Notes under the pieces: generated by a model
What the model was told of the DNA's origin: nothing
The model's database searches: none
Seen by the model: only the letters and a program-made list of their open reading frames with translations
Translations under genes and position numbers: made by a program
Source of the DNA: Mobula hypostoma
Lineage: Eukaryota
NCBI RefSeq assembly: GCF_963921235.1
Contig: NC_086097.1
Coordinates: 73,472,001-73,536,000 of the forward strand
Length of the DNA: 64,000 bases
Reading direction: 5' to 3'
Shown here: positions 1 through 64,000 of the stretch, one piece after another
Layout: every line of letters starts with the position of its first letter
Position numbering within the stretch: position 1 is the stretch's first letter

Positions 1-189
1 AGAAGTTGCCAGGTTTTCCATATCAAAACCCTTATCAGAAGGGGATTAATATGGAAAGTCTGGCATGGCCAGTGTTGTAATTGAAGTAGTGATGATTATC
101 ACGACGAACTGAAGATTGGGCAGGGCTGTCTGCAGAAAGGCCAGTCAGCATGTATGCAGCAGGAGGCTGGTTCTGTTTGCCTTGCACTG

Positions 190-1467
190 AAAAACAGTAA
201 GTTGCACAACTGTGAGTTAAGAAGTTTGGTCTGCAAATCAATGAAAGCACATTATGTGATAATGAAGTCCTTCCAATGACATATGTTAGGATTTGAATGA
301 TGATCAGGCCAGTGAGGAAGTGTTTTTTGCCCGAAAGCTTAAGACAGATACCACAGGTGAAACTATTTTTGAAGAAGAGCAATTTCTTGGAAAACAATAT
401 TCCATGAGAAAATATAATAGCTTATGCAACTGATGGTGCTGCATAGATGGTAGGAAAATGCAGAGGATTCATTGGTCATTTAGAAAGTGCGTGCCTGGCA
501 TTTTTTTTTGCATTCACTGTATCATCTACTGTCAGCATTTGGTTGCAAAAAAATTGGGAGGATGTTTGCATGACACACTGCTGTAATAATGGTTGTTAAC
601 TTCATCAAATCAAATGCACTAAAAGATGTCTTTTTCGACAACTTTGTGAGGGAAACAAAGATGATTTTGAACGACTATTAATGCATGAATGTGAAGTCCA
701 ATGGTTATCAAAAGGTAATTACCTTCATTGTTTTGTTGCACCTTGGGACAGTATTGTAGCATTTCTAAGTGATAAGCAGCTTGAAGAACAAATTGTTGCT
801 GCTTACTCTGACATATTTTACCTGTCAGATATATTTGAAAAACTTAATTTATTAAACAAATAGTTACAAGGACAAAACTGTAGTCTCATATCATGCTAAG
901 AGGCTATTACTGCTGTCCTTGGAAAATTCAAACTCTTCAGCAGCATAGTGGACACCACGAGTTTATGCCACTTCCTACACTGGCCCCTCTTAAAATACAA
1001 TTATTGGATGATGATCAGATTGTATATCTTGATCATTTGGAACAACTACACACTGATATGTAATTTTGGTTCAGAGACCTGCTGGTGATGCATATTCCAG
1101 ATTGGGTGGTGGATCCATTTGGGGTGAATGTGAATAATGTTGACACCACATCGCAAGAATGTCTTACTGAGCTGCAGAGTGAAATAACAGATTGAGCAAA
1201 ATTGAAACGCAGCAAGCAAAATTTCTAGATAAGTAGTGATATTCAAAATAAGTTTCCACAGCCCTGGGAGAAAGCAAAGTTGTTTCTAACTGGATTTCCC
1301 ACCTATTATCTAGTTGAATATGGTTTTAGTTAAGCTGTTCAGTTGCTATCAAACGCTCATAAGTGACTTGGTGTTTTGAAAAGGGGTGATCTTTGATTTT
1401 CTTTAACTAAATTGCAACCAGGTACTCAAAAACTCGTTAGTTGCATCAGCCACAAGGATCTCATTAG
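190..1467 (+). mobile_element. Degenerate hAT (Buster/Charlie, ZBED5/SCAND3-like) transposase remnant
   Basis: Motifs in order across stops and frameshifts: KFGLQINEST, EEVFFARKLKTDTTGETIF, ATDGAA*MVG, IHCII..QHLVAKK, HECEVQWLSKG (HTEVRWLSKG-like), and C-terminal HQPQGSH*. Terminal inverted repeats not identified. Confidence 0.85.
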
Positions 1468-1744
1468 ATACCCTAAGTAATAATATTAAGCACTTTTTCA
1501 TTGTAAGCTATTCAGAGCTTTGAAATAGTTTTTTTTCATCTACACCTGTAACATTACATTTAATATATAATAATACCTATAATCTGTTAAAACATAAATA
1601 TTGACTGTATATTAGAATAATTAGCACAGTTGACCAAACTTTAGAAACTAATGCAGACCGGAGAGGGTGGAGGCCACAGATGTAAGTGAAAGTTGCAAGT
1701 GAACCATGAGCAAACAAAGAAGGTTGAGAACCAGTAATATACAG

Positions 1745-2310
1745 TAGGTGACAAACAACAACGGACCCAGCACCAATCCCTGCTGGGATCACTACAGGCC
1801 TGGGTCAGAGAGATAATCATCTACAACCACTCCCTAGTATCTCCCTCTAAGCCAATGTTGAATCCAATTGAATACTTCATCCCAAATGCCAAGTGACTTG
1901 ACCTTCTGGACCAGCCTCCCATGCAGGACTTTATCAAATGCTTTGTTAAACATCTACCACCTTCCCTACATCGGGCTTGGTAACCTCCTCAAAAAATTCT
2001 ATTAGACTGTTTAGACATGACCCATCATGCACATAGTAATGTAGACTATCCCTAATCAGACCCTGTCTATGCAAGTACCTATATATCCTGTCCCTTATAA
2101 TACCTTCCAATTATTTACCCGCACCTGACGTCAGGCTTACCTGTCCATGAATTCTCGGCTTATTCTTAAGAGACTTTCTTAAGCAACAGAACAACATTAG
2201 CTATCCTCCATTTCTCTGGCACTTCACCTATGGCTAAGAACATTTTAAATATCTGCCAGGCCCTCTGCGATTTCTATACTATCCTTCTACGAGGTCTGAG
2301 GGGGTCACCT
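1745..2310 (-). mobile_element. Old CR1 LINE reverse-transcriptase fragment
   Basis: Antisense CR1 RT-like sequence (VIPAGIGAGSVVVC, a frameshifted VPQGSVLGP region); similar to other CR1 copies in the window. Confidence 0.7.
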
Positions 2311-2865
2311 CATCAGTCCCTAGTAGATTATGGCTCATATTGGGGAGAAATGCAACAAATTTCAGGAGAATATATAAACAATTGGCAAATAATGTCCAAC
2401 ACACATAAGTGTGTGAGGTAATTTAGGGAAAATAGGAAGATCACTTTTTCCTGAAGATGTGAGTATAGATTGGGTAGAGGAACCTGGAGATCTTTCAGAA
2501 CAAATATTCCTATTGCTAAATGTTGCTTCACACTTTATGCAATCCACAAGGAAATCAGACCAAGTATCCTGGTTTGCTTCTGGAGGAATATTTTTAAAAG
2601 TACTTAAGTTATGCTAAATCTAGCATGATGTTGGCTAGTCCCACACTTGGAGCAGTACAGAAGATTTTGGTTACCGTATTATAGAATGGATATAGTACAG
2701 TGGATAAAATTAAATGTGCAAAGGGAAGGATTGATGAACTGGGTTTATTTGTTTTTGAGAAAAGAAGTCCAGTGGTCAAAGGTATGAAGAATTCTGATAG
2801 AGTGGAACAGAGAGTGTGCGGATTTGCAGGGAACCACCCAAATAATGACAGCCAATCTGTCAATG

Positions 2866-2866
2866 G

Positions 2867-2894
<28 letters not shown>
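2866..2894. repeat. (GT)n microsatellite
   Basis: Perfect dinucleotide run. Confidence 0.95.
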
Positions 2895-2897
<3 letters not shown>

Positions 2898-3934
2898 TTT
2901 ATAAAGCTCACTGTCTGGCACTCAATAAAGGGAATGTTGAGTAAGCAAATGTGAGGAAAGGGAATTGACTGTCACAGTGACAGGTGTAAATCAGAAAAGA
3001 TTGGAGACCTGAGTAGACCATAAATCTGGCGTTGGCTGGTTGCATGAATGGTTTGTTTTTCAGCTGTTCAAGACGGATACCATAGATTCTTCTTACCAAA
3101 ATGAGGCTTCTGTTGTTTCAGTTTAGAAAAGAGAAGGCTTTATTCTGTTTGTTTGGCCTACTGACAGTCTCAAGAAAACTAGAAGAGTCCAAATAGTTAA
3201 TAACCTGAATGCTTTAATGTAACTGTGTTTTAAAAATAGGTAATGACATCACAATGAATTATGACATGATTTAATTATGTTTGACAGCTACTTGCTCTGA
3301 ATCATTATTTTGCACTAGAATATGTTTGTATTCCCATGATATTAAATTATGTTAATTCCCATCGTCCTTGAAAATTTCTCAACCCGATATCCTTGCTTGC
3401 ATCAATGTGTTGATAAAAATTGATGTAGGCAGTATTCCACTGGAGCAATGTTTTGATTTAAAAAAAAGCAAAATATGCCCTTTTTTAAAGGTTGAATTTA
3501 AAATGAATGTTAATCTTTAAATAGGATGCAAAAAAATTGCAGATTGGGCAAATGTATTTAATAGGGAGCTAGTTTGAAACTGCAAATTATGTTGTGTTGA
3601 TAATGTTTAACTCTTGCCACAATGGTGCCTATAGCCAAGTTAGGGGGTTGCTGTTAATGGACTCTAATGCAACTTCCAGTACTTGTGTGTTAATTTTGGA
3701 ACATTATTTTGCAAGCACTGAGCCTAACAGAGTTTTAGGCGAATGAACTGAAAAAGAGAAATGTTTTGTCTAAGGCCACTTAGCCCAACCGGTTCATGCA
3801 GGCATTTGTAATCTCCTCTTTCTCATCTTTCCTCAGCTCCCTTCATCACAATGGACTATTGTATCTTCATGTTTGTTCAGCCTGCCCTTAAATGTTTCTG
3901 CACCGTTCACCATCAGCAATGAGTTTAACACGCT

Positions 3935-4681
3935 GACAAGAGAAAATCTGCAGATACTGGTGTAACGTTCAGTTATATTGGCTCGTGTATGTCTAGGGGA
4001 AATCCAGCCCAGCACCCACCTCAACACTCCCCACAGGGTCAGTTGCCACCCGAATCAATCACAAACATCAATCATCAGCCAGCACACCCAGTAAATTTTA
4101 ACAAATACACTTTATAGATATTACTAATTCTATGACATTAATATACATTTGATACAGAGAGGACAGTAATGAAAAAAAAAGGCGCCAACACTTATCAAAG
4201 TCCAAGTTCTTCGCGCGCTACCGTTGGAGCTCAATTTGACTTCAGACGACCACCCGAATTCCGTCAACTCACGGCTCGGGACCACTCTGAGTGATCGACC
4301 GGAGCCTCTCCACACGTCCGCGGTCCTCCTCGTCTCTCCTCCGACTCCCCCCCCCAAAACTCAGTCCACAGTCATATCATACTGCATGGTATCCGAAAAC
4401 AAAACGATACATAACCACCCATTGGCTAATAGAATCCTGTTATCTCATTTTAAAGTAAAACAAACTGTTAGCGCAAATTCTCTTCAGCGTTAAAGCACAA
4501 CAAAGCCGCATTCCCCAGATTAACATAACAAAGTCGCCATTTTAAATGTAACAAAAGAAAGACCCCGTACACTGGAAATCCAAGCAACACACACAAAATG
4601 CTGGAGGACTTGACTCTATACTTTTTTTCCATAGATGCTGCCTGACCTGCTGAGTTCTCCAGCATTTTGTATGTGTTGCTT
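3935..4681. mobile_element. Short fold-back element made of two inverted Penelope terminal-repeat pieces, interrupted by a solo LTR
   Basis: gcaacacacacaaaatgctggag (~4584-4606) is inverted relative to ctccagcattttgtatgtgttgc (~4657-4679); both arms resemble the Penelope terminus at 62014-62118. Confidence 0.75.
3961..4571. mobile_element. Solo LTR, 611 bp, 4-bp target-site duplication
   Basis: Begins TGTAACG, ends CGTACA, flanked by CTGG at 3957-3960 and 4572-4575. Removing it restores the host repeat ctgcagatactgg-aaatccaagcaac. CpG-rich relative to the flanks. Confidence 0.85.
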
Positions 4682-5065
4682 AACACTCTGACTAACTGCT
4701 GTTTGGGCAAGGAAGTTTTAAGTTTTTGGCAGCCTTTCATACTGTGTACACAGAAATCTGATGTGATTGTGCGGTTTTGCTACAAATAAATAGACTGGAT
4801 TAGAATATATTGTGAGAATAATGGCATGTGACCAAGACAGAGTGGTGATTAAATAGTTTACAATTAGCTGAGATGCAGCTAGTTTGTGGCGGGACAAAAC
4901 ATCCCAATGAATCAATTGAAAGTCTCAGCTAAAGAAAACATTGTTAATAAAAGTCATTCTGTTGACCTCTGTGGCTTCTCATTGAGGAAGTTCAGCTATA
5001 ATTAATTTGTTGTATCGTAATTTTCTCAGTAAATATTGTGTTTTTTATTTGCACTTTTCATCTAG

Positions 5066-5074
5066 GTGAAGCAT
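5066..5074 (+). other. Candidate 9-nt microexon (GTGAAGCAT) of an unidentified plus-strand gene
   Basis: Long T-rich tract with TGC ending in tctag, then 9 nt, then donor-like gtgcgt, in non-repetitive sequence. Confidence 0.35.
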
Positions 5075-6011
5075 GTGCGTACTGCTTTCTAAGAATGAAA
5101 TTAATTGAGCATATTATTTTCACATTGAACTCGTTTTACTATAAGTATGTCATCAATCTGAGCTCAAGTCACAGAGATAAAAGATGAGTGTTTAACCCAC
5201 TGCACCATGCAATTACTGGCAGAGGCACCTTGAGGGGCCATTTGGATTAGTTACCTCATCAGCTGCTGCTGCTGGACTTTTGTCGTGATTTGCTGATGAC
5301 CATCTGGCAGTATATTTAACTTCCCAACGTGAACAGCAGCAACAGCTTCCATCTGCAGAGCCTCTAATATCCCTAAACAAATACTGAAGTGCTTTATAGG
5401 TATTTCACTGAGCAACCGAAAAAAAACCACAAAGGCAGACGAGGAGACAAAAATTTAGTCGAAGTTTTAAGGACAAATAAAAGGGAGGGATTTCCAGTTG
5501 CAGCCTTAGCATTTAAAGGTTTGGATAATCCAAAGACGAATCAAAGGATTTGCTGTATAATTCTGTATTTATTTTCTCTCTTGATTAGATCTCATCCCCT
5601 TGATACCTATTATTGTTTGCCACAACAGCTGGCACCCAAGTTTCTTGTCTGTTTTTTCCCCTGTACTAGTGCCTGATTTGAATGTCTCATTATAAATTCC
5701 CTCAAACTTTCCCCTTGACGATGGATTGGATGGAGAATTCAGTTAAGAATCACAGGCAAGTGTGAGTTGAATTACTCCTTGATAGGCCATGCTTGTATGA
5801 TGAGATGTTTTGTAAACTGACATTATTTTTCAAGCCAGGTCACATTTGACACTTTTAACATGCATTACTTCATGACTGAACAATGAATCCCATCATTAAG
5901 TTTCATAGGATGACATTGTCACTCCCATTGCGTTCCACATTTTAAAATTCATAGTGTTTTGAATCCTGAGACCTCCAACAGCTCTTGTTGTCATTAGAAG
6001 GTGGAGAAATA

Positions 6012-6748
6012 GCAGGTTCAAGTTTAATTGACAGTCATGCATGAATACAGCCAAATGAAACAGTGTTACTCCAGGGCCAAGGTGTAAAACACAGCACCAA
6101 TAGTCACACACAGCACAAGGAACATATAACACAAATAAGATAGCAGTAAAATATAGTTACACACAAAAATATATTTTCCAAGTCCCCGAGTCCATCAATG
6201 ATGCAGCAGTCTGCAGTTGAACACAATATGGTTGTCTTCTACCAAGCGAACACTGGGAGGGTGGGGAGCACCGACTCCAGCACGGATGCTGTGCAACACT
6301 GCCTTCGGCACTCTGGTGGGCACTCAACTTAAATCCCCCCCCCCCAAGTGACTGCAAACAGGCAATACCACAGATTGAGGTCTGACCTCACTACGACTGA
6401 TGCCACACAGCTCCCCCACTGTTCGCCAATAAACCAATGAATCGGACTTGCAGCATTCCGCACCACCAATGTGCAACAGGTTCTTGATCACAAGAAAAGC
6501 AACTAAGATGATCACTCTGTGTTAGACTACACACTTCCGTTGCACAACAGTGCCTCTCTGTCACAGGTAGTACCACAGCCTGCACCAATTTCTCCACTAA
6601 CAAACAACTCACTGGCGGGGTAGGCCTGCAGTACTTTGAAGTTCTTAACGTCCAGCTGGGGCTTGAGATCGAGAAAAATACATTAAAAAAAGATAATACA
6701 GTTGGTAGAAGCCACTGCAACCGAGCATACCGCCATCATTACCAGAAG
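6012..6748 (-). mobile_element. Non-autonomous retroelement (SINE-like, non-tRNA head)
   Basis: Minus strand starts cttctggtaatgatggcggt and ends ...caattaaacttgaacttgaacct (ATTAAA plus short tandem tail); non-coding body. Confidence 0.55.
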
Positions 6749-6987
6749 CAATGATTAAGGCAGCCTCAAAAACATTTTCTTTGATATAAACTTGAAATTC
6801 AGTGATTTAATGTTTAGCAATTGTGTTATTGGTGAAAAACTAACATATCCTGATCAGCAACAGAAAATGTTCTGATAATGTAGATTTATATAGAAACATA
6901 GAAACATAGAAAATAGGTGCAGGAGTAGGCCATTTGGCCCTTCGAGCCTGCACCGCCATTTATTATGATCATGGCTGATCATCCAAC

Positions 6988-9312
6988 TCAGAACCCCGCC
7001 CCAGCCTTCCCTCCATACCCCCTGACCCCCGTAGCCACAAGGGCCATATCTAACTCCCTCTTAAATATAGCCAATGAACTGGCCTCAACTGTTTCCTGTG
7101 GCAGAGAATTCCACAGATTCACCACTCTCTGTGTGAAGAAGTTTTTCCTAATCTCGGTCCTAAAAGGCTTCCCCTCTATCCTCAAACTGTGGCCCCTCGT
7201 TCTGGACTTCCCCAACATCGGGAACAATCTTCCTGCATCTAGCCTGTCCAATCCCTTTAGGATCTTATACGTTTCAATCAGATCCCCCCTCAATCGTCTA
7301 AATTCCAATGAGTACAAGCCCAGTTCATCCAGTCTTTCTTCATATGAAAGTCCTGCCATCCCAGGAATCAATCTGGTGAACCTTCTTTGTACTCCCTCTA
7401 TGGCAAGGATGCCTTTCCTCAGATTAGGGGACCAAAACTGCACACAATACTCCAGGTGTGGTCTCACCAAGGCCTTGTACAACTGCAGTAGTACCTCCCT
7501 GCTCCTGTACTCGAATCCTCTCGCTATAAATGCCAGCATACCATTCGCCTTTTTCACCGCCTGCTGTACCTGCATGCCCACTTTCAATGACTGGTGTATA
7601 ATGACACCCAGGTCTCGTTGCACCTCCCCTTTTCCTAATCAGCCACCATTCAGATAATAATCTGTTTTCCTATTTTTGCCACCAAAGTGGATAACTTCAC
7701 ATTTATCCACATTAAATTGCATCTGCCATGAGTTTGCCCACTCACCCAACCTATCCAAGTCACCCTGCATCCTCTTAGCATCCTCCTCACAGCTAACACT
7801 GCCACCCAGCTTTGTGTCATCCGCAAACTTGGAGATGCTGCATTTAATTCCCTCATCCATGTCATTAATATATATGGTAAACAACTGGGGTCCCAGCACT
7901 GAGCCTTGCAGTACCCCACTAGTCACCGCCTGCCATTCTGAAAAGGTCCCGTTTATTCCCACTCTTTGCTTCCTGTCTGCTAACCAATTCTCCACCCACA
8001 CCAATACCTTACCCCCAATACCGTGTGCTTTAAGTTTGCACACTAATCTCCTGTGTGGGACCTTGTCAAAAGCCTTTTGAAAATCCAAATATACCACATC
8101 CACTGGTTCTCCCCTATCCACTCTACTAGTTACATCCTCAAAAAATTCTATGAGATTCGTCAGACATGATTTTCCTTTCACAAATCCATGCTGACTTTGT
8201 CCAATGATTTCACCGCTTTCCAAATGTGCTGTTATCACATCCTTGATAACTGACTCCAGCAGTTTCCCCACCACCGACATTAGGCTAACGGGTCTATAAT
8301 TCCCCGGTTTCTCTCTCCCTCCTTTTTTAAAAAGTGGGGTTACATTAGCCACCCTCCAATCCTCAGGAACTAGTCCAGAATCTAACGAGTTTTGAAAAAT
8401 TATCACTAATGCATCCACTATTTCTTGGGCTACTTCCTTAAGCACTCTAGGATGCAGACCATCTGGCCCTGGGGATTTATCTGCCTTCAATCCCTTCAAT
8501 TTACCTAACACCATTTCCCTACTAACATGTATTTCGCTCAGTTCCTCCATCTCACTGGACCCTCTGTCCCCTACTATTTCTGGAAGATTATTTATGTCCT
8601 CCTTAGTGAAGACAGAACCAAAGTAATTATTCAATTGGTCTGCCATGTCCTTGCTCCCCATAATCAATTCACCTGTTTCTGTCTGTAGGGGACCTACATT
8701 TGTCTTTACCAGTCTTTTCCTTTTTACATATCTATAAAAGCTTTTACAGTCCGTTTTTATGTTCCCTGCCAGTTTTCTCTCATAATCTTTTTTCCCCTTC
8801 CTAATTAAGCCCTTTGTCCTCCTCTGCTGAACTCTGAATTTCTCCCAGTCCTCAGGTGAGCCACTTTCTCTGGCTAATTTGTATGCTTCTTCTTTGGAAT
8901 TGATACTATCCCTAATTTCTCTTGTCAGCCACGGGTGCACTACCTTCCTTGATTTATTCTTTTGCCAAACTGGGATGAACAATTGTTGTAGTTCATCCAT
9001 GCAACCTTTAAATGCTTGCCATTGCATATCCACCGTCAATCCTTTAAGTGTCATTTGCCAGTCTATCTTAGCTAATTCACGTCTCATACCTTCAAAGTTA
9101 CCCCTCTTCAAGTTCAGAACCTTTGTTTCTGAATTAACTATGTCACTCTCCATCTTAATGAAGAATTCCACCATATTATGGTCACTCTTACCCAAGTGGC
9201 CTCTCACGACAAGATCGCTAATTAACCCTTCCTCATTGCTCAAAACCCAGTCCAGAATAGCCTGCTCTCTAGTTGGTTCCTCAACATGTTGGTTCAAAAA
9301 ACCATCCCGCAT
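6988..9312 (-). pseudogene. CR1 ORF2 (end of endonuclease, RT, C-terminus) with one in-frame stop
   Basis: KSPGPDG, YLDFQKAFDKV, QGSVLGP, FADD, RPHLEYCVQFWSP. ORFs 7639-9417 and 6988-7623 are in the same frame and separated only by TGA at 7639-7641, probably from CGA by CpG decay. Confidence 0.95.
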
Positions 9313-10462
9313 AATCTCGGGATTACTGCCTGTGCCACGCGACAGTGAGAGTAGGAATGCGATGAGGTGGAGGATAAATGCGTGGCTGAGGGACTGGAGC
9401 AGGGGGCAGGGATTCAAGTTTTTGGATCATTGGGACCTCTTTTGGCGCAGGCATGACCTGTACAAAAAGGACGGGTTACACTTGAATCCTAGGGGGACCA
9501 ATATCCTGGCAGGGAGATTAGCGGGGGCTACTGAGGTGACTTTAAACTTGAATGGTTGGGGGGTGGGAATCAAATTAAAGAGGCTAGGTGTGAGTAGGTT
9601 AATTCACAACAGGGGGATGGGAACCAGTGCAGAGAGACAGAGGGGTGGAAAGTGAGGGTAGAAGCAAAAAGTACTAAGGAGAAAAGTAAAAGTGGCAGGC
9701 CGACAAATCCAGGGCAAGCATTAAAAAGGTCCACTTTTCAACATAATTGTATAAGGGCTAAGAGAGTTGTAAAAGAACGCCTGAAGGCTTTGTGTGTCAA
9801 TGCAAGGAGCATTCGTAATAAGGTGGATGAATTGAAAGTGCAGATTGTTATTAATGATTATGATATAGTTGGGATCACAGAGACATGGCTCCAGGGTGAC
9901 CAGGGATGGGAGCTCAACGTTCAGGGATATTCAATATTCAGGAGGGATAGACATGAAGGAAGAGGAGGTGGGGTGGCATTGCTGGTTAAAGAAGAGATTA
10001 GCGCAATAGAAGGGAAGGACATAAGCCGGGAAGATGTGGAATCGATATGGGTAGAGCTGCGTAACACTAAGGAGCAGAAGACGCTGGTGGGAGTTGTGTA
10101 CAGGCCACCTAACAGTATTAGTGAGGTCGGAGATGGTATTAAACAGGAAATTAGAAATGTGTGCAATAAAGGAACAGCAGTTATAATGGGTGACTTCAAT
10201 CTACATGTAGATTGGGTGAACCAAATTGGTAAAGGTGCTGAGGAAGAGGATTTCTTGGAATGTATGCGGGATCGTTTTTTAAACCAACATGTCGAGGAAC
10301 CAACTAGAGAGCAGGCTATTCGGGACTGGGTTTTGAGCAATGAGGAAGGGTTAATTAGCGATCTTGTCGTGAGAGGCCCCTTGGGTAAGAGTGACCATAA
10401 TATGGTGGAATTTTTCATTAAGATGGAGAGTGACATAGTTAATTCAGAAACAAAGGTTCTGA
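9311..10462 (+). pseudogene. Inverted CR1 segment: ORF1 SGNH-esterase C-terminus plus ORF2 APE endonuclease
   Basis: ISGLLPVP...FLDHWDLF...DGLHLNPRG (esterase); NARSIRNK, GITETWL, RGGGVAL, YRPP, GDFN, SDH (APE). Confidence 0.92.
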
Positions 10463-10639
10463 TTAGCACATTTAGCTTATATTTCTGATGTTGCTTTGAT
10501 TCCTTTGGAAAGAAAGCAGAAAAACTTTTGAGAAAAGGCAGCATCAATGGAGAGAGAATCAGAGTGAACCTTGATGAGTACCTATACCATTTCCTATCTG
10601 TTTCTCAAAGTCTTGCATGTGCAGTTCACTGCTCAATTA

Positions 10640-13548
10640 AACCATAAGTGATAGGAGCGAATTAGGCCACTCGGTCTAAGTCTGCTCTGCTTTTTTATTA
10701 TGCCTGATCCATTTTCCCTCTCAATCGCATTCTCCTGCCTTCATCCCGTAACCTTTCACATCCTGACCAATGAAGAACCTATCAATCTCCGTCTTAAATG
10801 CACCCAGAGATCTGCCCTCCACATCCACATGTGACAACAAATTCAACAGATTCACCACCCTCTGGCGAAGGAAATTCCTCCTCATCTCCATTCTAAATGG
10901 AGTTCCCTCTATTCTGAGGCTGTGCTCTCCTTTCCTAGTCTCTCCTACTACAGAGAACATCCTCTCCACATCTACTCTATCTAGGCCTTTCCAACATTTG
11001 ATTGGTTTCAATGAGATTCCCCCCTCATTCTACTAATTTCCAGTGAGTACAGGTCCATACCATTAAACGCTCCTCATACGATTACCCTTTTATTTCCAGA
11101 ATCATTCTTGTGAAAATCCTCTGCACCCTCTCAAATGTCAGCACGTCCTTTCTTAGTTAGATAAAGGGCTTTAAAGTACTCACAGTACTCCAAGTGAGGC
11201 CTCACCAATGCCTTCTGAAGCCTCTGCATTACATACTTGCTTTTATACTCTAGTCCCGCTGAAATGAATGCTAACATTGCATTTGCCTTCCTTACCACAG
11301 AATCGACCTGCAAGTTAACCTTTAAGGAATCCTGCACTAGGACTCACAAATCCCTTTGTACTTCAAATTTCTGAATTGTCTCCCCATTTAGAAAATAATC
11401 TACGCCTTTCTTCCTTCTAGCAAAGTGCATGATCAAACACTTCCCAACACTATTTCATCTGCCATTTCCTTGCCCATTCTCCTAACCTGTCGAAGTCCTT
11501 CTGCACCCTATCTGCTTCCTGAACACTATCTGGCCCTTCACCACAAACTTGGCGACAAAGCCATCAGTTCCATCATCCAAATCACTGACATACAATGTAA
11601 AAAGAAGTGGTCTCAACACTGACCCCTGTGAAACCCACCAGTCATCGGCAGCCAAGCAGAAAATGCTCTCTTTATACCCCTTTCTTTTCTTCCTGCCAAT
11701 CAGCCAATCTTCTATCCATGCTAGTATATTTCCTGTAAAATTATTGGCTCTTATTTTGTTGAGCAGCCTCATGTGTGGCACCTTGTCAAAGGCCTTCTGA
11801 GAATCCAAGTAAACAACGTCCACCAGTTCTCCTTTGTCTATCTTGCTTGTTATTTCCTCAAAGAATTCTGACAGATTTCTCAGGCAAGATTTTCCCATAA
11901 GGAAAACATGTTGACTTTGGCTTATTTTATCATGTGCCTGCAAATACCCTAAGAGTTCGACCTTAATAATAGACTCCCAACATATTTCCCAGGCTAACTG
12001 GCCTTTAATTTCCTTTCTTCTGCCTCCTTCCCTTCTTGAAAAGTGGAGTGACATTTGCAATTTTTGAGTCCTCCGGAACCTGCTAGAATCTTGTAATTTT
12101 TGAAAGATCATTACCAATGTTTCCACAGTCTCTTCAGCCACCTCTTTCAATACACTGGGGTGTAGTGCATCTGGTCTAGGAGACTTAGCACCTTCAGACC
12201 TTTCAGCTTCCCAAGCATGCCTCTATAATTCCCTTTACTACCCTGTAATACTGATACATCTGAGTTTAACTACTCCCTCTCAAATTGCAGGGTGAAGTAT
12301 CTTATATTATGATCACTGTCTCCTGAGGGTCTCCTTACATTAAGGTCCCTGATCAAATCTGGTTTATTACACAAAACCCAATCCAGAATAGCTTTCCCCT
12401 CATAGGCTCAACTACAAGCTGCTCTAAAAAGTAATCTTGTAGTCATTGTACAAACTCTATCTCTTGGTATCCAGCACCAACCTGATTTTTCCCATCTAAA
12501 TGCACATTAAAATCCCCCATAACTATCGTAACATTGCCCTTTTGACATGCATTTTCTAACTCCTGTTTATAGCCCATATCCTGACTACTATTCGGAGGCC
12601 TGTATATAAATCCCATCAGGGTCTTTTTATCCTTGGAGTTTCTTAATCCTTCCTACAAGGATTCTACATCTTCTGATCCTATCTCACTTCCTTCTAAGGA
12701 TTTGATTTCATTTTTTACCAACAGAGCCACCCCACCCCTACCTGCCTGTCCTTTTGATACAATGCATATCAATGCTTGTTTGGCGGGAGGAGAAGATGGC
12801 GGCGCGACGCAGTTCGCAGCGGCCACTCCGGTGGTGATGTCTGTTATTTGTCAAGTAGGGCGCCATGCACAATCCTGATTTGATGGAAACGGACGTGAGA
12901 GCACAGAGGAACATCTGGAGAAACTTCTGAAATGCCTGCTTCGCTGCTGCTGCTGCTGTGTGGTCCAGAATCTCCGGAGGAGAAGGCCCCGAGTGCTCGG
13001 TTTTGCTTGTTGCTTGGCGGCCAGGGTGAGGTCAAAGCGCTCGGCAGAGGATGGTGCTCAGAGAGGCTGTATCGGAGGGTCTGGTCAGAGGCTCGAAGTT
13101 TTTGGACTGACTCACAGTCACCTGCTTCCAATGCATCAGCAAGTTGTCGGCGCTTGGAGGTTCATGGCAGGGAGAGTTTCTCCCTTCCGCCACCTGCGTT
13201 AGATGATGAGTCGATTGGGACTTTGAGACTTTTTTTTAAACCGTGCCCATGGTCTGCTCTTTATCAAATTATGGTATTGCTTTGCATTGTTGTAACTATA
13301 TGTTATAATTATGTGGTTTTGTCAGTTTTAGTCTTGGTTTGTCCTGTTTTTTTTTGTGATATCATTCTGGAGGAACATTGTATCATTTTTTAATGCATGC
13401 ATTTCTAAATGACAATAAATGAGGACTGAGTGTCCTCATAATCTAATCTAATCTAATCTAATATTTTTGGATGTTCAGCTTCCAACTATGAGTGTCTTTC
13501 AGTCACAACTCAGTAATGCCCACATCATACCTATTGATCTCTAACTAG
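10640..13548 (-). mobile_element. Older CR1 LINE, degenerate ORF2, interrupted at ~12770-13460
   Basis: Frameshifted ORF2 pieces (YLDSQKAFDKV, QGSVLRPLLF, RPHLEYC, RNFLRQRVVNL); endonuclease sequence resumes after 13460. Confidence 0.9.
12770..13462 (+). mobile_element. Non-autonomous retroelement with YY1-like head, 3' hairpin and (ATCTA)n tail
   Basis: AAGATGGCGGC at 12793-12803; CpG-rich body; AATAAA at 13414-13419; stem-loop atgaggac-tgagt-gtcctcat; (atcta)4 tail; splits a CR1. Confidence 0.8.
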
Positions 13549-13604
13549 AAATCATCTAGATAATTGAGCCAGTTTACAGATTTTGCTTGCTTTAAATTAA
13601 ACCT

Positions 13605-14170
13605 GGGTCATAGCGTCACAGAAGTACATAAGAGAAACAGGCCCATCTAGTCCATGCCAAAACCATTTAAACTGCCTTCTCCCAGCAGCCTGCACTGGCA
13701 CCATAGCCATCCATACCCTACCATCCATGTATCTATCCAAACTTCTCTTAAATGTTGAAATTAACCTCATGTGCATCACTTGTGTTGGTAGCTGATTCCA
13801 TGCTCTCATGACCCCCTGAGCGAAGAAGTTTCCCCTCGTGTTCCCCTTAAACTTTTCACCTTTGACTTTAACCCAATGGCCTATGGCTGTAGTTCCATCC
13901 AACCTCAGTGGAAAAAGTCTGCTTGCATTTACCCTCAATATACCCCTCATAATTTTGTATACCTCTATCAAATCTCTGTCTTCTACATTCTAAGTAATAC
14001 AGTCCTAAAGTATTCAATCTTCCCTTATAACTCAGGTCCTCCGGACCTGGCAACATCCTTGTAAATTTTCTCTGGACTCTTTCACACTTGTTTACATCTT
14101 TCCTGTAGGTAGGTGACTAAATCTGCACACAGTACTCCAAATTAGGCCTCACCAATGTCTTATACAACAT
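13605..14170 (-). mobile_element. CR1 3' fragment
   Basis: IEVYKIMRG...GNFFAQGVMRAWNQLP...FKRSLDRYM, the CR1 ORF2 C-terminus. Confidence 0.9.
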
Positions 14171-14679
14171 AGACACTGTTTATTTTCCATTAGACATTTT
14201 GTTACTGTTGTGAAATACCAGTCAATGCTTTTACCTGTGCAACATACTGTTAATCAAATAGTTAAGTGAATGCAGAATGACAGTATCTTTGATCTGTATG
14301 CAGATTTTGGACATGCTCCTTAACATCAGGATTACATGTCCGTGCATGATGTTTTGGTTTCATTAGTTACCTTAGTTCATTTGTTATAGTAGTTGCTAGA
14401 CGTACTAGTTGTTACTAGTCTCATGCTCATTGTGAGGTCGCAGGAACTATAATTTGTAGTGAGTAACATCCAATTGATAAAGCACGCAGAGCCTATCAAG
14501 ACTTGCTGCTCAGTTTGAGATTTATTCGTCTATTAAGCAGTTGGCTAGGGCCAATAAAAGAATGTTAAGCAGCTATTGGGTGAGTTGACATAGGTAGAGT
14601 GGGAAACTGAAACTTTACCTCAAGAGGCTTTAGTGAGGAGAGGTAGAGACTAAGGTACCGGAGGCTATTGTTGGAGTGG

Positions 14680-16548
14680 TCATTGCTGGAGAGGCCATTG
14701 CATGAAAAGGCAATTCTGGAAAATCTGTTGTATTAGTACAGTTGTGTAAAGGTAACTCAGTGGCATGAGAGAGGAACGGGCCAAAGTTGATAGGAAAGGG
14801 ACATTAGCTGGGATGATGGCAGAGCAGCAATGGCTGGAGATTCTTGGAGCAATCTGGAAGGTGCAGGATAGGTTCATCCCGAAGAAGGAATAATATTCTA
14901 AGGGAGGAGGAGGCATGAAAGCAAAAGAGAAGGCACACAATATAGCAAAAGGTAGTGGGAAGCTACAGGATTGGGAAACTTCTAAAAACCAACAGGAGGC
15001 CATTAAAAAAGCAATAAGCAGAGAAAAGATGAAATATGCATGTAAGTGAGCTAATAATATGAAAAAAAGATACCAAAAGGTTTTTAGACATATAAATCAT
15101 CATAGCTTGTCACACCAGCCAGCCAGCCACTCTAGTGTTGTTTGGTTGATGTTGAGTAGGTCAGTGTCAGCTAAATCAGGTGGGAGTGGGAAGTTGCACA
15201 GAACGTGTTCAATGTTCTGCACCCTTTCACCACATTCACAGGATTTGCTGGTCTCTAAACCCCACTTCACCATATTGTCTCCCATCCTACAATCTCTCGT
15301 TCTGGCTCTGTTGAGAGTGCACCATTTCCGTCTGTCAAACTGTGCCCCATCTGACAACCTTTCTGTGGGGTTTTGTATTTGCACTGTATTTGGTGGGGTT
15401 CTGGCTTCTGTTTGTTGCCAGAGGTCAATCCTGTATGTTTGGAGGAATGTTCCGTGCGGTCGTTCTTCCACTGTCACACTGTCACAAAGCTTTTCCTTGA
15501 TTTTAGGTGGTTGGAAACTGGCACATGATGGTGTAGTGGGTGCCGTGGATCCGAGTTCTGTTTACCTTTTTCAATTTTTGTTGTAGTGCGTCTTCAGATC
15601 TCTGGGGGAGCAATGCCTGCCAGTCTGTAAATGATGTTAGTGAGTGTGGGGTGCAGTGTGCCCGTGATTATTCAGCAGGCTTTGTTAAGCAACGGGTCTA
15701 TTTTCTTCGCATGGGCTGATCTGCCCCACACAGGTTCACAGTATTCTGCAGGTGCATAGCAGAGTGCTAGGGCAGTTGATCGAATTGTGTGAGCATTAGC
15801 TCCCCATTTCGTACCTGCTTATTTTTTCAAGAGAGAATTGCGACAGTCAATTTACCCTTGGAGTTTTTTGATGTGCGTGGCAAATGAGAGCATCCTATCC
15901 ACTGTTACACCCAGGTACATTGGAGTCGGAAGGTGTTCAAGCTCCTTCCCACACTAGAAGATCTTGAGTTTCCGAGTTGCTTCTCGATTCCTCAGGTGGA
16001 ATGCACACACTTGAGTTTTTGATAGATTTGGGTTCAGAGACCATTTTTCATAATACTGCTTCATTGCTTCAAGGACTGCTGTAAGTCGTACTTCAGCTTC
16101 TTGGAAGCAGTTAGCTTGTGTTGCTATGCATAGGTCATCTGGCCACTGGAAAATGATGTTGGAGAGGTAGTAGTGGGGAACAAAGAAATATATAGTTTAT
16201 CTAATAAGTATTGAAGTATTGAAAGGCCTTGATGGAATGGACGTGCTGAGGAAGTTTCCCACAGTGAGAGAGTCTAGGACCAGAGAGCACATCTTTCTAA
16301 TCTTCAGAATAAAAGGATGTTTCTTTAGAATGGAGATGAAGAGGAATTTCTTTAGCCAGAAAGTTGTGAATCTGTGGAATTTACTGTCACAGATGGCTGT
16401 GGAGACCAAGTCTTTGGGTATATTTAAAGCAAAAGTCAATAGGGTGTCAAATGTTATGGGGAGAAGGCAAGAAAAAGAGGTTGAGTGGAAAATGAAATCA
16501 GTCACACTCATCTGGCTGGCCTAATTCTGCTCCTATGTCTTATTGTCT
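14680..16548 (+). mobile_element. Fragmented CR1 hosting the Vingi-like insertion
   Basis: EN-RT linker sequence at 14740-15095 resumes at 16141 (ggccactggaaaatgatg); 3' end RNFFSQKVVNLWN at 16219-16524. Confidence 0.8.
15096..16140 (-). mobile_element. 5'-truncated Vingi/Ingi-like non-LTR retrotransposon
   Basis: Minus-strand translation DDLCIATQ..., KTQVCAFHLRNREA, YLGVTVDR, KWGANAHTIRSTALALCYAPAEYCEPVWGRSAH, LAGIAPPEI, WCTLNRART, CECGE..QNIEHVL; the stop runs into a tgatga tail. Confidence 0.8.
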
Positions 16549-19133
16549 AAACAGCTTGCTTTTAATCATGGGCAGCTTTGCTGATGAGAATTGGATTGCC
16601 TGTTTTCAACCAGACAAGTATGGAGTGACAGTAAGCACATTGACCCATGAAGCTTGTTCTTTTCGCAGAATGTGTACAGTCCAGTCATATTCCAGGACTT
16701 TGGCCAAATATCTCAAACCTGACGTGTTCCTATAATTTTAAAGTCAACCTCATTTAAAATACCCCACAGCTAAAAGTAACTGATTCTTGGGAAGTTTGAT
16801 AATTACATCTTTCCTATGAATATCTGAAATGTATTCCCAGCTATTTATCCATTTTACTTAATCAAGAAAATCATATACTTTCATGCACAGGGCCCACTGA
16901 CCTGACATCTGTCCAACTATTCAGAGCACTCCGACCTGGACTCCAGCTTCTGCCCTTGACTTGTCATTCTTTGCATTAATGGCCATGACAGCATGCCCAA
17001 AATATTCAGCAGGATAACACAAGCAACATAACAACTCAAAAACAGCAAAAGAAGCCCCCTTTCTTTGCATGCACACACACATCTCCAAACCCAGTACCTG
17101 CTACCTCCAGGCTCTCAGATATTGGACCCAGACACTCAGTCGCAGACTCACAGGTATTGGGTCTCAATCCCAGGACTCAGTGACCGGGTTGGGGGGGGGG
17201 GGGTTAGGTAGTCACCAACTCTCAACCCTCTGATCTGCACGGACTTTTGATGCCTGAGTGGACTTGCCAGCCTGGGGGTATCAACAGCCCTCGTCCACAG
17301 GGCCATCTGACCTGACATCCATCCATAGTATTAACACTGACCTTCTGCAGCAGACCTTCCCCAGCTCCTGCCCCTGAATTTTCATTTACTGCCCCTGAGC
17401 TCATCCCAGTCCCTAAACCCTAACCTTTACACTGTCCCCTAACTCTTTACACTGTTCCCAAAACCATTGCTATGAACCTAAAAGATATAATTAAGTCTGA
17501 GCCATGACCTCAACAGATATTACAGCTTGGTACCAACTTGACCAAAAGACAAAGGATTATGGTTTGCATTCAGTAATCCAAGTGCACCCTCACCAGTGTT
17601 CAGTACCAGAGCAGGGCAACTCATGCGCAGTCAAGCTCACATGTTTCAAATTAATCTTCGTAAAAAAAGTTATTATGTTTCTTTAGGTTAATAGTTTGCA
17701 GATACTGCTCACTGGTTGTCAAACCTAGGTAATTCAAGTGAAAGCTAAGGAACTGTGATATATGGCATGCAGACTATGGAAGGTGTGCAGGAGGTGTTGG
17801 TGTTCCCATGTCGTTTCTGCTGGTGCAGTTACCCAAGTAAGTAGTTTCCATGCACCTCGTTGCAGACACGGTCTGAGCATGATGCACCAGTGGTGGCTGA
17901 GGAGCTAATTGACTTGACTGCTTTGTCATGAACAGTATTTAGCTCTTGAATATTAAGTTTTGCTTGCCTGGACAACTGGGGAGAGTTCAATCAAACTCCT
18001 GTCATTATTCAGAATTGTGCCACTGTCAAATGTCAAAGAAATTGTAGATATTAAAACATAATGAAATCACTTAAACATTTTTAAACAAAATAATTATTAG
18101 CTTGTGTGTAACAATCCCTCACACAACTCCATTCAGATGAATCGACTCACCGTTCGTGTCAGGTCCAAGCTGACACTGGTCTGGCAAGCAGGTTCATCAC
18201 CATTACCATTGGGACCTTGCAGCTCGTTCAGACTCTGCCACAACACTCTGTCCATCCACAGAATACAAACAGGACATGGCCCGCAAAGTTCAGCCAGTAA
18301 GTTTGGATGTTGCACCTTGGCACTGAACAGTCTGATAATTCATAATGACAGCAGCTTAGTGTGGCACTGCTGACATCTGCCACGTTCCGGCTCATTTTGC
18401 AACATAAATCTTCAGTGAATATATTGGAAGGATTTCTCGCTGTGTGGTATGTATTTGGACTCATGGCCACCTTCCCTACCAGCCATGAATGCCCAAGCCT
18501 TCTAAGCAGCAGTGTGAAGTTTTCTGCTGTTAACAGAATTTGTTCGGCTGCAATCAGATTGTTTATACATTGGGAGAGTGAAATGCCAATGAATAAATAT
18601 GAAGTGACCAGTCTATAAGTAAAACAGTTTGGTGGAAAATAAGTTAAAACAATGTAAACGTATTCCCAAGAGGCTGTAAATGAGCTGATCAGCAGTTGTC
18701 ATTTATGCTGTGATGTTAATCATTAACCATAGACTTTTCCAATGGATTACCACATTTTAGCATGATTTCTTTAAAAGTCTACTTTATCAGCATTCACAAA
18801 GTTTTACATTTTACATGAATTGCCTAATAAAGGCAGAAAATAATAACCAATGTTGTCAATGTTTCACTGAATTTCTCATTGGTGGAGTTCTAAGCGTATT
18901 CTAATCAAATCATATTGATTTGTCATTGAGTAACAAATGCAATGGTCTACTTGCATTTATAATTTTTAATGTGGATATTTAACATAAAATTGATAGATCT
19001 CTAAGATGTCTACATTCCCCTCATCAAGTGTAATTAATTGCAATGTGGAGTATAATTTATCCTTAAGGTTCCAAAGTTACTAACCATGTATTGCTGAAAT
19101 TATGATAACACATTTTGTTTTTCTCCCCCACAG

Positions 19134-19189
19134 CTTGCAATGAAGCACAAATGTTGAGCAGATGCTAAACAAAATGGGAGCTCTATCCG
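19134..19189 (+). other. Candidate exon start of an unidentified plus-strand transcript, possibly terminal
   Basis: Strong acceptor cattttgtttttctcccccacag. All frames stop quickly (LAMKHKC*, CNEAQMLSRC*, LQ*) and are followed by AT-rich UTR-like sequence. Confidence 0.3.
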
Positions 19190-21218
19190 GTGATCGTCAC
19201 ACAGAGATGGAAGTCCAGTATTGTACATTTCCTTTATTGGAAACTTACTCCTTAAACTCTATGCTGCCAATATTAGAATTTGTTTCAATATATTTTTAAA
19301 CTTTAATCAGCATTGTTGAACAAAACAAATACTAGCTTAATCGTTTTTCATTGTTGTTAGATTTCCAGGCTACTATTGGTCCGCACTAATTACAGACGTA
19401 GACTTTCATGTTATGCAGACGGCTTTTAATTAATGTCAATGTTGTTGTATACAATATTATAGATCTCAATTTTTTTTCAAAGAACTTATTTAAAAATCTT
19501 GGATAAACATTTGGAATGTGGCTCAGTGGAGTTTTGTAATAGGAACTAGGCTACAATATAGGAATTGGACTTCTCAAACAGCAGTCACAAGATCAGTGAC
19601 TGAGCAATATAGTGTGTTCATCTTAATGACATGACTCTTCATTTTGAAATCTACCAGTCGTTGTCTTTACAACTGTGAAACCGACACTGGGATATTCTTC
19701 CTGACTCGATGGAATAGCTGGATATTACATGGCTGGGAATGCAGTGAAGGAAACTCGAGATCTTTAAACTTATATCTGAAGATTAGCACTAGTATATTAT
19801 TAAGTAGCAGCTGGACATAAATTGTTTCATTTTGAAGAATGTATCTGTAACATGTCATAAGTTCAGGCAGTTTATGATAGGACTGTCATTTACCTGGTGT
19901 TCTAGAGCAGGGAACAGTGTAGAAAAATTGCTCTTGATCTTGTACAACTGTTTTAAATCAAAAGGCAATCCAAATACTTCATATACTTTGTTAATTCTGA
20001 CTGCAACAGAGTGCGTACTGTGAGGTCCTGTGCCTGTGTGTGGACTCGTGCTCTGACTTTCTGTTTCCAGTCTTAGTTGTCATTAAAAGATTGTACAACA
20101 TGCCTTATTTGTAAAAAAGAAAGAATACAAATTAATGAATTATTTGAGCAGTACTGTAATTGGTAATTATTTACATTTTTGTTTTAATGGCAGATTTTTT
20201 TTGATGGAGTCACCTTGAAATAAATTCCTTGAGATACCCTAGGTTACTCATTCAGGTTGTACATAATAGCTACATGTCTGCAGTCTGCTTTGGGAGAATT
20301 CCAATTAAATTAGTAAGCCTCTGCTTCACTCTGTTCACTAGTCATGAAACTAGCACTTGCTGTGTCCGTGTTAATTTCATGTTATTATTTGCAAATGAAA
20401 TAGCTTCTTTTGTTTGACTAGCTCACAATTTGCTAATGTGGAGCTGCACCCAGAGTCTTTCAGAACCAATTATTTCTGCACACTAAATTGCTGAGAACGC
20501 AAGCTGATGGTGTGGGTGGGCCATTCTGTAACCTTGGTAAACAATAAGGATATCAGGTCAGTGAAATGCAAGAAACAAAATTAGTTCAAGGAAGAAATTA
20601 CTGCTGAGAAAGGGAAAACTATAAGGTTTTCTTTGTTAATTCCTCTCGGAACAATTTCCTACCTGGATGACTCCACCATTTGCAGTTTCATTTTAGTATT
20701 CCTGGATCGTAAGGGATTGCAGGGATATAAATCTGCATTAACAGGCTTCTTAGGGCATGAAATAAGAGCACCAGCTTGCTGATGCAGATCAACAACTGAT
20801 AGGGTGCAAGAAGGGTAGGGAAAAATGGAATTAAAATCCCATGTTTGAAAGAATATTAGTGGACCAGGACACTAATCAATAGATTGGAAAATCAGGACCC
20901 ATAGCATTGATTTCCCACACCTAATCATGACTGGCACCATTTTACAGCAAAGGTTCAAGCTCTGTCATATTCCATCACAGTGATATCAGGCCAGCCTTCA
21001 TCACAAATATAATAGGAACTTTCCCTTTTGTCCGAGGACACGACAAGCACCGTGAGAGGTTTTTCAATTTAAAGGAAACAATTTCCAAGTAGTTACACTG
21101 CTAGCTTACTCCTTCTGCATTGGCAGTTCTCAATCGTGTTTCTGTGACGGACCTGTTTACCAGCAGATCAGTCGTCAACATAGAAATGTGGCATGCAAAG
21201 ACCACTTTTATAATGTGA

Positions 21219-21592
21219 TACTTTATACTTTATTGTCACTGAATGATTAGTACTAGAACGTACAATCATCACAGCGATATTTGAATCTGCGCTTCACACT
21301 CCCTGGATTACAAATATTAAATATTAAAAATAGTTAAAATTAGTAAATATTAAAAATTTAAATTATAAATCATAAATAGAAAATAGAAAAATGGGAAGTA
21401 AGGTAGTGCAAAAAAATCGAGAGGCAGGTCCGGATATTTGGAGGGTACGGCCCAGATCCGGGTCAGGATCCGTTCAGCAGTCTTATCACAGTTGGAAAGA
21501 AGCTGTTCCCAAATCTGGCCGTATGAGTCTTCAAGCTCCTGAGCCTTCTCCCGGAGGGAAGAGGGACAAAAAGTGTGTTGGCTGGGTGGGTC
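21219..21592 (-). mobile_element. Rex1/Babar-type LINE 3' end
   Basis: Minus frame HPANTLFVPLPSGRRLRSLKTHTARFGNSFFPTVIRLLN, then 3' UTR with aataaagtataaagta tail. Confidence 0.85.
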
Positions 21593-21919
21593 GCATGGTA
21601 ATGTATTCCAACTGCTGGACAGCATGGTTACCTGTCTCCATTGCTGCTGCGGTAGAAAATGCTTAACAAGTGTATGTGGTTCCTCCCCTCTCACTGCTGC
21701 AACAGCTGAACAAGAAGATATTTGGTGTACTGTCTCTGAACACTTGCACTGCCTCTTAAACTGTTTCATTTTCTTAGGCAACAAGGCGATCTGAACAACA
21801 TTGAGAACTTTTCACTCCTTATTTCTGCCTGAGCAATGATATTTTCTTCTGAGTGCATAGTAATTCCCATTCAAAGAAATGGATCATTTTGCACAATTCA
21901 GTGAGAATTGTAGTCCACA

Positions 21920-22129
21920 AGTGTTGCCACACTTCAGGTGCCAAAGTAGCATGCCCCTAACTGGAGGTCTTTGGGATGTGGGAGGAAACCAGAGCACCCG
22001 GAGGAAACTCACACATTCACAGGGAGTGCACACAAACTCCCCACAGACAACAGTGCGAATCAAACCCCAATTAGTGTTTTCTGGTGCTGTAAAGTAATCG
22101 CGCTAACTGTTAGGCTACTGTGCCACCCT
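21920..22129 (-). mobile_element. tRNA-derived SINE (HE1/V-SINE-like)
   Basis: gatgtgggaggaaaccagagcacccggaggaaactcaca core and tRNA-like head in antisense; related copies at 30895-31110 and 31440-31750. Confidence 0.75.
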
Positions 22130-23164
22130 AGGTCAGTAACCCAGTGGGCTAAAAAAGCTTTAAGCCAAAGCATGCAGTGACACAGCAGGTGCCATTACAT
22201 GCCCTGCTGTCAAATCTGACCCAATGTTGGGATATTAGGAGACTGTGAAATCTGAATTGGTCATAGCATATTTTGAAATGTTGGCAGTACTGCACACATC
22301 TGTTTCAAAGGATTGTTCACAATGAGTTAAAAGTACAGTGATGCCACAATATGTGAATTAATTAACTGGTCTGCCACTATAAAGTATATTGATAATTTGG
22401 GATATTGAACTCATTTCCAGACACTCCTAATATATTTCTTTGAATTACATGTGTATTCAGCTTTGTTAAACTATAACAGGCATTGATTTCTAAAGCGCAT
22501 AAGGCAATACAAAAATATTAACAGCAGAGAATTTAAATTATTCTGAAATGTTTATCTGTCCTCTGTGTATTTTTCTCAGTAAAAGAGCAATTATAAATTC
22601 AAATTCTTAATATGCATTCCCAAGCGCACACTGACTGCTTAACATTGTTGTATAGCACAGGAGAGGGCCCTTCAGACTTCCAAGTTTATGATGACCGCCG
22701 GGTAATCTATACTAATGACACTTACCAGCATTTGGACTGAAGTACTCTATCCTTGGTGAATGAAGTGTTTCCCTACATAGTACATGAATACCCATGGGAA
22801 TGCCTGCAACATGTGTAACAGAGTCCAACAAGGATAGAACTTAAAACTTGCACAAGGTAAGGCGATTGGTATTCTGGTGTGCTATCATTGAACTGAAATC
22901 CCAAAGGAAACCTGATTCAACTTTACCATTACTTTCAATTATTTTTACTTTGAGGAGGACTCTATGTTGCATACTAATATTGACAGTGATGTAGCAAGGT
23001 AGAATTATAATATGTTTGTGGCCTTGTTTTCACTTATTTTAAATCCTGCATGTCCAGACATTATGTTTTGAGAATTTTTTTTTATTCTAAAAGAGTTCAT
23101 TGGTCTATCTCTTGGAACCTGTAATAGATAACAAATTCTTGGAAATGAAATCATGGCAGGAGTC

Positions 23165-23750
23165 ACTTTTTGAGGCCCTCCATTGGTCAGCATCGACCAT
23201 GGATATTGCATCCTAGCTGTCTACATGATACGTAGGCCAGGGCAGTACGATACGGAGAGCAAGCTTTTGCCCGTGCAGCAGGCTCCCCCTCTCCATGTAG
23301 CTGATGAATCCAAAGCAACGGCGGAGACCAATACAGTTTGGCACTAGCAGCAACAAGAAGTTGCTAGTCAGCGTTGAACTCAACGTAGGACTGCCTTCAG
23401 GACTCCAGCTATGGATTTTTCCTCACGGTTTACTCCTGAAGCCTTCCTCATGAGTGGGTATAGTGCTAGGCAGCGGAGGTTTGAGATTGGAGTTTTCCTC
23501 TTCCTAGATGAGCTGCCAGCCATGGCTGATAAGCCCCATCTGTCTGAAGCAACTGGTTTTAAGTTGCCAATACCCTGCCTTTGCATCTTCTCCTGTCAGT
23601 AGAAACAGTTCCGTCAGGCTTAGTAGCTAAGCCACACGTGAAGGCTGGGAGCTGGACTTGCTTGTCACACCATTGGGAACATTTAGTAGGTAGTGGGAGC
23701 TCATCCTGACTACTTACCCCAGCTATGACAAACTTAAGGAACCAGTCATT
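23165..23750 (-). mobile_element. Probable non-autonomous RTE-derived element
   Basis: GC-richer non-coding block containing gttttcctcttcctagatgagctgccagccatggctgataagccccatctg, which resembles RTE-clade 5' UTRs (recognised from memory). Confidence 0.5.
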
Positions 23751-25462
23751 CACTTACTTTATGACCTGTATTAATATTAAAGCAATAGATTTTTGGTTCT
23801 TTGCTTTTTTAAACTAATCTTTCAAGGGATATAGATACCAATAAATAATGTGTTTGCTGATTTGCAGGATTTGTGCTGGTGGAAACCTTTTTACAGCTCT
23901 TTCTTGTGACATGGGATAACCAAGTTCAAAGAGCCAACTTCAGCCTGAGATGGTCACCAGTGAGGGAGATTGAATCAATGACAATAATGTGGGGAACTTT
24001 GCATAGACTGAATAGTGTTTCCTTGCATTAGTTGGTAGTTGTGGAATGTCTAAAACGTGGATGTGTGATGCATGGAGCGGTGATGACCAGGAGCAGGGCG
24101 TGTACTGTATGTGGAAGCTGATTGTAGCTATCTGACTGATGCTGGGAGAAACAAGTAGTTGTAGAGAAAGAGGACCAGGATGATCTGTGGGTGCCTCTAA
24201 ATAGAATAGTGATGTTCTGGCTGAAACAAGAAACAGTGAAAATATTCATCACCTTAGGCAGGATTTGTGAAGAGAGTTGTCCTGATGAGTCTAAATGCTA
24301 ACTCTGTTTCTCTTTCTGCATTGGTTGCCTGACTTCATGCAGTCTTTTGCAACTTTCTGTTAGTATTTCGGCTTTACAGAAACTGAACACTGGGGAAAGA
24401 AAGGCTGTTTGTGGGATTATTTTGCAATGAAATGGGAAGTAATGAAGGCAATGTGAAGCAGTCTTGCATTTGCACAAATGAGGAAAAGGGTCAAAGGAGA
24501 ATTCAGCCATTGCAGAGTTGTTGAAGAAACATAAAGTGGATTGAAGGCTCCATTCACTGAGACATCTGATGAGAGGTTGAAAGTTGCTGAATACGCATGT
24601 TCTTCAGAGGCAACAGTACATGGAAGAGTAAAGGGACTTTGATGTAAATTGCAAGGACAGGGTTTCATCGTGAGAAATTGGCAGTGATTGTGAAAGGCAT
24701 AGAGTCAGTAGCTGAGGAGGCGAGCATTTCCAGCACAAACAACATTGAGATCAATGAAGGAAATTTGATTGTTGATGTGGGAATGGAATGGAGAAAGTCC
24801 AAGGGGATCTCATCGGGAAGAAAAGAAAGAAACCGGAGAAAGACACAGGTGCATGCCTAGGGCAGAGTGAATTCAGAAATAAAGCTAAATTAAAGCTATA
24901 CCTGGCATCTGTAATGATCAGACAATTGTCCTTCAGGGAAGGATATCCACTAACTTTAGTTTTGCTGTTTTGATATTGGTAAGTTTTAAAAGCATAACTG
25001 TACATTTTAAACAACTTTGTTAATTGAAGTCATTTAATAATCAGTTTTTGAAAATTAACGATAATCTGGTAAGTTTGCCTTACACCCTGACTGCCTATAC
25101 AATGTTCAATTCAAAGTTAGCTCAGACTGAAAATGTAGCTGAAATCATTAGGCATGAAACAGCGTGTAATTACTTCATTTTTCTCCATATTGTTTGTGAC
25201 CCCTTCATTCAGAATGAAGGTCATATTGCATTGATATTAGTAGCTTACTTTCCCTTTTAATGAATGTTTTGGTGACAATCCTATGGCCCATTTAATAATG
25301 TAAGATGGATCACTGTTCTATTTCAGTGAAGACTCATGTGGATCCAAATGCTCAATCAAATTAAAATAATTGATTCATGTAAAAAGCAAGCTGTTGGGAT
25401 GTAAAATGTGAGAGGAGATCAGCGGGTAACAGGAACGTTAGCAAATTGTAGATTGTTTGTAT

Positions 25463-25495
25463 TGTCTCCATCTCGTGGCAAAAGCACAAATTGCA
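25463..25495 (-). promoter_or_regulatory. Candidate CTCF site with upstream motif
   Basis: Minus strand TGCAAT-ttgtgctt-TTGCCACGAGATGGAGACA resembles the CTCF upstream module plus core. Confidence 0.3.
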
Positions 25496-27689
25496 AGACA
25501 ATACTGTGAATTGGCAAGTAAACAAATGCTTTTTTGTACTCTAGTATTTCAATTACATGCAGGACGTTTACACAGGTGAAAGAACTGAGTATTTTCTTTC
25601 AAAAAGTCTTGATTTGAGTTGGTGGTGGATAGGTGATTTCATGTTACAATAAATTGTCCATGAATAAAAACAGCCTTGTTTGTGATTCACTACAAAATTA
25701 AAGTGAGTCTCTGTTTCAACAGGAGAGACTTACAAGTGTGATGGGGATTTAATCAACAACGTATCTGAATTCAGTTTTTAACTAACAGTATAAGAACAGG
25801 GTCAGTTCACCATTTCATTGCTCAACCCACTTTGCCCTCTAATTGCATAACTTACTGGAATCATTTCAGAGCATAGCTGAGTTGCATTGGTTACATGACT
25901 GTGGAGCCGTGTAAAGTTCAGACACAATGGAAAGCTTCCTCTACCAATCTTTTGACCTTTTTTTGATTGATCAGGCCTCCAAGTTCTGTGTTCATGTTTT
26001 TGTTTTAAAATAACTTGGTTAAAAGATCAATCAAAAAGATCCCAACTTGAAGTGTTGGTCTTAGCATGCAAATCCAATTCAATTTCTGTGGTTCCTGAAA
26101 GTCTTGAGTGTGCCAGAGAGTGGTGTTTGTCCCCCTCTTGGCTAACAAGTAGGTACAAACGGAACAATCGTTTCATGGTAACTAACTGACATTTAAATTT
26201 ATCTGTGATGGAATCTGAACCAGTGTCTGGAGATCAATATTGCAAGTCACTGGCTACTAGTTGAGTCACTTAATCGTCAATCTTTATTACCCCTAGAGCC
26301 ATTTATATAAAAAACAAAATCAATAAAATATTTTTGACTGGGATCCAGGATGGTCTTTCTTTCCTGCCTTTCTGTCTTTGCACAATCCCATTACTTTGCA
26401 CTCAAAGTAGTTACAAATGGGAGCCACAACAAATAAGAATTCAAAGTTTCCACTGAACATAATTGCCCCACTGGAACAGTGTCACTCTGTGTGACATGTA
26501 TCTGTGCAGGGTTAAACAGCATGGGTTGTGAGATTGGTTTAATATCCTGTGATCTTGATTCATTAGGTCTAATAGTCACGTAACAATTTTGCATTGCTCT
26601 CCTTGATAATGTTACTTATGGACTTGTTCCAAACTGGAGAGCATTGTAATCCTACCTCCTGTACTGTGTAAGATTGGGACATTGCTGAGTAAATCCACAT
26701 ATCAGCATCCAGTGGAATATTATCCTTTTGCTCTAAAAAATTAATGGATGATATTTCCCTTTAGGGAAAATAAATACTGCAACAGGTGATGATTAAACAG
26801 CTTAAATTGTGTGAAATATTTCCACTTAAATGAGATGTATCCTTGCAGCAAACCGAAGAGATATTGGAAAGATTCATCATTTGCTAATGTTGCATCTCAA
26901 ATTAAAAATCAGGCCATGGCAAAGGCAGTTGGAGAGAGTTTTAAGTTGCTAAACTGCTCCCTTCCACTTTTAACTCCACTATTGAAATCTCAGCTTTGGG
27001 ATGCAGATTTGGAGAGAAACCCAAAGACAAATCTGATAAACGTTTACCTAACCTTGCAACTTCAGCACTGCATGTGGCTTCTCTGTTGCTGCCATGTTGT
27101 ACGCTAACAGGGCTGTGACTTTTCAATTGTGCCTGCCATTGCTGCCCCATATTTCCACTAATACACATGGCTTTGAATATAAATCACTTGCATGGCAAAA
27201 TGCATCTGGCATTGTCCATGTGTTCAGCCTTCTCCCATCTCTACTTGTCTTCTTGATACAACAGAAACTTACCTCTTTTTCATCACAAGTATACGCTCTT
27301 AATCCAAAAGGAATTAAAGACTTATTGGTCTATCTATTGTAGATCAAACTGGACTACATCAAGCACTATTGACTAGGAACAGAAATACTCCATCTTTAAG
27401 AGCAGGTCTCAGGTTGTGTAAACTTGGCACAGGGTAGTTCACCTTCTGAAGCCATAAGGCTTTGTAGCGACAAGGCACAGCTCAACAATATAATGGACCT
27501 CTCTGTATTTGCCCACTTGATCTCTCGAGAAAGTCAATATCTGAGAAAGTAGCCTGCTAGATGGACATAGAATCAATTGCCCTGTACCAACTTTCTCCTT
27601 CATTGGTGCAATGTGTACAGTTGCAACTCCACCCAGTTCCTTTGATATTTTCTATATTACCCGAAAAAAACTTGTGCTCACCACTTGAA

Positions 27690-29062
27690 AAGTGTGCTCT
27701 CATTGGTTATCATAGGTCACTTACCCAAGAAAGAAGGAATTATGTCAGGATTTACAGGCTAGTGAGTCTCATGTCAGAGGTCGATTAATAACTGTAGACG
27801 ATTCTAATGGACAGGATCAATCAACAGTTCAATAAGTAAGGTCTAATTAGGGATCATCAGCATGGCTTTGTGCATGGGACATTGTGTGAATAAATCTCAA
27901 GTTTTTTCCAAAGGTAAGCAAAAGGATAGATGAGGATAGGGCAGTGGACGTTGTCCAAATGGACTTTTGCAAGGACCTGCATGGCAGGCTAATCTGAGAG
28001 GTTATCTTGCATAGGATCCAGGAAGAGTTAGCTGATTAGATTCATGATTGGCTCAATGGCAAAAAGCAGAAAGTGATGATTGAAAGTTGTTCCTCAGACC
28101 AGAGGCCATAGGGGTCAGTGCAGGGACCTTTTTTATATATATATATATATGTGATTTGGATGTGAATGTACAAGGCAAGGTGAACGTGTCTGTAGATGAT
28201 AAAATTAGGTGGCGTCACAGACAGTGAAGGTGGTTATCAAAAATTACAGATATCTCATGATCAGCTAGAGAAATGGGCCAAGGATTAGAAAATGGCTTTC
28301 AATTCAAATGAGTCTGAAGGGTTACATTTTTGCAAGTTAAACTAGGGAATTACTTTCACAGTGAACAGTACAGCTCTGGAGACTGTCGTGGAACAGAGGG
28401 ACTTAGAGGTACAAGTACTGTACATAGTTCGCTGAAAGAGGTGACACAGCTTGAAAGAAGGTCGAAGAGGGTGTTTGACATGCTGGGCTTTCATCAGTCA
28501 GAGCACTGAATACAGGAGTTGGGATAAGTTGCAGCTGTACAAATGTTGATTCAATTCCACTTTGAGTACTGGGTGTAGTTTTGGGCATCCTGTTATTGGA
28601 AGGACATTAAACTGGAAAAAATGCAGAGAAGACTAATGAGGTGCTGAGAGGATCTGAGGTTATAGGTAGAGATTGGATAAACTAGCACTTTATTCTTTGG
28701 AACTTACTGTAGGAATTGAAAGATGACTTTTAAAAGGTGTGTAAAGTCATGAGGGGCATAGATAGGGTGCATATTTTCCCAGGGAAGGAAAACTGAGGGC
28801 AAAGGTTTAAGGTGAGAGGTGAAAGATTTAAAAGGCACCTGAGTGGCAAGTTCTTCACACAGAGGATGGTAAATATATAGAATGAGCTGCCAGAGAAAGC
28901 ATTGTAGAAGGTACAATAACAATAGTTGGATCAGTACATGGCTAAGAGAGGTTTAGCAGGATCGGGGTCAAATGGGTAAATGGAACTGGCTTGATTGACA
29001 CCATGGTCAGCGTAAGTTGGGCTGAAGACCCTGTTTCCATACTATTTTACCCCATGACTTTA
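27690..29062 (+). mobile_element. Highly degenerate CR1 (RT to 3' UTR)
   Basis: cagcatggctttgtg, gtagatgataaaattaggtgg, aagttcttcacacagagg and a CR1-type 3' UTR. Confidence 0.8.
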
Positions 29063-30894
29063 ACATTCTAATAAGGTAGATAATGAATGGGAGATAATGA
29101 GCAACACTGTTCCAACTGCATGGAAGACATAATTATGCTTCTTTAGCAGTGTGAAGTGCAAGGTGAATGAATCTCAGGTACCGCATAACTCACCTTTTTG
29201 AACTCACAGTTCAGTTTGATATTCTTTACAAATTTACATCCGGAAGTTTCTCCCCAATGTGTACCATATCAACAATTTTCCTGGGAGAATAATGGATCAA
29301 AATTGTTGAAAGTAAAATAACATACAAAGGTCAGTGCCTTTAATAATGCAAAATCTTAACATCTACTGCAACTTGGTTAGGCTTGGTTGGACCCCTTCGA
29401 CCATATATTAATAGCAGAATGTTGGAACTACTTTAGTTCAAGAATTTCTGCAAACATTAAAGTCTAATGGAAAGCAATGCTTAACGTCAAAATATTCCCT
29501 TTTTTAATTAAATGTGCACACAATTTTTCTGACCTCGAAATAAATGGGATTTCTTTTAACACAGAATTTAATGACAGCCAAGTGGAGAACTTTGTAAGCG
29601 TTGTGTTCAATTTATGGAAGTCTGCAACCAGCTGAAGTATGTACTAGTACTGTTTTAATTAAGTGAATGTGGTTTTAAAAATTTAAGAATTCTGTTGAAA
29701 TACAAAGAGCTGTTGAAGTATTGATTCTTGTCTTAGCATCTTGTGTGTTTTAATTTTCAAGAATAGTATAGCAAACACTGCAATATGTAAGGGTCTCATT
29801 TCTCAAGCTGCTGCTCGTGATGATAATCAGGACTTATTGTAGTGATGTGACAGGAGGCAAAACAACTTCACTAGCAAAAAAAAAGTAATGTGTGTTATGA
29901 TCATATATAGTATTGATTTCAATGAAGGAATAGAAGTTAATATAGTAACTTTCCATAAAATTAGGAGAGTTTGCAAATTGTGTAACATGGCCTAACAAAA
30001 ACAGGGGCAGTGGAAGGAAAATGACTTTGATCCAGGTAAAAAATGTGAGCAGCTAATACCCAGAGGATTAGATCAAGTTAATAACTGGCAATTGAATTAT
30101 TATTGTCACATACAACTGAGAAACTTGTATGTGCCACACAGACAGAGCATTCCATACACAAGTATGGGAATACAATCAAAAATTATTGCAACTTTTCATA
30201 GACAAGTGGAAATCTGGAATTACTTAACAACAGGGGAAAGTGGCCACAGGTGAATTTTCAAAGAGATGCTAGTGTAGATGGGACAGGAAAGGAGAATCAA
30301 GATTTTCTCACTATATCTATTTTAGACTGATCATTATTTCTCCCATGTGGTATATAGAGTATGTGCCAATCAAATTCTGCAACTGGTTGCTTACAGTCAT
30401 TTAAATTAAAGAAGCTTTTGGCAGTTTTAAACTGTGCAAGTTTATACAGTTAGCTTTTAAATATTAGGGTACATCATTTACAAATTGCATTGAATGCAAA
30501 GATTTGGTGGAATGGTATTCTATATATTCTGCAAGTTCAGTCACCATGTAGCAGCTCACGTGGGAAACACAGGAGTATTGGATGCTGGGGATCAAGCTGC
30601 AGTTGATGTATCCAAAAACATTACAAAGGATATGGATCAAAGGTAGTTAAATGGAATGGAGGTGCAGATTAGCCAGCTCTCTACACTGGACACTACTTCA
30701 TATCCTTTAAGCTGATCTGTGCTGTTAGCTTATTTGCTTACGCAATGTGCATTTCTATTTTGGACTCTTAGATAACTATTCCCAACATAGTCCCCTGTTT
30801 GTGGTTGCACCTTCTAACCCATCACAAAGAAATCAATTTATTTTGGTTTTTTTCTGTTCATTTTTATCTGCAATCTTTTTCTTTATAGAGCACT

Positions 30895-31108
30895 TAACAG
30901 TAGCATGGTGGTCAGCACAACGCCTTGCAGTACAGGTGACTCGGGTTCAGTCCTCCCAGAGTCCAAAGACGTACTAGTTGGTAGGTTAATTGGTCATTGT
31001 AAATTGTCCTGCGATTAGGCTAGGATTAGATCAACAAGTTGCTGGGCAACGCAGCGCAAAGGTCCTGCGGGGCCTATTCCATGCTGTACCTCAATAAATA
31101 AATAAATC
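30895..31108 (+). mobile_element. HE1-like SINE, internally deleted
   Basis: tRNA-like head, ggttaattggtcattgtaaattgtcc core, CR1-like tail ending (taaa)n. Confidence 0.7.
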
Positions 31109-31439
31109 AACCTGTACCTCTTTTTAATCAGCTGACTATTGGTTGGTTACTCATGTTTCTGAAATTATTACCAGCGGTCTTGTTGTCCAATTGGCCTTTT
31201 TTGTTGTGAATTCAATCCCTGACTCAAATAGGTTAAAGTTCCTAAAAGTGGATTGCTTTCACAAGGCTGAAAGTTAACTTTTCCTCCATGGTTTCATATC
31301 CTTATGTCATAAAATATAAACACATCTTTTCTCCATCTTATTTCCAGATTTTAAAGGTTGTACTAGTGTCTTGCTAAATAAAACTATGTAGATTACTTGA
31401 GATTTGATGTGTCATCTCAGCAGATTAACTGTTCTAAAG

Positions 31440-31748
31440 ATGAGCTTTGTCACACATACATCAAGATGTACAGTGAAATGCATTGTTTTGTGTCAATGAT
31501 CGACATGGTCCAAGGACGGGCTGGGGACAACCTGTGGGTGTCGCCATGCTTCTGGTGCCAACCTAGCATGCCCACAACCTAACCCTAACCTGTAGATCTT
31601 TGGAATGTGGGAGGAAACAGAGCACCCGGAGGAAACTCTCATAGACATGGGATGAATATGCAAACTCCTTACAGACAACAGTGAAATAGAAACCTGATTT
31701 GCTGTAATAGTGTTACACTACCCTCTACACTACTGTGCTACCACACAA
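31440..31748 (-). mobile_element. tRNA-derived SINE
   Basis: Same core as 21920-22129 (tggaatgtgggaggaaacagagcacccggaggaaac). Confidence 0.7.
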
Positions 31749-32712
31749 CCAACAATCTGCTTGTTTAACAAAACTGAATGTTCAGTCAGGACACATACCA
31801 AGCAGGCAATCTTGTTTTCTGGTCTTTGCTCTCATATAAATTACTGTAAAACAACCAGATATGTTAAGCAGCTAATTTTTTTACCTCTACTTCAAATTTT
31901 TGTTTCCTTGTTCTAAATATTATAATATTTACTTATTGCACTGAAGTTCATTTGCTTTATTCTACTCACTTCATATAAGCATAATTATCTGGATTGAACA
32001 AAGCAAGAGAGTTAATCATGGTGTCTTGATGGATGGTTAATCATAGTTCTGCCTGTGATTAATCTGATCCACTTTGCTGGTGTGTTTCATGTGTTAATAT
32101 CATTAAGAACATTAAATGCCCTCCACTGGCAATCGAGTGCCTTGGTATACTTCAGAAATGTGAAAGAGACCATTAATGCAAATCTATTGTCTCATTTTAC
32201 AATTTTTTTTTACATTGTCTTGGCAATGACCAGGACTTGAATTAGACTGTTTTGTGATTAACTTTTCTTACATTATATAAAAAGTGAATAGTTCAATCGT
32301 GATTATGTCACTGTTGGGTCAGAAACATTTCAAAAATAAGTAAGAAAACTGCTGTGACACGATCTATGAATTCTAAATTCCACTAGTTTTTCATTGCACA
32401 GTGACCATTCATATCACTGTAATTTAGTCAGCAACAGCATCTACTGCACATTTGTGATGATACTTGACCATTGATCTTAATTAAGGTTTATTTTTACAAT
32501 TAGCTTCATAATACAAATGACTGGGTCCCATTAATTTTGACACAGCTGTTAAAATCAGTGTAGTTTCAGCAGCAGTTGCCTTACCATTATCTCATTCAGC
32601 AATTGGGTCATTTGGAAGCAACCTAGTAAAAAAAAAGTCCAAAGTTTATGTTCAATTTGGCTTATATAAAAGAACAACATCACCAGTGCAAAATTCATCC
32701 ATGTTGTTACAG

Positions 32713-32819
32713 CATTTAGATTTGCAAATGACTGTTGTAAAAAAGAAAAGGCTGAAGGAAGAACCTACGATAATTTCAGGTGGATCGCTGTGGACGTTGA
32801 CGATGACAGAGATGTGTAA
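32713..32819 (+). other. Candidate plus-strand terminal coding exon, unidentified
   Basis: Acceptor tgttgttacag; phase-1 frame reads FRFANDCCKKEKAEGRTYDNFRWIAVDVDDDRDV*; CpGs retained in AT-rich unique DNA. Confidence 0.3.
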
Positions 32820-33509
32820 TGGTGCTGCTGCTTGAGGATAACAGAACAACCAGTAAGAGTGTGGACATACAGATGACAATTAGGCATTCACCGTATTCAT
32901 CACAGACATAATGTGCCAAAGTTTCTCCTGTCCTGTAAATTACAATGGTTTTATAATTATCTGTTTTCAGTTCAGTGGAGTCAGCTGAGATAAATGTATT
33001 ACATAGCATGACTGTGAATAGATGAACACTGATGAATTTTTATGAACAAGTTTTTATGTTACTTTCTTTATATACTGTTTAATTTTGTACCACTTAGTTT
33101 TGTTCACTATATCAGTGTGACTGAGTGTCTAAAGAATTTTGTGTAACCCTGTGTATTTGCAGGTTGATGTATGCCATCTAGGATTTTCTGGATATTTTCT
33201 TATAAAGCTACCAATTTATCAATGATTGAAGTATTTATATATAGATCTATTATAAAAGACAGCTTTTGGAGGAATCCTCTGATAATCATTTGAAGGGTGG
33301 CGAATGACATTAAGCATCAGATTATTTGGGTTTAAAAAATTGCTTAAACTATGTAGTTATTGAATTGGGTTTGGTTGTATTTGCCTTTCAAATCATAATA
33401 TCTACAATCAATGCACTTGCTTTCAAGCTTGTGATAATCGTTTAGCCTGGATTACCTGTGACTGACTGACTGCTCTAGAAACCAGCGCTAAAACCGTTGC
33501 ATTATTTAA

Positions 33510-33641
33510 TTAACATGAGAAAGTCTGCAGATGCTGTAAATCCAAAGCAACACACAACGTGCTGGAGGAACGCAGCACGTCAGGCAGCATCTATGGAAAT
33601 GAACAGGAAGTCGACGTTCCAGGCCAAGACCCTTCTTCATG
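33510..33641 (-). mobile_element. Penelope terminal-repeat fragment with degenerate hammerhead
   Basis: Reverse complement resembles 61987-62118; minus strand TGAAGA-AGGG-TCTTGG-CCT-GGAAC-GTC-GAC. Confidence 0.75.
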
Positions 33642-34785
33642 AATTATTTCATTGATTGTTCTTATTTTACTTATGTAGAGTTCTAAATAGAGACACTGAC
33701 ATCTTCTGATCAGATGACCCAGTCCATATATGGCAGTTAGGTGGGCAGGTTTTAATAAAAATTAGGGAACTCTATGCACAATATTTTCCTAAGCAAAAAA
33801 TCTTTGCATGTTCTATTTAGAACTACTAATTGAACTGATAGGGCACCACTTCTACCACACCTGGGATGAAGGAGTGTTTTCTATTCTCTGCTGATTAGTC
33901 ATATCTTCTAGGCTATCACACCAATGGGAAATAACTTCTTGTATTCTATCAATCCTTTCACAATGTTAAAAAAAAGTCACATTTAATCTTAATGTACTGT
34001 ATTTCAGGAATACAAGTCCAGGTTATGTGCCCATTTTTCAGTGCTTTAATAAAATTGGGGTGAAAATCCACTGAAAATTGTTTATTATTTTCAGAATGCA
34101 TAATAACAATCAATTTTTTTAATACAAGAACTCCTGTTTCAAAGGCTGACATCTCCCCTGAATGTATGAGCTAAGGGTCCTTCATTATAAAGTGCAACAA
34201 TAGTAACAAATTGACCCCAGATAGCAAGGAGACAAATTCATGAGTTTGCCCAAATATCTAAATTCTTGGAGTTGATTTTGCACAAAATTGAGCAAATATT
34301 TCAGTGTTGTATCCTTCCATGTATGGATTATTCAAGAATTTCTTGACCATGGACTGAATACAGATCACGGTGAGGGGAGGAAGACAACATATAACAATAT
34401 CAAAATTATACACAATAGATTAGATGTTAAACATGATATTCCTTGGATGGTTCAGAAAATGGCTATATTTTGCACCCATCCCAAGTACTGCCTCTGCTTT
34501 CTACAGCTGATCAGCTTGCCCATCCTCCCCATGAGAGACAAGGTGATGCGGGTGTGCTCGGATGAAAGGACAGAGTCTGTCCAAATAGGGCTTGATGCTT
34601 TACATCATGAACATTGGTCGGCATGTGTGCGTCAAATTTAAGGAAAACCTGAAATGTTAACACTTTTTGTGACAGGAGTATTATGAGAAATCTCATGGTT
34701 TTATTAATTAACTTTAATTAATCCAAAATTTGAAGGCACGTTGTGGAAATGCAAGAAGAAAATTGATGCGAGTTGTACATGTTAC

Positions 34786-34929
34786 TCATACGTAAGTGGT
34801 ACATCTGACCTCTTGGAGAATATGAATCCTTGCTTCTGTGGGAATGCCGAGTTTTTGCAGATTATTCTCATCCAAGTAAGGAAGCTCTGCGAGACTGATG
34901 CCAGCATTTTCAAACAATGGAGCGAAGTG
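34786..34929 (-). CDS. Terminal coding exon of a SAM-domain protein
   Basis: Acceptor tttgcactttgctcccag; HFAPLFENAGISLAELPYLDENNLQKLGIPTEARIHILQEVRCTTYV* fits SAM helices 2-5; AATAAA on the minus strand at 34700-34705; phase 0 matches exon 46017-46074. Confidence 0.85.
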   Translation of the reverse strand, partial: HFAPLFENAGISLAELPYLDENNLQKLGIPTEARIHILQEVRCTTYV

Positions 34930-37900
34930 CTGGGAGCAAAGTGCAAATTCAGGGTATTAAACAAAGATTGGAAGTCTATAATTAAACAATGTGAAACTAC
35001 AGCTTTATTCCTCAGACAGGAGACATCAAAGAAATTCCAAGACATCTGGATTGTTAAAGATCAAAATGCTATTGAATCTTCTGAAGCGAGTTACGATTTA
35101 TATATCCTTTACATGAAGTTTACGAAATTGAAAGAGTCGTACAACAAGTGAATCCATTATCTTAGTGCCTTGGTTCAATGTTTGTCTGTGAATTCCTGCT
35201 TCTGGTTTATGGGGAAGTGTTATTGCTGCGCTCATTAAATCTATGCAACTCGGGATATATTTAATGAGTGCAGCAATGTCAATACAAACTGGTATCTACA
35301 AGACGAGTTGTGGTTGGGTAATGTTTGCACCAACCACGCCCCTTATTCATGTACAATATCTACCTTTCTCTCCGTTCTTTGCTGGAATGGATTTCAAATT
35401 ACAGCCTGAAAGTGAAGTGCCCTCAATTTCATTCTATCCTTTTGGTCAAGGTGCACTCTAATATCGGAATTGGAAATATGGACTTGCCTCTTTTTTTTCC
35501 AATACTTTGTCTTATCAGCATTTCAGGTTTTATTTCATGACGATCCAAAAATGGAAATACATTAGGCATTTCCATATCCTGACTTTTTCTTTTAAATGGG
35601 CTAAATTTTCAATGTATTTTACCAATGTAAAACACTGTATGCATTAAGCAGCAGGTGGCACTGGAGTGCAGCAACATTTAGCTGCCTGCAAGTCTGTAGA
35701 GTGATAGTAGCTACAAGATCGTAAAATATCACAGTGGGCACAGGAACCTGCCTTTTCAAGGACAGATTCATTGAAGGCAAATAAATTATAGTCATCTACT
35801 CAGAGGATATTTAAGAGAAGGATTAATCACACACAGAATAAACAGAGAAGCTGCCAGAAAACTACTCTATGTCACAAAAGGTTTAGTGTCCAACATTGGC
35901 AATCAAATTGTACATTAGACTATCATGGGACAGTTACTTGACCAAACACGAGACAGGCCAATGAAAATTGGTACAACCTCACTTAAGTTGCATAGCAATG
36001 CAGGAATCCATTAAACAGAGTTCAAAATTTGTATCTTCTTTCAGATGCAATGACCAACATTAAAAATGCTGTTCTTATATATTAGGCATGACTTAGAATA
36101 GCTATATAACAGTGAGGTAAGTTATTCATTCATTAAATGACTGAGTCTTTGCTGCCATCAATCATTCTCTCTGATATTAAAGAGACTATTATAACTACAG
36201 TGCCACATTCTTGCAGTTTAATTGTACATTTGCTTTTAAAATGATTAACATCTCTGTCTTATCTTCCTGTTTTCCCTCTGTGCTAATGGTCACCACTGAT
36301 GCAAATAACCAATTCCAACCTGCATTTTCTTAGTTCCTTTGCATTAATTTAAGGGTTAGATAGATGGTCCTCAATGCTGTACAACTTGCTGGCACACATA
36401 CAACCACTTACATATGAAATGTTCTCAAAATTCTAGAGTCCTATCTTTTTAAGCGCCAGCAGTTAATTGCTTGATCATCAGACAGTTAGAGTCTGTTTCT
36501 CGGGCATCTCCAACTCTCCACGGATCCCGTCACAGTGACATTAATTTCTACTGTTTCATACACAGTTTGGAAGCAGAAGAGCAGGGAGACAGAACAAAAA
36601 AATATTTCAACACTCCTGCTAAATATTTTCCATTCCACTTCCTGTGTAAACTATGTAAATTCATGGCAATACTTTTATTTTTATCAGCTTTGCTGAGGCT
36701 AGCAGAGGGTGAAAACTGCAATGATCCATTTCAAATGACAGAATTATTCAAACAGTAATTCAGAGATACATGATAACAAAGAAGAACACAGTGGTATTTA
36801 ACTAACAAACTATTCCTAAAATCTGAATAAAATTATTTTTGATCCCTGCAGATGACTCCAGACATCATAGACTTGAGCTTCCTGTGAATGGGTCCACACA
36901 AACTACTCAAATCACTGAACATAAAGAACTTGGCAGATCAATGAACATTGACCAAACCTCAGGAAAAACCATACACGTGCCTGTCAGCAACAAAGCTCTT
37001 TGCACAAACAGCTGAGAACTTTGTATCTACAGTACATCTGTCATAAAATCATACCTTCAATCAATCTCACATCTCATTATCCCTGGCTGTTATCAATTGA
37101 TAACCAAAGCTTGCAGTATGAGGAGACAGAAGCCTTACAGATCTGAGAACAAAGCAGCAGCTAAACCAGAGGCAAAAAAATCTACTCTCTCTGATGACCA
37201 ACTGGCCTTTCTCAGGAATAAAGAATTTGCCCAGCATGCTCAACAAATTTTGCACAGACAAGTTAGCTGACCATCTTCTTGTAGGCAGCTGCCAGGTCAA
37301 TAACATGGAAGCCTGATAACAGCACCACCACATGAAGTATTTTGCAGGGCTTGGTGCATCTGCCAGCAGGTTGTGTGAAAACCATACGAGAATTCAGCCT
37401 ACATGAACATCCAAGACCTGCTCAGCCCTGTATCATCACAGCTTGTTATCACCACTCCCACCATCTCAGCAACTCCCTCCATTATGTAAGAAAAATAAAA
37501 TTGGACACAATACACCATAGGCAATTAGACCAATGCTCAATACAATTGCTTCTACATTCAAATCCTCTCGTAATGCAGGCCAGTCAACCATTTCTCCTCC
37601 TAGACTTGCTATGCTGAAATGGTGGCATCCAATAGCTTGCCCCAAGGACACCCAGGTCTCTTTGAACATCAATAATATCTCAGCATTGCTACTTTACTAG
37701 TACAGCAAAATATAACTTCATACTTTTCCATCTTAACATATGTTTGAGGCCTCTTTACAACCTCACCCCATTTAGCATCATCCACAAAACATGAAAGAAT
37801 GACATTTGGCCCCTTTAAATCTGCCCTGTACATCATGAACAGCAAGCCCAGAGTGCAAACTCTAAACTCATACAACCCCACTCATTCTACTCATACACTG

Positions 37901-38084
37901 AATCCTATTTTATGTTCTCCTACTGTGTCGATGAACATTAAAAGCCTCCTGAAGATCCACATCGGCATGTTCCATTTATTCATTCTACACTGTACATCTG
38001 GAAAGAACTCCAGCACATTAGTTAAACATGAGGCCAGAGGTCTGTGAGTGTCAAGGAGCAGGAGTGAGTGCTATTGCTATTACA

Positions 38085-38585
38085 AAGTGCTAGGCAAACT
38101 CAAAGGTCTTAAAGTGGATAAGTCACCTGGACCAGATGGACTACATCCCAGAGTCCTGAGAGACATTGCTGAAGAGATAACAGATACATTGGTCATGATC
38201 TTTCAAGAATCACTTGATCTGGCATGGTTGAAAATCTGGACGATTGAAAATGTTACTCCACACTTTAAGAAGGGAGAAAGGCAAAATGAAGGGAATTATA
38301 AACCAGTGAGCTTAATCTCAGTGGCTGGGAAAGTGTTGGAGTCTATTATTAAGGGCAAGGTTTTGGGTTACTTGGAGAGTAATGATAAAATAAGTTAAAG
38401 TCAGCATGGTTTCTGTAAAGGGAATTTGTTACTGACAAATCTGTTAGAGTTCTTCGAGGAAGTAACAAACAGGGTGGACAAAGGAGAGGCAGTAGGTACC
38501 ATTTACTTGGATTTTCAGAAGGCATTTGATAAGGTGCCACACATGAGACTGCTTAACAAGATAAAATCCTGTGGCATTACAGGCT
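38085..38585 (+). mobile_element. CR1 RT fragment
   Basis: KSPGPDGLHPRVL, YLDFQKAFDKVPH. Confidence 0.9.
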
Positions 38586-39789
38586 TAATGAAAAGAAATG
38601 GGGTGTTAGCAATCTGGCCATTGTGTGAATGGGCCAGATTTGGGTGGAGGTAAAGGGTGCTGCACCTTCTTGAATCATTTAGTTGATTGCAGAATTTGAG
38701 CTTAAGAAATTAGAGCCAAAGGTATAACAAGTGCAAGCAGGATGGTAATTGAGACAATGGAATGCTCCTCCTGCGAGATGTGGGATTGCAGGATACCTAA
38801 CAGTTTCCCTGATGATGATATGTGCAAGTGCACCCAACTTCAGCTCAAGTGACAAGGTCAAGGAACTGGAGCTAGATGTGGATGTACTCAGGACCATCCA
38901 GGAGGCTGAAAAGCTCAAAGACGTGACTTTTACCGATGTGGTCAAATCCCGAGCACAGGCTTCAGAAAGTAGATGGGTAACCACTTGGAGGAGTAAGGGG
39001 AGTAAATAGGCAGCGCGGGGTTCCCCTGTGACCATTGCTCTCAGTAACAAGTATACCCCTTCAGATACTGCTGGCCGGGGCGGGGGGGACAGGTGACCTA
39101 TCAGAGCACAGTAGCAGCAGCAGCCACTGCCAGACCCGTGACCCTGTGGCTTGTTCCAAGGCTCAGCAAGGAAGGGTAAAGTCAGGCAGAGCGATAGTGA
39201 TATGAGACTCGAGTGTTAGGGGGACAGGCAAGATATTCCGTGGCTGCGAAGATGACACCAGGGTGGTTTGTCACCTCCTGGCAGCTAGGATTCAGGATGT
39301 TTCAGAGCGGCGACAGAATATTCACAAGACAGAGGGTGAGCAGCACAAAGGCATGGGTAGAAAGCGGGAAGAGGTCCTGTACAGGGAGTTAGGAAAGAGA
39401 CTGAAGAGCGGGACCTCTAAGGTAGTAATCTCTAAATTACTCCCAGTGCCATATGCTAGTTAAGGTCAGGAATAGGCTGACAGTACGGATGAATGAGTGG
39501 CTGAGGAACTGGTGCAAGGAGAAAGGGTTTCAGATTCTTGGATCATTGGAACTGGTTCTGGGGCCGGGGTGACCTGTACAAGAAGGTCAGGAGGGGAGCC
39601 AATATTCTGGCAGGGAAGTTCAGCAGTGCTACTAGGGAGTGTTTAAATTAGTCTGGCAGAGGATGGGATCCAGAGCATCCGTTCAGAAAGTGGAGGGATG
39701 GTGAGAAATATAGATGTCAGGGTCAGTAAAAACAGGCAGGTGCAAAGTCATAGATATGATGAGACAGATAGTTCGAAGTAGAAGTAACA

Positions 39790-40385
39790 ACATTATTCAT
39801 AGAGCACTTTTCAGTCAGATGATGTAGTTCAAAGTGCTTTACAATGGGACAAAAGTACAAACATGAAAATAAAAGACAAAAGATGTTAGTTAAAAGCAAG
39901 CTTAAATGAACAGGCTTTGAGCTGTCATTTAAAAGTGTCAACCGAGTCTGCATCCCTTATAATTTTAAGTATTGACTTCCTCAGTTTAGGAGTGTAGTTC
40001 ATAAAAGTTGGCCTGCCAATTATCTTTTGTAGCAGATTGTCTAAATTTAAGAGACTGGCAGAAGAAGACCTGAGAGCTTAAGCAGGGTTACAAAGCGAAA
40101 ACGATTCTGTGATGTACTTCAATCACAAACCTATAAGAGCTTCAAAAACAAGCAAAATAACTTTAAAATCAATTCTAAGAGGTACAGGAAGCTAATGCAG
40201 AGTAGCTAGGATGGGAGTGATATGTTCTGTCATCCTGGTTTTGAGTACAAGTCTAGCAGCAGCATTCTGAGTGAGTTGAAGATTTATTTGGAGCGTTTGA
40301 AAAAAGTGCATTGCAGTAATCTAGTCTATTTGATATAAAGGTGTGAATTAGTTTTTCAGCATCGTTGTGTGACAGAAATGAATGT
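39790..40385 (-). mobile_element. L2-like LINE 3' fragment
   Basis: Antisense L2-type 3' stem-loop (tgtaaagcactttgaactac...aaaagtgctctat) and RLDYCN-like region; sister copy at 46755-48005. Confidence 0.7.
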
Positions 40386-40884
40386 GTGCATGTCTGTGTG
40401 TATGCATGCGTGCGTGAGCGTTTATTTAAATACTAGGAGTATTATGGGTAAAGGTGATGAACTTAGAGCATGGATCAGTACATGGAACTATAACGTTGTG
40501 GCCATTACAGAGATCTGGTTGAGAGGGGGATGGGAATAGACACTTAATGTCCCAGGGTTTGATCTTTTAGAAAAGATAGCAGGGAGGTAAAAGAGGTGGG
40601 GGAGGGACAATATCACAGTTGCACTCAGAGGGGACTGAATGCAGTAGGATAAAATTCAGAAACAGGAAGGAAGTAAACTCTGTTGGGATTGTACTACAGA
40701 CACTCCAATAGCCATAACAACATTGAAGATCAGATATGCTGGCAGATTAAGGAAAGGTGTAAAAATAATAGGGTCATTGTCGTGGGGGACTTCAGCAATA
40801 TAAACTGGGACCTTCCGAGTGCAAAATTTGTTAGGTGAATCCAGGAGGGCTTCTTAAATAAATACATAGATTGTTCAACAATAA

Positions 40885-41682
40885 GAGGACCTTGCACTCA
40901 ATGTCAGCAAAACCAAAGAGCTGATTGTGGACTTCAGGAAGGATAAGATGAGGGAACACAAACCAATTCTCAGAGGGATCAGAAGTGGAGAGAGTGAGCA
41001 ATTTCAAGTTCCTGGGTGTCAAATTTCTGAGGACTAACCCTGGATGCAACACATTGCTGCAGCTATAAAGAAGGCAGGACAGTAGCTATATTTCATTTGG
41101 AGTTCAGGAAGATTTGGTTTTGTCAACAAAAATACTCAAACCCCTACAAATGTACCGCGGAGAGCATTCTGACTGGCTGCATCACCATCTGGTATATTGG
41201 GTGGGGGGAGGGGGGGGGCTACCGCACAAGATCAAAATAAGTTGCAGAAACTTGTAAAATTAGTCAGCTCTGTCATGGGTACCAGCCACCATAGTATCCA
41301 AGACATCTTCAACATCTTCAACGAGTGGTGCCTTAGGAAGTTAGAATCCATCATTAAGGATCCCACCAGCCAGGACATGCCCTCTTCACATTGGTACCAT
41401 CAGGAAGGAGTTACAGAATCCTGAAGGCACAAACTCAGTGATTTAGGAACAGCTTCTTCCCCTCTGCCATACGATTTCTAAATGGACGTTGAACTCATGA
41501 ACACTACATTTCTACTTCTTTGTTTCTGTTATTCTGCACTACTTATTTTAACTTAACATTTAACAAACATTTATTTACTTAACATAACTCTATTTTTGGT
41601 TTCTCTATATTTATTAATCATGTATTTCATTGTGTTGCTGCAGTAAAGATAACAAATTTCACAACATATTAAATCTGATCGA
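40885..41682 (+). mobile_element. Rex1/Babar-type LINE fragment
   Basis: LNVSKTKELIVDFRK, VERVSNFKFLGV, ESILTGCITIWY, NSFFPSAIRFLN. Confidence 0.85.
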
Positions 41683-43844
41683 TTCTGAAGAAAAGGAGCT
41701 GTACTGGACCTGGCTTCGGGTACTGAGCTTGGCCAGATGACCAACAATTGGGGAACAATGACCACAACTCCTTAAGTTTTAAGATCACTATAGATAGTAG
41801 GTATGGACCTGCAGGAGAATTTGAAATTGGAACAGGGCAAATTAGCAGAGCATTAGGCAAGAACTAGGAAGAGTTAATTGGGAAGTCCTGTTAGTGGGAA
41901 AGTCCATATCTGATATGTGGAGTGTGTTTAAATACTAACTACACAGAATGCAGGACACGTCTGTTCAAATAAGAAGGAAGGACAAAGATGGCAAAGTAAG
42001 AGAACCTTGGATGTTGAGAGAGGTGATGAATTTAGTCAACAAGAAAAGGGAAGTATGTAAAGGAAGCAAGAAGCCAGAAAATAACTCAAGAATGCAATTT
42101 GGAAACCCAGGAACAGCTACAAAAAGTCCTTGGCAAGTAGCATTAAAGACAATTCCAAAGCATTTTAGGCATACATCAAAAGCGAGGAGGTGGTGTTGGG
42201 TCTCTTGAATAGCAATAAAATGGATAAGTCCCTGAGGCCTGATGGGATATAATCCAGGTCATTAAGAGAGGCAAGAGAAGAGATTACTGGGGCCTTCACC
42301 AATATACTTTTACCCTATCTAGCAACAGGCAATGTCCCTGAGGATTAAAGAGTAGCTAATGTTGTTCCATTATTCAAGAAAGGAATCAGGGATAATCCTG
42401 GAAACTGTAGACCTGTGAGTCTCATATCAGTGGTAGCAAAGTTACAGGAGATAATTTGCAGGGATAGGATTTACGAGCATTTGGAAAACCATGGCCTAAT
42501 TAGGTAGAGCCAGCCTGGCTTTGTGCAGGACATGTCCTGTTTTACTAATTTAAGGCTCAGTTTTTTGAAGAGGTGATGAGGGTGATTGATGAAGGTAGAG
42601 CTATTTATGTTGCTTACATGGATTTAAGTCAGGCATTTGATAAGGTCACTCATGGGAGGCTCATCCAGAAGATAAAGATGCATGGGATCATTGGTGAAAT
42701 GGCAATTTGGATTCAGAACTGCCTTGCCCGTAGATGACAGAGGATGATGGTCAAAGGGATTTATTCTAGATGGACCTCTGTGATTAGTGTTGTTCCACAG
42801 TGATTTGTACTGGGACATCCGATGTTTGTCATGTATATAAATAACCTGGATGCAAATGTCGATGGGTGGGTTTGTAAGCTTGCAGATGAATAAAGATTGG
42901 TAGCGTTCTGTATAGCGCAGAAGACTGGCAAAGAATGCAATGGCATATTGATCAGCTGCAGGTATGGGTGGAGAAATGGCAGGTGGAGTTTAACCTGGCC
43001 AAATGTGAGGTGTTGTACTTTGGTAGGGCAAATACAAACAGACAGTACACTGTTAATGGCAAGATTCTTAACAGTGTTGATGAACAGAGGGACCTTGGCA
43101 TCCAAGTTCATAGCTTCTTGAAAGCAGCCACACAGGTTGATAGGGGGGGGTTTAGAAGGCATATGGCATGCTTGTCTCTATTAGTCAAGGCACTGAGTTC
43201 AAAAGTCATGTTGCAGCTCTGCAGAAATCTTATTAGTCTGTATCTGGCATATTGCATACATTTCTGGTCACCACACTTTTGGAAGGATGTCGAGCCTTTG
43301 GAGAGGGTGCAGAAGAGGTTTACTAGGATGTTGCCTGGAGTAGAGGCCATGTACTATCACAAGAGGTTGGACAAACTTGGGTTGTTTTCTCTGGAGTGGT
43401 AGAAGCTGAGGGGAGATCTGATAGACATTTATAAGGTTATGAGAGGCACAGATAGATTAGACAGACAGTATCTTTTTTCCAAGGGTTGAAATGTCTAATA
43501 CCAGAGGTTGTGCATTGAAGGTGAAAGGGGGTAATTTCAAAGGAGATGTGAGGGGCTATTTTTAAAAACACAGAGTGGTAGGTGCCTGGAATGCTGTCTG
43601 GGGTGGTCGAAGAGGCAGAAATATTAGTCACTTTTAAGAGACATTTAGATAGGCACATAATTGTGAGGAAATTGGAAGGATACAGACATTGGGTAGGAAG
43701 AAAAAATTAATTAAGTTACAAATTGATTACTAATTTAATTGGTTTGGCACAACATTGGGGGCTGTAGGGCCTGTTCCTGTGCTATGATGTTCTATATTCT
43801 ATTAGCCTTTTTTCAGTGGTGGGCATGTTGCTCGCCGCGATTCT

Positions 43845-45750
43845 GAGGGGCAGGATCTGTCAGTATTTGGATATACAAGAACTCGTTGGGGGTAGTTAGC
43901 ACAACTTTGTGCATGTTAGAATGCTTCAAGGAGGTAACCAACACAGTTGATGAGTCAGGGAGGTGGACTTTCGCAAGGCTAAAGGATCCACACAGAACAC
44001 CACTCTGGAAGATGAGATTGCACAGGACCTATGGAGAGCTGGTTCAGTGTCTTGATGGTGGAAAGCAGAGGCTGATGGTGGAAAGTTGTTTCCTGGATTG
44101 GAGGCTAGTTATTTATAATGTGCCATAAAGACTAGTGCTGGGCAAGTTATTGGGTATCATTTATGAAAACCATTTTGATGAGAATGTGCAAGGCATGATT
44201 AGTAAATTTACAGATGACATTAAAATAGATACTACCATAAACAGTAAACTAAGTCATCAAAAACTACAGGAGTTTGGGAGATCAAACCAGGGTAGAGCTT
44301 CCACAATAAGTGATAAGGCCCTGGTGAGTGTTGTGGAATGGACAGACATTGGAGTACAAGTACATATTCCTCTGAATGTGGCATCGCAGGTAGACAGGGA
44401 AGTAAAAAAATGTCTAGGTACACTGCAACACAGGACATCCTCCTGTGGAATGAGGAAAGGCAAATGGTGGATGTGTCTGCCAGACAGCAGTTTGGCTCCA
44501 GTTACCAGAACTCTGTTAGTTTTAAAATAGCAATGCAGAAAGGTACAGCAGATTCACAGGTTAAAGTCCTGAACTAGAATAAAGTTTGGAGTTGTTAGGC
44601 AGGATCTTGCAGCAATTGATTGGACAAGTTTGCTTGCAAGGGAAAGAATGTCTTCCAAGTGGGAGGCCTTTAGAAGTGCGAGGTGAAGATCTCAGCGCCT
44701 ACATATTCCTGTTACGGTGATGGGCAAAGTGAGGCAAAATCCCAAGAGGTTCTATAGGAATATTAAAAGCAAAAGGGTGGTTAGGGAGACAATAGGTCCT
44801 CTTAAAGATCAGCATGGCTGTCTGTGTGTGGAACCAAAGGAAATAAGTAAGGTTTTTAATGAATTTTTCTCTTGTTTTTACTATGGAGAAATGATGGAAG
44901 CTAACAAAATACGGGAAATGAGTGTTTTTGGCTCAGACAAAGCCTTTAATAAGGTCCTTCATGGCAAGCTAGTATGAAAGGTCCAGGAAAAGACGGAATT
45001 GATTTACAATGAGCTCAGTGGTAGGATGCAAGGGATGATGGTTGAGGATTGTCTCTTGGACTGGAGGCCAATGTCTATTGCTATGCCACAAGAATTGGTG
45101 CTGGGCTTCTCTTATTTGTAATTTATATTGAAAATTTGTATGTTAAATATACAAAACATGGTTAGTACTTTGCGGATGATACCAACATAGGTGGGGTTGT
45201 AGATAATGTAGCACATTAAGAAAAATTACAGGGGAATCTTAATCATCTAGGTGTATTGGTGAATGGCTTTCATACCAGAAAAAAATGGTACATATTGCAT
45301 TTTGGGAGGTAGGACTTATACAGTGAAGGGTAGGGCCCTGTGGAGTGTTGAGGTACAGAGAAGCCTAGGAGTGCAAGTGTATAATTCACTGAAGGCAGCA
45401 TCATGGTTAGATAGAGTGATGGAGATGATGTTTGGCACATTGGTTTTCTGCCAGGGCACTGAGTATAGTAGTTGGGGAATTATGTTAGAGTTATGTAAGA
45501 AACTGATGAGGCCACATTTGGAGTAATGTATACAGTTTTGGTCACATTGTTATAGGAAAGATGTTATTAAACTAGAAAAAGAACATAAAAGATTTGCCAG
45601 GATGTTCCCTGGACTCGGGGGTCTGAGATACAAGGAGAGGTTGTGTAGATTGGGACTTCTTTCCTTGGTTTGTATAAGACTAACAGGTGACATGAGTTAT
45701 AGAAGATTATAAGGAATACAGATGGTTTTTTTCCCGGGGATGAGTTGGGC
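43845..45750 (+). mobile_element. Cluster of old CR1 fragments
   Basis: SKFTDDIKI, NPKRFYRNIKSKR, KAFNKVLHGKL, RPHLE motifs in broken frames. Confidence 0.75.
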
Positions 45751-46016
45751 CAAAGGACCCACTTCCACACTGTCTGACTGTATATCACAAAGGAAACTCC
45801 ATAGGTAATCTGCATGTGGTACTTTGTCCAGAAAGGAAATATGACAGTGACAATGATTGAGAAATTAATAGTTATAAAACTTTTCCAACTATCCACCTTC
45901 CAGCTCTACAGAATATTTCCAAATTTATTTTGATCCATTATACTCTCAGGAAATTACATACAATTCCTCAACAGTTAATAATATTTATCCCTAAGCAACC
46001 ATTGTTATATGATTAC

Positions 46017-46074
46017 CTCATATCCTAATTTCTTCAGAAACATTGTCATGATTGAAGGCCTTTCTCCACAATAC
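46017..46074 (-). CDS. Internal exon (58 nt) of the SAM-domain gene
   Basis: ttttgtttgttttcag acceptor, GAG|gtaatc donor; phase 2 to 0; YCGERPSIMTMFLKKLGYE supplies SAM helix 1. Confidence 0.85.
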
Positions 46075-46293
46075 CTGAAAACAAACAAAATCGTAATCAT
46101 AAAAACATGTTGAATCAGGTAAAGGGCAAAGCTGTAGACTTTTTAAAAAGCATATATTAATAATACTGCTCAATGAACAATTCTAATTTAAATACACATT
46201 TTTATTAGCATGGGGTAAACTATGTGTACAGTCAGATTTCTATGTATTAAGTCAACTTGGTATACTGTATCCATAACAATTTCATTCATAAAC

Positions 46294-46371
46294 CTTGAAC
46301 AGTGGACACCTAGTGTATTTTTATTGACAATAATTGCATCTTGGTATAAAAACAGAAAATCCTCAAATAAT
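46294..46371 (-). CDS. Internal exon (78 nt) of the SAM-domain gene
   Basis: tttgtttcattctgctcag acceptor, AAG|gtttat donor; phase 2 to 2; LFEDFLFLYQDAIIVNKNTLGVHCS(R) joins the next exon in frame. Confidence 0.7.
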
Positions 46372-46754
46372 CTGAGCAGAATGAAACAAAGTTTACATTT
46401 CAGGCCGTCCATATTCTTCATGTTCAGCAGTTGTAATCCATTTTCTTAGAGAACAGTTGTTAAGATTGTTCTCTAACGAAAAGAATTAGCAGAATTAACA
46501 TTAGTGTTTGGACCAATATTTATTCCTCAATTCCCATCACTAACTTATCACTTTCAGATAATACGTATAAGCTGCTTCTGGACTAAAAGGGTCATCAGTG
46601 ATTACAATTCAAGAGATTTGTATTTTGTTAAAGACATGAAATGCATTTACATAAATGCAAGTCTTTTTCTGAATCAAGGTCATCAACACAAATTATTAAT
46701 TATGTCTCCCGCCCTAGAGATGCTATCTGATATATTTCTATATTAAAACAATGT

Positions 46755-48005
46755 TACAGAGCACTTTTCATACCAATGATGTCACTCAAAGTGCTTCACA
46801 ATGGGATAAAAGTACAAACATAAAAATAAAATAAAAAATAAAAATAAACATGAAAATAAAAGATAAAAAGATGTTAGTTAAATGCAAGGTTAAATAAATA
46901 GGTTTTTGAGCTGGTGTTTAAAAGTGTCAGCTGAGTCTGCATCCCCTATGGTTTTAGGTTTTGAATTCCACAGTTTAGGAGCTTAGTTTAAGAAGACTGC
47001 CCTGCCGATTATCTTTTGAGGGAGATCGTTTAAATTTTAAGAGAGTGTTGAAAGATGACCCAAGTACTCAAGCAAGATTATAAAACAAAAACAATTATTT
47101 GATGCTCCTGTCCCAGACTATTAAGAGTTTTAAAAACAAGTAATATAACTTTAAACTGGCAGCAGTCTGAGGGTAGCAGACACCAACAGAATCAACAAAC
47201 TCATTTGTAAGGCCAGTGATGTTGTGGGGATGGAACTGGATTCTCTGACGGTGGTGTCTGAAAAGAGGATGCTGTCTAAGCTGCATGCCATCTTGGACAA
47301 TGTCTCCCATCCACTACATAATGTACTGGGTGGGCACAGGAGTACATTCAGCCAGAGACTCATTCCACCGAGGTGCAACACAGAGCGTCATAGGAAGTCA
47401 TTCCTGCCTGTGGCCATCAAACTTTACAACTCCTCCCTTGGAGGGTCGGACACCCTGAGCCAGTAGGCTGGTCCTGGACTTATTTCCTGGCATAATTTAC
47501 ATATTACTATTTAACTACTTATGGTTTTTATTACTATTTATTATTTATGGTGCAACTGTAATGAAAACCAATTTCCCCCTGGATCAATAAAGTATGACTA
47601 TGACTATAAAGATACAGGAAGCCAATGCAGGGTTATCTAGGGTGGGAGTGATACGTTCCTTCATTCTGGAGCAGCAGCAACATTCTGAATGAGTTGAAGT
47701 TTGTCAATAGATTGCTTTGAAAAGACAGTCAGAAGTGCTTTGCAGTAACCTACTCTATTCAATATGAAGGTGTGAATTATTTTTCAGCATCATTACATAA
47801 CAGAAACGAACATACTTTTGCAATATTTTTAAGTGTAAAAATGCTCTTCTGGTCACTTTATGTGGGATTTAAAATTCAAATCTAAATCAAGGATAACACC
47901 CAGGGTAACTACTTCTAATTTTACAAAGGGAACCAAGTCCCCAAGTTTATCAAGAAGTTTATCTCTTTTGGCTTTGGGACCAACCAAAAGAATTTCATTT
48001 TCTAT
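46755..48005 (-). mobile_element. L2-like LINE 3' fragment interrupted by a Rex/Babar insert
   Basis: Co-linear with 39790-40385 on both sides of 47155-47607. Confidence 0.75.
47155..47607 (+). mobile_element. Young Rex1/Babar-type 3' fragment
   Basis: ILDNVSHPLH...RCNTERHRKSFLPVAIKLYN; aataaagtatgactatgactat tail. Confidence 0.85.
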
Positions 48006-49630
48006 GATTTTCTGGTTTTATTTCAGATTTTCAGCATCTGCAACATTTTTTTAAAAAATATGTTTTGTTCTCTGGTGACCATCAAATAGAATTCAATTTC
48101 TCTTAAATAATTTAAACCTCCCATGCATTACAGAATTCATTATATGACTAAGCAAGAAGGATAACATTTCAATGTAACTAAGTTCAAATTACAGGATATA
48201 ACTACCACTGATTAACAGCATCATTCTTATTAATAATATAACAAATAGCATTGTCCTTTAGGGAAATTTGAACAGTGATAGCAGATACAAGCAGCTATGA
48301 GCAAAATTAAATTTCAGGAATATCATTGATATTATTGAACTTTATCAATACTACCGACATTAGACATGGTATTAAAACTCATATTCTGCCATCATTAGGT
48401 TGTAAACAATAACCGAACAATGACACACAGAAATTACACACCAAAAGTCAATGCTGGGTCCAATATAAACGATCTAGATTACAATCCAATTGACATGGTT
48501 GGTAAGTTTGTGGATGACACCAGAATTGTTGAAGCGCAATGAAGAATTCAATAGGACCGAGATCAACTGATACAGTAACCCAAGGAGAAAGAAATGAATT
48601 TTGATAAGTTAACCAGGGCAGGACTTACACAGCAATTGGTAAGGCCGAGCGAGTGTTGTCAAGCAACACATCCAGACAGGTTGGTGAAGAAGTTATTTGA
48701 CACACTTCCCATTATTAGTCTGGGCACAGAGTAGAGGATTTGGGACTTTGTGTTACAACAGTACAACTCATTGGTCATACCTACCTGAAGAGTTCCACAT
48801 AGTTCCAGTCACTAAGCTCCAGGAAGGATGTCATTAAGCTGGAAACGGAACATTGTGAGCACCAAGTGGAGCAGATGATGCTGCAAGTGAACCTCTGCCT
48901 CACCTAGGAGGGCTGTTTAGTGGTAAGGGAGGAGGAGAAGACACAGCTGTCACACCTTGCAGTTACAGGGAAAATACCAATGCAAGGAGAGGGGTGGGTA
49001 AAAAAACTGACACATGCAGATGTGTGTCAGAGATCACCAACTACTTTTTCCAGGGATGGCTAATAATATTGCCTCCTTTAAATGAAACCAACAAGCAAAA
49101 ACAGCAGGTGCCTTTTCTCAGAACACAGACTTCCCTATGGTAGAAGGGGCCATTGATTGAATACAAAACATCTTCTAAAAAAATGCACAAAACAACCACA
49201 GCAAAACAAGACCAGTCACTCCTTCCTACACACCCAGCCACACACTCACATACACAGTCCTCTAACCCCAGTAATGGCAATCTTCAGCAGATTTGTTGTT
49301 TCGCAGACACTGGGCCTCAATTTTCCTGGCAGACTCTCAAAATGCTGAAGCAGAATCTGGAATCCTGAAGGCCAAAAATCCAGACAAACGGTACAGAACA
49401 GCTCAAAGATCATCAACAGCTCACAGACCATCAGGCACCACCTGCTGCATCCTCTGGAAGGGTCTGCCAGGCTCACTAGGGGCTCATTAAACACATCAAA
49501 TTAAACAGTGGAAATCAGTCATCTTCAATCCCACAAGACTTTCTAAGAAGATGATGATTCTGACATTGTTGTGTCTGTACAACTATATACCAAATAAATG
49601 AAGGCTTGCACTCGGAGAAGTTAACTGCTA

Positions 49631-50184
49631 CAGTGCCTCTAATAAGTATTCGCCCTCCCCTGGAAGTTTTCATGTTCTATTGTTTTACAACATTGAATCA
49701 CAGTGGATTTAATTTGGCTTTTTTTTGACACTCCAACAGTGCGTTGGAGTGTTTTGTGTCAAAGTGAAAATAGATCCTACAAAGTGATCTAAATTAATTA
49801 CAAATATAAAACAAAACAACTGATTGCATAAGTATTCACCCCCTTTAATATGACACACAAAATCATCACTGGTGCAGCCAAGTGGTTTTAGAAATCACAG
49901 AATTATTTAAATGGAGATCACCTGTGTGCAGTCAAGGTGGTTCAATTGGTGTACAAACTACACCATGAAGACAAAAGAGCACTCCAGGCAAGCCTGCAAA
50001 AAGGTTATTGAAAAGCACAAGTCAGGAGATAGATACAAGAAAATTCCAAGTCACTGATTATCCCTTGGAGTACAGTTAAGTCAAGCATCTAGAAATGGAA
50101 AGAAAAAATGAAAAAAAATTAAATCCACTATGATACAATGTTGCAAAACAATAAAACATGAAAACTTCCAAGGGGGGAGAAATA
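49631..50184 (+). mobile_element. Internally deleted Tc1-like transposon in the Gypsy 3' LTR
   Basis: TA|CAGTG start; transposase N-terminus MKTKEHSRQ...VIEKHKSG; 50110-50184 is the reverse complement of ~49647-49715; the extreme right end is missing. Confidence 0.85.
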
Positions 50185-50615
50185 GATCCTTACATTACAC
50201 TTCCTCCCCCTCTTTAGAGTAATATAACAAACTGTATATGTACAAAACATTCAATTTCCCCTTTAGAAGCCTTATTCAAGTAAACATACTTTCACAATAA
50301 CAGTCCATAACTAACTTCACTAAAGATTCAGTCTTTTGGGTGGCACTCCATTTCTTTCAGGATAGCGCCTTTGGACCTGCGGGGTGGCATCAGGACGGCT
50401 GGTGTCTTGTCAAAGACAACGGTCTCACGTTGCTGTTGGTGACATAATCATCATCACTGAGAGGCAAGTCTGGTGCCTGTAATGTGTCCATCTTGTTGGA
50501 TGCAATCAACTCAAGTGTGTTCTTCAGCTGAACATTCAGTATCTGGTCCACATGACATCTCCATGTATGATCTCCAACATCCACTGTGTACATCAGTGTC
50601 TAGTATACCTGTACA

Positions 50616-51024
50616 CCTCTACTGCCGTGATGAGGCTAAACTCAGGTTGGAGGAGCAACACCTCATATACCGTCTAGGTAGTCTCCAGCCCTTTGGTATG
50701 AACATAGAATTCTCCAACTTCCAGTAATTCCCTCCCCCTCCCTTCCTCTATCCCTATTTCACCCTGCCCCCTCCCCCAGCTGCCTATAACCTACCTCATG
50801 GTTCCGCCTCCTTCTTCTGCTACCCATTGTTTTCCTGCCTATGACGTCGATGCTTCCCCTCCCCCACCCCTTTGTCTTTCAAATTACTGGTCTTTCAACC
50901 GAACCTACAAGTATTCTTCAAATCCTTCCCCCTCCTTCATTCTTGAGTCCTGACAAAGGGTTCCAGCCTGAAACATCGACTCATCGTTTCCACTGATGCT
51001 GCCCGACGTGCTGAGTTCCTCCAA
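50616..51024 (+). mobile_element. Penelope 3' fragment with mutated hammerhead
   Basis: LYCRDEAKLRLEEQHLIYRLGSLQPFGMNIEFSNF*; hammerhead-like motif at 50945-50982. Confidence 0.9.
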
Positions 51025-51309
51025 GTGATACCTGTAACTATCCTACTGGGTGTCCACTTGTCTTCACAGTAATCATGTGCTAGTTCTATTTTAATTTCAT
51101 CAGTCCACAGGACTTGTTTCCAAAATGCATTAGGCTTGTTCAGATGTTCCTTTGAACCTTTCAAATAGAACTTTTTGGCTGCAATCAGCAAAGGTATGTT
51201 TGGAGAAAAAAGGGTGCAGAATTTCATGAAAAGAATCCCTCTCCAACTGTTAAGTACGGGGTAGATCAACCCATGCTTTGGGCTTGTGTTGGCACCAGTG
51301 GCACGGGGA

Positions 51310-53638
51310 ATGGATTCCTGTCACAGTATGTTGACAGGCCGACTAGGGGGAATGCCATACCAGATCTAGTATTAGAAAACAAACCGGGTCAGGTCACAGA
51401 TCTCTCAGTGGGTGAGCATCTGGGGGACAGTGACCACCACTCCCTGGCCTTCAGCATTATCATGGAAAAGGATAGAATCAGAGAGAACAGGAAAATTTTT
51501 TTACTTGGGGAAGGGCAAATTATGAATCTATAAGGCTAGAACTTGCAGGTGTGAATTGGGATGATGATTTTGCAGGGAAATGTACTATGGGCATGTGGTC
51601 GATGTTTAGAGATCTCTTGCAGGATTTTTAGTGATAAATTTGTCCCGGTGAGGAAGATAAAGAATGGTAGGGTGAAGGAACCATGTGTGACAAGTGAGGT
51701 GGACAATCTAGTCAGGTGGAAGAAAGCAGCATACATGAGATTTAGGAAGCAAGGATCAGATGGGTCTATTAAGGAATATAGGGTAGCAAGAAAGGAGCTT
51801 AAGAAGGGGCTGAGAAGATCAAGAAGGGGGCATGAGAAGGCCTTGGCGAGTAGGGTAAAGGAAAACCCCAAGGCATTCTTCAATTATGTGAAGAACAAAG
51901 GGATGACAGGAGTGAAGGCAGGACCGATTAGAGATAAAGGTGGGAAGATGTGCCTGGAAGCTGTGAAAGTGAGCGAGGCCCTCAGTGAATACTTCTCTTC
52001 GGTATTCACCAATGAGAGGGAACTTGATGACGGTGAGGACAATATGAGTGAGGCTGATGTTCTGGAGCATGTTGATATTATGGCAGAGGAGGTGTTGGAG
52101 TTATTGAAATACATTAGGATGGATAAGTCCCCGGGGCCTGACGGAATACTCCCCAGGCTGCTCCACGAGGTGAGGGAAGAGATTGCTGAGCCTCTGGCTA
52201 GGATCTATATGTCCTCATTGTCTATGGGAATGGTACCGGAGGATTGGAGGGAGGCGAATGTTGTCCCCTTGTTCGAAAAAGGTAGTAGGGATAGTCCAGT
52301 AAGCCTTAGGTCTGTGGTGTGAAAGCTGTTGGAAAAGTTTCTTAGAGATAGGATCAATGGGCATTTAGAGAATCATGGTCTGATCAGGGACAGTCAGCAT
52401 GGCTTTGTGATGGCCAGATCGTGTCTAACAAGCCTGAGGGTTGTTTGAGGAAGTGACTAGGCATATAGATGAGGGTAGTGCAGTGGATGTGATCTATATG
52501 GATTTTAGTAAGGCTTTTGACAAGGTTCCACACGGCAGGCTTATTCAGAAAGTCAGAAGGCATGGGATCCAGGGAAGTTTGGCCAGCTGGATTCAGAATT
52601 GGCTTGCCTGCAGAAGGCAGAGGGTTGTGGTGGAGGGAGTACATTTAGATTGGAGGGTTGTGACTAGTAGCGTCCCAGAAAGATCAGTTCTGGGACCTCT
52701 ACTTTTCGTGACTTTTATTAACGACCTGAACGTGGGGGTAGAAGGGTGGGTTGGCAAGTTTGCAGACGACACAAAGGTTGGTGGTGTTGTAGATAGTGTA
52801 GAGGATTGTCAAAGATTGCAGAGAGACATTGATAGGTTGCAGAAGTGGGCTGAGAAGTGGCAGATGGAGTTCAACCCAGAGAAGTGTGAGGTGGTACACT
52901 TTGGAAGGACAAACTCCAAGGCAGAGTACAAAGTAAATGGCAGGATACTTGGTAGTGTGGAAGAAAAGAGGGATCTGGGGATACATGTCCACAGATCCCT
53001 GAAAGTTGCCTCACAGGTAGATAGGGTAGTTAAGAAAGCTTATGGGGCGTTAGCTTTCTTAAGTCGAGGGCTAGAGTTTAAGAGTCGCGAGGTAATAATG
53101 CAGCTCTATAAAACTCCGATTAGGCCACACTTGGAGTTCTGGTCGCCTCACTATAGGAAGGATGTGGAAGCATTGGAAAAGGTGCAGAGGAGATTTACCA
53201 GGATGCTTCCTGGTTTAAAGTGTATCGATTAAGATCAGAGATTAAGGGAGCTAGGGCTTTACTGTTTGGAGAGAAGGAGGATGAGCGGAGACATGATAGA
53301 GGTATACAAGATATTAAGAGGAATAGATAGAGTGGATAGCCAGCGCCCCTTTCCCAGGGCACCACTGCTCAATACAAGAGGACATGGCTTTAAGGTAAGG
53401 CATGGGAAGTTCAAGGGGGATACTAGAGGAAGGTTTTTTACTCAGAGAGTGGTTGGTGCGTGGAATACACTGCCTGAGTCAATGGTGGAGGCAGATACAC
53501 TAGTGAAATTTAAGAGACTACTAGACAGATATATGAAGGAATTTGAAGTGGGGGGTTATATGGGAGGCGGGTTTTGAGGGTCGGCACAACAATGTGGGCC
53601 GAAGGGCCTGTACTGTGCTCTACTATTCTATGTTCTAT
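51310..53638 (+). mobile_element. 5'-truncated CR1 inserted in the Tc1 transposase
   Basis: LGDSDH, KSPGPDG, YMDFSKAFDKV, FADD, FFTQRVVGAWN; tail ctattctatgttctat; Tc1 sequence resumes at gaacatt (53639). Confidence 0.95.
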
Positions 53639-54129
53639 GAACATTTACTGGTAGAGGGAAAAATGAATTCAATTAAATACCAGCAAATTCTGGAAGCAAA
53701 CATTACACTGTCTGTAAAAAAGCTGAAGATGAAAAAGAGGATGGCTTCTACAACAGGATAATGAACCTAATCACACCTCAAAATCCACAATGGACTACCT
53801 CAAGAGGTGCAAGCTGAAGGTTTTGCCATGGCCCTCACAGTCCCCTGATTTAAACATCATCGAGAATCTGTGGATAGACCTCAAAAGAGCAGTCCATGCA
53901 AGGCGGCCCAAGAATCTCACAGAACTAGAAGACTTTTGCAAGGAAGAATGGGCGAAAATCCTCCAAACAAGAATTGAAAGACTCTTATCTGGCTACAAAA
54001 AGCATTTGCAAGCTGTGATACTTGCCAAAGGGGGTGTTACTAAGTACTGCCATGCAGGGTGCCCAAACTTCTGCTTTGGGCCCTTTTCCTTTTTCGTTAT
54101 TTTGAAACTGTACAAGATGAAAATAAAAA

Positions 54130-56376
54130 ACACAAAATACTCCGCAGATGCTGGGATCAAAACAATACTCACAACAGCTGGAGGAACTCAGAAGGTCTGG
54201 TAGCATCCGTAGAAACGATCAATCAACTTTTCGGGCCGGAACCCTTCGTCAGGACTGAAGAGGGAAGGGGCAGAGGCCCTATAAAGAAGGTGGGGGGAGG
54301 GTGGGAAGGAGAAGGCTGGTAGGTTCCATGTGAAAAACCATAAGGGGAAATTAAAGGGGTGGGGAAGGGGAAGCAGGGAGGTGATAGGCAGGAATGGTGA
54401 AGAAGGAATAGAGGAAAACAAAATAGGTAGTAGAAGGAGGCGGAACCATGAGGGAGGTGGTAGGCAGCTGGGGGAGGGGGCAGAGTGAAATAGAGATAGA
54501 GGAAGGTAGGGGGAGGGAATTACCGGAAGGTGGAGAATTCTACGTTCATACCAAGGGGCTGGAGGCTACCCAGACGGTATATGAGGTGTTGCTCCTCCAA
54601 CCTGAGTTTAGCCTCATCATGGCAGTAGAGGAGGCCATGTATGGACATATCTGAATGGGAGTGGGAAGCAGAGTTGAAGTGGGTGGCTACCGGGAGATCC
54701 TGTCTGTTGTGGCGGACGGAGTGGAGGTGCTTGACAAAGCGGTCCCCCAATCTGCGTTGGGTTTTACCGATGTAGAGAAGGCCATATCGGGAGCACCGGA
54801 TGCAACAGGTGACCCCAACAGACTCACAAGTGAAGTGTTGCTTCACCTGGAAGGACTGTTTGGGGCCCTGAATGGTGGCAAGAGAGGAGGTGTAGGGACA
54901 GGTGTAGCACTTACGCTTACAGGGATAAGTGCCTGGTGGGAGATCCGTGGGGAGGGACGTGTGGATCAGGGAGTCGCAGAGGGACCGATCCCTGCAAAAA
55001 GCGGAGAGGGAAAGATGTGCTTAGTGGTGGGGTTCTGTTGAAGGTGACGGAAGTTGCGGAGGATAATGTGCTGGATCTGGAGGCTGGTGGGGTGGTAGGT
55101 GAGGACAAGGGGAACTCTGTCCCTGTTGTGGTGGTGGGAGGATGGGGTGAGGGCTGAAGTGCGGGAAATGGAAGAGATGTGGGTGAGGGCATCATTGATG
55201 ACGGCAGAAGGGAAACCACGATCCTTAAAGAAAGAGGACATTTGAGATGCCCTGGAACGAAAAGCCTCATCCTGGGAGCAGATGCGGCAGAGACGGAGGA
55301 ACTGGGAATAGGGAATAGCATTTTTGCATGTGGCAGGGTGGGAAGAAGTATAGTCCAAGGTAGTTATGAGAGTCAGTAGGCTTGTAGAAGATGTCAGTGG
55401 ACAGTCTGTCTCCAGAGCAGGAGACTGAGAGATTGAGAAAGGGGAGAGAAGTGTCCGAGATGGACCAAGTGAATTTGAGGGTTGGGTGGAAGTTTGAAGT
55501 AAAGTCGATGAAATTGATGAGCTCAGCATGGGTGCAGGAAGCAGCACCAATGTAGTCGTCAATGTACCGAAGGAAAAGTTGGGGAGCAGTACCAAAATAG
55601 GTTTGGAGCACAGACTGTTCCACACAACCAACGAAGAGGCAGGCATAGCTGGGGCCCATGTGAGTTCCCATAGCTACACCCTTAGTCTGAAGAAAGTGGG
55701 AAGAGCCAAAAGAGAAGTTATTAAGTGTGAGTACCAGTTCCGCCAACCAGAGGAGGGTAGTCGTGATGGGGAACTAGTTGAGGTCTATTGTCCAGAAAGT
55801 AGCAAAGGGCTTTGAGGCCTTCTTGATGGGGAATGGAAGTGTATAAGGATTGGACATTCATAGTGAAAATGAAGCCTTCGGGACCGGGGAACTGGAAGTT
55901 ATTGAAGAAGTGGAGGGCATGGGATGTATCCCGGATGTAAGTGGGGAGGGACTGAACTATGGGTGACAAAATGGAGTCCAGGTAAGCAGATACAAATTCG
56001 GTGGGACAGGAGCAGGAAGAAACTATGGGTCTACTGGGACAGTCAGGCTTGTGGATCTTGGAGAGGAGGTAAAACGGGGTGTGGGAATTATGAGTTTAGC
56101 GGTTGAGGATGGAAGGTCTCTGGAGTTGATGAGGGCAGTGATGGTACGGGAGACGATGGTTTGATGTTTTTTGGTGGGGTCCTGTTCCAGGGGTAAGTAA
56201 GAGGAGGTGTCAGAGAGCTGCCATTTGGCCTCAGTGAGGTAGAGGTCCGTCTGTCAGACTACTACTGCACCACCTTTGTCAGCCGGTTTGATGGTGAGGT
56301 TGGGATTAGTGCAGAGAGTGGAGGGCAGCGGGTTCGGAGGGAGTGAGGTCGGAACAGGAGAGAGGAGTGGTGAAGT
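54130..56376 (-). mobile_element. 5'-truncated Penelope-like element (Neptune type; RT plus GIY-YIG)
   Basis: SLYTSIPH, GVAMGTHMGPSYA, RYIDD, linker GTYPCKRKCYTCP, GIY-YIG (CIRCSR..LYIGKTQRRLGDRF.KH); 12-bp duplication TGAAAATAAAAA at 54118-54129 and 56377-56388. Confidence 0.95.
54220..54257 (-). ncRNA. Minimal type I hammerhead ribozyme motif, stem III altered
   Basis: CAGTC-CTGACGA-AGGG-TTCCGG-CCC-GAAA-AGTT-GATTG. Confidence 0.65.
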
Positions 56377-59300
56377 TGAAAATAAAAAGGTTTCTTTGCT
56401 TAAAATATTTAAGAAATGTGTCATCTTTAACGTTATGCCTTTTGGAAATCAGTTCATCGTTTACTCACTTAGCTATTTACAGTAACAGAAACTTTGACAA
56501 GGGGTGCCCAAACTTTTGTATGCCACTGTATGTAAGTCCTGCTTGTCAATGACATGTCCACAATATTTGATTTCATTCATGAAAAACTCTCATTTCTCTC
56601 TTTGTGCGCAGGCTACACTTACTCAGCCTGGTAAGCATTTTACCAAGGCTCTGGGAGTGCTCTACATCATTTTTGCCAGTCACAATGATGTCATCAAGGT
56701 AACATTGTGTCCCTGGGATACCTTGGAGCACATGGTCCATTGCTCTTTGCCAATTTGATGGAGCTGATGTGATGCCAAAGACGAGACAATTATTCTGGAA
56801 CAGTCCCTTGTGAATGTTGATTGTGAGGAATTTCCTGCTCGACTCCTCAATCTCCATTTGCAGATAGGTTTGTGACAAGTTATCCCTGCCTGCCAACAAT
56901 GAAAAAATGACTTCTGTTCATGGTAGAGGATACTGCACAGTACGTGGCACAGGGTTGATGCTCACTTTGAAGTCCCCACATATGTGAACAGCTCTGACCT
57001 TCCCTTTCTTGATCACCAAGACACTGGGCATAGCCGAATCACTCCACTCTGGAGAGAATGCCAGACACCTCCAAGCTCTGAAGTGCAGTATCCACTTTAG
57101 AACATAGTGTGTTTGCCACTGGATGTACTTTACGGAATCTTGGTGTTGCTGTTTCATTCAATTCAATTCTGGCCTTCATGCCTTTGAGTTTACCAATACC
57201 CTTCTCAAACACCTTCTCATTAGTATTAAGCAGCTGTGACAGTCTCTGGTCAGCGCTACCATTTGGGCTGCAGTTGCCTGTTGATGACACATTGACAGCT
57301 TTGATTGTGTGCCAGTCCAGTTGGATTCTTCTCAACCATTCACGTCCAGAAAGTACTGGCCTTTTACTTTTCAATTCATAAAGCTGTAACTGCTGTGTTT
57401 GGCCTCTATGTCACATACACTTTCGGTTTGCCTTTGGGGGACACTTTTTCATCTGTGTAGGTCTTTAGCATCACCAAGGTCTTTTCTAATGGTAACTTAG
57501 AAAGGAGTCTGCTGTAATCAGCCTCTGAAATTACAAACAAAGCTAACCCTGTAACCAGCTCCATTTTCAGTTTTACACCAGACACATCTGTTGTGATCCG
57601 TATGATTTTGTGATCATCATCAGTGATGCTATATAGTTATAGGTATGACAACTCACCTTTGTAGAACTCTGTTGTCCAATTCAGTTTCACATTCAGTCAC
57701 ACATTGTCATTTTATACATTTGTTTAGTTTTGTGTTTGAAACTTTTCACTCTGTGTGGTTCTTCTCCTTGGTTGTGCTTTTTTATCTAACTTGCACACTC
57801 TCTATGGGGCCTTGTCTGTAACACCTTTTGCAAACTTTTTCTTTGAACCAACAGGCATTTGCATCATGGGAGGACCTGCCACATCGATAACATTTTTGGC
57901 ATTTTGCACCTTTCAGGTACATTTTGTGTGTTTCACCTTCAAAACTTTTTTTTGTAATTCTGCCACATCCTTTTCTGCCATCTCTAATGATATTGCAACG
58001 GCCAATGCCCTTTCTAAGGTTAGGTCTCTTTCTGCCAATAGCCTCTTTTAAGTGCTTTGACTATGCACGCTACATACAAGCCAGTCCCTTAATGCATCAG
58101 AAAGTCCATTTCTGAAGTCACAGTATTGGAAAAGTTTGCGCAGTCCTGCAATGTATTCTGAAATGCTTTCATCCTTTGACTGGTTCCTTTCGTGAAATCT
58201 AAATTTCTCAGCTATTATTACTGGTCTGGGGCTCAAGTGATTTTCAAAATTACAACAGTTTCATCAAACGTCTTGCTTGCTGCTCTTTGGGAGTTAATAA
58301 TGTACATAAGAGACTGTACATTCTAGCACCCATGAAGCAAAGAATTGTGGAGACTCTCTTTGCCTCATCCACATCATTAGCATTACAAAAGAGTTCAACC
58401 CTCTCAATATACAATTTTCAGTCCTCATTAGCACTATCAAATTTGACAACTTTCCCGACCAAGGCCACTATCACTTTATTTTTACATTAGCTTTGCTAGT
58501 TGTGCATCTCTTCCTGTGTACTGTGCACTGTTACTCATGTGTCCTTTCCTAGCATCCATAACCACCTTTTCTGTCACTATACTAGTTCACTCTCCCCTCT
58601 TGCTGTCTCTCTCCCTTCCTCCGAGTTCTGTTGTCACATAGACATCTGTGCAGGTGGTGATATAGGTGACATTCAGGTTCATACTCATCAGAAATTTCTT
58701 GTGTCAGTGTAACTACACATCAAATAAATACAGGCACACACTCAGAGAAGTTAACTGGTATATTCACTTTGCAGAGAGAGCAACAAATCAATGCACATGC
58801 AAAAGCTATCAGTCAATAGTGCTAAAGGGAGTCATTGTGCTGAAAGAAATTGATCCATATGTTACAGACATCAAGTACAAAATGTCTCCAACTGCATTTC
58901 AAATCTGATCAAAGCTTTGAAGATAACTAAATTCAACAATTATCATTTTTGATTGGAAGCCAATAGTATGGAAAGCCCTTTCAAAATAATTCACTTAAGT
59001 GGAAAAAGTATTCATTATTTGCCACTCTTGGTGTTTTGTCTATTATTTCCCCTTTGGGAATGTGTGATGGGATCAGAGGGAGGATCACGTGGTAGGAGGC
59101 AAAAGGAGAGCGAGGAAAGGCTGGCTGGAGAAAAAGAGTTGAAGGAGGAACATGGACTATCAGCCTGAAGTTGAAGGAGAGAACAGAGCTAAGTGTAAGT
59201 TTACCGTATACATGTATACCACCATATGAAACAATGTTCCTCTGGACCAAGGTTAACAACACAGTACATATGACTCACACATGACAAAGTAATATTACTA

Positions 59301-60189
59301 CAAATAAATAAATAATAAAATCTATTAAATTAAACCTGGGTTAGCTTCTCTAAACACCAGTGGAGTCCCGCAATTCATAGTATAGGACTTGGCAAATCCA
59401 TTTCTTTCTCTTGACTCTATTCAGCACCTTCCTATAAATACATCTAAAAATGAGGAAAACTGCAGGGACACACGCATCTCACCCATACTTTAAGAAAGTA
59501 TCAAAAAAAAAAGAACACTATTAGACTATAAGGCCCCTGCACGCTACTCAGGCTTTTAAGTAATAGCGATTCTGGTCTTTGACCTCAATTCCACAATATG
59601 GCCCGTCCTCATAACCTTGATTGTCCTACAATCTAAAAGCTTGTCTCAGCTTTTCTTACTCATAATGCACCATGTTCTTGCCCTTTCTAATACCTTAATA
59701 CTCCAAATGGACCAAAACATAATAAATTACTTGACTAAAAGTAAAAATAACTCAACTATCAGGTTATCAGGGCATTCGCAAAAGCTACAGTGATATTATT
59801 TAAGGTCATCATTACTATTAGTCTAATGCTCATCCACTTAAAAGCACAAGGCCACAGTTAAAATTATGAAAGCTAACGGAAAAAGTTAACTAAATCAGGT
59901 TGCCAGATAAGACTGACTGAGGTTATTCTGACATGTGCTACCTATCCTAACATACAGTTCGCTTTACATCTCATTTTCTTTCTTGCTCCTTAATCACCAC
60001 AAAACATTCTTCTTCATTATACCAATAAACATCCCAATCCGCTCAGCAAAACACACACCAACTTGAGTCAAGAAAATTATTTCAATTTAACAGCTTGGTC
60101 TTAACCAAATGTGATCACCTGGTGAAATTTAATAATTTCATGTGACAGTATCTACTGCATTACTAAGCGGTACAACAAGCTGTTTCCTG

Positions 60190-60582
60190 AGCAAACTAGG
60201 ACTTTTCTCTTTGGAGTGATGGAGGATGAGAGGAAATTTGATAGAGGTGTACAAGATAAGAGGCACAGACAGCCAGAGTCTTTTCCCCAGGGTGGAAATT
60301 GCTAATACAAGGGGGCATAATTTTAAGGTGTTTGGAGGAAAGTACAGGTACTTTTTATTTATTATTTGTTTTTACACAGAAAGTGGTGGGTGCAAGGAAC
60401 ACCCCTGCTAGGGTTGTTGGTTGAGGCAGATACATTTGGAGCATTTTAGAAATTCTTAGATCAGCACACGGATGATAGAAAAATATATCGGAGGGAAGGG
60501 TTAAATTGATCCTAGAGTAGGTTAAAAAGTTTGCCCAACATCGTGGATTGAAGGGCCTATATTGTGCTGTACTATGTTCTAA
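60190..60582 (+). mobile_element. CR1 3' fragment
   Basis: MRGNLIEVYKI...TRGHNFKV and CR1 3' UTR ending tactatgttcta. Confidence 0.85.
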
Positions 60583-61407
60583 CACAAGAATTGCATCTAA
60601 TTCCTGAGAATGAACATTAAATGATGTCCAAAATCAGATCCCTGCTCTTAGGACAGCGAGATGATGGGAGACTGTTGCAGCACCAGTCCACTAAATTTCA
60701 ACAAATGCTAAAATATTACATTTTGTTTTGAATTAATGATTGAAGTACTGCTGGCAAGGTCATTATGATATCCTCCAAATATTAACGAATTACCTTCAAG
60801 GCACTACATGGTGAGTTAGCACTTTAGCCAGGGTTTGTTTGGTGTTGGTGTCACATTTGGCCCAGACTCAAAGACTCTCCCCTAAAGGATATTATTAAAC
60901 CTTTGCAACTTTCGGACCATTTAATCACCATGATTACTTCAACTGATTGCACTCTGCATTAGCCCTTGCTCTATATCCTGTGGGAATTGATCTTTTCTTC
61001 AGCCTACTTCACGAGAGTGCGTTTTGAAGTACAATGGTTCTGCTCCAACACTTCCTACGCAACAAAGTGCTTTACTGCCCATCTCCATTCACAAGACCAT
61101 AAGACACAGGAGTGGATTGAGGCCATTCGGCCCATTAAGTCTGCTCCATTCATGGCTGATTTACACCTCCCAACCCCAAATTCCTGCCTTCTCCCTGTAA
61201 CCTTTGCACCCTGACTAATCAAGAACCTATTAACCTCCACTTTAAATTTCTTCAATGGCATGGCCTCCATAGCCACCTGTGGCAATGAATTCCACAGATT
61301 CACCATTGTCTGGTTAGCAAAATTCCTCCTTTTCTCTATTCTAGATGGACGTCCCTCTATTTTGAGGCTGTGCCCTCTGAAGCTAGACTTACCCACTATA
61401 GGAAACA

Positions 61408-62118
61408 GCTTGGTGCTCCCGATGTGGCCTTCTATATACTGTGAGACCCGACGCAGACTGGGAGATCATTTTGCTGAACACCTACACTCTGTCCACCAGA
61501 GAAAGCAGGATCTCCCAGTGGGCACACATTTTAATTCCACGTCCCATTCCCATTCTGATATGTCTATCCATGGCCTCCTCTACTGTCAAGATGAACCCAC
61601 ACTCAGGTTGGAGGAACAACACCTTATATTCCGTCAGGGTAGCCTCCAACCTGATGGCATGAACATTGACTTCTCTAACTTCCGCTAATGCCCCACATCC
61701 CCCTCGTACCCCGTTATTTATTTATATACACACACATTCTTTCTCTCTCTCTCCTTTTTCTCCCTCTGTCCCTCTGATTATACCCCTTGGCCATCCTCAG
61801 GGTTCCCCCCCCCCCTTTTCCTTCTCCCTGGGCCTCCTATCCCATGATCCTCTCATATCCCTTTTGCCAATCACCTGTCCAGCTCTTGGCTCCATCCCTC
61901 CCCCTCCAGTCTTCTCCTATCATTTTGGATCTCCCCCTCCCCCTCCCACTTTCTAATCTCTTACTAGCTTTTCTTTCAGTTAGTCCTGACGAAGGGTCTC
62001 AGCCCGAAACGTCGACTGTACCTCTTCCTAGAGATGCTGCCTGGCCTGCTGCGTTCACCAGCAACTTTGATGTGTGTTGCTTGAATTTCCAGCATCTGCA
62101 GAATTCCTCATGTTTGCG
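61408..62118 (+). mobile_element. Penelope 3' fragment (GIY-YIG end plus terminal repeat), 10-bp target-site duplication
   Basis: YCETRRRLGDHFAEH...GMNIDFSNFR*; ATAGGAAACA at 61398-61407 and 62119-62128. Confidence 0.93.
61981..62018 (+). ncRNA. Minimal type I hammerhead ribozyme, core intact
   Basis: TAGTC-CTGACGA-A-GGG-TCTCAG-CCC-GAAA-CGTC-GACTG: stem I TAGTC/GACTG, CUGANGA and GAAA boxes, stem II GGG/CCC, palindromic ACGT stem III, GUC cleavage triplet. Confidence 0.8.
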
Positions 62119-62529
62119 ATAGGAAACAACTTCTTCACATCTACTCTATCTCGGCCTTCAATATTTGATAGGTTTCAATGAGATAACCCCCCTCCCCCCA
62201 TTCATCGAAACTCCGATGAGTACAGGCCCAGAGCCATAAAATGCTCCTAATACATTAACCCTTTCATTCCCAGAATCATTCTCATGAATTTTCTCTGGAT
62301 GCTCAGTCCACATCTGCAATCCTGAGCACCCTGATACTCAGATTCTTTCCCTATTTTCACTCTAATGTCATTCATAATGGCGCTGACGGTAACCCATTTA
62401 TGACTACTACAATTGAAATCCACATAGGTACTTAAGTAAGCAACATCATTTGAAGACGTTTTAAAAAATCTATTGATTCTTAAAAATAATAGACCCCGGA
62501 TGGTAAACTTGGGTCATGAATGCAGTTCC

Positions 62530-63835
62530 CCTTTAAGAAAATGAAAGCATAGATGCCAAGCCAGTCTGCAGGTACGACTGAAACACAGAGGCTTTAGACC
62601 CTGCACTCCTCACTATTATGTTGGCAAATGTACAGTCTCTGGAAAATAAAACTGGCCTCAGAGCAAAACTGCAGAACCAGCGGGACATCAGGGACTGCTG
62701 CCTACTTTGCTTAACAGAAAAATGTCTCAATGGTGCCACTTCAGATACAGCACTGCAGCCTGATGACTTCAACATTTTCCACAAAGACAGGGCAGCTCAA
62801 TCTTTTTAAGGTAGAGAACATGGAGCATGCTTTACGATTAACTCATCATGGTGCACAGACATGATAGAGGAAGTGGAGTATGCTTTACGATTAACTCATC
62901 ATGGTGCACAGACATGATAGAGGAAGTGGAGTATGCTTTACAATTAACTCATCATGGTGGTTCTGTCTCAGTCCTGCTCACCTGACCTGGAACATCTGGG
63001 GCTCAAGTATTGTCCATTTTATCTGCCAAGGGTGTTTTCCACTATCATTCTGGTAGCGATGTACATTCCACCTCAGACAGGCTCTGGAGAAGCTGGGCAC
63101 CAAAATCAGCATTCACTAAACAATGCAGACAGATGCCTTCCTTATCATTGCAGGGGATTTCAACCAGGCCAGCTTGAAAAAGTGTCTGAACAACTACTAC
63201 CAACATATCACCTGTGGAACCAGAGGAGCTAATACTCTTGACTACTGTTATACCACCATCAAGAACAGTTACTGTGCCATCCCACACCCACACTTTGGAA
63301 GGTCCAATAACCTGGCTGTACTTCGACTCCTATCATACAAGCAGAAATAATGGCCGCAGCACCGGTGGTGAGGATGAAGGTGGTTTGGTCAAGAGTGGAG
63401 GTGGAGTGCTTACAGGACTGCTTTCAGTCAGTAGACTGGACAATATTCGGGGACTAATCTTTGAATCTTCATCAAGACCTGTGCGGAAGAGGAAGAGGAA
63501 GTTGAGGGAATATATACCAGTCCTCACAGAGGGATCAGCAGTGGAGAGGGTGAGCAGTTCCAAGTTCTTGGGTGTTAACATCTAGGTTCAACATATTGAT
63601 GCAATTGCAAAGGCGGCGTGATAACAGGTACATTGCATTAGGAGCTTGAGGAGACTTTGAATGTCATCAATGACTTCCGCAAATTTCTACAGGCGTACAG
63701 TGGACAGCATTCTAACTGGTTGCATCACCATCTAGCATGCAGGGGCTACTGCACAGGTTCAGAAAAAAGTTGTAGAAAGTTGTCAACTCAGCCAGCTCCA
63801 TGATGGGCACTATCCTCCCCAGCATCAAGGGCATC
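62530..63835 (+). mobile_element. Internally deleted Rex1/Babar-type LINE (APE and post-RT remnants)
   Basis: LANVQSLENK, CLLCLTE, CPFYLPR..VAMYIPP, AGDFN, TLDYCYT, VERVSSSKFLGV. Confidence 0.8.
62821..62959 (+). repeat. 53-bp tandem repeat, about 2.6 copies
   Basis: Units start at 62821, 62874 and 62927 (tggagYatgctttacgattaactcatcatggtgcacagacatgatagaggaag). Confidence 0.95.
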
Positions 63836-64000
63836 TGAATGTCAACAAAAGAGACAGTTGTTAACTTCAGGAGGACACAGAGTGACCACTCTCTGCTGAA
63901 CATCGACGACTCCTCCGTAGAGATCGTTAAGAGCACCAAATTTCTTGGTGTTCACCTGGTGGAGAATCTCACCTGGTCCCTCAACACCAGCTCCATAGCA
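63836..64000 (+). mobile_element. Second Rex1/Babar-type fragment running off the window
   Basis: VVNFRRT..HSLLNIDDSSVEIVKSTKFLGVHLVENLTWSLNT. Confidence 0.8.

What the first reader, a model, noticed from the sequence alone, without database searches (positions are those of the whole stretch)
34786..46371. Hidden spliced gene: unrecognised SAM-domain protein ending in a PDZ-ligand-like motif
Seen: three minus-strand exons with canonical AG/GT ends and matching phases (78 nt, 2-2; 58 nt, 2-0; 144 nt terminal) splice to LFEDFLFLYQDAIIVNKNTLGVHCSRYCGERPSIMTMFLKKLGYEHFAPLFENAGISLAELPYLDENNLQKLGIPTEARIHILQEVRCTTYV*, with AATAAA about 80 nt past the stop. The ORF track misses it because an 11-kb intron splits the SAM domain. 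Established: the FL..LG.E.F...F....I....L..L....L..LGI....R..IL pattern is a sterile alpha motif, and S/T-x-V at the C-terminus is a class I PDZ ligand; Eph receptors and USH1G/SANS also end in SAM plus a PDZ ligand. Inference: I do not recognise this as any mammalian SAM protein, so it may be an uncharacterised family kept in cartilaginous fish. The 5' exons seem to lie beyond the window.
Basis: partly seen in the sequence, partly recalled or inferred. Interest (0 to 1): 0.7.

Follow-up and report, generated by a model that had tools for sequence, protein, structure and literature searches.

The report
Ray SAM gene of ancient family
These are the last two exons of a devil-ray gene that databases already predict but do not name; it encodes a probable scaffold protein of an old, unstudied animal family shared with insects, and in stingrays its self-assembly surface carries an unusual change.

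Summary
The gene is real, but it is not hidden and not shark-specific. The 58-nt and 144-nt minus-strand exons match RefSeq LOC134357276 of Mobula hypostoma at 66 of 66 residues (728/757 aa, uncharacterised). The last exon passes Pfam SAM_2. The protein has a poorly conserved N-terminus, a helix, a coiled coil, the SAM and a T-Y-V end. Helix, coiled coil and SAM are shared with arthropod and priapulid proteins (369 hits; homology holds without the SAM). No bony-vertebrate member appeared in the hits I could see, but loss is not shown. A glycine at the start of SAM helix 5, present in 118 of 118 protostome rows and in sharks and skates, is glutamate in all four stingray-group species; the same change stops the plant Tric1 SAM from polymerising. 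Best reading: an oligomerising PDZ-docking scaffold, inferred and untested.

The parts
46017..46074 (-). Penultimate coding exon (58 nt, phase 2 to phase 0): SAM helix 1 and the G-E-R-P motif before it; residues 663-681 of XP_062925009.1
   Evidence: 19 of 19 identical in tblastn; AG/GT ends; donor in the top 3% of minus-strand GT sites
34930..46016 (-). 11,087-nt phase-0 intron inside the SAM, holding repeats; the same position appears to be an intron in protostome members
   Evidence: GT..AG; read-through ORF P0051 is interrupted at this point and 13 of 35 aligned hit proteins have unrelated sequence ending in Q just before it
34786..34929 (-). Terminal coding exon (144 nt with TGA): SAM helices 2-5 and the T-T-Y-V end
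   Evidence: Pfam SAM_2 26.6 bits; 100% identical to P0003; a 2,217-nt contig of run X3 fits 34705-34929 and leaves the window's sequence at the acceptor
34834..34836 (-). GAA (Glu) codon at the start of SAM helix 5, where the rest of the family has Gly
   Evidence: same column as Tric1 G241E
34062..34785 (-). Probable 3' UTR with a proximal AATAAA (34705-34700) and a distal AATAAA (34086-34081)
   Evidence: hexamers; contigs of runs X1, X2, X3, X5 cover parts of 34062-34931, and those of X2 and X5 cross the proximal signal (the runs are only guessed to be RNA)
46294..46371 (-).
   Evidence: absent from all elasmobranch models, weak donor, 1 of 10 like segments
46075..64000 (-). Upstream intron, at least 17,926 nt, running off the window; no earlier exon of the gene lies here
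   Evidence: tblastn with 2 and with 15 orthologue models and exact 5/6-mer scans find no earlier exon

Best explanation
The stretch is the 3' end of LOC134357276, a one-copy elasmobranch member of an unnamed, ancient bilaterian family with the layout: long poorly conserved N-terminus, short helix, coiled coil, C-terminal SAM, hydrophobic end (shown, about 0.95). It most likely works as a non-catalytic scaffold (inferred, about 0.55): the coiled coil pairs the chains, the SAM joins other SAMs head to tail through its end-helix and mid-loop faces, and the last residues dock in a PDZ domain, so that partners bound to the long N-terminus are clustered at a membrane or junction. In sharks and protostomes the G-P-R start of helix 5 is intact and the SAM may form oligomers. 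In Mobula and other stingrays the glycine is glutamate, which should block the end-helix face and leave a SAM that binds through one face only (inferred by analogy with Tric1).
For: Identity to RefSeq 66 of 66; orthologues in 10 elasmobranch species whose tree groups skates and stingrays as expected (9 rows). A profile built only from 120 non-elasmobranch rows scores all 11 SAM-stripped elasmobranch proteins at 29.8-58.7 bits; the best of 179 scored shuffles (of 200) reached 8.1. Conservation among elasmobranchs peaks at 0.74-0.81 over residues 551-650 of P0007, above the SAM at 0.55. AlphaFold gives a helix at 2-23, one long helix at 45-116 and five helices at 144-200 of the 202-aa M. birostris fragment; 13 of 16 a/d positions are hydrophobic in the best of seven registers, the next best 9 of 16. 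Foldseek's top rows are all SAM domains, rmsd 1.0 A over 51 columns. Only SAM passes Pfam cut-offs in 9 full-length proteins, so no enzyme domain is seen. Terminal V in 110 of 120 non-elasmobranch rows and 9 of 10 elasmobranch species, although the tail before it varies in length. Helix-5 Gly in 118 of 118 rows; Tric1 Gly241Glu at the same column removes the helical superstructure (passages of 10.1101/2023.11.19.566349). A SAM followed by a PDZ ligand binding a PDZ domain is solved for Sans-harmonin (PDB 3k1r title).
Against: No function, location or partner is known for any member; every mechanistic step is analogy. The -2 residue is not conserved between groups (T/S in elasmobranchs; C in 77, Y in 38 and S in 2 of 120 others), so a shared PDZ partner is unlikely and the tail could instead pack on the SAM. 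No Foldseek match reached E 0.001 (best 5.7e-3) and the model's pTM is 0.31. The N-terminal profile of elasmobranchs hits none of the invertebrate proteins among the 54 then fetched. Both Narcine models lack the family's last exon, so the SAM and tail may be dispensable in some rays, or those models are wrong. The closest solved SAM, Tric1, binds RNA, which suggests another use of oligomers.
Confidence: 0.6

Rival explanations
1. The SAM is an RNA-binding oligomer, as in Tric1 or Smaug, and the protein acts in RNA granules; the terminal valine is structural.
For: Tric1 SAM is the best solved match by profile (E 1.5e-4) and by fold, sharing the L-G-x-E-K-Y and P-x-G-P-R-L motifs; in Tric1 oligomers are needed for RNA binding (passages). 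A basic linker precedes the coiled coil.
Against: Ste11, tankyrase, ANKS6 and USH1G SAMs score within about 3 bits of Tric1, so the ranking says little. No RNA-binding domain passes Pfam. RNA-contact residues of Smaug-type SAMs were not tested.
Confidence: 0.13
2. The gene is under relaxed constraint in rays: the Gly-to-Glu change, the skate R-to-S change and the Narcine last-exon loss are decay, not a new binding mode.
For: Three batoid lineages depart from the family pattern in the SAM; batoid branches are longer than shark branches in the tree; the Mobula SAM is only 41-44 of 66 identical to three sharks.
Against: The frame is open and the T/S-Y-V end is kept in 6 of 7 batoid species; the four stingray-group species are 59-65 of 66 identical to M. 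hypostoma over the two exons, apart from itself; the coiled coil stays highly conserved.
Confidence: 0.15
4. One reading: the 78-nt segment is an alternative cassette exon, or a first exon of a short SAM-only form.
For: Canonical AG and GT, a pyrimidine-rich acceptor equal to those of the true exons by my count (11 of 14), symmetrical phase 2-2 and an open frame; inclusion would keep the frame.
Against: In none of 15 models from 10 species; weak donor; 10 such segments upstream; no homologue among 203 proteins.
Confidence: 0.07

Closest known systems
RefSeq LOC134357276 (Mobula hypostoma, XP_062925009.1 and isoform X1) and its uncharacterised elasmobranch orthologues
   Same: The two last exons are identical, 66 of 66 residues: this is that gene or its copy in a very close congener.
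   Different: RefSeq has no 78-nt exon and gives no family or function.
Unnamed arthropod and priapulid 'SAM domain-containing proteins' (e.g. Tribolium LOC100141693, Priapulus LOC106812520, Centruroides LOC111636727)
   Same: Helix, coiled coil, G-x-x-P motif, SAM and hydrophobic end; homology holds without the SAM; an intron at the same place in the SAM.
   Different: N-termini show no detectable homology; they end C-x-V or Y-x-V, keep the helix-5 Gly, and have an N-P-x-R-V-x-K-L block before the SAM that elasmobranchs lack.
USH1G/Sans and ANKS4B
   Same: C-terminal SAM followed at once by a class I PDZ ligand; weak SAM match (E 0.0013 and 0.03).
   Different: No ankyrin repeats in this family; it has a coiled coil before the SAM. 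Works like, not a member.
Eph receptors
   Same: SAM then PDZ ligand at the C-terminus (from established knowledge); SAM fold match only.
   Different: No ligand-binding, fibronectin or kinase domain.
Arabidopsis Tric1 SAM
   Same: Closest solved SAM (E 1.5e-4); the same P-x-G-P-R motif, whose Gly-to-Glu change abolishes the superhelix.
   Different: Tric1 is a plant mitochondrial tRNA import receptor; only the SAM aligns.

Membership tests
SAM domain (Pfam SAM_2 / SAM_1) | Profile score over the curated cut-off | tested here: met
   SAM_2 26.6 bits for the last exon and 35.6 for P0003 against 20.5; SAM_1 is under its cut-off in Mobula (19.8 of 23) and over it in sharks and skate
SAM domain (Pfam SAM_2 / SAM_1) | Five-helix bundle | tested here: met
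   Five helices at 144-200, pLDDT about 80-88; top Foldseek rows are SAMs at rmsd 1.0-1.3 A, though none reaches E 0.001
Polymerising SAM domains | Small residue (Gly) at the start of helix 5 on the end-helix face | tested here: not met
   Glu in the window and in 4 of 4 stingray-group species; Gly in 3 of 3 sharks, 2 of 2 skates, 118 of 118 protostome rows
Polymerising SAM domains | Head-to-tail oligomer in solution or crystal | not testable with these tools
   Needs purified protein
Class I PDZ ligand | C-terminal S/T-x-hydrophobic (motif definition from established knowledge) | tested here: met
   T/S-Y-V in 9 of 10 elasmobranch species; only 2 of 120 non-elasmobranch rows have S at -2
Class I PDZ ligand | Binding to a PDZ domain | not testable with these tools
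   No partner is known
Unnamed coiled-coil + SAM bilaterian family | Homology upstream of the SAM | tested here: met
   29.8-58.7 bits for 11 of 11 SAM-stripped proteins against at most 8.1 for shuffles
Unnamed coiled-coil + SAM bilaterian family | Shared intron position in the SAM | tested here: met
   Inferred from read-through ORFs, not from gene models: P0051 and 13 of 35 hits break at the same point
USH1G/ANKS4B | N-terminal ankyrin repeats | tested here: not met
   No ankyrin hit in 9 full-length proteins
Eph receptors | Ephrin-binding, fibronectin III and tyrosine kinase domains | tested here: not met
   None
Cartilaginous-fish-specific gene family | No members outside Chondrichthyes | tested here: not met
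   Named arthropod and priapulid members
Gene lost in bony vertebrates | Absence from teleost, lobe-finned and tetrapod genomes | tested here: inconclusive
   None seen, but lists were cut or insensitive and no such genome could be searched
Smaug/Vts1-type RNA-binding SAM | RNA-contact residues of the Smaug recognition surface | not tested
   No Smaug-type SAM was aligned

The most novel reading that the evidence does not exclude
This is an unnamed, ancient bilaterian SAM-polymer scaffold family, kept in arthropods, priapulids and elasmobranchs and lost in bony vertebrates. In the elasmobranch line its tail switched to a class I PDZ ligand, and the stingray ancestor fixed a Gly-to-Glu change that turned a polymerising SAM into a one-faced chain capper: a natural copy of an engineered polymer-breaking mutation.
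Probability: 0.25. Interest if true: 0.5.

Novelty: new member of a known kind. Interest (0 to 1): 0.3.

Why it matters
The gene model itself is on record, and SAM-plus-PDZ-ligand scaffolds are a known kind, so the find is modest. What adds value is the family: hundreds of annotated but unnamed members across arthropods, with a vertebrate branch seen here only in sharks and rays. It can be studied in insects, it is a candidate for an ancient gene lost in bony vertebrates, and the shark (Gly) against stingray (Glu) pair gives a ready natural test of whether SAM polymerisation matters to it.

Tried and rejected
No whole genome is held for this window, so upstream exons, synteny and copy number could not be read. 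Sequencing runs: no RNA holder listed; 9 of 10 rows are only guessed to be RNA. Laying 4 of these 10 runs on 33500-53400 was swamped by repeats and the joint table was cut (358 rows not shown), so neither the 46017/34929 nor the 46294/46074 junction was displayed. Depth arithmetic only: run X3's bin 34828-35491 (2.01) equals contig 19 alone (2.01), and its bin 46116-46779 (0.42) is under the 1.54 expected if that contig carried the 78-nt segment; this is lack of cover and is not counted as evidence. Homodimer prediction of the 202-aa M. birostris fragment gave no answer (0.20 against a mark of 0.32; the alignment was not used). The PDB sequence search with the last exon alone found only a designed repeat protein. 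P0018 and P0023 are repetitive proteins without the SAM block and were set aside. Six-residue matches at 63095, 53296 and 11898 are chance or repeat matches. Rfam: no match in the window. Earlier findings of this scan: none by place or sequence. A Drosophila orthologue was not identified: none is among the 120 listed hits, and four SAM gene numbers that I recalled led nowhere (listings only). The whale-shark paper's orthogroup table lists eight SAM-only orthogroups in 10 or fewer of 37 taxa, but the member list (supplement 4) is too large to read and the table was cut when stored, so none could be tied to this gene. A prenylation reading of the C-terminal Cys was dropped: it is not four residues from the end and is missing in two of three sharks. 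Literature: six locus names gave one paper, a table row for the Tribolium member; two topic searches gave nothing on the family.
Full report
Observation. AATAAA lies 81 nt past the stop. The last exon alone passes Pfam SAM_2 (26.6 bits, cut-off 20.5). The window is otherwise repeat-rich intron and intergenic DNA.

What the gene is. The last exon is 100% identical to a 728-aa RefSeq protein, uncharacterised LOC134357276 of Mobula hypostoma. The two last exons match it at 66 of 66 residues, M. birostris at 65, Hypanus 60, Hemitrygon 59, Amblyraja 42 and three sharks 41-44. Orthologues occur in 10 elasmobranch species; a tree of 9 of them groups the two skates and the four stingray-group species as expected, with sharks unresolved. 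A 2,217-nt contig of run X3 fits 34705-34929 and leaves the window's sequence exactly at the acceptor, as a spliced transcript would; the run is only guessed to be RNA and the junction row itself was not displayed. Contigs of two studies cross the proximal poly(A) signal, and one of run X1 ends at 34062, about 20 nt past a second AATAAA at 34086.

The 78-nt segment is probably not an exon. None of 15 elasmobranch models aligns to it; the 14 that reach the 58-nt exon put L or Q before it, both codons that can end in the exon's first G, which fits a conserved phase-2 intron to a different upstream exon. That exon is not in the window, so the upstream intron is at least 17.9 kb. The segment's donor is matched or beaten by 20% of 3,454 minus-strand GT sites, and 10 segments upstream meet the same criteria (donor matrix from recalled textbook frequencies). 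In its favour, its acceptor is as pyrimidine-rich as the true ones and inclusion would keep the frame, so a minor isoform is not excluded.

The family. An index-free search with the last exon gave 39 hits. Eight of the longer ones also match an elasmobranch profile of the region before the SAM (31-48 bits), and those with names are Priapulus, Centruroides, Hypothenemus and Anopheles proteins. A joint profile found 369 proteins among 8,000 candidates; the 120 listed are arthropods and Priapulus where named, all uncharacterised or named after low-complexity matches. A profile built from those 120 rows alone scores all 11 SAM-stripped elasmobranch proteins at 29.8-58.7 bits, against at most 8.1 for 179 scored shuffles of 200. 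Read-through ORFs suggest that the intron inside the SAM is shared: P0051 is interrupted at the same point, and 13 of 35 alignable hits have unrelated sequence ending in Q just before it. The family is therefore bilaterian, not shark-specific. No bony-vertebrate member was seen: all 35 alignable non-elasmobranch hits (of 37) are closer to protostome than to elasmobranch panels, 4 trivially, and the nearest Atlas clusters are arthropod (0.88 and 0.91). This is weak: one search missed even the insect members, 249 of 369 hits were not listed, and no vertebrate genome could be searched.

Anatomy. About 550 N-terminal residues are 41-67% identical among elasmobranchs per 50-residue block, residues 551-650 are 74-81%, and the SAM about 55%. 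AlphaFold on the 202-aa M. birostris fragment gives a helix (2-23), a low-confidence basic linker, one long helix (45-116) and a five-helix SAM (144-200); pTM is only 0.31. The long helix has 13 of 16 hydrophobic a/d positions. Foldseek returns SAM domains, best E 5.7e-3, none at 0.001. Only SAM passes Pfam cut-offs in 9 full-length proteins. The terminal V is kept in 110 of 120 non-elasmobranch rows and 9 of 10 elasmobranch species, but position -2 is T/S in elasmobranchs and C (77) or Y (38) elsewhere.

A stingray change. At the start of SAM helix 5 the family has P-L/M-G-P-R, with Gly in 118 of 118 protostome rows (2 of 120 lacked the anchor motif), 3 of 3 sharks and 2 of 2 skates. All four stingray-group species have Glu, in the window codon GAA at 34836-34834. 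The column is that of Gly241 in Arabidopsis Tric1, the closest solved SAM. In passages of bioRxiv 10.1101/2023.11.19.566349, Gly241Glu keeps the fold but removes the six-per-turn superhelix and RNA binding. Passages of PMC6328559 describe SAM polymers as head-to-tail joins of end-helix and mid-loop faces; placing this glycine on the end-helix face rests on my own knowledge. Both Narcine models lose the last exon altogether, which may be loss or mis-annotation.

Mechanism. Shown: gene, domain layout, family, conserved tail. Inferred: the coiled coil pairs chains, the SAM binds other SAMs, and the tail docks in a PDZ domain, clustering partners of the long N-terminus at a membrane or junction, as Sans does with harmonin (PDB 3k1r title). 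In stingrays the SAM would bind through one face only.

Comparison and novelty. It works like SAM-plus-PDZ-ligand scaffolds but is not a member of USH1G/ANKS4B or Eph, whose defining domains are absent. I found no paper on the family in five searches of a library that lacks most subscription papers; the one hit was a table row naming the Tribolium member (PMC11247348, one passage). Of PMC8455134 I saw the abstract start, passages and searches of its supplements: it reports 208 families lost in bony fish and kept in cartilaginous fish, and its orthogroup table holds eight SAM-only groups in 10 or fewer taxa, but the member list could not be read, and it may bear on whether this loss is already tabulated. 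Other papers were seen as listings only. Verdict: a real, already predicted gene; a new member of a known kind; interest 0.3, resting on the unnamed family and the stingray substitution.

Noticed in passing
window 6988-10604, minus strand: Young LINE copy, CR1-like by recall: a 595-aa open frame with RVT_1 at E 1.4e-32, a 216-aa frame after it and an endonuclease-like frame near 9598-10488.
   Followed up: partly
window 51156-53577, plus strand: Second, more broken LINE inside the gene's upstream intron; RVT_1 at E 4.5e-18 for 52438-53232; very high contig depth.
   Followed up: partly
window 53733-54203 and 50937-51320: Tc1-like transposase fragments; DDE_3 at E 1.6e-10 for the first, the second judged by eye.
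   Followed up: partly
window 54520-56095 (minus) and 61215-61688 (plus): Frames that look like Penelope-type reverse transcriptase and GIY-YIG pieces by recall; no Pfam hit at E 0.001 for the three frames tested.
   Followed up: partly
window 56573-57410, minus strand: Fragments that look like a Gypsy-type protease and reverse transcriptase, by eye only.
   Followed up: no
window 46434-46488: A 22-nt inverted repeat, 82% complementary with an 11-nt loop, about 60 nt upstream of the 78-nt segment; may be chance.
   Followed up: no
P0016 and P0017 (Narcine bancroftii): Both models diverge exactly at the last exon boundary and lack SAM helices 2-5: exon loss or an annotation fault.
   Followed up: no
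P0005 and P0006 (Mobula birostris): The orthologue is annotated as two separate proteins, 564 and 202 aa, on one contig; probably a split gene model.
   Followed up: partly
alignment A4 consensus (insect members): Insect N-termini keep short motifs such as D-S-G-R-G-S (like a beta-TrCP degron, by recall) and P-P-L-P-P-L-S-P; not seen in the elasmobranch alignment.
   Followed up: no
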